Counted from the stretch's first letter, positions 1 to 64,000 are shown. The stretch is DNA of 64,000 nt from Tubulanus polymorphus (GCF_964204645.1 NC_134032.1:14062275-14126274), one strand, 5' to 3'. Program-made: numbers and translations. Notes: generated by a model not told the origin, from the sequence alone.

Positions 1-420
1 GAGAGATAACTGGGGTGGTAGAGAGATAACTGGTGTGGTAGAGAGATAACTGGGATAACTGGGGTGGTAGAGAGATAATTGGGATAACTGGGGTGGTAGA
101 GAGATAACTGGGATAACTGGGGTGGTAGAGAGATAACTGGGATAACTGGGGTGGTAGAGAGATAACTGGTATGGTAGAGAGATAACTGGTGTGGTAGAGA
201 GATAACTGGGATAACTGGGGTGGTAGAGAGATAACTGGTGTGGTAGAGAGATAACTGGGATAACTGGGGTGGTATAGAGATAACTGGGATAACTGGGGTG
301 GTAGAGAGATAACTGGGATAACTGGGGTGGTAGAGAGATAACTGGGATAACTGGGTGGTAGAGAGATAACTGGGATAACTGGGGTGGTAGAGAGATAACT
401 GGAGATAGGAGTGAGATATC
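1..420. repeat. Minisatellite, variable ~19-28-bp units (GAGAGATAACTGGG[ATAACTGG]GGTGGTA)
   Basis: Directly visible tandem units running off the window start. Confidence 0.95.
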
Positions 421-926
421 TGGGATGATAGAGGGATAACTCGCGAACTGGGGTGACAGAGAAATAACTGAGGTGGTGGGTGACTGGTGGTGTGATATGG
501 AAGTGGGTGACTGAGAATCAATCATTAATATCTTTAACTATCAAGTGTATAAGTAAGCATGTTGATATCTCAGATATTTTGATATTCTCCGCGATACGGT
601 TTGATACTGTTTGATACGTATATCTGATATTCTCCGAGGTTGCTGTTTCATATTCCCTCTTAGATTTCAATATAGATATGAGTCATACTTTACGCCAGAG
701 CAACAGTCTCTCTCATTCTCCGTTGAGGGAAACATACAGTCTCTAAGGAGTCTCACGGATCAATGAGTCGTATATTTGAGTCGACTCACGACTCACGCGA
801 CTGGCGGAGTCATTAGCTGGACTGACGGAGAGTGGTTTGATTGATGAGATACACAGGTAACATTAGTTGAGTCATTGATAGTTTGATATATTAGAAGGAT
901 TTAATCTCAAACTGTGAGACCGTTAT

Positions 927-1795
927 ATCTCCCCCTCGTCTACCCCCTCCCCTACTGGTTCACTCACATTCATCTCCCCCCGGTCTACCCCCTCCCCTAC
1001 TGGTACATTCATCACCCCCCTCGTCTACCCCCTCCCCTACTGGTTCACTCACATTCATCTCCCCCCTCGTCTACCCCCTCCCCTACTGGTTCACTCACAT
1101 TCATCTCCCCCCTCGTCTACCCCCTCCCCTACTGGTTCACTCACATTCATCTCCCCCCTCGTCTACCCCCTCCCCTACTGGTTCGCTCTCATTCATCTCC
1201 CCCCTCGTCTACCCCCTCCCCTACTGGTTCACTCACATTCATCTCCCCCCTCGTCTACCCCCTCCCCTACTGGTTCACTCACATTCATCTCCCCCCTCGT
1301 CTACCCCCTCCCCTACTGGTTCACTCACATTCATCTCCCCCTCGTCTACCCCCTCCCCTACTGGTACATTCATCTCCCCCCCCCCCTCGTCTACCCCCTC
1401 CCCTACTGGTACATTCATCTCCCCCCTCGTCTACCCCCTCCCCTACTGGTTCACTCACATTCATCTCCCCCCTCGTCTACCCCCTCCCCTACTGGTTCAC
1501 TCACATTCATCTCCCCCCTCGTCTACCCCCTCCCCTACTGGTTCACTCACATTCATCTCCCCCCTCGTCTACCCCCTCCCCTACTGGTTCGCTCTCATTC
1601 ATCTCCCCCCTCGTCTACCCCCTCCCCTACTGGTTCACTCACATTCATCTCCCCCCTCGTCTACCCCCTCCCCTACTGGTTCACTCACATTCATCTCCCC
1701 CCTCGTCTACCCCCTCCCCTACTGGTTCACTCACATTCATCTCCCCCCTCGTCTACCCCCTCCCCTACTGGTTCACTCACTCACTCACATTCATC
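927..1795. repeat. C-rich minisatellite, 46-bp unit
   Basis: Unit ATCTCCCCCCTCGTCTACCCCCTCCCCTACTGGTTCACTCACATTC repeated; explains ORF 914-1819. A CT-rich low-complexity tract follows (~1930-2420). Confidence 0.95.
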
Positions 1796-4239
1796 TACCT
1801 CCACCTCAGCTCGGTGTGAGTCAGTAGTAACTTGTTTTTCCAATAAAGATTAAAATCAGAACCACTGAGAAATCGATATAGAAATAGATTCAACACCTTA
1901 AAATATATACTACCCTCATCCATACTTCATTCCTCTCCTCTTTCTCTCATTCTCTTCCTCTGCCTTTCTCCTTTTCTCCCAGACTCTACCTCTCCCCAGC
2001 CTCTCTCTCCTCTCCCTCTCTTCTCTCTCCCCAGCTGTCCTCAGCCTCTCCCTCTCCCCAGCCTCTCCCCTCCTCTCCTCCCCAGCCTCTCTTCTCTCTC
2101 CCCAGCTGTCCTCAGCCTCTCTCCCTCTCCTCTCCTCAGCCTCTCCCCTCCTCTCCTCCCCAGCCTCTCTTCTCCCCTGCTGTCCCCAGCCTCTATCCAG
2201 CCTCTCTATCCAGCCTCTCTCCTCTCTCCTCAGCCTCTCTCTCCTCTCTCCTCAGCCTCTCTCCTCAGCCTCTCTCTCTCCTCTCTCCCTCTCCTCTCTC
2301 CTCAGCCTCTCTCCTCAGCCTCTCTCTCTCCTCTCTCCTCAGCCTCTCTCTCTCCTCTCTCCTCTCTCCTCAGCCTCTCTCCTAGACCCTCTCCTAGACT
2401 CTCTCCTAGACTCTCCCTGTCTCTATCTCTGCTATACACACAACACTTCATTAACCATAAAAACATCAAAGTAAATTTTTAACTGATGAATATTAATCAG
2501 GTTAATTAATCTTCTTCGTTTTGAAGCCGCTACGAGTTTCTTCTGACCGCATCCTTTCATCCGTTCTCGAACCGTTCATCTCGATAATTAGCGTCGTCGC
2601 TGATACCGTCAGACGGGACGAGAATAATATAAAGACGGCCGCCGTTTCTTTGTATCGCCGTGACGACTATCGCGCAATCGCCGATTGTTGGAAGTTAATA
2701 ATGGTCACAACGCGTCCGGTCAGTTCATCGTTACCATGGCGATTCGATAAAACGGCCGATAGATTGTTAACCGGTTAATTTCTGCGACGTGGATTAAATG
2801 GCGCTTGAAGGTGTATTCGGCGTTTTTAAGGTTTCTCAGAAAATATTAATCAAAAAACTTCCCAGCTTTCAAATATGAGCGAAAAACTAAATGTGGCAAG
2901 TGAGGATCCACCAGGTGTCACTAGTGTTCAGCGGGGTATGTCTCTTTAAACTTATCTAAATTTGGAACCCTATTAAGTAGGTGTAACAACAAATCTAGAA
3001 GATTAGGAATTTTTTGTAAAACGATTGTGAAACTTATCAACCCTCGCCGTCATTTAAGGATCTAGAAACCCACTTCTTTACCATTCAGCCTTCAGGTCCA
3101 TTGTAAATATATAAGTAGCTGTACATAACAACTTCATTTTTCTTTGTATAGTGTATATAACATGTATTCTGTGTACAGCTGTTGTGTTCCTTTTTTCTCT
3201 GTCAAATTTTATTGATTATTCTATATTATTCTATATTTTACGTTATGTTATACAATTGTAAATACTTCTTGATGTCCCTCTGTATACCTCTCGTTGAGGT
3301 GATGAGTGTAAATAAATTTCAATTTCATTTCAATTTCAATTGTATCAACTACTGCGGTTATAGAGGATCCACTTGGCTACGATAGTGTGTAGTACGATAT
3401 CAACTACTGCGGCAAATGAGGATCCACCAGGTGTCGCTAGTATGCAATAGGACAACGATGCTGCTAAGGATATGTTTATAATGGGGCCCCGGTGCACCAG
3501 TTATCCCATCAGGTGGCGCTACTATTTCAGATATATTCGATCAAAATTAAATCGTATTGAATTAACTTCAATCTTTATGAACTCATTGTTCGATCTTAAA
3601 ATTAGACCAATTTTGCAAATTCTGAATAACGCTTAGAGTTCATATTATTTTTACGTGTGATTTGTAAAAGTTGCGAATTTATTTAAGTTTTATTTAAGTT
3701 TTAAGTTAAAGAAGAAATCGAGCATTGACTTTGTACTGTAACCACCTGTTTGTTTCTATTGTTCAAATGTGTTTGTTTTTTTTTTTTTTTTACTCTCTCT
3801 CTCTCTTGTAATTTGTCAGTATCTCTTTCTGTTTTATTTTATCGCCATGTCTGTCTCATGTAATATCTGTAATTACAAGGACGCAATAAATTTGGAATTG
3901 AATTGTACACTAGCGACACCTGGTGGCTTGCTGTAGTAGCGTTACCGCCGGTAATTAATAACGACGTGTTGTGTTTTTGAAGCGTTTGAGTTTTTTTATG
4001 CGTTTTTTAACTGTTTGTGATTAAAGTGAGAGAAAGAGACTCGTGAGACACCGGTTAACGTGACTGTCGGGAATTTACTGTAATCTGTTTAACACCGTCT
4101 GGAAACACGGTAGAAATTACCGTAATGTTGTCTACAACGCGCCTTGACGACTGAAATTCAGTGTCTCCCATTACATTTCAGAGCTGATGTATATTGTAGG
4201 TTTTACCATTTTTAGTGTTATCTAACTTCTGACTTCGCT

Positions 4240-4813
4240 CAGGTAAATCGGGATTAAAATCGAGAACAATTTAGTGTTTCCCAACTAGAGGTCGATACCC
4301 AAATAAGGGTAAACCAGGAATTAAATCTGGAACAATTTAGTGTTACCCAACTAGAGGTTGATACCCTTATTAGGGTAAACCAGGAATTAAATCTGGAACA
4401 ATTTAGTGTTACCCAACTAGAGGTTGATACCCTTATTAGGGTAAACCAGGAATTAAATCTGGAACAATTTAGTGTTACCCAACTAGTGGTTGATACCCTT
4501 ATTAGGGTAAACCAGGGTTTAAATTTGGAACGATTTAGTGTTACCCAACTAGATGTTGATACTCAAATTAGAGTATACCAGGACTTAAATCTGGAACAAT
4601 TTAGTGTTACCCAACTAGAGGTTGATACCCAAATTAGGGTAAACCAGGACTTAAATCTGGAACAATTTAGTGTTACCCAACTAGAGGTTGATACCCAAAT
4701 TAGGGTAAACCAGGACTTAAATCTGGAACAATTTAGTGTTACCCAACTAGAGGTTGATACCCAAATTAGGGTAAACCAGGACTTAAATCTGGAACAATTT
4801 AGTGTTACCTAAC
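4240..4813. repeat. Minisatellite, 57-bp unit, ~10 copies
   Basis: Unit TTAAATCTGGAACAATTTAGTGTTACCCAACTAGAGGTTGATACCC...; explains the 19-aa periodic ORF 4486-4812. Confidence 0.95.
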
Positions 4814-5179
4814 TGGCTAGTTTTTTAGACGTGTGTGAAATTTGATGTTTTGTATTTTAACCGTAGAATATCACTGTTTGCAGTTATGAACCTTCGGTTT
4901 TCGCAACACAAAAAAAAAAGATTCTGATCTTCTTTCTCATAAATATAGGTAGAATACAACGTAATAGAATACAATGTAACAACGTTATATCCCAGCGTAA
5001 TTCACTGATGAAACCTTAGAACAAGTTATTCATTATTTACAACGTTACAGTCTAACGGGAGTGTTTGGTAGTAGTACGCCATCTGGTGGTAGAATTCAAT
5101 ACTTTATATTCTTCTGTTAAGGCAGTTGTAATAGAGGAACATGTTTTAATGAAGGTTTCGTACGTTTTATATTTTTCAG

Positions 5180-8100
5180 AGAAAAACGAAGACGAAATTA
5201 AAATATTTCGACACCGGCGGAAAAAACATAGAAACGGCCGATTTGATAAATATTGATGAGAAGCAAAACGTAAGTCGGATTTCAGGATTTTACTGACAGA
5301 AGGGGTGAAGGGAGTGAGGGGAGGGGTGAGGGAGGCAGGGAGAGGTGAAGGGAGCGATGGGGAGGTCAATTTTAAAAAGTAGTTTGGATCCAGTTCGACG
5401 GTTCGCTTATTGTGGACCTGGATCCAGTGATGTATTTCACGTATTTTTTACCTTTTTTCTGAAAATGTAAAAATTCTGATATCTAAGAAAATGAATTGCA
5501 GCCTTCAACTGTTAATGGTTGAATTTTCCCATTTGTCTTGTGCTAATTATCGCAAACACTTAATAGAGCTCGAAAAAAAACAATGATTTGAAATTTTTTG
5601 ATTTATTAATTGATTTGCGTTTTAGAAAGAAAAATTTAAAAAAAACTTTTCAAAAATATTTCAAACTTTTAAAATGTTTTGTTTTTGAAGGATGCAGCTC
5701 AGGGTAGTGGATACTGGGATACGGAGGACGATACGTTGGATTCGTCGTCGGGAGCTGGACCGGATGATGAGGATGCTGCCGGTGAATCATCTGGAAACGG
5801 TAAGTGAACGTGTATTGATTAATGTTGTTACAGTCTGATAGATGGCGAACTAGTCAACTTTAATTAACATCACCACTGATTGAATCGGCTGGTTTACGTT
5901 TAGTATCAGTCGGTGTATTTGAACTCGGGGGATTAAATCTGCAACTAATCCTAATCCTCGTTTTCAATAAACTCCCTCGTTTTTCACGGTCAAATATATT
6001 TTCTCAAATCTTTTAAATCTAGGGAAAAAACGTTTTTCTCGTGGTGAGTTTAACCCTCCGCTTCCTGGATTCCGGCGAGCCCTTATTTTCAAATCTGGAT
6101 TCTTTAAACAGAGTCTGTTTCTACCTGACCCACCATAGTTAGAAAAAAAGCACATTCCAACCATGACTGGCCGAAGAATTCCTAGGAATTCCAGGAATAA
6201 TCAGGCGGTCATTTCAAATCTGGACTCTGATGAGCTACCTATCCTCCATGGATAAAAGATGAGCACATTCCAACTGCTACCTATCCACCCTGGATAAAAG
6301 ATGAGCACATTCCAACTGCAGAAGTTTGAGCAATTCCCGTACAAACCCCTTCATGACCAGATACCCCTCGAACATACCGGTAGATTAGACACCTTTTGGG
6401 TTTAAAAGCACCAACGGTGGTTTGAATATCTCGTGAGACTCATAGCCCTCCCTTCCTCTCCCCCTCTCTTCTCCCCCTCTCCTTTCTCCTCTCCCCTGGT
6501 TGTTTGTCTGCTCTGAGGGCAGGGTGACGTCTGCGCAGCGATCAATCAATCAAATTGATTGATTAAATTACTGTTAGTAGATTAATGCATTAGAACAATA
6601 GTGTTAGAGATGTAGGATTTATATTGATTCATATAATAAACCCTCGGTACAATACGGACGATCATACACACACTATATATCTCACTAATACTCAGTCAAA
6701 GAAAGTTCACAATTCAGTGATTATTATCGCGATCATGAATCTCGTTCGGTATTTATGTATTTACGAATAGAAAAGGTTCACGTGAGATTTAGAGGTTAAG
6801 AGGTAGCATGAGAGGTCACCTCGAGCGGTCCTCGCTAGAGAGGTTACGTGAGAGGTTCGAATAGGGTCATCTGATAGGTACGAGAGACCGTATGAGAGGC
6901 TAGAGAGGTTACATTCGAGGTCATTCGAGCGCGGTATAAGAGACGATGTTGAGTGGTGACATTAATCAGTATGGTTTACTAAGTGAGTTGTCGCAAACAG
7001 GTTCACACCAATTACTACATGTTGCCGCTGACTACACAGCAACATGGTAAGCCTAATTAGAACTGAGAAAAACATGACAGAGTTACAGAGAGAGGGAGGG
7101 AGGGTAGATGAGAGGTGAGCAGGTTGAGCTTGAGTTGAGAAGGTCAATATGAAAGTTGCTGATCCCCTCTCAGGGTCTATCCGCTATAACCCCTAAAATC
7201 TGCTATATCTCCTCACAGGGTGGGTCTATCTGCTATATCCCCTCACAGGGTGGGTCTATCTGCTATATCCCCTCACAGGGTGGGTCTATCTGCTATATCC
7301 CCTCACAGGGTGGGTCTATCTGCTATATCCCCTCACAGGGTGGGTCTATCTGCTATATCCCCTCACAGGGTGGGTCTATCTGCTATATCCCCTCACAGGG
7401 TGGGTCTATCTGCTATATCCCCTCACAGGGTGGGTCTATCTGCTATATCCCCTCACAGGGTGGGTTTATCAGCTATATCCCCTCACAGGGTGGGTCTATC
7501 TGCTATATCCCCTCACAGGGTGGGTCTATCTGCTATATCCCCTCACAGGGTGGGTCTATCTGCTATATCCCCTCACAGGGTGGGTCTTTCTGCTATATCC
7601 CCTCACAGGGTGGGTCTATCTGCTATATCCCCTCACAGGGTGGGTCTATCTGCTATATCCCCTCACAGGGTGGGTCTATCTGCTATATCCCCTCACAGGG
7701 TGGGTCTATCTGCTATATCCCCTCACAGGGTGGGTCTATCTGCTATATCCCCTCACAGGGTGGGTCTATCTGCTATATCTACAGGGTCTGTCTGCCATGT
7801 CTCATTTCTCAGGGTTTAATATTATGACTGATGTTTAATAATAGTCATTACCTCAGGTGTGATGACTTTTTATTGAGTGGTTGGACTATGGTAGCTAAAG
7901 TGGCTGGCAGCTGAATCAACTACTGGTACATCAAGTAGCTGAAGTGAATGGTGCCACTAGTTGCGGAGGTCATCAGTGCTGCACTCTGGTGGCACTGGTT
8001 CGGATGGAAAAGGGTTAGAAAATCGTCAAATAGTGAATGATGTATATTGTATAATCGCATAGAGATAAATGTTAGTTAGTATTCATAGGATTTATTGGAA

Positions 8101-11100
8101 GTAGCGGAATATGAGTTTGAATGAATCTCCAACATTTAAACAAGAGGTTTATATATATATATATATATATGTACGTGTACTATATATTGATATTTTATTG
8201 TCTGTCTCTCTCATGAAATATCCGATAACGTATTCAACTTCGTTTGTGTCTCATTTATAATTCATACAACAATCAAACGAGTAAATTCCCAGAACGCGTG
8301 TATAAAATACTCATAAATTACTTGCCAGCGCCGCACCCGCGAACGCTACTCAATCATCCGTCCGTCGTCACGGTTATTGTCACCGTTAGCGATTAGTTCT
8401 CTAATTGTTGCGATTCATTATTAAATAAGATTTTGAAGTGCTACTAAATGAAATTTATAAAACAATTCACTTCGGGATGATAACTCCACTAGGTGGCACT
8501 GCTAATGCGCTTACATGCCACTAGGTGGCATCACTTTCACACATGTCACAACGAGCACTGGTCCTGTACTTACATGTCATGAGGTGGCTCTAGAGTAGTG
8601 TAGTTTTAAAGTATCAGATGGCGCTAGTGTAGTATAGTTTAATAGAGTCAGATGGCGCTGGTGTAGTATAGTTTGAAAGAGTCAGATGGCGCTAGTGTAG
8701 TACAGTTTAAAAGAGTCAGATGGCGCTAGTGTAGTGTAGTTTCAGGTAGTTAGATGGCGCTAGTGAAGTTTAGTTTAAAAGAGTCAGATGACTCTAGTGT
8801 AGTGTAGTTTCAGGTAGTTAGATGGCGCTCGTGTATTGAAATAGCGAGATATAAAGGGCTGTAATATTAGCGAGGAGAATAGAACTGATGTTTATCTCAG
8901 TAGCCGTGTACACACAGACACATACAACACTGCGGTGTGTGACAAAACTGTGTGTCTAGTTAATTACTGTGTCGTTTATATAAAAACATTGACGGCAGCG
9001 AGGAGCGAGGAGCGTGAGTGTTTAGTAAGCAGCAGCCTGTTACAGGCTGACTGGTCAGCAGGCTTACAGAGTCACACGTGATATTATTTCTACGTGACAC
9101 ACGCAGCAGCAGCAGCTCATATAGCGATTACAACGTTATGAATATAGTGTTGTGAGTCGTTGAGTCGTCAGTCGTTGGAGTCCCGTACGAGACTCGTCCT
9201 CGAGTGCGCCGAGTAATTATTACCGCTGTTGCCGATGACGACGAAGTTTGCGCATCTTCGTCGTGATTTCGTGAACTTCTCGATGTTGATTGTTGTACTG
9301 TTGCTATCGGTAACGACGGTCGCTACTCAGCCTCCTCCGGATTACGAGAGTAAAGGTACGTACTTCTTCGATCGTGGAAATAATTGATATCTCGATATTG
9401 TTTACGATATCTCAGAATTTCAGAAAATCAACCAACGTGAATTGAAGAGCTTGCAATGTGAAGCATTGCTGAATTTTTTCGCAATATTTTAGAGTTTCAG
9501 GATTGTACCACAATTTCAGGGTTTGGAATGTGAGTTAGGGGTAGTTTTTATGAGATAGTCCCAGGGTACCAGTCAATGTTAAAGGTAGGGGTCATAGTCA
9601 AGAGATGATTTAGGGTACCTAGAACTGGATGGTGTAGTGTCCTGGTACTACAGTCCTATTGCATGGGATATGTTTAGGGGATATCAATGGTTATAGATTT
9701 CAGAGGATTCTATCTGTCAGAGATTGTATTTGGGCACCAGACTGCCCATGTTGGGCTCCTGTATAGTGAAATAAGTTGTTTGGGCACCAGACTGCCCATG
9801 TCGGGCTCCTGTATAGTGAAATAAGTTGTTTGGGCACCAGACTGCCCATGTCGGGCTCCTGTTTGCAGAAGATAGTTATTTGGGCACTAGATTGCCCTTG
9901 TCAAGCTCCTGTTTGCAGAAGTTAGTTATTTGGGCACTAGATTGCCCTTGTCAAGCTCCTGTATGCAGAAGTTAGTTGTTTGGGCACTAGACTGCCCATA
10001 TTAGGTTCCTGTATGCAGAAGTTAGTTGTTAGGGCACTAGACTGCCCATATCAGGTTCCTGTATGCAGAAGTTAGTTGTTAGGGCACTAGACTGCCCATA
10101 TCAGGTTCCTATACGCAAAGTTAGTTGTTTTAGCTCCCAATGAAATTATTTTCATAAACATTGACATGCATAATATAAATACATAGATAGATACAGATAT
10201 CAGTAGTAGTTGAATTGAACACATCTGCTCTCTGTGTATGTATGTATGTATGTATGCGCTTATGTGTGTGTATTTTATAGATTATAAAATCTATGTTTAC
10301 CCCTCGTGCTAGGAACGTGAGTGGCCTGGAGTGAGTACTCACGTATTAACCATCTGCAATATTAAAAACGTAATTGATATATCAAATATTTTACGCGTTT
10401 AATTTTTTAAGTACAGCGTGCTGGCTGCTTGCACACAGTCCCTCGGTCTTAACATTATGTTCTATTAATGACCTATTTATATTATATGTGTACGGATTGC
10501 GTGAAATATATCGATATTAGTGGTTTTCAGGATCCTCAATATTCTAGGTTAAACTTTCGAAAAGTTAACGATAAATTTATTGTTTGAGACAACCGCGGAT
10601 GTAGATAGGACTGCCTCTTCAGCGTCGAGCAATTGTAGGGTCTCTGGATATTCAAAATGAACTAGTTTCAACTGTTTGAATCAAACTTGATGAAGTGTGG
10701 AACTGTGGAACTGTGGATCAATTGTCCGTAGTCCAGTTCTCACAACCAACAAGTTGTGGGGTTGGTTTGGTATGAATCAGTTGATAATCAGTTTGTGTTT
10801 ATGGTGCGATGTATTGTGTATTGGGTACTAGAATGACAATAAGAATTGTTACACGGTTTTCAGTTTATTTCACTCGCGGGAAATCTAGTGAAATGATATC
10901 AGACGGTTGGTAATAGGTTGTGTCGTCATACACGGGATAGTGCGTGATCAGATTTTACAAATATTCACTTTTAACACAAGTGCATTTTTACTATTCACTT
11001 AAACGCTGTCTCAGTATCTCTTCTTACCTTCTAATCCTCAGTTGGACTCCTCTCACCCACTCCCTCTTCTCCCTTCTCTCTCCCCTTTCTCATTTTGCCC

Positions 11101-14100
11101 TTATAACCTCCCTTCTCTCAATCTAATCCCTCTGCTCTTCCCTTCAGTAGATACCCCACTCTCTTAGTCCATCTTTCCTCCTCTTCCCAAACTAAATCCC
11201 TTTCTCTTCTTGCACTTAAGTACTACAATCCCGCTCTGTCCCACTCTGACCCACTCTGTCCCACTCAGCCCCACGCTGTACCACTCTGACCCACTCTGTC
11301 CCACTCTGCCCCCACTCTGACCTATCCGTCCCACTCAGCCCCACTCTGACCCACTCTGACCCACTCTGTCCCACTCTGCCCCACTCTGACCCACTCAGCC
11401 CCACTCTGACCCACTCAGCCCCACTCAGCCCCACTCTGCCTCACTCTGCCCCACTCTGCCCCGCTCTATGATATCCACTGTAACCCATCAGCGCTCTGAT
11501 AGGTTCAGTTCGCTCATTCCTCATTGTGCAGATTTCTGATGCTGTTATGATTCAATATATTTCCATACAATGCGTGTTTATTGATGATTAGCTAATAAAA
11601 TCAGATCCGTATTGAAATAGATTGTGATTGAATTTTCCCAGGTATTTATCTCTATGCGTAGATCACTGATGTTATTGTGAGTTGTTGCTGCTGCTGCTGC
11701 TGCTACTACCATCAAATCATAAATGCTAACATAAGTAATACTTTTAACAATTTATTCAGTCTGAAATCCATATAGAATACGTTCATTGGCTGTACATGAT
11801 AAATAGAAAAACTGACGCTGGTTTCCCTGACTAGATTTTAGATTTGGACCAGGTAAATTATACCAGGGGCCAGTTTTATAGACTGGTATTAGCTTTAACC
11901 CGCAGATTTACTCAATTGAAAATGAATTGAGTTAGCCGGCGGGTTAAAGTAAATACCAGTCTATTAAACTGGCCCCAGGGTACTGGGACCTTGGAATAAT
12001 CATATGACTATGACTCCAAGCTGGGACAGAGTACGAGAAGCCTCTATGTCAGGCACAGACAAGGGATCACTTACAGGGATTTAACAATGATATAAACTCT
12101 AAACCAGTCACCCCACCCAATTACATCCCCCTCATTTGACACTCCTTTAAGCGGTTACAGACTCCATATTTGACACTCCTCACTGCCCGTACAGACTCAA
12201 TATTTGACACTCCTCACCGCCCGTACAGACTCTATATTTGACACTCCTCACCGCCCGTACAGACTCTATATTTGACACTCCTCACTGCCCGTACAGACTC
12301 TATATTTGACACTCCTCACTGCCCGTACAGACTCTATATTTGACACTCCTCACTGCCCGTACAGACTCTATATTTGACACTACTCACCGCCCGTACAGAC
12401 TCAATATTTGACACTCCTCACTGCCCGTACAGACTCTATATTTGACACTCCTCACCGCCCGTACAGACTCTATATTTGACACTCCTCACCGCCCGTACAG
12501 ACTCTATATTTGACACTCCTCACCGCCCGTACAGACTCTATATTTGACACTCCTCACCGCCCGTACAGACTCTATATTTGACACTCCTCACCGCCCGTAC
12601 AGACTCTATATTTGACACTCCTCACTGCCCGTACAGACTCTATATTTGACACTACTCACCACCCGTACAGACTCTATATTTGACACTCCTCACCGCCCGT
12701 ACAGACTCTATATTTGACACTCCTCACCACCCGTACAGACTCTATATTTGACACTCCTCACCGCCCGTACAGACTCTATGTTTGACACTCCTCACCGCCC
12801 GTACAGACTCTATATTTGACACTCCTCACCGCCCGTACAGACTCTATATTTGACACTCCTCACTGCCCGTACAGACTCTATATTTGACACTGATTGCTCT
12901 CCGTACAGAAATAAGTGAATAAGTTCTCCGAAGAGATGAAACATAACAAACTTCAGGTGGCACATTCCAACAGTTCATTCCGTTGATTTTGAAAGGAACG
13001 AAATTAAATGAAAGCGTTGCCACGGCGACGGGATTTATTTACAAATCGTAGATAATCAACTATAATCGTAACCGTGGCGCCGGCCTCCACTAAACCGTCA
13101 TCTTGTTGGCAATTCTCGGCGGGAATTCTCGAATGGTGGTCGGATCCAAGGGACCCACTATGTGCTAGAGTTTAACTGAAATACTTTAATCATAGAAAAA
13201 GAGTCAAATTGAATCAGAGTTTGCATCAGATGGTAGCTTTAAGTGCACCAGACTTAAGTTATAAGTGCACCAGATTGTAGCTATAATTACACCTGAGGGT
13301 AGCTGTAAGTGCACCAGATTGTAGCTGTGAGTCCACCTGAGGGTAGCTGTAAATGTCTCTGTTTGCTGTATGGAGAACAGAGGATGACATTTACTCTGTT
13401 TTTGTTTTTTTTTTTTATTGCTACAGCATCAGTCATCGTTGTGTAGAATGAGGTATGAATAAAATATATATAATCAACACATTGCGGTGGCTGTTTCTGT
13501 TTGACAGAACACGACAGACGTGCTCGGGGTTAAAACAGACTACCAGATACCAGACGCAAAGTCACGATCAGACACTGACACTGTAGAGATGCTTGGAGCA
13601 GATACAGCGACACTGGAGAAGCCTGGAGCAGACAATGATACTGTATAGGAGCCTGGAGCAGACAGTATCACTGGAGGAGCTTGGAGCAGACAATGATACT
13701 GTATAGGAGCCTGGAGCAGACACAGTGTCACTGGAGGAGCCTGGAGCAGACAATGATACTGTATAGGAGCCTGGAGCAGACACAGTGTCACTGGAGGAGC
13801 CTGGAGCAGACACAGTGTCACTGGAGGAGCCTGGAGCAGACAATGATACTGTATAGGAGCCTGGAGCGGACACAGTGTTACTGGAGGAGCCTGGAGCAGA
13901 CACAGTATCACTGGAGGAGCCTGGAGCAGACACAGTTATACTGGAGGTGCCTGGAGCAGACAATGATACTGTATAGGAGCCTGGAGCGGACACAGTGTTA
14001 CTGGAGGAGCCTGGAGCAGACACAGTATCACTGGAGGAGCCTGGAGCAGACACAGTTATACTGGAGGTGCCTGGAGCAGACACAGTGTCACTGGAGGAGC

Positions 14101-17100
14101 CTGGAGCAGACACAGTGTCACTGGAGGTGCCTGGAGCAGACACAGTGTCACTGGAGGAGCCTGGAGCAGACAATGATACTGTATAGGAGCCTGGAGCAGA
14201 CACAGTGTCACTGGAGGTGCCTGGAGCAGACACAATGATACTGGAGGAGCCTGGAGCAGACACAATGATACTGGAGGAGCCTGGAGCAGACACAATGATA
14301 CTGGAGGAACCTGGAGCAGACACAGTGTCACTGGAGGAGCCTGGAGCAGACAATGATACTGTATAGGAGCCTGGAGCAGACACAGTGTCACTGGAGGTGC
14401 CTGGAGCAGACATAATGATACTGGAGGAACCTGGAGCAGACACAGTGATACTGGAGGAGCCTGGAGCAGACAATGATACTGTATAGGAGCCTGGAGCGGA
14501 CACAGTATCACTGGAGGAGCCTGGAGCAGACACAATGATATTGGAGGAGCCTGGAGCAGACAATGATACTGTATAGGAGCCTGGAGCAGACACAATGATA
14601 CTGGAGGAGCTTGGAGCAGACACAATGATACTGGAGGAGACTGGAGCAGACAATGATACTGTATAGGAGCCTGGAGCAGACACAGTATCACTGGAGGAGC
14701 CTGGAGCAGACACAGTATCACTGGAGGAGCCTGGAGCAGACACAGTGATACTGGAGGAGCCTGGAGCAGACACAGTATCACTGGAGGAGCCTGGAGCAGA
14801 CACAGTGATACTGGAGGAGCCTGGAGCAGACACAGTATCACTGGAGGAGCCTGGAGCAGACACAGTATCACTGGAGGAACCTGGAGCAGACACAGTGTCA
14901 CGGGAGGTGCCTGGAGCAGACACAGCTATATCGGGGCTGATAAAATGACCTGTTTAGTTATTTTCTATTTATAGGTGGCGTAGGTAACCGCGGCACGAGA
15001 TGTGAAACATTACGAGCACGTCGCCTGGAGCAACCAACAATCGTTGGTTCGTTTACTCCACGGTGTACGCCGAACGGAGACTTTCAGCTCATACAGTGTC
15101 TCGGTAGCACCGGTTACTGTTGGTGCGTCGATTCAAAAACCGGTAAAGAACAACCGTATACACGGAAACGCGGTGAAGTAGATATTTCAACTTGTATCAC
15201 CGGTAAGTAATATTTTTACCACTCACTAGAGGGCGTTAGTGCAGAATGTCGGGGATTTTAACTGGGTTCAATAATTGTCATTTATATCTGACACAAGATC
15301 TATCAGATTTTCCGATATTTGGTATTTGTAAGGGCCACCTTACTGATGATGTGAGCTTGACAGTGCTGCCACCTGTTAGTAAGATAGGTTGAGAGAGGCG
15401 CCACCTGGTAGATGGGTCTGATTATAAGATTAATTTATTTTCAGATGATCCGAGAACTGGGCAACGAAAATCAGAAGGCGATAAACAAAATCTACCACAA
15501 TCCGTAAATATTCTAATAAATAAGTCAAAAAACGCCGTAAACACTCTAAACTTATGAACATGAATTGTGATGATGATATTATTAATGTGTGTGTGCATTG
15601 TTTACGAGTAACTCTGTTAACGGGGCTCGGATTCACATAAGTCACTTTTTGACTATAAGACTCCATACCTTAAAAAAATTCATCCGAAATCCTGTCAATT
15701 TTTCTATTCATTCATTGTTTGCATCTATTTCAGGAGCCAGTTCCCGGGCCAGAAAAATCTGCTAAAAACGATAAACAAAAAACTGAGGATCAGAAGGGAT
15801 ATAGCTCGATGCCAGGTGAGAGTAGCTGCTGACCCCTAGTGGCTGTCACGATAAACACATCGCATGTGAAATCCAGCGCCCATTGTGAGGGGTTTATAGC
15901 ATGTAGCCCTCTAGTGGTGGCTATTCGAACCGGTGGTGGAATGCGCATGTTTTGATCCTAGACGCTTTCTCTTTGTAGGAAAATAAACCCAAAAACGGCA
16001 AATACCCTAAAAAAACAGTTGTAATCTTTCTAAAATGTTTAACGTGTCGTTTCTGGGTTTTCTTACAATTTTGGAACAAATTGTTCTAAATTTGCTTTTG
16101 CCTCTTGTTCGACCTTGACATTGGGGGCATATAACTGCTCTGTATATGTGTCGGTGCTCTCTCTCCCTCTCTTTCTCTTTTCTTCTCAGAATTTTGACAT
16201 CTTTTTTTTTCGCTTGTTTCTTCCCGTCGATGTTTAGACAAACCGGCGGCTGAGGGTAAACCGGAACATCAAAACGACGAAGGTGAAGGTCAATCGGGCG
16301 GTGCTGCTCCCGATGGTGGTACTGGTCAAACTGCTCCTAGCACGGCTCTTATGGATAAACCAGGAATACTAGCAGGTATTGAAACAAAGTAGTCGAGCGT
16401 ACCACCGGAAAATTCGGTTTTACCAAGCCACACATTTCGTATTTCACAAATAAAGAAAAAAACACCAATTTTTGGCTTTGTGCCAATATGAAAAATGTGA
16501 AGGGTTTTCTGGTGCTTTTAGCATGTTAAAAAACTTTTTACTACTTTCAATCAGATTTTGGTGAAATTTTTTGCTTAGGGAATGAGTTTTTACTTTGTCG
16601 GCAACTTTTTTTTAACAGAATTCTACATTTTTCAATCAGTTTTCATTAATTGCCGGCTTTGACCACAGCGGGTTCACTTTCACCCCTACCCACCCAGTCC
16701 GAATTACAGTGTAACCGATATGTAACCTGTGTTTTATGATGTATCAGCTCCACCTTGTGTCAGCTCCCCCTAGTGTCCATTCAATTAACTATTGTTCACT
16801 TGTATCGGCTCGACTAGTATCCACTCAGAAAACTGTTAATCGCAAAATATATCAGCTCCACCTAGTATCCACTCAGTTAACTATTATTTGCAAAATATAT
16901 CAGCTCCACCTAGTATCCACTCAGTAAACTAGTATTCACAATATATACCAGCTCCACCTAGTGTCGACTCAATAAGCTATTATTTGCAAAATATATCAGC
17001 TCCACCTAGTATCCACTCTGTAAACTAGTATTCACAATATATATCAGCTCCACCTAGTGTCGACTCAGTAAACTATTATTCACAAAATATATCAGCTACA

Positions 17101-17494
17101 CATAGTATCCACTCAGTAAACTAGTATTCACTATATATATCAGCTCCACCTAGTGTCCACTCAGTAAACTAGTATTCACAATATATATCAGCTCCACCAA
17201 GTGATGACTTATAACTTATATAAACTTATATCCCTGTCAACAACTTATAAAATACATAATTTCATTGCAGTCTACAAACAATGCGTCATCATCTCTAATT
17301 TTGATTTGTTTTTTTGTATGATAGGAATTGTAGGTGGCGCTCTAGTAGGAGTATTCTGCGCTATTTTACTCGTGTTGTTCATCGTTTATCGGATGCGTAA
17401 GAAAGACGAAGGTTCGTACGCGTTGGACGAGCCAAAAAACAGTCCGGCCTTACATCAATATCAGAAAGCACCGACTCGTGAATTCTACGCATAA
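5180..17494 (+). CDS. SDC: Syndecan (transmembrane heparan-sulfate proteoglycan), 5'-partial, with a thyroglobulin type-1 domain exon
   Basis: Phase-compatible AG/GT exons: 5180-5269 (less certain), 5691-5799 (acidic, three Ser-Gly sites: QGSGY, SSSGA, ESSGN), 14975-15202 (Tg1), 15445-15503 (possible alternative donor 15536), 15734-15815, 16238-16375, 17325-17494. The last exon encodes the TM helix and the diagnostic tail [17 protein letters not shown]...PTREFYA. The signal-peptide exon of the long form was not found in the window. Confidence 0.93.
7196..7790. repeat. Minisatellite, 30-bp unit TGCTATATCCCCTCACAGGGTGGGTCTATC, ~19 copies
   Basis: Near-perfect tandem array in a syndecan intron; explains ORFs 7156 and 7220. 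Confidence 0.97.
8610..8835. repeat. Minisatellite, ~34-bp unit containing AGATGGCGCTAGTGTAG
   Basis: About 7 tandem units visible. Confidence 0.85.
9235..9355 (+). CDS. SDC: Alternative first coding exon of syndecan with its own signal peptide
   Basis: ATG 9235 gives [40 protein letters not shown] and ends in a phase-1 donor (AAAG|GTACGT), compatible with the phase-1 acceptor at 14975. TATATAAAAA at 8977-8986 upstream. Confidence 0.7.
9725..10130. repeat. Minisatellite, 50-bp unit
   Basis: GGGCAC(C/T)AGACTGCCCAT...GTTAGTTGTT repeated ~8 times. Confidence 0.9.
11230..11465. repeat. 10-bp-unit repeat (CCACTCTGNC)
   Basis: Visible tandem units; explains ORF 11216-11434. Confidence 0.9.
11867..11975. 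mobile_element. Hairpin MITE, PIF/Harbinger-like
   Basis: Long imperfect TIRs GGGCCAGTTTTATAGACTGGTAT / ATACCAGTCTATTAAACTGGCCC, with CAG on both flanks (3-bp TSD). Superfamily assignment is inferred. Confidence 0.7.
12160..12890. repeat. Minisatellite, 34-bp unit AGACTCTATATTTGACACTCCTCACCGCCCGTAC, ~21 copies
   Basis: Visible tandem array. Confidence 0.97.
13570..14925. repeat. Minisatellite, 30-bp unit (CTGGAGCAGACA...GGAGC) with interspersed variants, ~45 copies
   Basis: Ends ~50 bp before the Tg1 exon acceptor; explains the six overlapping periodic ORFs at 13540-14948. Confidence 0.97.
14975..15202 (+). CDS. Thyroglobulin type-1 domain exon (phase 1/1) within syndecan
   Basis: Translates [76 protein letters not shown]. 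All six Cys plus the QC and CWCV signatures are present. Splice sites TATAG| and |GTAAGT; 228 nt. Absent from the ORF track. Confidence 0.9.
16840..17200. repeat. Minisatellite, ~47-bp unit (ATATCAGCTCCACCTAGT...)
   Basis: Visible tandem units. Confidence 0.85.
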
Positions 17495-18559
17495 CACCTC
17501 CCTCCTACGACGCCCCCCTTCTCTTCCACCCCCTGCCCGAACAACAACCCCCGTCGTTATATCAGACTGTGCATTATGGGAAGAAATTGAAGCCGCCTTC
17601 TCGATGAATCGGGACGTGAGATTCCCTGCGAACGTTTCAATTCAGAGTAAAAAATTCAACTCAGAGTAATTTCATTGAGTTTAAACTCGGCTCAGATATT
17701 TTGAAGGCGTTAAACTTTGAGAACTTCAAGGAGTTAAGTTGTAATTCATAGAGTTAATTTTCGAGGAGTTAAACTCGTGTAGTAATCCAGCGATTTGAGC
17801 GATGAATAATTTTTTTGGTTAAAATCAGCAAGTTTGGATGATTGAAATATTCGAAAAGGTAATCCATGTTTACCCCATGAAAAAAGTGATTTGCCAAAGT
17901 TAAAACGTAATTAATTCAATGAATTTTTCAAAAAAATTACAACGACACCGCGAAGGCATTTCCTGGACCCGCTGGTCTGATTTTGTAAAATTTGACTTTG
18001 AGTTTATTCATTGATAATGAACTAATAACAACTCGAGAATCAACTCTTTAACTCGCAGCGGTAGAACCAATTTAACGACTTCAAGAAACAACGCAACAAT
18101 AGTTGATCAATCTTCCAGTAACCATTAGCGATATCATCATCGTCTTGTAGAAAACTTGCGAAAAGGAATTTTTTACGAAAAGTTAAAGAAAATATTGTGT
18201 AAATACAATGAATTGAAAAACAGAACATAAGATATATTTAAATATATATCTTATATCATTGCCGTATGATGTCAATTGTCTTGTGATTTATATCTTTGGA
18301 TGCAATTCGTTAAAAATAAGGTTAATTGATAATTAATTGATTGATTGATTTTAGACGAGCCTGTTAATTGAGGAGTGTATGTGTCGAGTGTGTCCGCGTG
18401 CGTTTTATTGTAAATATCGTGTTTAAAAATAGAATATCTCTCTTTTAATTACGTATATGATTTTAATTTCTGCTATTAATGTTTGAACAGTAAACAGGGA
18501 AAAGTGTTGGTAATTTTTTGCTTACACCAGAGATGGTTGGTTACTGATGGGTAACCAGC

Positions 18560-18910
18560 TTGCTTCTGTGACTAGGACTGGCTACTGTATGACTAGGGCT
18601 GGCTACTATCTGACCAGAGTTGGCTACTCTCAGACTAGGGCTGGCTACTGTCTGACTAGGGCTGGTTACTGTCTGACCAGGGCTGGTTACTGTCTGTCCA
18701 TGGCTGGCTACTGTCTGATTAGGGCTGGCTTCTTTGACTAGAACAGGCAAATGTATGACTAGGGCTGGTTACTGTCTGTCCATGGCTGGCTACTGTCTGA
18801 CTAGGGCTGGCTACTGTCTGACTAGGGCTGGCCACTGTCTGACTAGGGCTGGCTACTGTCTGATTAGGGCTGGCTACTGTCTGATTAGGGCTGGCTACTG
18901 TCTGACAAGG
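18560..18910. repeat. 21-bp-unit repeat (GACTAGGGCTGGCTACTGTCT), in the presumed syndecan 3' UTR
   Basis: Visible tandem units; explains the 7-aa periodic ORFs at 18541-18952. Confidence 0.9.
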
Positions 18911-20603
18911 GTTGAGTTTCATGAAAAAGTTTACCTAAGCTTAAAATGGTAAAGTTTGAATATGTGAAGTAAACTGTACCAAAACAACATTGAGTTGTGC
19001 CGGGCGATGCCCAGCTTGGGCCGATTGATTGATGGTATTAAGTAAATTTTACGGGTCAAGTGAATAATTGAATTATGATTTTATTTATTTTCAGCTGCTG
19101 AATTCTAAATATGATTTTATTTACTTCACATTTTGACGAAAAAGTCATTTTCTTTCTTTCCATGAGACTTGAATCCCGTCGAATTCTGTATACATTTACT
19201 TTTTAATATCCGTGATTTATAACGCTGTTGCTATGGCAGGTATCTACGTTCCGTTGATTACGGCATCGCTTAAGTTGTATTGGCGCCGTGGTGATGTAAA
19301 TTCGCGTTGCTACGGTGATATATATCGACCATTGTTGTATGCTACTACTAAACGATAAACTCGTAAAACTTGTAAAAAGAAAAAAAAAAACATTCGAAGA
19401 AGATAGAAAATGTTTTGAGTTTTTTTGTAATACATCGAAAGACGGAATGAGTTTTGACGTCCGTCGAGGAGCGACGAATTGTTTTGAGATTTGAAAAGTT
19501 TTTTTGTCATCGATTTGATGAGAATTTTTCTGTAATTGCTCTGCGCATGTACAATGTAACTACAGTAAACCTCGTCTTGCTCGACTTTTGGCCGACTTTC
19601 GCCGAACTCGGTCAAAAATGAAATCCACTTTCCGAGTTTTCCGATCCTTTAATTCGGACTTCGCTAACCTCGGATCAATTTTACCAGTCCCAGACGTGGG
19701 CCAGGTTTACTGTATATACAATGTAGCTGCTGCTTATATATACATATATATTAAACTACATTGTAATACAGTGTATGGCTGAAACAATGTTTTATAAGTG
19801 ACTGAAATACAAATTGTACCATGTTTATATTATTGTAATAGCTGTTTTATATACATAAATAATGATACATTATAAACACATGTTACCGGTGACCTCTTTA
19901 TAACATAGACAGGTGTTACCGATAAATGAGGTCACGAGGCCATGACGGTGTTATAGAGAGGTTGTTGTACAGGTGTTACAGAGAGGTCTGTAAAGCAGTA
20001 TAGGTGTTATAGCGATGTATGAGAGGCTGTGTTATATAGTGAGGTCTAGATGTTAGATGTTATGAAGAGGTCTTGTTACATAGTCATTTCATTCCCATCA
20101 TATATAGAATTATTAATGAAAATAGGACTGCTTTATGATATTTGCTTTTTTCTGAAGAGGCCAAACAAATAAAATCTTTGGTTTACGCTGGTCCAGAAAG
20201 TACGTAGACCCCCTTAACCGGGTATGGGTACCGATTTTACAATTTACACAACGGTTTCAACTGTGAAATGTTTATATAGCCAAAACTACCGAATGTGGGG
20301 ATGTATTCAGCGTTGAAAACATTAAGCTCTCCGCGGGATCTGACTAAACATAGGCGACATCTGGTGGAATTACTACGTACTATTATAGGAATAGTTTTCT
20401 TCCAACACTTTTTTATGTTGAACTGAATTTTTAAATTTTTTTCGTCTTCCACCGAATATTTTTTCGTTTTATGTCGCCGCGGATTTTAAATTTTTGAAAT
20501 TTAAGCGTCGGTTGAAGAATGAGAACGTGTTTCGTAATTTATGTAAAATGAAATTGTCGTTCGAAATTCGTAATGGAAATATATTTTTCAAATTTGTCGA
20601 TCC

Positions 20604-20752
20604 GGTTCCACAGTTCTGGACCCAGTTCCACAGTTCTAGATTCAGTTCCACAGTTCAGGACCCAGTTCCACAGTTCAGGATCCAGTTCCACAGTTCAGAA
20701 CCCAGTTCCACAGTTCTAGATTCAGTTCCACAGTTCTGAGATCAGTTCCACA
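20604..20752. repeat. 20-bp-unit repeat (CCAGTTCCACAGTTCAGGA), resembling the local MITE terminal motif
   Basis: Visible tandem units; the same motif starts the MITE at ~37680. Confidence 0.8.
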
Positions 20753-21007
20753 AACCTAATTCACATCTGTAAAACTGGATCCTGGAATATCTTGAGATCA
20801 TGTTTTAAAATCAAGCACTAGTTTATTTTTCATTTTAATCCCATTTTTCGGATAATAATTTTTTTTAATTAACACACCTGTGAAATAACGTGTGCTGATT
20901 GGCTGAAGCCAGAGGCGGCCATTTTGTTTCTTTTTTTTACTGATGTCTACTAAAACTGCATTGATTAAATGTTTAAAAAAACTAAAATATTGCTGAAAAT
21001 TATCGTC

Positions 21008-21017
21008 ATTATTATTA

Positions 21018-21069
<52 letters not shown>

Positions 21070-21090
21070 CATTATTATTATTATTATTAT
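21008..21090. repeat. (ATT)n microsatellite
   Basis: Direct observation. Confidence 0.95.
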
Positions 21091-21699
21091 ATAATGAAAG
21101 TCCTAATAAATAATAAAATCATTTTGTTATATGAAAAAAATTCTAGCCTTTGAGTTGTGTGAAAGTTTTTCTGAATGATGAAGACTTAGTCAGTTTATGC
21201 CGAACCCCGGAGGACAGTTTGTGGTTTCATCATCCGAGTTTCAAGAGTTCAAGTTTATTTTCCATTTATATACGATTAAGAAAATACATGGTAATCAGTA
21301 TACATTATTGTTTACTGCAAAAAAAAGATTATGGCAGAATGCATGGAAGCCAATTCAGACCGTTAATCCGAAAGACCTATGCACCCTCAGAACTAGTCAG
21401 TAACCTGACTGTGGTTTAGTTTCACGATCGGATATTTTCACAAACCACAGTATATTTTTGAAGTGTTACTTTTTTCAACCGTGTTTTGGCCCTTGTCATC
21501 CCTAACGTTGGTATAAGCTCATCCGATTATAAAAAGCTTACCACCAACGATTAGGTAACTAACTACCTCAGAACAGACCCTGAAAAAACAATACCCTAGA
21601 ATATCTCGCAATGGACCACTCATAGGTAAGAATTATAGTGGGTATTGTTAGTGAATAAGGGGCATAAAATTACTGGTCACCAATTGCGCTCAGTGTTGA

Positions 21700-21988
21700 T
21701 CCAGTGGTCTAGTGATAAGCGCGTTAGCCTGAGACGCCACGGTCCCGGGTTCGAATCCTCCTCGATCGTCCCTCTGTTTTTTGCCCATTTAAAGGGAAAA
21801 ATCGCACTTGGCCTAGCGCAAACAACCCCAAACCCCTGTGCTGAAGGCCCGCTGTTCGAGGAGTCTCTGGCAGTCGGGGAATCAGCAGACGACTGGCAGC
21901 TGCGAGGGTTAACCGTTAATGGGGTAGTGTTGTATTGATATAAGAGATTAATGATGCGAAACATCTAATCGGGCAGCATCATCATCAA
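21700..21988 (+). mobile_element. tRNA-derived SINE
   Basis: A-box-like TGGTCTAGTGA, B-box GGTTCGAATCC at ~21748, ~230-bp body and (CAT)n tail. Confidence 0.6.
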
Positions 21989-23371
21989 CTGATACGGGGA
22001 GAGGGGATGCTGAGATTGACGACTATGAATCGGTTGCAGCAACGGCTATTTATATATTTTTACGTTTAACGCTCTGCCCATCCTCGCGTGCCGGGGATAC
22101 TTCCGTCTGAGATGTGATTTGAAAAAAAGCTTAGGAATTCCGGGAATTTTAATCCAAGGATTTTACCGGAATATTTGAAAAAAAAGAAACCATCAAATTC
22201 CACCATATTACAGGAACCATCTCCACAGTCAGAACTTATCAGACGATCGTACGGGTTACGCATACCCCTGACAATGGCAGTTAACCAATTAGATGAAAAT
22301 TATATATTTATTACTCTGCCGTTACACAAACTGGTCTGATGGAAAACATGATTTTACAAAAATGAATTACCAAATGTCAGTCTACTGGCTATTGATCATT
22401 TAGACACAATTCATACTGTTTAATTATTTAGATTGATTAATTATCGGACTAATTAAACGCTTTCTGATTAATAAATTATATCTATTTCTGAGATAGCGGG
22501 AAGGTGGAGGGCTCGTCGCTAGGGGTGGTGGGTGAAGGTATTCGGATCGGAGTACGCGTAAGATAGAGTCTATTATTTCATTATATCAAAGTTTATTCAG
22601 CGAAGAAAAACAATACACGCGATAAACACGTAACACAGACACAATGTGGTATTTACCGATATACTATAGCGATAAGGAGGGGTGAAGGGAGGGGAGGGAG
22701 GGGGAAGGGGATAGAGACAGGGAGAGGGTTACCACAGCAGCAGCGCTGCACAATACCCACTTAACGCTACCTGCGCAAGTCGGCCGCCGTCTGCAAGGAG
22801 AGACTTAACCACCCCATGAGACGCGGCGGTACTGGGAGTGATAATTCGAAATAATTCTGGTGTTATAATCGGCTTATCTCTAAATCTACTGCGTGTAACA
22901 GGTAAGATCGAACAAATAGGTTAATTCATTCTTGGGTTGATAATAACCGCAATTCTAGACATTAATTAATTCGTTTCGGGAAACGTCTGCCATATATATA
23001 TATACGTGTGTGTATCATGCCTCTACCACCTATCCGTCCGTACCAACTCTGTGAGATATAGAAAAGCGCGCGAAACAGTTACGATATTTTAGTAAACAAT
23101 CTGAGACAAATTTCTTTTTCAAATTTATCGTTTTATCACCATGGTAACGTGATAAGAAAAGCACCTACGGTAGGAATTCTATCGAGAAAGAATATTGTCA
23201 GGACTGCGCGCATGCGTGGCTCGACAAAATGTTCGAATTTAGGGCCCGGATCCAGTTCGAATAGAACAGTTGAAATATTCGAAACGAATTTTCGAACGTC
23301 AAACGCTGTGGGAATGCACCGTCGGCAGTCCCTGCCCAGTGGTCTCCAACTGGTCCGCTTATACTAACCTG

Positions 23372-23505
23372 ATGAGAGCTGCACTGTCCGACTCAACAAG
23401 GGCTGCGTACGTACAACCGGGCATGGGCGAAACTCCAGCATTTTGGCGTAACTACCGGTCTCCGAGTGTCCCTTCCAGTCCCCAGCTCGGTCATGGCCTA
23501 TTTTG
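23372..23505 (+). pseudogene. Relic of a DIRS/Ngaro-type tyrosine recombinase N-terminal domain
   Basis: MRAALSDSTRAAY, then a 4-bp GTAC duplication frameshift, then NRAWAKLQHFGVTTGLRVSLPVPSSVMAYF. This matches my recollection of the 'AL..ST..aY..aW..F...lPv' pattern of YR retroelements. Confidence 0.5.
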
Positions 23506-24244
23506 AATTGGCGCATAAACAAAAATATTTATATACATATATATCCCAACTAGAACTTATGACTTCAGACCTGCCACCATCGTACCCCGGTTACACAGAC
23601 AGTTCCGACTCAAGATTCTAAAATTAATTGAAAATGAACAAATTTTAAAAGCTTTTATAGAATCAAACAAACTAAACCAGGGTCCGTTTTACTGTTTTTT
23701 TTATCACGTCAGTTTTCTGCTTTAATGCAATCATATAAAGATGTTCCAGCATATTTCGCGAGTGCTATATTTTTGGAGCGTCCTGTGCTATGCATACTAT
23801 GGTTTGGTTATTATTAATGATAACTTATATCCATAAACGAATTTTGGATATTTTAATCGTGTATGTATGGAAGTGTTTGGCCCTCCTGTATGTTATGAGA
23901 CACTGCGCGTAGTTTTCACGAGACAGCCGCCCCGCGGGGGGTTAAAACTATGTACATTTGTCAACGCTAGCGATAACAAAAGAGCAAAGCAGAAAAAAAC
24001 AGGACACAACGAGAGAAAAAAGGTAAAACACGGAACCACGATTGTTCAAATATAGCTATATATGTTCCGCTTCAATAGACAGAACAACATACACGCATAC
24101 ATGCACATATCAATTTTTAACGGCTCAACAGTGATTTAAAATTCGAAAATAACGATCAGATTCGCAGATAGTTTTTAGGAGTTGAAATTAGTTCATTTCC
24201 AATGAGTGATCTCCTAGTCAAATCTTTTCTCACGACGAGGGGTC

Positions 24245-24672
24245 CTGGGGCTGGGTTCCATAGTCAAGACTTAAGACCAGAAGTGGTCCTTAAAAGTAAA
24301 CCTTATTGTTAGATTGGCTATTGAACTAAGTTTGGGTTTGTCTTGGACTGGTCATAAGCCATGACTAAGGAACCGGCTCCTGGGGCCAGTTGCATAGTCA
24401 TGGCTTAGACTTAAGACCAGTCTAAGACCAACTTAGTTCTATAGCTAATCTAACAACTTAAGACCAGTCTTAAGATTTAAGACCACTTTTGGACTTAAGT
24501 CGCGACTGTGCAACTGGCCCTTGGGGCTGGGTTCCATATTCAAGACTTAAGACCAAAAGTGGTCCTTAAAAGTTAAACCTTTAGACTGATCTTAAGTTGT
24601 TAGATTGCCTATTGAACTATATAAGTTTGTCTTAGACTGATCATAAGCTATGACTAAGGAACTGGCTCCTGG
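24245..24672. mobile_element. Cluster of three adjacent related MITEs
   Basis: The central copy 24383-24520 has TIRs GGGCCAGTTGCA / TGCAACTGGCCC. Related TAAGACC-rich copies occur at ~44640-44757, ~47652-47770 and ~49085-49210. Confidence 0.75.
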
Positions 24673-26265
24673 TCCTTGTGAGGGGTCTTAATGCGGGGCT
24701 ACTAGAAGACCCTCGAAATAAAATCCTCAGTCATCATTATGCAATTAATGTAAAAATGGGACGATATTTTGTTGATCAAGAAATTTATATTCAAAATTCA
24801 AAATTCAAATTCATTTATACATCATAAGTCAAGAGTACCTGATTGTGAATAAAATTGTTTAAAAAACACAGAAAGAGATGAACAATATAAACAGCGTAGA
24901 GAAGAGAGAAACATTACGATATAAAATCTAATATGAGCAATATCTAATAAAAAAAATCTTTAAAAATCTATTAAAATATCGAATTGAAAGGAGCTGCTCT
25001 TTTGTCAAATAATGCCATTTCGTTGTTGAGAATTCTAGAAAGGTGTTTTTATGCCTGTCAAAGGGCTACCAGAATACCATATATATCCTTTTCTAATTGA
25101 TTTGCCTTAAGAGAATAGGCACTAAGCTCTCGAATCTTGCCTCTGGACACAAGGGCTATATACAGGTATTTAGCAAGAAATCTCAAGTGGATAAAGCGTA
25201 GACGCCGTGGCTAAAGGGGCCAATCTTAGAGACCTGCATACAAATATGTATAAAACTATTTCAGAAGTCTTAATCATAATAGCCTAATGTCTCATTCAAT
25301 TTGTAACCTTTACAATTCTGTATATGGTTATTTGGCTGGCAGGTCCAATCAGTGTTTAATGGATTGCGGTCGGTGTCGGTTCTGGTGGCTGTCGAAAATG
25401 ATTTTTATCACAGAGACCCGTATCTCCTGATACAGACACACGTCGAGGCAGAGAATGGGATCTATACATTATCGCTGTTATTAGCACCAACCAGAAAATT
25501 CACACGTATTCAGATATTACATAAGAGATCATACTACACAGCAGACTGCTATAGCAGTCGAGGGATTGGACCCAGAGATTCAGACGGCGGAGATCAGAGA
25601 AGGCACGGGAGCAGACCACTGGCAGTTGAGTACAGTCATTTTCAGTAGAGATCACAAGAAAAGTCTACACAAGAAACCACGAAAAGGAATTCTAAAAGAT
25701 CGTTAGTACTTTGTACTTGTGAAGAACTTTGCGCAATACGTTATGCGTTCATCAAAGGATATCTTGTTTAAGAAAGTTAAACCTGGGTCGTCAGATAAAT
25801 TCCATGTTTACAAACAAACATTAGTTTTTTATTTGTTGGTTTTTTGTAAATATTTCTGAGAGCGCATTCTTTTGTGCGTATATACATTCGACATTCGACG
25901 TTCGACTTTCGAGACACAATTCAGAGTATTATTATCTCTGAGCTCGCGCACACGCGCGCCCGATGTGAGTGCTCACTCAATTCTCGATGGGATTAGGATT
26001 AATTGAAAAGGATTATGAGAAAAACGGATTAATGAAAAACTCCCCAGAGCGTAAGATAAAAGCGCCCGGTGAACCAATACATCGACAACTAAGGGGGTCG
26101 CCACGTCACAGACCTTATTCAGTTAAATACGGCTGTTATTTGACCAGTACAAACAATTAGGTCTATTAACTCTGATAGCAAGTCACCCAGACACAACAGG
26201 TAAGCGAGATAGCATTGCGGTTATTTTTCGCTAGGAACGATTACGAATTAATGATGAAACACTCC

Positions 26266-26375
26266 GGGCCCAATTTCACAAAAAATGATTGAGGCCTAAA
26301 TCGATTTAGGATAAAATGAATCAATGTACAAATTAAATCGATTAAAGGGTCAAACCTTTTTGTGAAACTGGGCCC
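26266..26375. mobile_element. Hairpin MITE
   Basis: TIRs GGGCCCAATTTCACAAAAA / TTTTTGTGAAACTGGGCCC. Confidence 0.7.
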
Positions 26376-28863
26376 TGGTCTCAGATGCGCTTATAACGAT
26401 AAAATCTGACACCGAAAATAAAAACAGAGTCCGAAACGTTTCGTTGCGCTTATATTCTATTCGACGTTTCGACTGTAAATTATTATTATCCTAATACGAT
26501 GATTTGGTCGTAGATTTATCATTCCTCAAGATAACACAGGATATCATACAGTCGAAACACTGAAGAAAGATTCTATTCGCTCAAGGAAACATTTCAGATA
26601 ATCTTTATATACTATCAGTGTAATTTCATGGAGGACTATTTACTTTAAGAGAATATTCGTGAAGATTAGGATATAGTCGAAATGTCGAATAAACTATATT
26701 TTTGGACTGGAATTTTATCGTCAATTTCGAATTGTATATTGAAGAGTTATTGTATCGATGTAATCTTTATGTGATCTCTGAACGAGGAAGGTATTGTCTG
26801 CATCTATTTATCATGATTTACGATTTCTTATTTTCCATGTGATAAGAACGCCGGGTATTACGTATTTTGTGGCTGCGTGTGACGAGGAGGTGTTTGCGGG
26901 TGGTCAATCCGTATAGGCAAAGGTAAGGAATGAGAAAATTGAAAATTGCATTCACCCAATCTGAGCAACTAACCCCAAATGGGTCCAGGTTCATTCCCTG
27001 GTGAAGCTACTGCACCGTTAGCGAACTAAATCCTACTTTATCGTAATTTTTAATAAAATCAATATATATATATATAGTACTAGTAATTTTACATGTAGTA
27101 AATTTTTACACTAGTAGTACTTGTAATTTTCAATGAAACGTCAGTGCGCCAGGGTTACTTAAACCATCGCTTTTTTAAAATTCTACAATTCTTTACTTAA
27201 AATCAGTCAACTTGATTTCTCACAAGTCAGACACGTATATAGACTACGCAGAAAGCATAACGCGATTTCTCTATGTTGTAGAACGACTATCATTTTCGTG
27301 TCAAATGTCAATCAAAAATCACGTTTTTTTATACGATTCATTCAGTGTTATTCTAAATGACACTGATATCCATATACAGTGTCTCCATTCTCCATTCTCG
27401 GCTGTCAACTTCGAGTCGAACTCTCTTTTCATTCGTATCCGTAATTGTAAAAAAAATCAAAATTGTAGTAGAATAGAATCCAAGTAATAATGCCAGCGGT
27501 AAAAATATGCTTAAGGTAAAAAAATGCCAGAATGAATGAATGAATGAATGAATCGCAGGTCGAAATATACCGTACATAAAAATGAAATGCCAAATTACGT
27601 ACGCGCAATCGCGGTCACCGTGATTATATGTTTTAAACCCCGTATAGAAATGTGAAATCATTAAAAGCAAAATTTATTGTGCAAAATTCAAAAACAGAGG
27701 AGATGACGTTTTCGAACTCACGCGCGAGATCCGCATCCCGTCAGGTGTCAGGAATAGGCTTAAACTGAATAGGGGTATAGTATTATCGGGACGAGTTGTT
27801 TTACTCAAGTTGATTGAGTAGATCTCACCGATCAGTAGATGACCGAATTATAACACGAACTTAGCGAAATTGACTTTTTTCAAAAAGCATTTCTGGAGGG
27901 CGATAGAGTCCATGCTTTTGCTATAGGGATGGGTTGCCTCAGGAGCGGTAAGGCAACCAAAAGCCCCGCCGGCAAGCGAGGATTACACCCAGGTCACACC
28001 TTCCTCGTGAAACTAAACAAACTGCTCAAGTTTTTTCCTGTCGTTGGAGTATTACTAGGTTACTGTAACTGTTCATTGATAACCCCCGGGATAATTACAA
28101 CTACTATATAATTACGCGCATGTGAGTGTCAATAAGATTGATAGTAGCCTAGATAATTACAGCCAGCTAATTGAGATGTAATAACCGATTAATTGATTAA
28201 TTAACCATAGGTGTAATCATGTACTGCATGTTTGTACAGATTCAGAGCTTTATTCCATTGTATTACGGTAGAGTCTGACGCGTGGGAGGCGTCGGAGAAT
28301 GCTCATAATAAACACCATCATCATAAGACTGAGCGTAGCCTGCTACCCACGCTAGTCTATTTGTATTTTAGCTGTTGTTTATTTTATAAACCGGCATTCA
28401 AATTGGCAGCCGGGAAGGATATGAACGCGCAGCCAAGAATTTGAAGAGGTAACGACGCGCCGGCAACTGTCGGCTTGGTAGCTCTACTTGTTTCGTATGC
28501 ATTCGGCTTTCAAATTTGGCGGTCGCAAGGAATCTAGGTACTTGTTCGCGGAAGCCAGCCAATCATAGCACGTTTTTCAACCGGCGAATTTCCTGCTAGA
28601 TGTTGGGAGCCAATCAGCGGCCGTTTGTAAACCACGATCTTATTTTCTAAACTATGATCTTATTTTGACCCTGGACGCGTAAGGAGTCATAGGATTTTTG
28701 GCAGAAAAACACCGTTAAAACTGGGGCTTATATCTAATCGGCTTGATCTATTTATTATTCGTTGTCAATTATCACTGATTTTTATATCGCTGTATTTTCA
28801 TATCGCGCGCTGTTCCGTAGCGAGTTGTGGTATAAATAGCATTTAGCGAGTTAGCCACCAACC

Positions 28864-28876
28864 GCCTCGTTGGCGC
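28864..28876 (+). tRNA. 5' fragment (nt 1-13) of a split elongator tRNA-Met gene
   Basis: GCCTCGTTGGCGC is exactly the part missing from the remnant at 37129-37196; GCCTCGT pairs with its ACGGGGC acceptor strand. TATAAATA lies 33 bp upstream (28831) and CAA just before +1. Confidence 0.8.
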
Positions 28877-31800
28877 TAGCGGGCGCGCGTGAGGCGGTGT
28901 TTTATTTCAGGAAATGAATTGTGGAAACAGCCAATCAAATCCACGGATATCCACAATTCATTTCCTGAAATTTCCTGAAATTGACCAATCGCTGTGCTTG
29001 TTAGCGATGACGTAATTTCGGGATATACCGTTGACGAGCGCCATATTTGATTTTCCGATCGTAAACACACAGCGCAGTTACAGTCACAGAAAGCAGACTA
29101 ATTCGTTCTAGATCATCTGATTAGATTACCCGATTATCACGTAAGTGTATGAATTCAGTACTTCCAACATCCGAGGTTTCATACCCGATTAAATCTTTTA
29201 TCGCAAATGCTTGCTTATGCCAATTTTTTGGTGAAAAACTTCTTACTTTTCACTCGCAAATTCAATCAACTTCAATTTATTACAATTATTTTGGGTTAAG
29301 CCTATCATTCATCATCAAAATGTGAATCGTGAACACTAGAAGAGCGAGAGAGTAGAAGTTTTCACTAGAAGGCATTACGGATTGTTTCATTTTTCCATTC
29401 CGTGATATTTTGTCAATTCTGTTACTGTTAGGCCCTATAAGTCCTTTTTTTATTTAGGCCTACTCCCGTGCGTGGAATAGGTCGATTATCAGCCCAAAAA
29501 TGAAACAGGTCCTTCCTAGCGAATCATTCAGTATTTCCAGCGTCGTAACTGCGTATTAGCCTATGGGTCCGTAAATTCCTTGATGCGCTATGAATCAAGA
29601 AATCTAGAATCCAGGCCAGGGGTAAAATCTAAAATTCTGACTCAGCATTCCCCTTAAAATTCCTATCATCCCCCCTTGAATTATATAAATTAAAAATCAT
29701 CAATTGTCTAAATCTTTTTTCAACTCAATTTGTGAATGCGACCCTCCCTGTACTTATGCATATAGGCCATTGACCAGAAATCTCTCCCTACAACTTGCAA
29801 TTAACTTGAAACAATAGTCACAATGATACCACAGCCACTGGCTGTCTCTATTATTGTTTTGTGTATTCTGTGAAAGGTCAATATAAGTGGGAGCTTATTA
29901 TATCCCTTTATTATGACAGGCATTGTGCTCACAAAGACTTGGTTATCAAAACATAGGCCAATGTGGTTATCAATTCAAATGTTTTGATTTCCAATGACAA
30001 TAAAGCCCTAGCTTGCTAATTTCTCAATTACCTAGTTGATGTAATTACTTTCATATGTAAGATGAAAATTGAAATTATGTTAAACTGGACCCTTAAAATT
30101 TGTTCGATGTTTAATTGATGTTTCTCTTTTTGTTCTAGCATGGAACCAATTTTCCGTCGCCTAAAAAATCGTACGATCGACACGTTTGACACCGATGCCG
30201 CCAAGAACCATAAAAGCACTAGTGGTTGGGCAACTCAGGACCCTGCGGAGAAAGTTTTGGCGGATGCGATGCGCCGGGTTGCCCAGGCCAGAGGAGATCA
30301 GTCAAACCCGAAACATTTGTTAGGCCAGTATACACTTCAGTTTGGTAAGTTTAGGGGTAAGAAATTTCAGTGGATACTCTCTAATGCTCTTGGCTTTGCA
30401 GTAAACCTCTACGTGATGGATGAATGTGAGAAGCAAAAACCACATCCCAAGATAGACCACAAGAACCATGCCGACAACAAGAAAGCCCTCTTCAAATACA
30501 TGAGGCTGTTTCCCGAAGCCAAGGACGCGATTGAGAGGAGGAGAGCTGTCCATCAAGAGCGTGTGAAACCTACGATTTCAAGTAAGTCAAGTTTTCAATA
30601 TACAGTCGGATCGTTTGATATCAGAGTTGTTTTGTGCTTGTTCTATTTATGAAAAATTTTTTATTTTCACAGAAGCTCGTCAGACTCAACCAGCCGGGAG
30701 CCAACCAACTGTGACAACTAGGAGGAGTCGCCCATCTGCTACAACCAGGAGCCAACCAACTGCGACAACTAGGAGTCAACCCAGCTCATCGACTACAACT
30801 GAGAACGTCTCGATGCCGTCTGATGATGATGATGATCTACTGACAAGTGTCATCACTCTTGAAGCGCAGTTATCTGGTAATATAACTTAATTCTAATGAT
30901 ATTTTTATTGTAGATTCAATTGATACATCATGAGATATACATCCTACAAATTTTTGCAGTGTTTTGGACGGATTGTAAAGATTCCATCCAAGTTAACCGC
31001 AGTCCTCCCTTTCGGCCATCCACTCCTAGTAATTGCAGCCATATTGTAACATTTAATCATTTATTTCTCAAAATTTACAGTTTATATCTGGATAAGTTGG
31101 TAAGATTTATGTTGTGTAGGGTTCCTAGAATATGCTTTTATAAATGTGTAGCTATTGTAAAATGGTATTTTCTTCCTATCTATTTTAATGTACCTGTTTC
31201 TTTACAAAAACTGGGTAATCATGCTTTATATGTATGCAGTACTGTCTCATTATTACATAATCCATCTTTATGATATTGGTATATAGTTGCTATAATGGAC
31301 ATTATGAATATGATAACACACACACTCTCTCTGTCTCTCTCTGTCACTAGCAAAATGCAACACTTCTATCCTCTCCTGCTTAATAACTTATTTTTTAAGG
31401 TGATTTCCCTTTTGTAATCTCATTTTTCCAGTGAGTCACTCTTATTCCTCATTTATAGGTATTTAGATGGTAACATTACAGTGATGCGGTTTTCTTTTGT
31501 TCCTTTTGTCTATCATTCTGTTTTTGTTTAATATTTCAGTGAAATTGTACCGGACTTTATGATGATTTAGAATTCTTATGCTATAAACCTCAATCATGAA
31601 TGAGATAGTAAATTCATATTCTATTTTTCTCTATCTAGCCTCTCGGACAACACGGACTACAGCGACTACGACTACACCGACCACGACTACTACTACTACT
31701 ACTACTACACCGACTACGACAACCGCGATCGATAACGACCACCGCTTGCTTTTACCAGAATGGCGTAAAGTTCTGTCCGAATATGAACAGAAGTGGATCA

Positions 31801-34800
31801 CCAAAACCCTCTTCATGAAAACCAAGAGTGGGAGGCTGGAGATGGATTTTAGCCGCGTCAATCAGCTTTGGTGGAATCCTCCACAGCCATTGGTAGTTGC
31901 AGGCCAGGTACCCAACGTCGAGCAGTACTTTGCCCACCGCCTGTTCTTGTGGATGCCTCGACGACTGTGGCAAGTCCAACTTAGATGTCCAGTCGCAACG
32001 TGCCAAGGGAGAGAGTTGACATCAGCAGGATTATACAAGCGGTTGCGGCAGGTACTCGATATCGATTCGCACTACTTCATCGCAACAGAAAGTTTGGAAT
32101 GTCAGAAGTAAGATTGTGTCCATGTTAAAGTGTGACCTGCTGATTACAGGTTGTGATTTTATGAATGATTTTTTTTTTTTGTCTCGTATTTATAGATGCA
32201 AGGCGAAATATGTTGGAACGACTGCTGAGATCATCTCGCAACTAGCCGTCGGTTACCAGCTCCAGTTCCCGTGTATACTGACACAGAAGTACGCGTGCGA
32301 TTATAAGGTTGTGCGACTGCTTCGTCAGAGAGGTCTGGGTAACAGCACTACTCAGATCCAGAAGAAGCTGCGGGAGCAACATGGCGAAGCTTACCTCGAG
32401 CGTGTCTCACAGTACCTCACTGAGTGTGAAGGCTTGTCCAAGGCTATCCGTTCTGGTCTCGTAAAACCGCACGAATTCGCTGACCCACCACAGCCTTTGA
32501 GCATCCCGCAGTTTCGGTGGCTCATGCTTGTGTACGTCAGTGATGTGTTGTCGAGACTGGACGAGGTCAGGGCAGCCATTACGTCTCAGTTTGGTCGAAT
32601 TCTCAAAATTGACTCAACTAAGAAAATAGTCAAGAAGTTGACTGGTCATGCCAAGGGGACCGCGATGTGGTGCACCAATGTAGGGAACGAGCATGGTCAG
32701 GTCCTTATGTCTGTCCTTACTACTGGCGAAGGCTATGGTCTCAGTCAAATGATTGATGGCCTAATCAAAAGGTATGATACTGCTGGTGTGCCTGCCCCTG
32801 AGGTGATATACACTGATCGGGATTGTTGTGGCCACAGCGTACTGAAAACAAACCTAGCCCCTTGGACAGATATCATCATCAGATTGGACGTTTGGCATTT
32901 CATGCGGCGGTTCTCTACAGGGTGTACTACAGATTCACATCGGCTGTATGCGAGTTTTATGAGAGGCCTTAGCCGGTGTATCTTTGAGTGGGACCCTGAG
33001 GATCTTGACCGTCTAAAGAGAGCGAAGCGTGAGGAGCTAGCCCTGAAAGCTATCACTGGTCTTAGTGACCGCCAGTTAGTTGAGCGAATTTCTTCGGCCG
33101 AGTTGGCACGGCACTGTAAACGTACCACACGTGGAACAGATGCTACTGTCCGCCTACTGGGTCAGCTCGTCGCTTCCTTCTCGGGTGACAAAGGGAAAGA
33201 CTCCTTGGGTGTTCCGCTCATAAACACTGAGCGCATGGCGGAGATTTATAAGTCTCAAGCTAAGCATGTTGCCTGCCTGCAGGATCCACCTGGCGTTCAG
33301 TTGTACACACAAACCGGAACGATCAAGAAAGGACAGACGACACTGCCTATCTACAGATGTGCCCGTGGTTCGACGTCATTGGAATCATTCCACCTTCATC
33401 TAAACAGATTCATTCCAGGTAAGATTAAAAATCACTTTCACCATATGAAATCTTCTCTTGTAGCTTTCTCTAACTAATAAGCTAATTTCATGATTTCATA
33501 TTTATAGGTACTGTGGCTGGCGATGTCAGTTTCCAGATGTACCTGGTTGATGGTTTAGCGCGTTGGAATGAGGATCGAGCTATTGCAGCTGTAACTCAAG
33601 ACAAACAGATTTCCTGCTACAGTGGAAAGCTACGCCATCATATCAATGAGCTAAGTCAAACTGTCCTTGGAAAGAAGCTTTTACCAGCATTCCAAGGGCC
33701 ATTGCGTTACACCGGTGAACCTATAGGTATTGATTATCTTTACAGCCAAACAGGAGAGGCACCAGTGTCTAACACTAGGTTGCGTCTAGCCGAGGAGGAA
33801 CGCTTGCTGGACTCTGCTTCTGACCAGGAATTTAGTGACAGCCCTGTTGATGAGCCGCTGCCTCTGTATGATGTGGAAGACTTGACATTAGCTGTGCCTA
33901 CTGATGAGGATAACGACTTCTGTAAGTCACAATGTTTTTAGAAAATTGTTTGAATAATAATTCTATTTCAGTTCTGTTAAGTTCATTCCTGTAATTGATT
34001 CCTCTGATTACTGTTGACTTTGTGATATGCCCTCAGCTGAATCCATTACATTTTGACTAAGGGATAATGGTTTTGTGTATTATTTTTCATTGTAGTTTCT
34101 CCGACTGTGACACCAACTGCACCAGTTCTTCCCGTTGACACCATGTCCGTTGATACTCCGTTGCCGATGGAAACTGAGGAGGTCACTGAGCTTGAACCCG
34201 ATGATGCTGTGCCAGAATTTCGCTTACCGACCCTTGATACTCCAGAGCTGCAGCCCTTTGAACTGTCGAATGTTCCATCTATTGAATCTCCCCTGGGGGA
34301 TTCGGATGAGCATGTAAGTTTTCTATAAAAAAAGGTTTTCGTTCGAGTTGTGTTGATGTTGTTAAAGAATTTAATTTCAAATATCTATTTTATTCAGGAT
34401 TCTTTGGGACCAGACGGTATTGCTGGATTTGGAAAGGTTGATGCTTTGGCTGAGAAACTGGTAAACTTGGATGAGAATTCACTGGCTCTTACAAACAACG
34501 AAGCTCGTGAAATCATTGATTTGTGGCAGAACTTGGACGACTACGACAAGAGGTCCATCATCAAACCACGCCATCAACCAACTCTCAGTCAAGGTAGATT
34601 TCGAGCAACAAAGAAACGTTCTGGCTTGGCTCCTGGAGTTGAAAGTTCACGGAGGTAAGCCTAATCTACTGTATTTTTCATTTCAAAATAAATGTACTAA
34701 TAAGTCGAAATTGCCAATTGAATATTAAATGGCAATATAATCTTTGAGTTCAATTTGACCCTACAATAGAGGTTACATGGGTTAACCTAAATAAACTTTA

Positions 34801-37128
34801 TGTTAATCAAGTATTTATGATAATTTTTAGAGCTTTTCTGGGACCAAATTCGGCACCTGCTCAGTGGCCGACTTGTAATCGCTACGTCGAGACAACCATG
34901 GTGAAGCTCTGTGCGAAGTATCCAGCATCAAAAACGGTTGCAGGAGTGCGAGTTACGCGATGGATCCTTATCTCCCGCGCCTACAAGCACATAAGAGACG
35001 TCGTCGTCGGAAATCCTGTGGTTATGCATCACTCGAACATTCAGCTTCCAGAGTTGAATATGACGACTATAACCCAATGGTAAGTTAACCTTTTATGCCC
35101 CACCTCTTAACCATCTAAATTATTATTAATCATATTGAGATTATGTTCATAAAATGGTCTATTTCTTTTTTCATTTTAGGTGGAATCGACGTTCTAAGAA
35201 GCAAGAGGAAATGGTTCTCAGGCAGGGAATTCAAATCCCGAATCCTCCTTTGGCAAGCCAGCAACCATTGCTTATTGCTTGTCAAAAGCCTTCTGTGCTG
35301 CCGAGAGGATCCTCTGATGATCGCCATACCTTTGTACTTCCTACGAACACTGCTGGAATGGCGAAAATAAAGCGGCGAAGAACAACTCCTTCCGCAACTG
35401 CGACTCTCGCATCAGTAGCTGCGGCAGCAACTAGTACGCGGCCTGCACCGCAGATTCCTCAGAATGTTATTGATTTGTCAGGCGCTCATCAGTCCCTCAA
35501 TACAGATACTACCGCAGATACTACTCGATTGATGGGTTGCTCACAAATCATGACAGGACCTGTTGCGTCTAAGGAGCAGAAAGCTGAAAGTTTGCAGCCA
35601 GCCACTACCCAGCTGATAATTGTTGCACCGCCAAAAGACCAGGCCGTTCTGCCTAAGGTCATCCATTCTGAATCCATGGGAAATATACAGGTTGTTCCTT
35701 ACACAACCCATATGCACAGATTACAAAGGCAGCAGCAATTAGAAGCTGGGGTGAGTCGCAGAAAGTACACTCCACGGACAAAGGTTACTTGTCCTAAGTG
35801 TAAAAAGGAGAGATCGAAGCCCTCGCATCAGCAGTTTTTCGGAAATTGGTACTGTAGTGAAACGTCAACGGTGACTCTGGAAGAGTGGAGACAGCAAATG
35901 CAGGCCAGGGGATACAAGAAGAAGAAGTGAAGCTCGATTAGTGACAGGATTCCAGGACTAGAGATCTATCAACTGTGCGTATCGCGTAGATATGGGTATG
36001 TGTGCCTGGTAAAATCTTTCAGAAATTACTCGATTTTGACATTTTCATGCAGCTATCAACCTGCTGTCTGTACAACCCCTCAGTTTGATGTCCGACAGAC
36101 ATTCGATCACCTCACCATTTGGGAAAAATCGTGGTTTGTCCAGACTTCGCTATTCAAAAAGGTGATCGTCTGAAGGGCTAGGCACAGACAACAGATTGAC
36201 AGCTGCACAAATCTAACTTTGTGACATTTTATGTGAAAATTTGTGAAAAATCTAAGGACCATGTGAAAGAAATATAAAATTGTATCCAGAATTCTCCTTA
36301 GATTGTAACAAGTTTTTGAAAAACCCTTGATGAATTTCAGGCTTGCTTCATCACACTGGACTGATTGTTTATAATTTATTCAGTTTGATGGTTTTGTTTA
36401 TAATTTATTTAGTTTGATGGTTTATTATTTTATAATTGTTTATTAATAATTGGCAGTTTTAATTTTGAGTTTTATTTTTTAAATTTGTATCTTTTATTTG
36501 TTTTATACTAGAATAGGGATTCCAGAAATATTTGGTTGATTTAATGGTAGTTCAACTTTAGAAAATTCACTATAAAATTTGAAATTTGTAGTTTGATTCA
36601 GTGGTAGTTTGACTTAAGAAATTTCACTCTAACATTTAGAATTTGTAGTTTAGTAGTAGAACTTATTTTAAACTAGAAGTCCCTCAAAATTGTAATTTTT
36701 CAATTCAGTGTATATGTCCAAAATTGTAATTTTTCGATTGAGTGTGTATGTGCATTGTGCTTAGAAGCCTGCCTGTTATGCAAATGACAAACTATAAAAT
36801 TTTTAATGCTGCCTACTATGTCAAAAACATGGTAGAAGGTTCCAAGCCCTTAAAAAGCAGAGGAGAGATTTTATAGAAAAAGGTATCATTTATTTAGTTG
36901 TCAGGTCATTTTTCACTGATAAAATGAGCTGAGAATATGAAGATTGGCAGGATGGAAATAAACTAATTAAAACTCATTAATCTACTCCCAGATTCGAACC
37001 ACTGACCCCTCAATAGTACGGGATTCCCTACGCCGAGTGAATGGAAGTTTCAAGTACTGTAGTGGTTTGCATCTAGCAGTACCCCTCCGGCATTCAGGAA
37101 ACGCAACCGAGCCGAGTGAGTAGAAGTT
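28877..37128 (+). mobile_element. Dada-like target-specific DNA transposon (~8.25 kb) inserted in a tRNA-Met gene
   Basis: Flanked by the two parts of one tRNA-Met. Imperfect 7-bp duplication TTGGCGC (28870-28876) / TTAGCGC (37129-37135). No long TIRs. Contains an intact DDE transposase. Junctions are uncertain by up to ~15 bp. Confidence 0.82.
30140..35930 (+). CDS. DDE transposase, Dada-type (DUF6729-like), ~1408 aa, 9 coding exons
   Basis: Exons 30140-30581, 30673-30876, 31639-32107, 32196-33418, 33508-33921, 34096-34313, 34398-34654, 34831-35079, 35180-35930 total 4227 nt, all GT-AG and phase-compatible. Motifs: ILKIDSTKK (D), YTDRDCC (D), LDVWH (DxxH), GSTSLESFH (E). Cys cluster before the core; C-terminal CxxC-H-C. 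Probable non-coding exon ending at 29140. Confidence 0.85.
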
Positions 37129-37196
37129 TTAGCGCAGTTGGTTAGCGCGTCAGTCTCATAATCTGAAGGTCGTGAGTTCGAGTCTCACACGGGGCA
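37129..37196 (+). tRNA. 3' portion (nt 7 onward) of elongator tRNA-Met(CAT), disrupted
   Basis: TTAGCGCAGTTGGTTAGCGCGTCAGTCTCATAATCTGAAGGTCGTGAGTTCGAGTCTCACACGGGGCA. Anticodon CAT at 37157-37159, with the T31:T39 pair typical of eukaryotic elongator Met. T-run terminator at 37217-37233. The 5' acceptor strand is missing. Confidence 0.92.
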
Positions 37197-37679
37197 AATA
37201 GCCCTCGGCGGTGTTCTTTTCTTTTTTTTTTTTCGGAATGATAAAAAATATTTATTTCTTACTTACCCACCAAACTCCGTTTAATTTCAGCGTGGTTTAC
37301 AAATAAACAAGTCTGTAAGAACAACTTGAAGCAGTCAATTGAAGTATTACCTCAAATGTTTCCATCATCTCAGTAACTACGTACCTGACTACATGATATT
37401 ATACTAAAAGGTAATTTATTGCATGCATAAGATTGGTGCTACTATGGCAAAGGCGGGATGACCATGAAATTGAGTGTTAAATGAGACAGAACTTAGTAAA
37501 ATCGAAGGAGTATATAACATGTAAAATAAGATTAGATCACAAATGTAACTTGGTGCCAAACCATTCGATACTTTAAACATCGTGGCATAGATTTGGAAGA
37601 AAAATAGTCCCTGGGAATATTTTGAAATTCGTCAGTTATATCCATGGTTTCTCATTGTTACTATGGTGGTTGTCACCCA

Positions 37680-37788
37680 GGACCCAGTTCCACAGTCGTG
37701 AGTTAGTGTTAACTCTGAGTTAAAGTTAGTTCATTTTCAATGTTTTAACCCAGAGTCAAATCTTAACTCAGAACTGTGGAACTGGGCC
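37680..37788. mobile_element. Hairpin MITE
   Basis: GGACCCAGTTCCACAGT...ACTGTGGAACTGGGCCC; related pieces at ~49855-49990 and ~60805-61065. Confidence 0.7.
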
Positions 37789-38022
37789 CAGATTGAGGAT
37801 TTACCAGTCTATAAAACCGGGCCCAGGAGCAGAACTTTGAAACCAATGCATTTACAGAATGATGGAAGCTGGTGTAGCTCCGTCAGAAGGAGTAATTTTA
37901 TTTACAAGTCTGTTTCATGTTTTAAATGATATTTTCATTCTGAATTAATTTCATTTCTCTTCAGATTACAAGGGATCATTAATTGAAAGGAAGAAACGAC
38001 AAAAACGTGAAATCCAGGGCTA

Positions 38023-39419
38023 ATGTCCACAAAATTAAAGATGGCCGTACAGGGAACCCCTGTAGCTGTGCGCGTCGCTAGGAGTATCAACGTAACTCAT
38101 CATAGCTCTTCAACCCCGCCGCTAGGGGGCGTCGTAGAACCCCCAAAAACTCCGTTGCCCAGTTTATCGTTGACTACAGTACAACCGGTACCACCGAGGT
38201 CACCCGTACTCATCCGTATGGCGTCAGACGGCCAGTCCAGTGCGCCTGCGCGAACAACTATACCGCCAAATATCAAAATAGCGTCGAAATCGAGTATTAT
38301 CGCAAAACCTATGACGTCATCGACGAACGCAAATATCCCCATCGTGCATATCACTTCGAGCGAACGAACTTTGTCGGAAACTCCCGATTCAACTCCGGAA
38401 TTTTCCGACAATTCGTCGGAAACTAGCGACGATTACAGGCGTTATTTCGGTGATCAATACGGCGGTTCGTTTCACCGCCAGAGGTCGCCATATGACGGTG
38501 AAACGGATTTACATATGTTGAAAGCGATGACGAATCGTTTAAATTTAACGACACAAAGACCGAGTTATATCGAATGGAGAACTCAATACGTCGATAGACC
38601 GCCGTTAATCAGGGCTTTACAAACAATCGGGGTTCAAAATAAACCCTGGACTACCGATCGTAAATATGAAATCAATCAAGCTTTGGACTGGTTACGCAAT
38701 GAACTGGTATGTATAACGAGTTGTAAGACTGGTTACGTGTGTAGTTCGATAATCGGCAGAAAAGGGTTAAAGTTGAGTTATGAAACATACCAATGTGTAG
38801 TAGAATAGCCCGTGCACACAGACGTGGAGAATAGATAATCTAATTAACCCCCCCCCCCCCAATTGACGGTGGTCTTAGGGAGAATCCGAAACATCGAATC
38901 CAGAAAGCTTCGTTTTTAATCTTTTGAATTTGTGGATGGTGTTAATTCGATACCTTTAAATGATGTCGGCAATCTACGTGAAAAGGGTTAATATTGAAAT
39001 TTTACATATTTCTGGGTCTTTCCTGGTAGAACTTTGGTGGAGAGAGAGAGAAAGTGGTCAATAGAAACAAACAGTAAAAATCTCATTCTCAAACGAGTAG
39101 ATGAATTCTGATTCTGAATCATTTACTGATAGATTATCGGTGTTATCTGTTTCAGGAGGACATGCGCAATCAGGACCAGTTACTGGCGCGGCAGTTGGTC
39201 TCGTTACGTCACGACCTGCAGGATTTTAAACTGGAGAAATTCTGCGATGAACACAAGATGTGTATCGAAGATGCACGCGATGAACTCGAAGAAGAAGATG
39301 AACTCAGTGAACTCTGCGATTCGCCTATAACCTTCGGGTCGTTGAGTGCACGCGCGCCGTTAAAATCGATCGGAGTTACCCGGATGAACTTGGAACGGCG
39401 GCGCTTTTCGATCCTCTAA
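38023..39419 (+). CDS. FAM167A: FAM167-family protein, ~315 aa
   Basis: Exons 38023-38706 and 39156-39419 (phase 0). Motifs LNLTTQRPSYIEW, ALDWLRNEL-EDMRNQDQLLARQL, and C-terminal IGVTRMNLERRRFS. AATAAA at ~39844. The 5' UTR exon is probably upstream (donors at ~22901 or ~26200). Confidence 0.88.
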
Positions 39420-40987
39420 ATCGATCGCTAGAGGGCGTTACAGGGAGGGATACCGGGACAGACTTTGAAGAAGCAGAAAGGAATGAAAATGATGTACGCT
39501 GTATAAAGCGTAACCTAAATCGGGCACTAGAAAATTTGGAAATTTCAGCGCTAATCAGTGAATGATGCGATTGTTTTTCAAAAGGATGTGACGTGCTCCT
39601 TGTGGTCCCATCTGGATCCGCCCTGCCTCGTATACTAATGCTTCATTATACTCCTCGCTTGCCAATGTATGTTCCTCTGTATATAATTGATACCCGCATG
39701 TGCGACCCTCCTCTCCTATGGCAGGTTACAACAGGCAGAAGATCCAATGACATTTTAAAAACGCTGTCGTTACTTTATTTTGTATCAGTGAACATGTGAT
39801 ATCATCATGAATATTCATTATATATTTGTTGCTTAATTTAATCAATAAATGTTTCTGTGATATTTAAAAAAACTTTTTTGATTTGTCTATATCTACAGTA
39901 AGTGGTGAATTACGCTATTTCCTAGTAACCCAAGGATTCGAACCTGATCCCTTTCTTGTTTTTCTCTCTTTCATCGGGTGTCTGCGCTAGCGGCCTGCAA
40001 GGCTTTGCGAGGCCCACATGAAATTCCTTCGGAATTCTACGAGGTCTACTTCCGCCCAGCACTGAGTTTCCGGTCAAGCACGTGTCGTTTCGGATACGCG
40101 CTGCTGATTTCGTGTTATTGCAACTTTTTTTTAAACTCTTACGGTCCAGTAGAGCGAGTAAGTTAAGCAAAGCTAAAATTCACATATGATTCTTATATCC
40201 GAGTACCTTTCACATATCTTCAATGTCTAAATGTCTGTAACGATGATACTTTGTCTTCTTGATATAGTTTGTTTGTGTTTGTTGTTTTTCTCACTGCGGC
40301 ATGTCACACCTACCTTTCTTTTTCTATCATTTTCCTCCATGTCTCAACCTGTTTTGTGGTTATGTATAAAAATGAAGACACTCCGGTTTTGCTATATTCC
40401 AAGCCGCTTATAGTGTGTGAAAAGCGGCGAAAAGTATCGCCTAGTCCCAATGGATTCTGTCCGACAACTGATTTATTTAGAGTAGAATATTTGTGGTCAG
40501 GTAACGTTACTAGGTCAAACATGTGGTTATGATTAAGAAATATAGACAAAGGTGCCGCAACTGCCAGAGCAGTGCCACGGCAACAGGCGCCGAGTTCTTT
40601 TGCTCTGTTCCGCATTTCCGACGACAGAATAAACTCCACGCGTAACTACAGTAAATGCTGGCAACTGTCCAAAATAATGGCGAGATACGGAGAGAACCAG
40701 AAATATTACGTAAAATGTATAAACTATACTTTATTCAACATCAGAAAAAAATATCACCCGTACAATAGAAGCCAAGCCATATATCTACTACAATTCAAAT
40801 CCAAAGAAGTATCTTTTTTAAATTTCTTTGCAGCCGACCCAGACAATTCGTGATAATCTGAACACCACAGATAATCCATTCAAACTTAAATAAAAAATAA
40901 CAAATCAAACCCGAAACTCAGTAATTCATCAAACGTTGTTGACAAGGATAAACAGTTGATCGCGTGAGAAAGGATTCATTTTATCTT

Positions 40988-42556
40988 TTAAAGTCTAGCG
41001 ACTTTTTGGGCGATGTGCTCGACGGCGTAGTGAAACCATTCCTCGAATGAAATAGTGCCGTCGTTGTTTTTGTCCATCTTGCTGAACTGTGTTTTCCTGG
41101 CTGCAATGCGTTCCTGGTCGGTTTTGTACATGACCGAGGATTGCGGGGCTAAACCGTATCGTCTGGGCATAGCGGCGGCAATCTCGATCATGCTGTCAAA
41201 CTCTTTCACGTTGACGGCTCCGTCGTGGTCGCGATCGGCTTGTTGGAACACCTTCATCAAGTAGAAATACAATTCTCGATGCTCAACGTTCTTTTGGACG
41301 ACGGCTTTCTTGCAGAAGGCGATGAACTCGTCCTTGGGACCGTCGACCATGATGTGCGGTTTGACGGCGCTGATTTTACCCATGATGTGAGTCATGGCGT
41401 AGCTGATCCAGCTATCCAGACTGATCTGTCCGGTTCGTTTGGTGTCGATCTTGGCGAACAGTTCTTTGCGGGCTTTCAGACGATCTTCGATGGTCGGATA
41501 GGATTGCTCGTTAGTGGGGGCCAGGCCGTATCGGCGTGGTAGCTCGGCAGCAGCGTCGATCATGCGATCGAATTCGTCCACGTTAACGGTACCGGTGTAG
41601 TTGATATCCGCGTCGGTGAAACAGCGGACCAGGAACGCGTGCAACTCGATTCGCTCGTTCGAATCGCGGTGTTTACACGCTTGGCTTATGAAATGTAGGA
41701 ACTCTTCTTTCGGCATGTCCAACGATGACGACATATCTACGAAAATAGAAACGTAATACAAAAATTAGCGCCCCCTGGTGATGAAAATAAGTGAGCGGGA
41801 ACCATGTTTTGCCTAATCGCGTATCTTACCGGCTATCTTCCTGGCGATGTGACTAACGGCGTAGTTCAGCCATTCGTGGAACGATACGGTTCCGTCACCA
41901 TTCTTATCCATTCTGGCGAACTGAACTTTTCGTGCGGCCAGTCTGTCGGCTTCGGTCTTGTACATGAGTTCCGATTTCGGGGCCAGGCCGTATTTACGAG
42001 GCATAGCGGCGGCGATTTCGATCATCTTATCGAATTCGGCAATATTGACGGCGCCGTCGTGGTCGCGATCGGCCTGTTGGAAAACCTTCAACAAATAGAA
42101 ATACAACTCTTTGTGTTCGGTGGTTCCTTTTTGGACGGCCTTCTTGATGAATGACAAAAACTCTGACTTGGATCCGTCGACGAGGATATGTGGTTTCAAG
42201 CCGCGGACTTTCCCGCTGATGTGCTTCATGGCGAAGTGTACCCAGGCCTCCAGACTGATTCTACCGGTCTTGGCCGTATCGATTTCAGCGAATAGGACTT
42301 TACGAGCTCGGATACGGTGTTGCGGTGTTGGGTATGACTGTTCGTTGGTTGGCGCGAACCCGTGACGTCTGGGTAAGGCAGCAGCCTTGTCGATCATCGT
42401 GTCGAATTCGTCGAAAGTAACGGTGCCGGAGCAGTCCTTATCGGCGTCCGTGAAACATCGAACCAAGAAGTTGTACATGACGATTCCTTCATCGGATTGT
42501 GGATCCTCGCTTGCCATTCTCGAGGCGTGCACGAATTCTTCTTTTGTCATCTCCAT
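40988..42556 (-). CDS. Multi-EF-hand calcium-binding protein (four two-EF-hand repeats, ~491 aa)
   Basis: Coding exons 42556-41830 and 41736-40988 are joined in frame by a 93-nt GT-AG intron. EF loops include DKDCSGTVTFDE, DRDHDGAVNIAE, DKNGDGTVSFHE and DKNNDGTISFEE. The linker AAAxPRRyGxAP repeats four times. Non-coding exon 1 ends at 43788; acceptor at 42588. Confidence 0.85.
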
Positions 42557-43869
42557 GGCGACTAATTGTTGTCTGTGATTGAAACAGTCTGCGATAGAAA
42601 AAAATACGATAGACATTAAAAATGAGAAATTTTCTGAAAGGGTCACTTTAACCTTTTCACCTCGACCCGAGCGCAGGGGTCATCAATCTGAAATTGTTGA
42701 TCGTAAACAACTTTATTGAACTATTAACGCCCGTTTCCTTGAATGGAAAAAAATAATTTGGGTCGGCGTGCAATGGACTGGTTAACGGCTAGACGGGTTC
42801 ACGGCTGAACAAAGCTCGCGAACCGTGACAAAATCTGACGTCGTCAGATTTTGTCCGCAAACAGTTCAGCCGAGATCCTGGATATAGGGGCGTGGCGTCG
42901 GGAGACAGTGCCGGCTCGGGGATAGTTTACTATTGACAATATCGATCGATAAAAGACGATTAATTTTATATTTTTGAAAATTGACGACCAACAAATCGGA
43001 ACGAACGTCACGCTGTAAAGCGACAGCAGCTATTTGTTACAACTTAAAAAGAAGTTTTAACATAACTTCTCACATATCGCGATAAACTGTGCGCTATTTG
43101 TTACAACTTAAGGAGAAGTTTTAGTATAATTAATTGGTAATATAATGCGATAGAAGCTACTCATTTTTCAAATTTAGGAGAAATTCTAACATCTCTGGTT
43201 AAAGTGGAAATTAACAACTGATATATATATGGAGCGAGATTTCGAAATGGGAATTGATAATAAGAAAAAAAAAATTCTGAAAATGTTGACATTAGGAGAT
43301 TTTTTTTCACATTTTGAAAGCTACTTTGCGTGTAGGTATCCTAACCATTCCCGTTAAAAAGAGACTAATTAAAATTCTACGGTTAAGCAGTAAGTAACCG
43401 CGCGTTACGGTGGCAGACTGATTGAAGGCGAAATGACTTGCACTTGCAAAATGAAAGCATCGTTTTTGCATGAAAGCATCGTTTTTGCTAGGAAAAAATC
43501 AAGAAACCTTTATTCAAGTTGCTGGAACTATAACTTGTTTAGAATTATCAGCTGGAACATTATACTTAAGAACCAGTGACAATTGTGTTTAAACTCGACC
43601 ATCCAACTATTGTACTTGGATTTTCGATTTCAAAATTAAACCCCCTGATTTGTTCCCGGCAGATGTGACTGCTTGGGTTTGTGAGAGGACTCGGCAAAAC
43701 GGCGATCATATCAACCAATCGAATAAATAAATCCCCTATTTCGAGATCAATAAACTAAAGATAAAAGAATTTGAAACGAATACTCACCGATAAATTCGGA
43801 CAGGCTACAGCTTACTGGACGGTTAGTCAGTCTGGCTCGGAATGGTTAAAACACTACTGCAACAGCGCG

Positions 43870-43897
43870 GTTTATATCTATACCAGCAATGACGTCA
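43870..43897 (-). promoter_or_regulatory. TATA box plus full palindromic CRE upstream of the EF-hand gene
   Basis: TATAAA on the minus strand at 43871-43876, TGACGTCA at 43890-43897, first-exon donor GTGAGT at 43787-43782. Confidence 0.6.
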
Positions 43898-44295
43898 CAT
43901 GGTGACCGGTCGCAGACGAGTCAAGGCCCGGATAGCGGACGAAAAACACGTCTGACCAAATCGACTTTAATCTGTCTAGAAATAGAACTGGACGTGCCCC
44001 TTTATTCCACGATTTCACTAATCGACAAAACCGATTAAAACTGAGCTCATTTATTGGTGTAATATAATTTATTCCGTGTCCAAACGCGCAATATACATTA
44101 CGTCAGTTAGAAAAAAAAACTTTAGACAAGAAAAGATTGTCTATGCCTGTTAGTAGAATTTACAAATTCAATAATGACGTATTCATCTTTCGATCTATTA
44201 ATGCAATATTTGAATTCGACTTGCGACTTGACACAAAAATCATTTAGTCGATTTAATTTCTTTTCTAATTCAGTTAGTCTTAAATTCGGAGTCGA

Positions 44296-44360
44296 GGTGC
44301 GGTGTAGCCGAGTGGTTAGAGCGTCCGGCTCATGGTAAGCCAGATCGTGGTTTCGAGAGG
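44296..44360 (+). mobile_element. Truncated tRNA-derived SINE head followed by (GAGAGG)n
   Basis: A-box TAGCCGAGTGG and a degenerate B-box; no 3' acceptor strand. Confidence 0.45.
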
Positions 44361-45167
44361 GAGAGGGAGAGGGAGAGGGAGAAGGAGAAGGAGAGGGAGA
44401 GGGCGAGGGAGAAGAGAGGGAAATATACAGTGTATACTTTTTAACTCGTTTTTAAACTCCGTTTTCCCCGAGGAATGAACTGTTATTGCATTCAATCATA
44501 TTTGAACTTTATTCATGAGAAATATAACCGGTAGCCCTTTAGCCCATGTCAGCCGGGCCGCCTTAGTGATTTCCAACTATTAATGATCTTTTTTGAAGAT
44601 TAATTTTCGATTGGCGGGTGCATTGTCTCCGCGCCTGACTGGTCATGACTAGTGCTAGTCTAAGACCAACTTATCTATAGCAAATCTAACAATTTAACAC
44701 TAGTCTTAAGATTTAAGACCACTTTTAGACTTAAGTCACGACTGTGCAACTGGCCACTGGATCTGCCTTTGGGCTGAAATAGTAAGGGGTAAATAGCATT
44801 AAAAAATGTACGTGAAATGCGGGAACCCGACCCGCCACTTTGTTTTATCCATAACGTGCTGCCCTCTTATCACAAAGTTTGCCTTTTCAAATGGAACGAC
44901 GGTTACGCTTGCGACTCATTCAAATAACATAAAATAAACTTTTTAAACGTTTCAAATATTATTAATCAGCGTATGAAAATACTGTGATATCGAACAGATC
45001 GTTTATTATTACTTAAACTCAAATTCTTGATCGACGGTTTGAGTCGGCGATTAGAAATTTGAATTGAGTCATCCGTGACCACGAGAGGGCGCTGTGAAAA
45101 ACACAAAAGAAACAAGGCATTGCTTGGAATATTATGGGCATAAAATATCGCGCTTTTCTATAAAAAT

Positions 45168-48100
45168 ATGTTTCCAATTGGCCCTGGTAAGTTATTTATT
45201 TCATTGTTCAGACTTTTATCTTTCGAACGAATGTATATAATGTCGGATGGATGCGGGAATTTTCTGAGAAAATGCTCTCCGAAATCGACTCGTAAATTTC
45301 AGCGAGTCCGAGCAGCGACGTGACGCCCGCATATAATCATCATTTTCTCGGAAAAATTAATTCCAAATTTTATCGAAAATATTGGTATCGACACGGAAGC
45401 GTCACCATCCGATTATAGAAAAGAACTAATTCAATATTCATTCCGAATTGACATTATATTTGGAGTATCTAATTTGACCTCGATTTTGTCGGACCCCTCT
45501 GCTTGACTCATTCATTTCTCATTTAGTAATTTACCAATGGTTACTACTATTTGTAGGATTTCAAGTCCCTGGAGCAGGCGGCGGGCCCCCGGGCGCGCCC
45601 GGACAACACGGTAGTCACCTCGGACCTCCGCAACGTTATGGTATGCAACCAGTCGGTACGGGTATTGGGGGTGGTGGTAGCGCGCTAGGTGGCGCTCTCG
45701 GGGGAAATGGGTTAGGAGGAGGAGCTCTCGGAGGAAACGGTCTCGGCGCTGGAGGACTAGGAGGAACAGCTATCGGCGCAGGAGGACTAGGAGGAACAGC
45801 TATCGGAGCTGGCGGACTAGGAGGTGGACTAGGAACTGGAATAGGACCGGCTCCGATTGGTACCGGCCTCGGCGTCATCGGAGGACCAATCACATCTGGA
45901 ACTCAGGAAAATCCGACGTAAGTTTATAGTGTTATCCATCTGACACATTGTTGACACTCACTTGCCATAAGTAGAAACCTCAATTGGTTGCTACCCTAAG
46001 GTTGATGTTGTTACAACATCAACTTCTGCGGCAACCAGTTGTACTAGACGCTAGTGACACCCGTTGTATCTTCACTGATGACACTTGTATAACGCTTATT
46101 TATTTTATTTTCTAGCGCGGCTCAGTTGATGGAGTTTCAGTGTCCCGCCCGTCCAAACCATGGCACAGACGGGCGCCCGATCATGTTGAGGGCCAATCAT
46201 TTTCAAGTGCATATGCCCAAAGGGTTCATACATCATTATGATATTTCTATAACACCCGATAAATGCCCTAGAAGAGTCAACAGGTGCGTTTATCAATCTT
46301 CTCTCCGTGTATTTGCTCCACTTATACGCAAATCGTGACATTCTGAGCCGTCCCTTATCCTTGTAAAAAAATCCCCCTCTTTGATACGCGATTCTGAAAA
46401 TTTCATTTCGGTTTTCTTCTTTCCAGAGAAATAATAGAAACGATGGTTCAAGCTTACGCCCAAAAAATATTTCATGGCCAGAAACCGGTTTTCGACGGGC
46501 GTAAAAATCTCTACAATCGAGATCCGCTACCAATCGGACGAGAACGGGTCAGTTTTTACACAAACAGGGTTTCCAGCGGTCCTTTCAAGTACTTCTTTGT
46601 CCTGCTTTTGGAAAATGTTTGGACAAACATCATCTTTGTCCTTATTTTTGACTAAGTCCTTCCTTTGGATGAAGAAGTCCTTCCAAATTTCAAGTTTTGA
46701 CACAAACCTCATTGGGTATAGTTGATTTAACTTTGAAACAACTCAAAAAAATTTTAAAATTGTGGTTTGTTACTGGCTCACTAGAATTCTGACTCTTAAA
46801 TTGAGATTCTGAATTAGAATTTTTTGTGTCTAGTTGTTCTTGCTGGTGACGAGTAGCACAAGGAACCTCTTGATAAGAAACAGCCCTCACTGAGGATATC
46901 TTATAATTTTATTTGGAAATTTGAATTTTTGGTGTCTTGTTGTTCTTGCTGGTGATGAGTAGCACAAGGAACCTCTTGATAAGAAATAGCCCTCACTAAG
47001 GATATCTTATAATTTTATTTGGAAATTTGAATTTTTGGTGTCTTGTTGTTCTTGCTGGTGACGAGTGACACAAGGAACCTCTTGATAAGAAAACAGCCCT
47101 CACTGAGGATATCTTAAAATCAATGAATGAATCACAGAATTTTTGGTCAAGGATGGGGGAGATATCGGGAAATTTCGGATTCCTTGATCCGTAAGAATTG
47201 TTGTTATATATTTGTAAAATATTGTTTTTAAGGTTGATTTAGAGGTAACTCTTCCCGGAGAAGGCAATAAAGATCGCGTATTTAAAGTATCTATAAAGTG
47301 GGTCGCGCAGGTCAGTCTTTACGCGTTGGAAGAAGGATTAGAGGGTAAAGTTCATCAGATTCCTTTCGATGCGATACAAGCCCTCGACGTAGTGATGCGC
47401 CATCTACCGAGCATGACGTAAGTTAAGGATATTATAGTACATACTAATGTTGAATCCAATCCCACAATTATTGTCCCATACAATCTGGTAGATTGTACAG
47501 GGATTTGTGGGCAGGTCAGGGAAAGTCGATAGGAATTATATCCCCAATACGGCCTTCTGAAAATCTATTTAAGATTTCAAATTGCCTGTTGTCACATGCC
47601 CCAAGATGAGATTGAAGTGTTTTGAATTGATGTTTCAAGACATTCACATTAGGGGTCGGTTCCGCAGTCACGACTTAGACTTAGGTCCAGTCTAAGACCA
47701 TTTCAGGTCTATAGTCAATATAACAATTTAAGACCAGTGTTAATATTTTAAACCACTTTTGGACTTAAGTTTCGGGCCATAGGTGGTGTTGTTAGTCAGT
47801 TCATTATTCATGCACCAGGTGGCCGTGTTGTTTGAATATTGATTATTTTTTGTTTGTTGCAGCTACACCCCAGTTGGACGGTCATTTTTCTCTGCGCCGG
47901 AGGGTTACGATCACCCGCTAGGTGGCGGTAGAGAGGTCTGGTTCGGTTTTCATCAAAGCGTTCGTCCGTCTCAATGGAAAATGATGCTCAATATCGACGG
48001 TAAGTCAGTCGATTATTTTGGAGTCCCATTTATTTTTACTGATTACGTCGGAAACTTTTCCCCAAATTTAGTTTAAAAGTCTTATTATTTCATATCTCGA

Positions 48101-51100
48101 GATGTCAATAATCATGGTTCCCACAGTACAGGAAATCAGGGGAAAACTTTCAAAATCATATTTCCATTTTACACTTGATGTAGCATTTGTCAAGGGAAAC
48201 TTTATTCACCAATTTTACTTGAAAATCACCTTGATCAATCCGTCACCACTCGTTGACGTCAGTCCCTCTATTACGATGGTATCTGTTGATTTCCATTTGA
48301 AAAAATCACTCGCAAAAAAATTGTAAAATTTTAAACTCATCTGACTGTTGGAACAATAGATGGGTCTTGCTTTTGATTTCAATAAAACTTTCTTGAATGA
48401 AATATTCTGTTTATCTCAAATGTTCACAATACTCTTGATACATCGATGAGGGAGGGGAAGAGATGATATATCAATGATGATCTATAGAGATGATATATCA
48501 ATGATGATCCATAGAGATGATATATCAATGATAACGAGAGATGATATATCGATGATGATAATAATAATAATAATGCGAGAGATGATATATCGATGATGAT
48601 ATTGCGAGAGATGATATATCGATGATGTATCGATGATGATAATGCGATAGATGATATATCGATGATGATAATGAAGAGGGATGATATATCGATGATGGTA
48701 ATGCTAGAGATGATATATCAATGATGATAATGAGAGATGATATATCGATGATGATAATGCGAGAGATGATATATCGATGATGATAATGCTAGAGATGATA
48801 TTCGTTGTTGTGTGTGTTTCAGTTTCGGCGACTGCGTTTTATAAAGCTCAACCTGTAATTGAGTTCATGTGCGAAGTGTTAGATATCCATGACATAAACG
48901 AACAAAGACGTCCTTTAACTGATTCGCAAAGAGTCAAATTCACTAAAGAAATCAAAGGTATGCGTTTATGTTTATTTAAAGAAGAATGATTTTGAATGGA
49001 AAAATATTCTTTATGGATGCTTGGTTCGTGGGGTTGAAACTGGTTGGGGTTGAGTTAAGACCGTCTTTAGAAATATACCCAGATACCATAGTCATAGGCT
49101 TAGGCTTAAGACCAGTCTAAGCTCATTTGGGTTCTTAAACGAATCTAACATGATACCAGTCTTGAGATTTAAAACCACTTATGGACTTGAAGACTGTGAG
49201 GCTGGTTCCTTGATAAGAATTTCATTCAAGGTGTTAAATGATGGAAACAAACTGATTTTAATGTTAGTCAAATTTGTCATTTTAGAGTCAAAACTGTCGA
49301 CTATCGACCAGGTCTATAAACCCAAAGAATCATTGAGCGTTGAATTTTGTTTGTAGGTTTGAAAGTTGAGATCACACATTGCGGAACAATGAAACGTAAA
49401 TACCGAGTTTGTAACGTTACTAGGCGACCGGCGCAGACGCAATCATTCCCGTTACAACTCGAGTCGGGACAAACGGTCGAATGTACCGTTACTAAATACT
49501 TCCATGAACGATATAAAATGAAACTACAGTAAGTTGTTGCACTAACGCCTTCAGGCAGCTTAGAATACCAGTCTAGTAAATACAGGACCGAGTTCAGCGG
49601 GAACTGTTCCTGACCTCCACTGTCACTAGAATAAACAAGGGGTGAAAGATTTGAAATTAATTACTGGTATTTGAATTCTATAATGAGTCAAACTTAACCA
49701 GTTACAGTGAAACAGTTACAGGATCCCTGACTTGCAGTTGCTGTAGTTGATTATTAAGTTAATGTGCAGTGGATAGTTGTAATAGGGACAATTAAACGTC
49801 CATTGTTTTTAGCACAGTATTAACAGACGGTTTTCCGACCAACTTTTTGAGCAACAGGTTCCACTTCCACAGTTGTTAGAGTTAACTTTTGAGTTGATTA
49901 GTTCATTTTGATAAGTTATTTAAACACAACTGTGGAACTGGATCCTGAATTCACAGTTTACTCAAACTCACATCTGTGGAACTGGGTCCTGAGCTCTTAT
50001 ATGGTCCAGATTTGTAATAGCTTAAAAATTAAACTTTGAAAAAATCTCAATATGAAATTAACTCACTAAGATGTTCAAACATAACTGTATTACACCGTCC
50101 AGGGTTGTTAATTTATATTTATCCATCCGTCTCAGGTTTCCGTATCTGCCGTGTTTACAAGTGGGTCAGGAACAGAAACACACATATTTACCGTTAGAAG
50201 TTTGTAACGTTGTCGGAGGCCAACGTTGTATCAAAAAACTCACCGACATGCAGACGTCAACAATGATCAAAGCGACGGCGCGATCCGCTCCCGATCGTGA
50301 AAAAGAGATTAATAGTTTGGTAAGTTTATCGCCAGGTGACGTGGGTAACGTGGATCCACTTGTGACGGGTTAGATGAGCGTTCCGTAAGATACTTTCAAT
50401 TCTATGAGTGCCCCGTTTATCTAAAGGCACTTCAGAAGGTTAAAATGTTGACCGAAAAGAAACATGAAGGGGCAGAATTTTAATGAAATTTTTTCTGCCC
50501 TTTCCTTATTAATTTCCTACAATTCTGGAAATGGGAATTAGTAATCAACCACGAAAATTCCCATTTGCCCTGAAGTATACGAACCCTGATTACTGAAAAG
50601 CAGCCCCTCGGTGTGCTTTGCCCTGATGCCGACGAAGTGGTATGGAAATATAGGTCTTGTGGCTGTGCTACGCCATAATATTCACATGGTGGTCAAACAC
50701 GATCAATGATTTACACGTTAGGCCCTCAAAATTTATAAACCGACAGATTATTTACTTGCGTTGTTCTGTACAGGGAGTCTCCAGCAATAATGTTTAGTAA
50801 ACTATGACTTCACTTTCGACCCCTATCTACGGGCGCGTTTTACTCTAAATTGCTATTTTTCGCTCTCGATTTTCAGGTGAAAAAAGCAAACTTCAATTCC
50901 GATCCACATTTACAAATGTTCGGAGTCAGCATTAACACGGCAATGACTGAAGTTCAAGGTCGAGTGCTACCCGCTCCGAAACTGCAGTACGGAGGACGAG
51001 TAAGTGACAGCAGTCCGTCGCTTAGCAACGCTGATTAGCGGTTTAGTTATCGCTATTGAATTTTAACGTTTTTTCTCAACAGCAAACTCGAGCTCAGGCT

Positions 51101-54100
51101 GTTCCGAATCAAGGCGTCTGGGACATGAGGGGTAAACAGTTTTTCAGCGGGATAGAAATTCGAGTTTGGGCGATCGCTTGTTTCGCGCCTCAGAGGACGG
51201 TCAGAGAGGATGCGCTGAGGTAGGATTCAAAAGTTTATACAAAATCCAAACCCAAGAGTTTTCCTTTTAAAGAGTACCTTTAAAGAGTACCATTTAAGTT
51301 TCCCCGTAGTTTAGAGAAATTCGTTCATTTACCACTGGGGGGGTATCTTAGTCAGGAAATTTCTGGTCAGGTGATATTTTAAGATTCCCTGATCTGTAAG
51401 AATACTGATTTTAAACAGTTTTTCACTTATAAATAATAAACGGTAAAATTCATCATGTGTCTCCTGATCCTCCCTCCCTCTCTTGACTTAAACAGGGTCC
51501 CTACAACTCGTTGAATCCTTGAAAACTCCTTGATTTTTGAATATATTTTTCAAGGTCCTTGAAAATCCTTTAATTTTGAGAAATATCCATAAACTCCTTG
51601 AAATTCCTTAAATTCTGGGAAAGTCCTATTAAAAATTTTCAAAAGGTTCTTTTCAGAAGACAGTGTATTCTATTATTCTTCATTGTGTGACTTGTGAGTG
51701 AAAGTTGTTTCACTTTGAGATTTAAAACATTTAAACATGTAAAACCAAAACGGCACACACAACAACTGATCAAAATTCGAGAAAAACATGGATTTTGTTT
51801 TTGAATTTTCGACTTTTTTTCCTTATATATGACCGCGAAAACCTCCTTGAATTTTGAAAATTATTCCTTGTAAATTCCTTGAAAAGTCCTTGAATTCTGG
51901 ATACCAGGAATTGTAGGAACCTTGTTAAAGACATGTTGATGTAGAGTGTATATGTAATGATGATATTTTCCGCGTTGCAGGAATTTCACGCAGCAGCTAC
52001 AGAGGATCTCAAACGATGCCGGAATGCCGATAGTCGGGCAGCCGTGTTTCTGTAAATACGCGACCGGACACGACCAGGTCGAGCCGATGTTCCGATTTCT
52101 CAAAAATACGTACGCCGGTTTACAACTGATCGTCGTCGTGTTGCCGGGTAAAACACCCGTCTACGGTACGTACGTCTGCACAAACTGTTTCTAGATCCTC
52201 TCAATCGTCTGCTCAAACTGTTTCTAGATCCTCTTAATCGCCTGCTCAAACTGTTTCTAGATCCTCTTAATCATCTGCTCAAACTGTGTCTAGATCCTCT
52301 TAATTCATTGTTTCTAGATACTCTTCATTCACAGACATTCTGTCTGCCTGGTAAATTTGCCTAAATTAGTTTTTAGATTCCCATTAATTTGTTTGAAGTT
52401 AGAATAGCCTACATGGTGGTGCCACTTACGGCAGAATGCGGCCACCCTCGTCTAGTATCAATCATGCTCAAAATGATAATATCTGGATCTCCTTAACAGA
52501 TGAATTTGCAGGTGAAATGAGTTTCTAGGTCGCTGACTAATTTTTAGAGATTTCCCTTTTTAACAGCTGAAGTGAAGCGAGTCGGTGATATTCTGATCGG
52601 CATGGCGACACAATGCGTCCAGGCTAAAAACGTCAATCGGACATCTCCGCAAACGCTGTCCAATTTGTGTTTGAAAATCAATGTTAAACTGGGAGGAATC
52701 AACAGCATCTTACTGCCATCTATACGGTAACTGAACCATCCGTCTGCTTGATTCGTCGGTTTGAAAATCGGTTGAGTTTGAAATTTGAATTATTTCCTTG
52801 TAGTCCACGAATCTTCAATGAGCCGATTATATTCCTCGGAGCTGACGTAACTCATCCTCCGGCTGGAGATACCTCCAAACCTTCTATAGCAGCTGTGAGT
52901 ATTATCTACCTACCTACTCTCCCTCACTGCTACAATCAATGGATTGGTCCAAATTTGTCTCACCTCAGCTGTAAATGAAATAGAATATTTGGTTGTTGAT
53001 TGTAGGTTGTTGGTAGTATGGACGCTCATCCTAGTCGTTACTCGGCAACCGTGCGTCTGCAGCCGCATAGACAGGAGATAATACAAGATCTGACGGCGAT
53101 GGTTCGCGAATTATTGATCCAGTTTTACAAATCGACCCGGTTTAAACCGAACCGGATTATCATATATCGAGATGGAGTCAGCGAAGGCCAGTTCCAACAG
53201 GTAATCATCTAGAGTGGTTTAAACCGCCGGTCGTCGCCGGTCTCGTCTATCCAGGGCTTCATGGGTTCGAATCCCCGGTGGCGACAGAGTTTCTCGATCG
53301 AAGGTTCTTCTCGGGGCTCTTCTCATTTGGGTAAAAGAAACATCGCACCCACTACTAATGATATCCTGTGTTGCGCTCAGTGGGTTGAGGGAATTGAAAA
53401 AAAAAAATTAATAAGAATCTAATAACAAAATCATCGAAAATCATGCAAATTCTTTGGCGTTGAAAAAATTTTAAATAAATAGAGTTTAACTTGCTGAAGT
53501 CATTGTAATTGTAAATAGTCGATCTATCCAACATTATGTTGATGACCTATTGTAAGTGAATTGGAAAAACAAATTGGGATAATTTGAGTGCAAATTGGGA
53601 CTCAAAAACGAGACAGATTCAATAATGGGATGACCTACCTGATGATGAAATTGAATAGATATTGCAGGGTCCGATCTAAGGAATGAAAGCCACTTGCCCG
53701 GGGGGGGCAAGCATATCTGAAATTTTACTTGCCCCTTCCAAAAGCTACTTGCCCTACACAGGCAGTCCAATTGGTGGCACTATCATCCGTTGTATCGAGT
53801 GGGGAATAAGCTTTGAGACATAAGATTGCACTAACCCGGGGACAAGTGATAAATGATAACCTACTTGCCCTGATGAGAATATACTTGTCCCGGGCAATCG
53901 GACAAGTGCTTAGATTGTACCCTGTATTATGTTCGTTAGAAATGTTGATATTTATTTTCATTTGTCGTGTAGGTTTTACAACATGAATTACGAGCTATTC
54001 GAGAAGCATGTATGAAACTTGAGATGGATTATCAGCCGGGTATAACATTTATAGTCGTACAGAAACGTCATCACACAAGACTCTTCTGCGCGGATAGAAA

Positions 54101-57100
54101 AGATCAGGTAAGAGATTTTCTGTCGATATCTCGGCTATATTTGAGAGATTCGAAATGATAATTTGAGAAAAGTAGTTATTTTGAGATATCATGTTTTAAA
54201 ATACTTTATATGATTCGATATACTTTAATATACTTTATATAATTGAGATTAATTCTGAAACTAAATTTCGACATTAGTTTTGAAATATCTTAAGTATAAT
54301 TTTGAAATTATATTTCGAGATTACTTTTGAAATTAATTTGCGATTTTGAGATGATTGAAATGATATTTTGATGTCTTTCGAGTGATGTTTTGAGATAAGT
54401 TTTGAAATTTCATTTTTGAGATGATTAAAGTGATATATATTTTGAGATTGATTATTAATGAATGATATTTTGATGATTTGTAGATTGGTAAGAGTGGCAA
54501 TATACCAGCTGGTACTACAGTAGACATTGGTATAATACACCCAACTGAATTTGACTTCTTTCTATGCAGTCATGCTGGTATACAGGTAAATACACTTACT
54601 CACAGTCTGTTACTTAACCTAAGTTTTAATTTGGCCTGGATTGTTTTAAAAATTCATACCGTATTTTCCGGCCAATAAGTCGATTTTCTAGCCTCAGATT
54701 TTTACCCAAAATATCGTGATCGGCTTATTGGGCGGATACGATCTGTCATAAAAAATCACTTCCCGATCTATGCCACTCTAATGCTCTCAATGATCGTCAA
54801 AATCAAGAAAAGTGGTCGATATTTATTTGAGGTCATTATTTACTACCAATTATAATCTATTTTGAACTATTTTATTTTTACTTTGATTGTTCCATCACCG
54901 CACAGCGGCAATGGTATACATTTATATAACGCGCAAGTTCATCATACTACCACATGTCAGTTCATGCAAATCAGCAGTGAGCCGCGTACTGCGTGTATGG
55001 CTGTGTGTATAGTAATCAGCTGAGTGAGTCTATATATAGCACAGTCACTCGGAGATGATAGTATACACAGCACTCTCACACATCGGCCGGCGCTACTGTC
55101 AGCCTCTTAAATCGTCAATTAAGACGAACTAATTGACAAATCAGTGAATTAAAATCTCTGATGAAGGGCCTCGGCTTATTGGGCGAAGCTTTATGAAATC
55201 CATGTATTTTAGGCTAAAAAACTGCCCTCGGCTTATTGGCCGGAAAATACGGTATTTACTTACATTCAGGCGTATTTGCTTACATTCAGGGCTATTTACT
55301 TACATTTAGGTACCTGATAGATGACTCCCGAGCACCTAGCATCAGGTGAATCCATTCACCCGATGAAGCTTCTATACATTAGAAGCGAAAGTTCGTGCGT
55401 CAAATAAATAGTTAACCTGAATATAGTACTACTCGTCTCGTGATTAATTGAAATGTAGAAGGAATCAAACGCGAAACACTGAATACGAATACGAATATTT
55501 ATTACACTCCAACCATTCCCACGGTACATGGAGGAAAAAAAAACAGTATTTACAATTATTTACAAAAACAGTAGATAAAAGCACTTTGAAACATAACAAA
55601 CGTTATATACAACATACTATTTACACACACTACCGGAGGGATCTATATACATCCAGACCTAATTTGATAAATTTAGCAAGTTTAAAAGTTGGATTTTTAA
55701 AACATCAAGATTCCGAAAGGTATTTGAATTTAGGTAGCTTTCACTGATTAACTATCTACTAGCGACACCTGGCGGATCCTCACCTGCCATACGCGGAAAC
55801 CCCAATTATTGATAAAGATGTTTATTATTTTTTTTGCGTACAGGGTACATCGCGTCCATCTCACTACCACGTATTGTGGGATGACTGTAATTTTACGGCT
55901 GATGAGTTACAGATGTTGACGTATCAGTTGTGTCATACGTACGTACGATGTACTCGTAGCGTATCGATACCGGCTCCTGCTTACTATGCACATCTCGTCG
56001 CCTTCAGAGCCAGATACCATCTCGTCGAAAAGGAACATGACAGGTACGTTTGCCTTCACTATTTTTTAGCCCACTTGGGACTTAAGTCCCAGCAGGTTTT
56101 GAATATGGTCACCTTAAATAGTAGAATAACTTAGTATTTCCATATTAAATTGGTAACGAGGCATATTTTGTTATCACAATCAATTACAAAATCATAGCTG
56201 TTGACATGTTCTATGATTGTGGTGAGTTTCAAGTTCATTGGTTTTTGTAAATGGTCACCAGGGGGCGTTGAATATTGAAATTGTTAGATTGTTGAGCATT
56301 TGGAACCACTTCCCAAGTGGGCATGGTGTCCCTGGACCCCTAGTTTTTCTATAACACCCTCAACCCGCTAAGCGCCACGCCTGGGCATTATTAGTGGGTT
56401 TGACGTTTCTTTCTCCCGATGTGGGAGAGACCAGAGAAGAACCTTCGACCAAGAAACTCTGTCGCCACCAGGGTTTGAACCCATAAACCCTGTATTGATG
56501 AGACCAATGACCGGCGGCTTAAACCACTCGGCCACTGCGCCTCTCTACAGCACCTTCACTTCCAGGGACAGAGAATAACAAACCTTACAGCGTAGAATTA
56601 ACGCGTTGCATTCATGTTTAGGGTTCCAATTGAAACGCATCGCGTACGTGATTGGAAATTCTTTCCGAAACGCCAATCATTTTCCCTTTTAACCCTTTCA
56701 GTGCGTCTACACCGCAGTGCGGTGTATAAATCAGTGGTAGATTTTGCTAGTACACCGCACTGCGATGTATTGATGTAATTAGTAATTATCTCTCTTGAAA
56801 ATTGGCAGCACCTAGTGCAAACATAGTGAAATACTAGTAACTAACAATACAGTGGTATTCCCGTTATTCTAGGGTGGAATTTAAAAAAATTCTCATATTA
56901 TCTCCAGCATTATAGGGTATTAATTAGTCAGCACTGAAAGGGTTAAGCGTAAACGAAACAGAACAATGTTAAGTTAATTCTAAGCTGTACCGTAGATCTG
57001 GCATTCCTCGGGCAGATGGAGGGCTGATAGGGGCGAGGAAAGCTATATACCTTCTCTCACGAATGCAGACCCTGTAGTCACGACCCTCTTAAGACCTAAA

Positions 57101-58017
57101 TTACTTGGAAATACCATCTAGATCAGGAATTGTTTGTGGTTCGTTTTCAATTAAACCACTTTTCTTCATGTCGAATTACTCGCATTACTGGCTAGAATCG
57201 TATCAAGTTGTCGAGTCTGCAAAAGGAACATGCTTTGTGAATTGATATGTAGCTTTTTTCATCGAGGGTGGGTAGAGGTAGGCAATAGGGAAAACTTCAG
57301 AACTAGATCCCTGTTCCTATGGGTTGGGGTTCTGTAGATAGGTTGGGTTAACTTGGTAACTTGGACAGGTACCTGCATGCTATTTCCCCATGAGGAATAC
57401 GACATCACGGTGGCCACTGACCTGAAAAACCTTGAAAACTTGCGGAATTTGGATAAAGCTATTGAACATACATTTCTTTGTCAATACGTGATTCAATGAA
57501 AAATGAATGAATTATAACATTATTGAACCTAGAAATTTTTCTGATTTGTGTAATCAGGGAAAACCTCTAGGTAAATGGGTAGAAAGTGGCCACCAGCATT
57601 TTGTCTGACTTCTTCAGATGATTTATTGTCGTTTAAAAATGTTGTTGTGTTGTTGTTGTTTTACACGGATACGTGACGTTAGTTGTAATTGTTGTATTTT
57701 ATAGCGGAGAAGGCAGTCAACAGTCGGGTCTCAGCGAGGAATGTCAACCCGCGTTACTGGCTCGATTCGTAACCGTTCATCCCGATTCCAGTCGTGTCAT
57801 GTACTTCGCCTAGTCGTCGTCGTGGTTACCGTCGTTCGTCGTAGTCGTCGTGGTTACCGTCGTCGTGGTGATACGATAACTAATATACAAACATTGTCTC
57901 TATTGCAGCGGAGAAGGAAGCCAACAATCGGGCCTTAGCGACGAGCGAACGCCGACCGTGTTAGCGCGAGCTGTTGCCATACATCCCGATTCGCTCAAAG
58001 TTATGTACTTCGCTTAA
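45168..58017 (+). CDS. AGO2: Argonaute, AGO subfamily (miRNA-type; invertebrate Ago1 / vertebrate AGO1-4 orthologue), ~972 aa, 19 coding exons
   Basis: Exons 45168-45186, 45557-45917, 46116-46283, 46427-46547, 47233-47417, 47863-47999, 48823-48957, 49357-49528, 50136-50319, 50877-50999, 51083-51219, 51981-52165, 52567-52726, 52804-52894, 53006-53200, 53973-54107, 54484-54585, 55844-56043, then 57909-58017 (or 57705-57813); total 2919 nt. N, PAZ, MID and PIWI motifs present. Catalytic residues: D (GADVTH), E (RQEII), D (RDGVS), H (YAHLVA). Confidence 0.96.
46820..47118. repeat. ~105-bp tandem triplication in an Argonaute intron
   Basis: Three copies of TTGTTCTTGCTGGTGA...AAGGAACCTCTTGATAAGAAA...GGATATCTTA. 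Confidence 0.85.
48460..48800. repeat. Minisatellite (GAGATGATATATCGATGATGATAATGC-like)
   Basis: Visible tandem units ending just before the acceptor at 48823. Confidence 0.85.
51493..51924. mobile_element. Non-autonomous DNA element with CAGGGT-type termini and internal CCTTGAA repeats
   Basis: Imperfect TIRs CAGGGTCCCTACAA / TTGTAGGAACCTTG; TTAAA on both flanks. Confidence 0.5.
53210..53408 (+). mobile_element. tRNA-derived SINE (copy 1)
   Basis: B-box GGTTCGAATCC and A-tail; homologous to the inverted copy at 56345-56542. Confidence 0.7.
53665..53924. mobile_element. MITE with 16-bp imperfect TIRs
   Basis: CAGGGTCCGATCTAAG / CTTAGATTGTACCCTG (14/16); internal CTTGCCC repeats. Confidence 0.6.
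54659..55252. mobile_element. Non-autonomous Tc1/mariner-superfamily element
   Basis: Perfect 21-bp TIRs CCGTATTTTCCGGCCAATAAG with TA on both flanks. Confidence 0.85.
56345..56542 (-). mobile_element. tRNA-derived SINE (copy 2, inverted relative to copy 1)
   Basis: On the minus strand: A-box TGGCCGAGTGG, B-box GGTTCAAACCC, and the shared body GGTGGCGACAGAGTTTCT...TCGAAGGTTCTTCTC. Confidence 0.7.
56693..56942. mobile_element. piggyBac-like MITE
   Basis: TTAA on both flanks; TIRs CCCTTTCAGTGC / GCACTGAAAGGG. Confidence 0.85.
57705..57813 (+). CDS. AGO2: Alternative (duplicated) terminal coding exon A of Argonaute
   Basis: Acceptor TTTATAG|, 109 nt, phase 2. Encodes [36 protein letters not shown], paralogous to 57909-58017. 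Confidence 0.85.
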
Positions 58018-61000
58018 GATTTTTAAAAAAACGACAAACTGCGTGTGCCGTTCCGTGTGCCGTATGGTAGTGTGCGCGCAGTTATGATCGTCATCGTCGT
58101 GTGCTATTACTGAGAATATCGTGTGCCCGTCATCATGACCATCGCTGCTTCCGTTGTTCGTGTGCCGTTTTCGGTGGTGCTCAGTAATGCGGTGTGCCGC
58201 CATCGCGACGGTGCGCCGCAATCGCAATCATGCGCACACGTGTGCGCTACCGATAATGATTATAATCTCTATCGATCAATTATTAACGCGAGAGAGAGAG
58301 AGAATTTTTTAAACCATTCCAAAACTCCGATGAAAATATTCAATGCGAACGCGTAACGCGAATAACTGCTGTTTTAAGTGAGGGAACAAACGGATCGTGT
58401 CGTCTGCATAATAATGAGCTTGGTATCCATGGCTTTACAACAATACGCGCTGCAACAACGGTATCTATGGAAAAACGGATTAACGACTATAATCGACGCG
58501 CGTGTTTTTATTTTCCTTGAATGCAGCAGAAAACGTCTGGCGGCGTCGGCGCGGTAATACCGCTCCGCACATCGTAGTGAACGCCACCTGTTATCAAATA
58601 CGAGAACCACGTAGAGAGAATTAGTCACAACCGGTCGAATTATTAGATAGAGGCAGCTAACAATAATGATACGAACCCCCAGATAAATTATAAGTAATTT
58701 TATTCGATGATATTTGCTTCTGTGTGTGTGTATAAAAGTGTGCTCATATTTTAATTCATTTCTTTACATTACTATTATCATGATTTATTATTATTTATTA
58801 TCGATTTCGTTATTTTTTTTTTTTTTGTCTTTTAATTTAATCGGCACCAGAATGCTTTTCTTCACTCACAACAGGGGGCGCTACTTACAACAACTTGAAA
58901 TGTTCAAATAAACTTGGCTGTGAAAATATTTTGAAGTGAACAAAAAGAGAATTGAGGGTAGAATTTAACATATATGTATATAGAAAACGCGTTGTAATAC
59001 ATCATTATACGCATTGTGTACATGGTGATACACTTTGTAATACATTGTAATACATCGTAGTATATTGGAATATCCTTTGTATTGCTGTGTTATACTTAGT
59101 AATACATCGTAATACAGACTAGTACTACATTAGAATACCTTTGTATTTCTGTGTATTACTTCGTTATACAATTGTAATACGTGTCGTAATATTGTATTGA
59201 TGAGGTCAGTATTTTATCGTTTATATCTAAAACACGGATTATCGTTCATCCACGGATTAACTCCGCTAATCCGAGTGAGGTTAATCCAGCCAATTGTCTG
59301 CTGTCGTGAACTATTGAGTAAATTCTAATAATGTGTTTGATGTTGGCATTCCAAATATACAATTTGATTATCAAATAAATAACATTAAGAAAGTCGTCAT
59401 GGTAATTGTCCATCATGACCTTCAGAAGGTCGTGCAGGTAATTTATACCAAAACGCCATCGTGTGTTCAATTTGTGAATTATTTTGCCGTCTCATGAAAA
59501 ATGCAACAATAAATGAGCGCTATAATTCTGATGCACCCGGGTTACGGGAATTTAAGGGTCCTCGGCGATACTGCCCGCTGAATTAAAAAACTGGGCTTCC
59601 TTTCGCAGACATCATCAACATTCATCAATTAATCACCATGACAACACGCTGTATTATGAATATATGATTGCAATAATGGTGATTTGTATGTATCTCGGTA
59701 ACCACTCCCCCTCGTAGTCTCGGCCATTATCAAGCCGTTTTCAGTCAGTTCAGCTTTAATAAGAATCGCGGCAAAAATTCGATCAGCTTTTATGAGTCAT
59801 TTCAGCTTTTAGACGCAGCTTTTCCTAGTAATAGTCACAGCTTCATCGGTCATTTCAGCTTTTATAACAGATTTTTTTCGAATTTGAATTATGTCATAGC
59901 TCGTGTGTGCGTACGCTACTGCCGTTTATTTTTGCTCAAAAGTTTACTCAGATATATCGTCCTATATATATATATATATATATATACATTGATATTTTCT
60001 GATTTCTCTGGCATATATCGTCCCTTGTACTATGACGATATATCGATATTTTCTGTGCCTCTTGAATAATGCAATCTTCAAAAGAAAAAAAATATCGAAA
60101 AAACCGATGCAATAAAAATATCTACAACACGCTATACAACAATATGCATCAAATCAACCTTACTTAACTACTGTTGCTACGGACAACCCGACTATAACTA
60201 TGACAACTCGATATTGCTAGGACGAGCTATATTTCGCAATCTCTCTGGCATTATTGTCATTTTTAAATGAGAGAGATTTGATAGATACATTCCCGCAAAT
60301 TGCTTTTCATAGAGAATTTAACCCTGACATATGTAGTAGGCCAGCCATTAACAATATAGCAATATTTTTTCGCACGGAACAAATTTCACCCGAATTTTCT
60401 TTTCTAAACGGGTGCGCGTAATTAGTATTGTTGATTGTTGCCATGGAGATAGTCTATGGTTGCTGAGGAGATGCATTCCGTTTGTTGTCTCGATAATGAA
60501 CTGATCAGACAGACACACTGAACATTAAACCAATCGACCACCGCTGCCCTCTATATTTTGTATTTGAGAAACTTGTCAGTATAATAATGTGTTAATGAAT
60601 AAGAAATGGATTAGCTTTGTGTCTAGTCGAGAGAGTGAGTAGTCAAACACGCGCTTTACTCAAATCACTTTAATCCGGATGTTTTTAGAATTTTTCACTT
60701 AAAATGTGGTTATTAGAGTTAACCTGGGGATAGTTGACGTTGTAGTGACAATTAGAAATGTATTTATTTGGATCAAGTCGCTTGAGTGTTCCCATCGAAA
60801 ATGAACTGATTCCGCAGTTGTGAGGTTTGAGTTAACTCTTTGAGTTGAAATTAGAGCACATTTTCAATGAGAAATAATGATAATTACTTCATCATCGACT
60901 ACAAAATAACATTCCCAATTTACCTCTGAATCACATCTAAACTCACAACTGTGGAACAGAGTAAACTCTAACTCACGACTATAGAACAGAGTTCACTCGT

Positions 61001-64000
61001 AACTCACAACTGTGCAACTGGTTCCAGAGTTCAGAGTTAACTCTAACAACTAGTACTGGATCCAGATGGTTTACAATCAGGCCCAAGACATCACAGCAGT
61101 TTAATTCAGGCCAGTTGTTTTAATTCAGGTTTCTTGTAAATCATCATTGGCCCATATTGTTCTGGGTTAAACCGATTCTGAGTTTTGCGTCGTGCATATT
61201 TTCTATTTTATCCAATGCAATAAAATAAATGCGTAGATTTTTCGAACTATAGTCGACGCGCGGTTGTCTAGGAAACTCATTATTGTTATTATTATTATTA
61301 TGATTATTATTATTATTATGGATATCGATATTGTGAAGTGAAAATAGATATATATCATCATCGAGTGCCGTTTAAAATGGCTTTTTGTATCAGATTTTAC
61401 GCGATATTTAGAAATCTCAATGAGATGCATCTCTGTATAGCTCTCTCATGAGATTATCAATATATCATCCATGTGTTTTTGTAGTTTGCTACTATCGTAA
61501 TTATATCAGATAAAAAGGAACGCATTATTATATATCAATAAGTGCCCTCCGTTCTCGCCAGGGGGAGCTGTACATGCATGTGTGGGTGTGTGTATGGTTA
61601 CTATGACTACTGTTACTATAGTGAACAATAAATGTCTGTATTAAATATTTATATATATATATATATATATATAGATAGATATCTATTATATTGGATATGA
61701 TTATTTATAAGTTGATTGGACTGGTTCACGGTCTTGTTTAAGATAGTTTGGACTGGTCACCAGTTGTTGTATGATTATATGTGCATAACTAATTGTATTT
61801 AATCAGAATATTGACCTATCAGTGGCCAACGTTTATTAGACTGGTTTTTCGAGTTCGTTTGGACTGGTTACGTGCCCCCAGTTTTTTAAACTGTTTAGAA
61901 ATGTATGGTACACAATGGTTTCCTTTGTTTTACTCATTCCCTTATATCCAGTTAAACCACGGTTCACCGAAATAGTGATTATTTGTATGAATATTTTTTC
62001 GCAAAGCAAAAAGCAATTTTTCGGTGAAGTTTTATTTAGACGCGACGCATCGGGAAAAATCCGTCATATCCATCCAATCAGAAATCACATATCATTGCTC
62101 ATTTGAATACCAGTTTCGAAACCGACCAATCAGGGAACAATTGCATAACTGCCCGAATTCAGGGAAGCCATTTATTAATAGTAACCACGGATACCTCTTT
62201 AATACCACTTCAAACCACAAGGTGTCGCCACCAACCACCAATCGATGGCTCTGGCTAAGTGAGATTTAATTTTAGCCAATCAGAACTGTTTTTGCTCAAT
62301 CGGTCATTCATGATTAGATCATTCCAAACTCCTCCCATTCTTTATCCAACCAATAAGAGATCAGTTATATATTAAACAACCAATCGGATCGCTGCTGTTT
62401 CTACAATTACCAGTAACATTTTTATTCCGAACTGAAATCACACTGAAACCAACATGACTGATACCAAGTCGTAGGTCACATGACTCCTGTTGCGTCGTGT
62501 CAAATAAACCTCCACTCGCTTTTTACCCGGGCCTCGTCATGGGACCATCGTAGTCATGACGATGGACTGATGATCATACCCATTGTTGTATTGTTGTTTG
62601 TATTATATTGTGTTTTTAACGCTGCGGTAACCATTTTAAACAAATTATGACGATCAATATATTCTCAATTATTAGTCAATTAACGACAGCTGAGTGTGCC
62701 TGACTGCTCATAGGTGGCACCCTAGTCAACTACATTAGATCAATATATTATCACTGTGTACACTATAACTACGTTGTCGAGGAAACGCGTGTTAAATATC
62801 TCTAATTTATTATTATTAATAAAAATGATAATTGAAACGACTATTTTTATTTTGAAATGATATTTATGCTAATTCAATAATTGAGATAGTTAAATTGCAA
62901 ATAATATGATGTGTAAATTAGATTAAATTAAATTTTTTTTCAATGCCTAAAACTAATAATGTATTGATGATGATGAAAATGATGTATAATTCTTGCTCGA
63001 AAGGTATTTATTTTTAGAAGAGGCTCGAACCTCTGTGTTATAAACTGATCCTTCAATTACCGATCAACGTAGCAACCCGAAACAGGCGTCCTTTCTATTA
63101 AGTTTTGAATTATTCGAAAAGCTTTGATGATAAACTTTTTTTTGCGGACAGTCTGTTACGCGTGCATGAAGTCAGGGGTCAGAAATATTTATTTAATAAT
63201 AACAATTAACGGCTGTGTCATTTTCCTCCCCCCGAATAAAATAAATTTGGTGGTAGTTTTCAAATTTAATTCATTGTGTAGTATATAATACGTATATATT
63301 ATATAAATATATATATGGACAAATAAAGTCTGCTACTTTTATGACATTCAAAATCAAGTGTTTCATTATATTTCATTTTTTTAAACAATTTTGCTGATCT
63401 TGAAATGGAAATTGTCCCTCTACTAATCAGGTGCGGATCCACGGGTCTTGTTATTCAAATGCTGGTGGTTAATTAGCCACAACATGCCTATTTATTTTCC
63501 CGTAATTCGTCAAAATCTTGTAGAAAATTAAACATTCTAAATTTATATTCGCGAACATTTCGTTTGATAGTTTCCATCCGGCGCATTTACCGAAAGTATG
63601 AACCGTCAGGTGCTGCCACCGTGTCACCGAAGCTCGAACTAATTTTTAGACTGGTTGCCTGACAATGACCAGCAACCAGTCTAAACTGTATAGTGCTGTC
63701 GTCTAGTAACTATAAAGCGAACTATTTGGTGAAAAAGAAGTTCTCAAATCACATATCGGAATCAACTAAATTATTACGCGTATGAACCCTGCCGCATCAG
63801 TTCTAATCGTTCGACGAGAAAACATTTTGATCAAGTCTTATTTATTCGTTAAGATAATCAATTGAAAATTAAACCGGTCAAAACGAATTTGCGCTCGGTG
63901 TTTGGGAGGAACTATTTGCCAGATCGTAGTGTGACCCTCTTTTAAAGCGTGGTGAAGTAGCACAGACATGAGGTCAGTAAAATCCCGTTTTAATCTTCGT

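Follow-up and report, generated by a model that had tools for sequence, protein, structure and literature searches.

The locus examined here raises the question of what has divided a tRNA-Met gene within the 64,000-nt stretch of DNA that was analyzed (the window) and how the responsible element selected and entered its target. The original prediction held that a Dada-like DNA transposon had split the gene and that it represented a tRNA-Met-specific family with an undescribed target. The first proposal is upheld below, and the second is replaced. Taken whole, the best explanation, which we consider very probable, is an intact autonomous Dada transposon of the described A-box group that is targeted to a short motif, has moved recently, and would carry its flanking hexamers along as flaps.

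An 8,253-bp element interrupts the A box of a tRNA-Met gene

Removal of positions 28877 to 37135 restores, as predicted, a 74-nt tRNA-Met(CAT) with a full acceptor stem. ARAGORN called this tRNA on the rejoined flanks (28864 to 28876 plus 37136 to 37196) and called no tRNA on the intact window. The left fragment contains nt 1 to 7 of this elongator tRNA, the 5′ acceptor strand GCCTCGT (28864 to 28870, + strand), which is the same as in most intact tRNA-Met paralogs, followed by the hexamer TGGCGC at the position of tRNA nt 8 to 13 (28871 to 28876, +). On the other side of the insert, the hexamer TAGCGC (37130 to 37135, +) precedes nt 14 to 74, comprising the remaining D arm, the CAT anticodon arm, the T arm, and the 3′ acceptor strand (37136 to 37196, +). 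This 3′ part is matched by the Rfam tRNA model from model position 7 on (37129 to 37189, 48.8 bits). The break is located where the acceptor stem meets the D arm, inside the A box. The signals expected to either side are both present: a TATA-like box read from the sequence, TATAAATA (28831 to 28838, +), approximately 30 nt upstream of the tRNA start, and polymerase III terminator T-runs, T4 then T12 (37217 to 37220 and 37222 to 37233, +). A FAM167 exon lies on the same strand ∼2 kb downstream of the insertion, which may be in a 5′ intron of that gene, as had been suggested, or upstream of it. No empty allele was seen, the public runs being three contig-type runs of a single study, and we therefore infer the pre-insertion sequence of the locus from the tRNA-Met paralogs.

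The boundaries of the element rest on 10 5′ ends together with 7 3′ ends across the genome, which delimit an autonomous Dada transposon of 8,253 bp, TAGCGGGCGCGC...GAGTAGAAGTTT, at 28877 to 37129 (+). The flanks end at the identical termini in all copies, and the tRNA fragments are therefore target DNA and not cargo. The insert had been described as bounded by TT(G/A)GCGC. The flanking repeat (TGGCGC/TAGCGC) is real, but comparison with other copies shows that it spans 6 bp rather than 7; the element itself has TTT at its end, which makes the seventh shared T a coincidence. No inverted repeat joining both ends of the element was found, in agreement with the predicted lack of long terminal inverted repeats. 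An inverted repeat whose perfect 22-nt arms enclose a 24-nt loop (28904 to 28971, unstranded) lies 28 nt inside the 5′ end, with a CCAAT motif in its loop and a second CCAAT and TGACGTAA further downstream; it is a possible promoter or transposase-binding region. At the 3′ end, sub-terminal direct repeats of the form CGAGTGA(A/G)T(A/G)GAAGTTT(C/T) (repeat family D5) are found at 37034 to 37051 and 37113 to 37130 (+), and a third copy at 29345 to 29362. In Dada-U6 and Dada-U1, sub-terminal inverted repeats mirror the target (PMC3706591), whereas here there are only sub-terminal direct repeats and the 5′ palindrome.

The element encodes a multi-exon Dada transposase

The predicted D-D-DxxH-E transposase is encoded on the + strand, where the Pfam domain DUF6729 is split over two open reading frames (E values of 2e-42 and 2e-36) and the frame pieces carry the motifs DSTKK, DRDCC, DVWH, and LESFH. 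By tblastn of the homologs P0121, P0124, P0126, and P0129, at least 7 exon blocks with approximate limits were mapped, and the gene is described as having at least 7 to 8 exons, all on the + strand. Block 1 has its ATG at 30140 (30140 to 30616). The block with the first half of DUF6729 (31731 to 32107; Pfam and tblastn) includes, by sequence, the C-x4-C half of an N-terminal zinc finger (RCPVATC, 31983 to 32009). Splicing of the adjoining 89-nt GT..AG intron (32108 to 32196) yields LECQK|CKAK, the C-x2-C half of the CCCC finger, and this junction agrees with the 'LEC--RSCKK' column of Dada-U6_DR. The catalytic exon (32197 to 33441; Pfam, tblastn, and motifs) contains the first catalytic D in ILKIDSTKK (32599 to 32625), the second in IYTDRDCC (32806 to 32829), the DxxH that follows it in RLDVWHF (32881 to 32901), and the catalytic E in GSTSLESFH (33367 to 33393). 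Four tblastn blocks follow, at 33486 to 33881, which carries on the published alignment (FQMYL..G...WNE.R), at 34392 to 34655, at 34823 to 35080, and at 35181 to 35930, the last including the stop codon and a C-terminal CCHC finger of the form C-x2-C-x8-H-x8-C (CPKC-x8-H-x8-C, 35790 to 35855).

Membership in Dada, also proposed from the outset, was assessed by motif-level comparison with the published alignment (Dataset S1, PMC3706591), with which the protein has long exact motifs in common. Runs of 7 to 10 identical residues, which are also shared with Dada-U6_DR, include RLDVWHFMRRF, TTDSH.LY, IFEW.D, QDPPGVQLY, and RCARGSTSLESFHLHLNRF.PG, and RCARGSTSLE occurs in 11 sequences of the data set. 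The DDE triad with DxxH after the second D and the CCCC and CCHC fingers are as in Dada-tIA/tIB/tY_PMar of Perkinsus marinus and Dada-U6/U1 (Kojima & Jurka 2013, PMC3706591), with a finger spacing one residue shorter than in Dada-U6_DR. The length of 8,253 bp falls within the 4.7 to 11 kb of Dada elements; the multi-exon, intron-bearing gene and the absence of terminal inverted repeats match the lineages that insert at tRNA nt 8 to 13 (PMC8869645), while the Perkinsus elements are intronless and each reported to be specific for one tRNA (PMC3706591). Homologs (n = 796) were found in ray-finned fish, molluscs, sea urchin, amphioxus, annelid, and anemone, and a second protein library supplied 2,513 cluster representatives as homologs.

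Sister copies identify a short target motif

The sister copies are nearly indistinguishable from the copy in the window, with identities of 100% for a tandem pair on C8, 99.98% for a copy on C6, and 99.4% for a copy on C11; over the full 8,253 bp, three complete copies show no difference from one another, and a fourth departs by a single base. The family is very young and has moved very recently. Copies C10a and C10b have a common deletion (2991..7042), and this deletion derivative has also been mobilized.

The copy in the window lies precisely within a tRNA-Met gene, which is what a tRNA-Met-specific Dada with an undescribed target class, and hence a new site-specific integrase, would produce; other copies were accordingly expected at the same junction. 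The copy survey refutes such specificity. Only the window copy, 1 of ∼7 informative insertions, is in tRNA-Met, and copies 99.4 to 100% identical to it reside in tRNA-Lys(CTT), 5S rRNA, and a tRNA-derived repeat and at unique sites, whereas the 10 other tRNA-Met copies of the genome are all intact at the insertion site. Nor is the target undescribed: five Dada lineages insert at tRNA nt 8 to 13 with TGGCGC or TAGCTC, and Met is among the tRNAs targeted by Dada-tR/tN (Kojima 2022, PMC8869645). We give the idea of a tRNA-Met-specific family practically no credence.

The tRNA-Lys(CTT) gene holds a head-to-tail pair that reads GCCCGGC-TAGCTC, element, TAGCTC, element, TGGCGC-AGTCGG, with exactly one hexamer between the two elements. 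The C11 copy is located in a 5S rRNA array directly after ATTCCCAGGCGGTCACC, one copy is within the tRNA-derived repeat, and the C6 copy occupies a unique site with TGGCGC on either side; insertions were also found at the unrelated hexamers CCATCC and CTGACC. Target specificity is relaxed, because at least two copies are at unique non-RNA sites. The family recognizes not a single gene but a short DNA motif, a T(A/G)GC(G/T)C-like hexamer with A(A/G)GT...TAG after it, and therefore lands in tRNA-Lys, 5S rRNA, the tRNA-derived repeat, and occasionally unique DNA. A 61%-identical family in another assembly has, in tRNA-Lys, TAGCTC as its left hexamer and TGGCGC as its right one, and one of its copies has its right junction at nt 8 to 13 of tRNA-Arg(ACG).

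Both tRNA-Met and tRNA-Lys were entered at nt 8 to 13, in keeping with the insertion at one set position within multicopy small-RNA genes that characterizes Dada, and the element is a member of the described group that integrates at this A-box position, as published for fish and Perkinsus Dada (PMC8869645, PMC3706591). In common with the nt 8 to 13 lineages (PMC8869645), it has a 6-bp TGGCGC/TAGCTC duplication followed by AA or AG, targets several tRNA types with Met and Lys among them, and has its flanking hexamer replaced, at times on a single side; Perkinsus Dada has the same TAGCTC target in the A box (PMC3706591). Tandem copies with a single duplication between them, as in Dada-U1 (PMC3706591), and relaxed specificity have both been published for Dada (PMC8869645, PMC3706591). 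Unlike the nt 8 to 13 lineages (PMC8869645), the element has an invertebrate host and a twister motif (see below), and one family uses TGGCGC-type, TAGCTC-type, and 5S rRNA sites. The 5S site of the C11 copy overlaps ATTCCCAGGCGGTC, the stated target of fish Dada-5S (Kojima 2022), but it represents a single 5S event of a family otherwise at tRNA-type sites and not a 5S-dedicated lineage.

Unequal hexamers suggest carry-over from the donor site

The first element of the tandem pair (TAGCTC) and the copy on C6 (TGGCGC) both lie between perfect 6-bp repeats, as expected from the 6- to 7-bp duplications of Dada. Between the hexamers of the window copy there is one mismatch, in keeping with the hexamer replacement published for Dada, on one or often both sides (PMC8869645). 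Across the family, TGGCGC is at or near the 5′ end in 8/10 copies regardless of the flank. Since both hexamers are native in tRNA-Met genes (TAGCGC, n = 3; TGGCGC, n = 8), the identification of the foreign hexamer in the window rests on the closest paralog, which has TAGCGC at nt 8 to 13, and on the pattern of the other copies; a paralog with the same 3′ trailer also has TAGCGC. We take the right TAGCGC to be the native tRNA nt 8 to 13, and the left TGGCGC was probably carried over from the donor site. One-sided replacement was seen in both polarities.

An ordinary 6-bp duplication altered later through a point mutation or through gene conversion among paralogous tRNAs would need no donor carry-over, and the single unequal base and the occurrence of both hexamers in native tRNA-Met genes are compatible with it. 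However, comparison with two sister copies shows 0 substitutions along the 8,253 bp of the element, so that a change within the 12 flanking bases is unlikely. In tRNA-Lys, moreover, the tandem pair presents TGGCGC against TAGCTC, the native hexamer in 10/10 intact genes, a difference of two bases. The same foreign TGGCGC occurs in tRNA-Lys of another species, TGGCGC adjoins the 5′ end in the 5S gene and at unique sites, and replacement is documented for Dada-tA and Dada-tY. We therefore judge a later change to be very unlikely and favor carry-over.

Related logic is known from other transposons, in that excised piggyBac bears TTAA overhangs and excised Tn7 overhangs of 3 nt, and such overhangs can pair with the target gap. 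By analogy, the flanking hexamers of the donor would stay joined to the departing Dada element as 5′ flaps of 6 nt. Once strand transfer has taken place, such a flap would be ligated opposite the single-stranded target hexamer, forming a heteroduplex, whose replication would give one daughter in which the left hexamer is the donor's and the right hexamer the target's, together with a second in the opposite arrangement. Only the donor-flank 5′ overhang logic is proposed to be shared with piggyBac and Tn7, as the transposase families are unrelated, and the Dada overhang, at 6 nt, could differ from the target. Some older copies have irregular junctions that depart from a clean flap (C-TGGCGC-TCC in C11; extra TAGC or GCGC in C10 and C9), and the doubled TGGCGC of C9 fits the model poorly. 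For the frequent replacement on both sides that has been published, the flap model would need mismatch repair in addition.

Recombination of a circular intermediate with the target within a 6-bp core common to both, similar to attP x attB, would dispense with staggered cut-and-paste and flaps. Every junction does fit a flank-[core]-element scheme in which each side may have either type of core, and exactly one core separates the head-to-tail copies. Against such a route, the protein belongs with the DDE/DxxH transposases, is related to those of hAT, MuDR, and P elements, and is not a tyrosine or serine recombinase; the cores are unequal at 1 to 2 of 6 positions, which would block most core-dependent recombinases; and the insertions at CCATCC and CTGACC share no such core. 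We regard a recombining circle as improbable and retain the flap proposal.

A twister-P1 motif lies downstream of the transposase gene

The 3′ non-coding part of the element contains a match to the twister-P1 ribozyme (RF03160) at 36800 to 36868, on the + (transposase) strand, with 53.6 bits and an E value of 5.5e-10, under the gathering score of 67.2. In sister families, the motif scores 67.2, 60.8, and 54.4 bits against the same threshold. Between the stop codon and the end of the element, AATAAA occurs on the + strand only at 36957, ∼90 nt past the motif. No paper connecting twister to Dada was found in the literature.

The match could be due to chance or to an unrelated small nested repeat irrelevant to Dada biology. 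Its sub-threshold score in the window, a minimum-free-energy z-score of only −1.8, and the absence of the motif from several Dada loci of other species are in line with this, and the tRNA-like pieces that adjoin the motif could indicate a nested SINE-like unit. Conversely, all of the reported twister matches in the genome (11/11) belong to this family or follow, in the same orientation, four diverged Dada transposase loci; the motif is also downstream of Dada genes in scallop and one more assembly; and a 3′-end query including the twister matched only Dada copies in the genome. Among 6 sequences, the core (UAA.GC.GCC, GGUCCCAAGCCC, AAAGC.GAGG) is nearly invariant, 91.5% of cells are paired compared with 40 to 52% in slid controls, 10 pairs are changed on both sides, and one pair of a pseudoknot reads CG in three of the sequences and UA in the other three. 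A chance or nested match thus appears rather unlikely, and we treat the twister as a module so far unreported for Dada, any function of which is inferred.

Tentatively, and with somewhat less than even confidence, the motif may be a conserved and working component of one clade of Dada elements and cut the transcript, in the pre-mRNA or 3′ UTR, upstream of the sole canonical poly(A) signal. If so, cleavage would throttle transposase expression or release a 3′ RNA consisting of the ribozyme and the last ∼260 nt of the element, and the motif would be the first case of a eukaryotic cut-and-paste DNA transposon linked to a self-cleaving ribozyme. A part in target choice or homing for the released end RNA, which can read into the flanking target gene, seems highly improbable. 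Twister and twister-variant ribozymes in non-LTR retrotransposons of Schistosoma mansoni process the RNA intermediate (PMC8501958); there, as here, a twister-class motif is embedded in and carried by a mobile element, but in the present case the motif sits in a cut-and-paste DNA transposon, downstream of the transposase open reading frame.

The insert in the tRNA-Met gene is a Dada transposon

The left flank of the element (28877-37129, 8,253 bp) terminates in GCCTCGT-TGGCGC (28864-28876), and the right flank opens with TAGCGC-AGTTGG... and continues as tRNA body up to 37196. The two hexamers, TGGCGC and TAGCGC, are the 6-bp flanking repeats of the element and stand in the place of tRNA nt 8-13. 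No tRNA was called by ARAGORN in the intact window, whereas deletion of 28877-37135 yielded a 74-nt tRNA-Met(CAT) with either hexamer retained, and Rfam scored the 3′ portion as a tRNA broken at model position 7. The predicted splitting of a tRNA-Met gene was thus borne out, and the TATA-like box, the T-run terminator, the absence of terminal inverted repeats, and the DDE-type ORFs were all confirmed in the window.

Two neighboring plus-strand ORFs carry the halves of Pfam DUF6729 (E = 2e-42 and 2e-36). Hundreds of homologs of the 453-aa catalytic ORF, 45 to 64% identical to it, occur in ray-finned fish, bivalves, a gastropod, a shrimp, a sea urchin, amphioxus, a tube worm, and an anemone, and every one is annotated as uncharacterized or DUF6729; a search of cluster representatives returned 2,513 matches, many of them 1,000 to 1,340 aa long. 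Using long homologs, tblastn delineated open transposase exon blocks on the plus strand at ∼30140-30616, ∼31731-32107, ∼32197-33441, ∼33486-33881, ∼34392-34655, ∼34823-35080, and ∼35181-35930, the exons being searched one by one. No paper mentioning DUF6729 was found in our literature search. For motif comparison, the transposase alignment of Kojima and Jurka 2013 (Dataset S1; PMC3706591) served as the Dada reference. The window ORF shares the blocks ILK.DSTKK, DRDCC, RLDVWHFMRRF, TTDSH.LY, IFEW.D, QDPPGVQLY, and RCARGSTSLESFHLHLNRF.PG with Dada-U6_DR and others. An N-terminal CCCC finger is assembled across an 89-nt GT..AG intron (32108-32196) that joins LECQK to CKAK, and a C-terminal CCHC finger lies at 35790-35855. 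The shared blocks and both zinc fingers uphold the assignment to Dada; at the level of motifs and gene structure, the insert answers to the definition of the superfamily.

A FAM167 exon (39162-39419, plus strand; Pfam E = 4e-28) lies 2 kb 3′ of the insertion, which may be in a FAM167 5′ intron, as originally predicted, or upstream of the gene. Farther on, two adjoining minus-strand ORFs (40988-41761 and 41813-42646) each contain EF-hand pairs and resemble a tandem duplicate. In three contig-type runs from one study, a public contig covers 28167-28900 without differences and extends 24 nt into the element, short of the 31 nt required of a bridging record, read depth over the element is ∼5 to 10 times that of the flank, and neither an empty allele nor a contig bridging both flanks is listed, which has no bearing on polymorphism. 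At window positions 28861-28903, the tRNA 5′ fragment CCGCCTC is complementary to GAGGCGG in the element 5′ end, which is followed by TTTTATTT; a short transcript made by Pol III might fold and end at this point. We take this pairing of the left end with the tRNA fragment to be a coincidence because the tRNA-Lys copy lacks it.

Sister copies occupy diverse targets

To our knowledge, no DNA transposons other than Dada elements home to fixed positions within small-RNA genes; Dada elements have also been put forward as safe-harbor vectors for gene delivery. The original prediction was correct as to the split gene but wrong in scope: it held the family to be specific to tRNA-Met and the target to be previously undescribed. 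Both claims fail because the literature already contains insertion at nt 8-13, in the A box, by five Dada lineages of fish and by the Perkinsus families, Dada-tR and Dada-tN targets that include tRNA-Met, and Dada families that strike several tRNA types; Dada-5S has been described as well (Kojima and Jurka 2013, PMC3706591; Kojima 2022, PMC8869645). Within the A-box-targeting Dada group the window element is an unexceptional member, here in an invertebrate, and its locus adds no new target class. The added interest lies in its youth, in junctions that are informative about mechanism, and in an unreported candidate ribozyme module.

The termini of the family were located in the genome (268 Mb, 77 contigs) as 10 5′ ends and seven 3′ ends. 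Three full copies are identical over all 8,253 bp, namely, the window copy and a head-to-tail pair in a tRNA-Lys(CTT) gene ∼0.68 Mb away on the same contig, C8. A fourth full copy (C6:20185693-20193963) has one internal base difference and occupies a unique site with TGGCGC on each side. The family is possibly still active. The copy on C11 (99.4% identity) lies inside a single unit of a 5S rRNA array, where it directly follows ATTCCCAGGCGGTCACC and is oriented antisense to the 5S gene. A copy on C19 is truncated at position 5258 and retains only its left flank; two partial copies on C9 (C9:12171310-12180862) face each other as a rearranged inverted pair, with left flanks only. Two copies on C10 (at C10:8819206-8826063 and C10:4164970-4169131) have a common internal deletion between element positions 2991 and 7042. 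Of these two, C10a lies at a unique site and C10b in a tRNA-derived repeat with a TGGCCG hexamer; since one deletion is carried at different sites, the nonautonomous derivative was itself mobilized. These tRNA-Lys(CTT), 5S rRNA, tRNA-derived, and unique sites are likewise incompatible with specificity for tRNA-Met.

Sequence outside the element differs among copies right up to the identical termini, which makes the tRNA pieces part of the target and not cargo, in agreement with the original reading. The motif A(A/G)GT...TAG is common to the sites 3′ of the hexamer (e.g., AGTTGGTTAG, AGTCGGTAG, AAGTTAG, AAGTACTAAC, and AGTGGTTAG), in line with the published account, in which the transposase recognizes chiefly DNA downstream of the hexamer (PMC8869645).

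A U1 snRNA target was considered for the C6 copy on the strength of its left flank, ACTTACCTGG, and rejected: both flanks lack an Rfam match, and the right flank is single copy. As an antisense splice donor (CAGGTAAGT), the left-flank string makes better sense than as U1 snRNA, and on the opposite strand, ...GCGCCAG/GTAAGT corresponds to the consensus donor. The C6 copy may therefore interrupt the exon end of a minus-strand gene.

Young copies show one-sided hexamer replacement

Native tRNA-Met genes carry TGGCGC (n = 8) or TAGCGC (n = 3). The tRNA-Met(CAT) cluster at C8:15.21-15.37 Mb (loci L030-L035, L038, and L039, the last truncated) has G9 (TGGCGC), and A9 (TAGCGC) occurs in three tRNA-Met copies outside this cluster and, in the split window gene, in the hexamer on the right; a paralog with the body and 3′ trailer of the window gene has TAGCGC. 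That the unequal hexamers of the window copy arose by point mutation is unlikely because two sister copies match the element without a single substitution over 8,253 bp. The tRNA-Lys(CTT) pair is inserted at the position used in tRNA-Met and reads GCCCGGC-TAGCTC / element / TAGCTC / element / TGGCGC-AGTCGG. Intact tRNA-Lys(CTT) genes have TAGCTC in 10/10 cases, which marks the TGGCGC closing the pair on the right as foreign. Across the family, TGGCGC is at or adjoining the 5′ end in 8 of the 10 copies regardless of flank, and young copies show one-sided replacement of the hexamer in both polarities.

The same one-sided replacement is seen in a 61%-identical Dada family of another assembly, which sits in tRNA arrays (L072:8419-8431 and 19532-19551; L073:19544-19550). 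One copy splits a tRNA-Lys(CTT) gene at nt 8-13, its left hexamer being the native TAGCTC and its right one a foreign TGGCGC. The right junction of another copy corresponds to nt 8-13 of tRNA-Arg(ACG), and the surrounding tRNA array is missing one Arg gene at the place of insertion. Precedents exist for several of these features: the hexamers TAGCTC and TGGCGC, tandem Dada copies with a single duplication between them, and exchange of the duplicated hexamer for a foreign one (GCGCAA in Dada-tA and TGGCGG in Dada-tY) have all been described, the replacement being sometimes one sided and arising “by an unknown mechanism” (PMC3706591; PMC8869645).

Fresh junctions make the integration chemistry readable, and we infer from them a flap model that would explain hexamer replacement. 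The nontransferred strand would be cut 6 nt beyond each element end, so that donor hexamers would stay on the excised element as 5′ flaps. Strand transfer with a 6-bp stagger would leave the target hexamer single stranded, and a flap could then be ligated opposite it. The strands would part at the first replication, one daughter receiving a left hexamer from the donor and a right hexamer from the target and the other daughter the opposite arrangement. The donor-left/target-right class is matched by the C10a, C10b, and window copies and probably by the C11 copy, though its left junction is irregular. Copy 2 of the pair in tRNA-Lys(CTT) and, from the other species, the copy in tRNA-Lys fit the target-left/donor-right class, and copy 1 of the pair fits a local hop from a donor with TAGCTC as its left hexamer. 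The model further predicts that the donor gene is resealed seamlessly, restoring the RNA gene. Excision footprints, sought as TGGCGC in tRNA-Lys genes, were present in 0/10. Two-sided replacement requires mismatch repair under this model, which leaves the irregular extra bases at older junctions unexplained. Core recombination via a circular intermediate is also consistent with the junction pattern but is a poor match both to a DDE enzyme and to unrelated target hexamers. The flap model offers a concrete, testable account of the replacement for which the mechanism was called unknown in 2013 and 2022.

A candidate twister ribozyme accompanies Dada transposase genes

An Rfam twister-P1 match is present at 36800-36868 on the plus strand (53.6 bits, E = 5.5e-10), below the gathering score of 67.2. 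Among the matches listed in a genome scan, which comprise the best-scored candidates only, 11/11 lie in family copies or 2 to 4 kb 3′ of a Dada-like transposase on the same strand. Those outside the family belong to four diverged Dada-like transposase loci with ∼40 to 60% identity (C11:4461775, C9:11298794, and C11:4470667 on the minus strand and C11:4483121 on the plus strand), examined as 3-kb loci around the matches; one scores 67.2 bits. Three twister matches fall in a 40-kb cluster (C11:4446000-4485000) that holds several degenerate Dada-like transposase fragments from other families at 32 to 60% identity.

Outside this genome, our own twister model (R1) detected a match 3′ of a Dada gene of Argopecten irradians, a scallop (L064:17306-17397; 66.9 bits), and the motif recurs in one further assembly (L074:17059-17151; 67 bits). 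The model found none in nine other Dada loci (Gigantopelta, Lytechinus, Branchiostoma, Carassius, Gadus, L063, L071, L072, and L073); these absences are weak evidence because some copies may be truncated or domesticated. Six twister sequences have an almost invariant core and a variable hairpin. In the structure consistent with Rfam, 91.5% of cells are paired, versus 40 to 52% in slid controls, with 10 pairs changed on both sides and one pseudoknot pair split between CG and UA (CG:3 / UA:3).

From the stop codon (35930) to the end of the element, the plus strand has a single AATAAA, at 36957, just 3′ of the twister motif. Since this signal is downstream of the motif, cleavage would strip the poly(A) tail or free an RNA from the element 3′ end, and we infer a role for the twister in cleaving the transposase transcript. 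Twister has a known mobile-element setting in non-LTR retrotransposons of Schistosoma (PMC8501958), and our literature search found no paper linking it to Dada or to any DNA transposon. If active, the motif would carry the range of self-cleaving ribozymes beyond retroelements to a DNA transposon, and twister would then have two defined biological contexts.

The stretch from the twister to the 3′ end (window 36869-37129) contains T-arm/B-box-like strings in all families (also at L053, L054, and L074). In the Tubulanus polymorphus genome they are antisense (GGGATTCGAA; in the window, AGATTCGAACC), and at L074:17193-17263 a degenerate sense tRNA-like unit begins 42 nt after the twister. These strings may imitate the target as a binding site for the transposase, or they may be a nested SINE-like piece.
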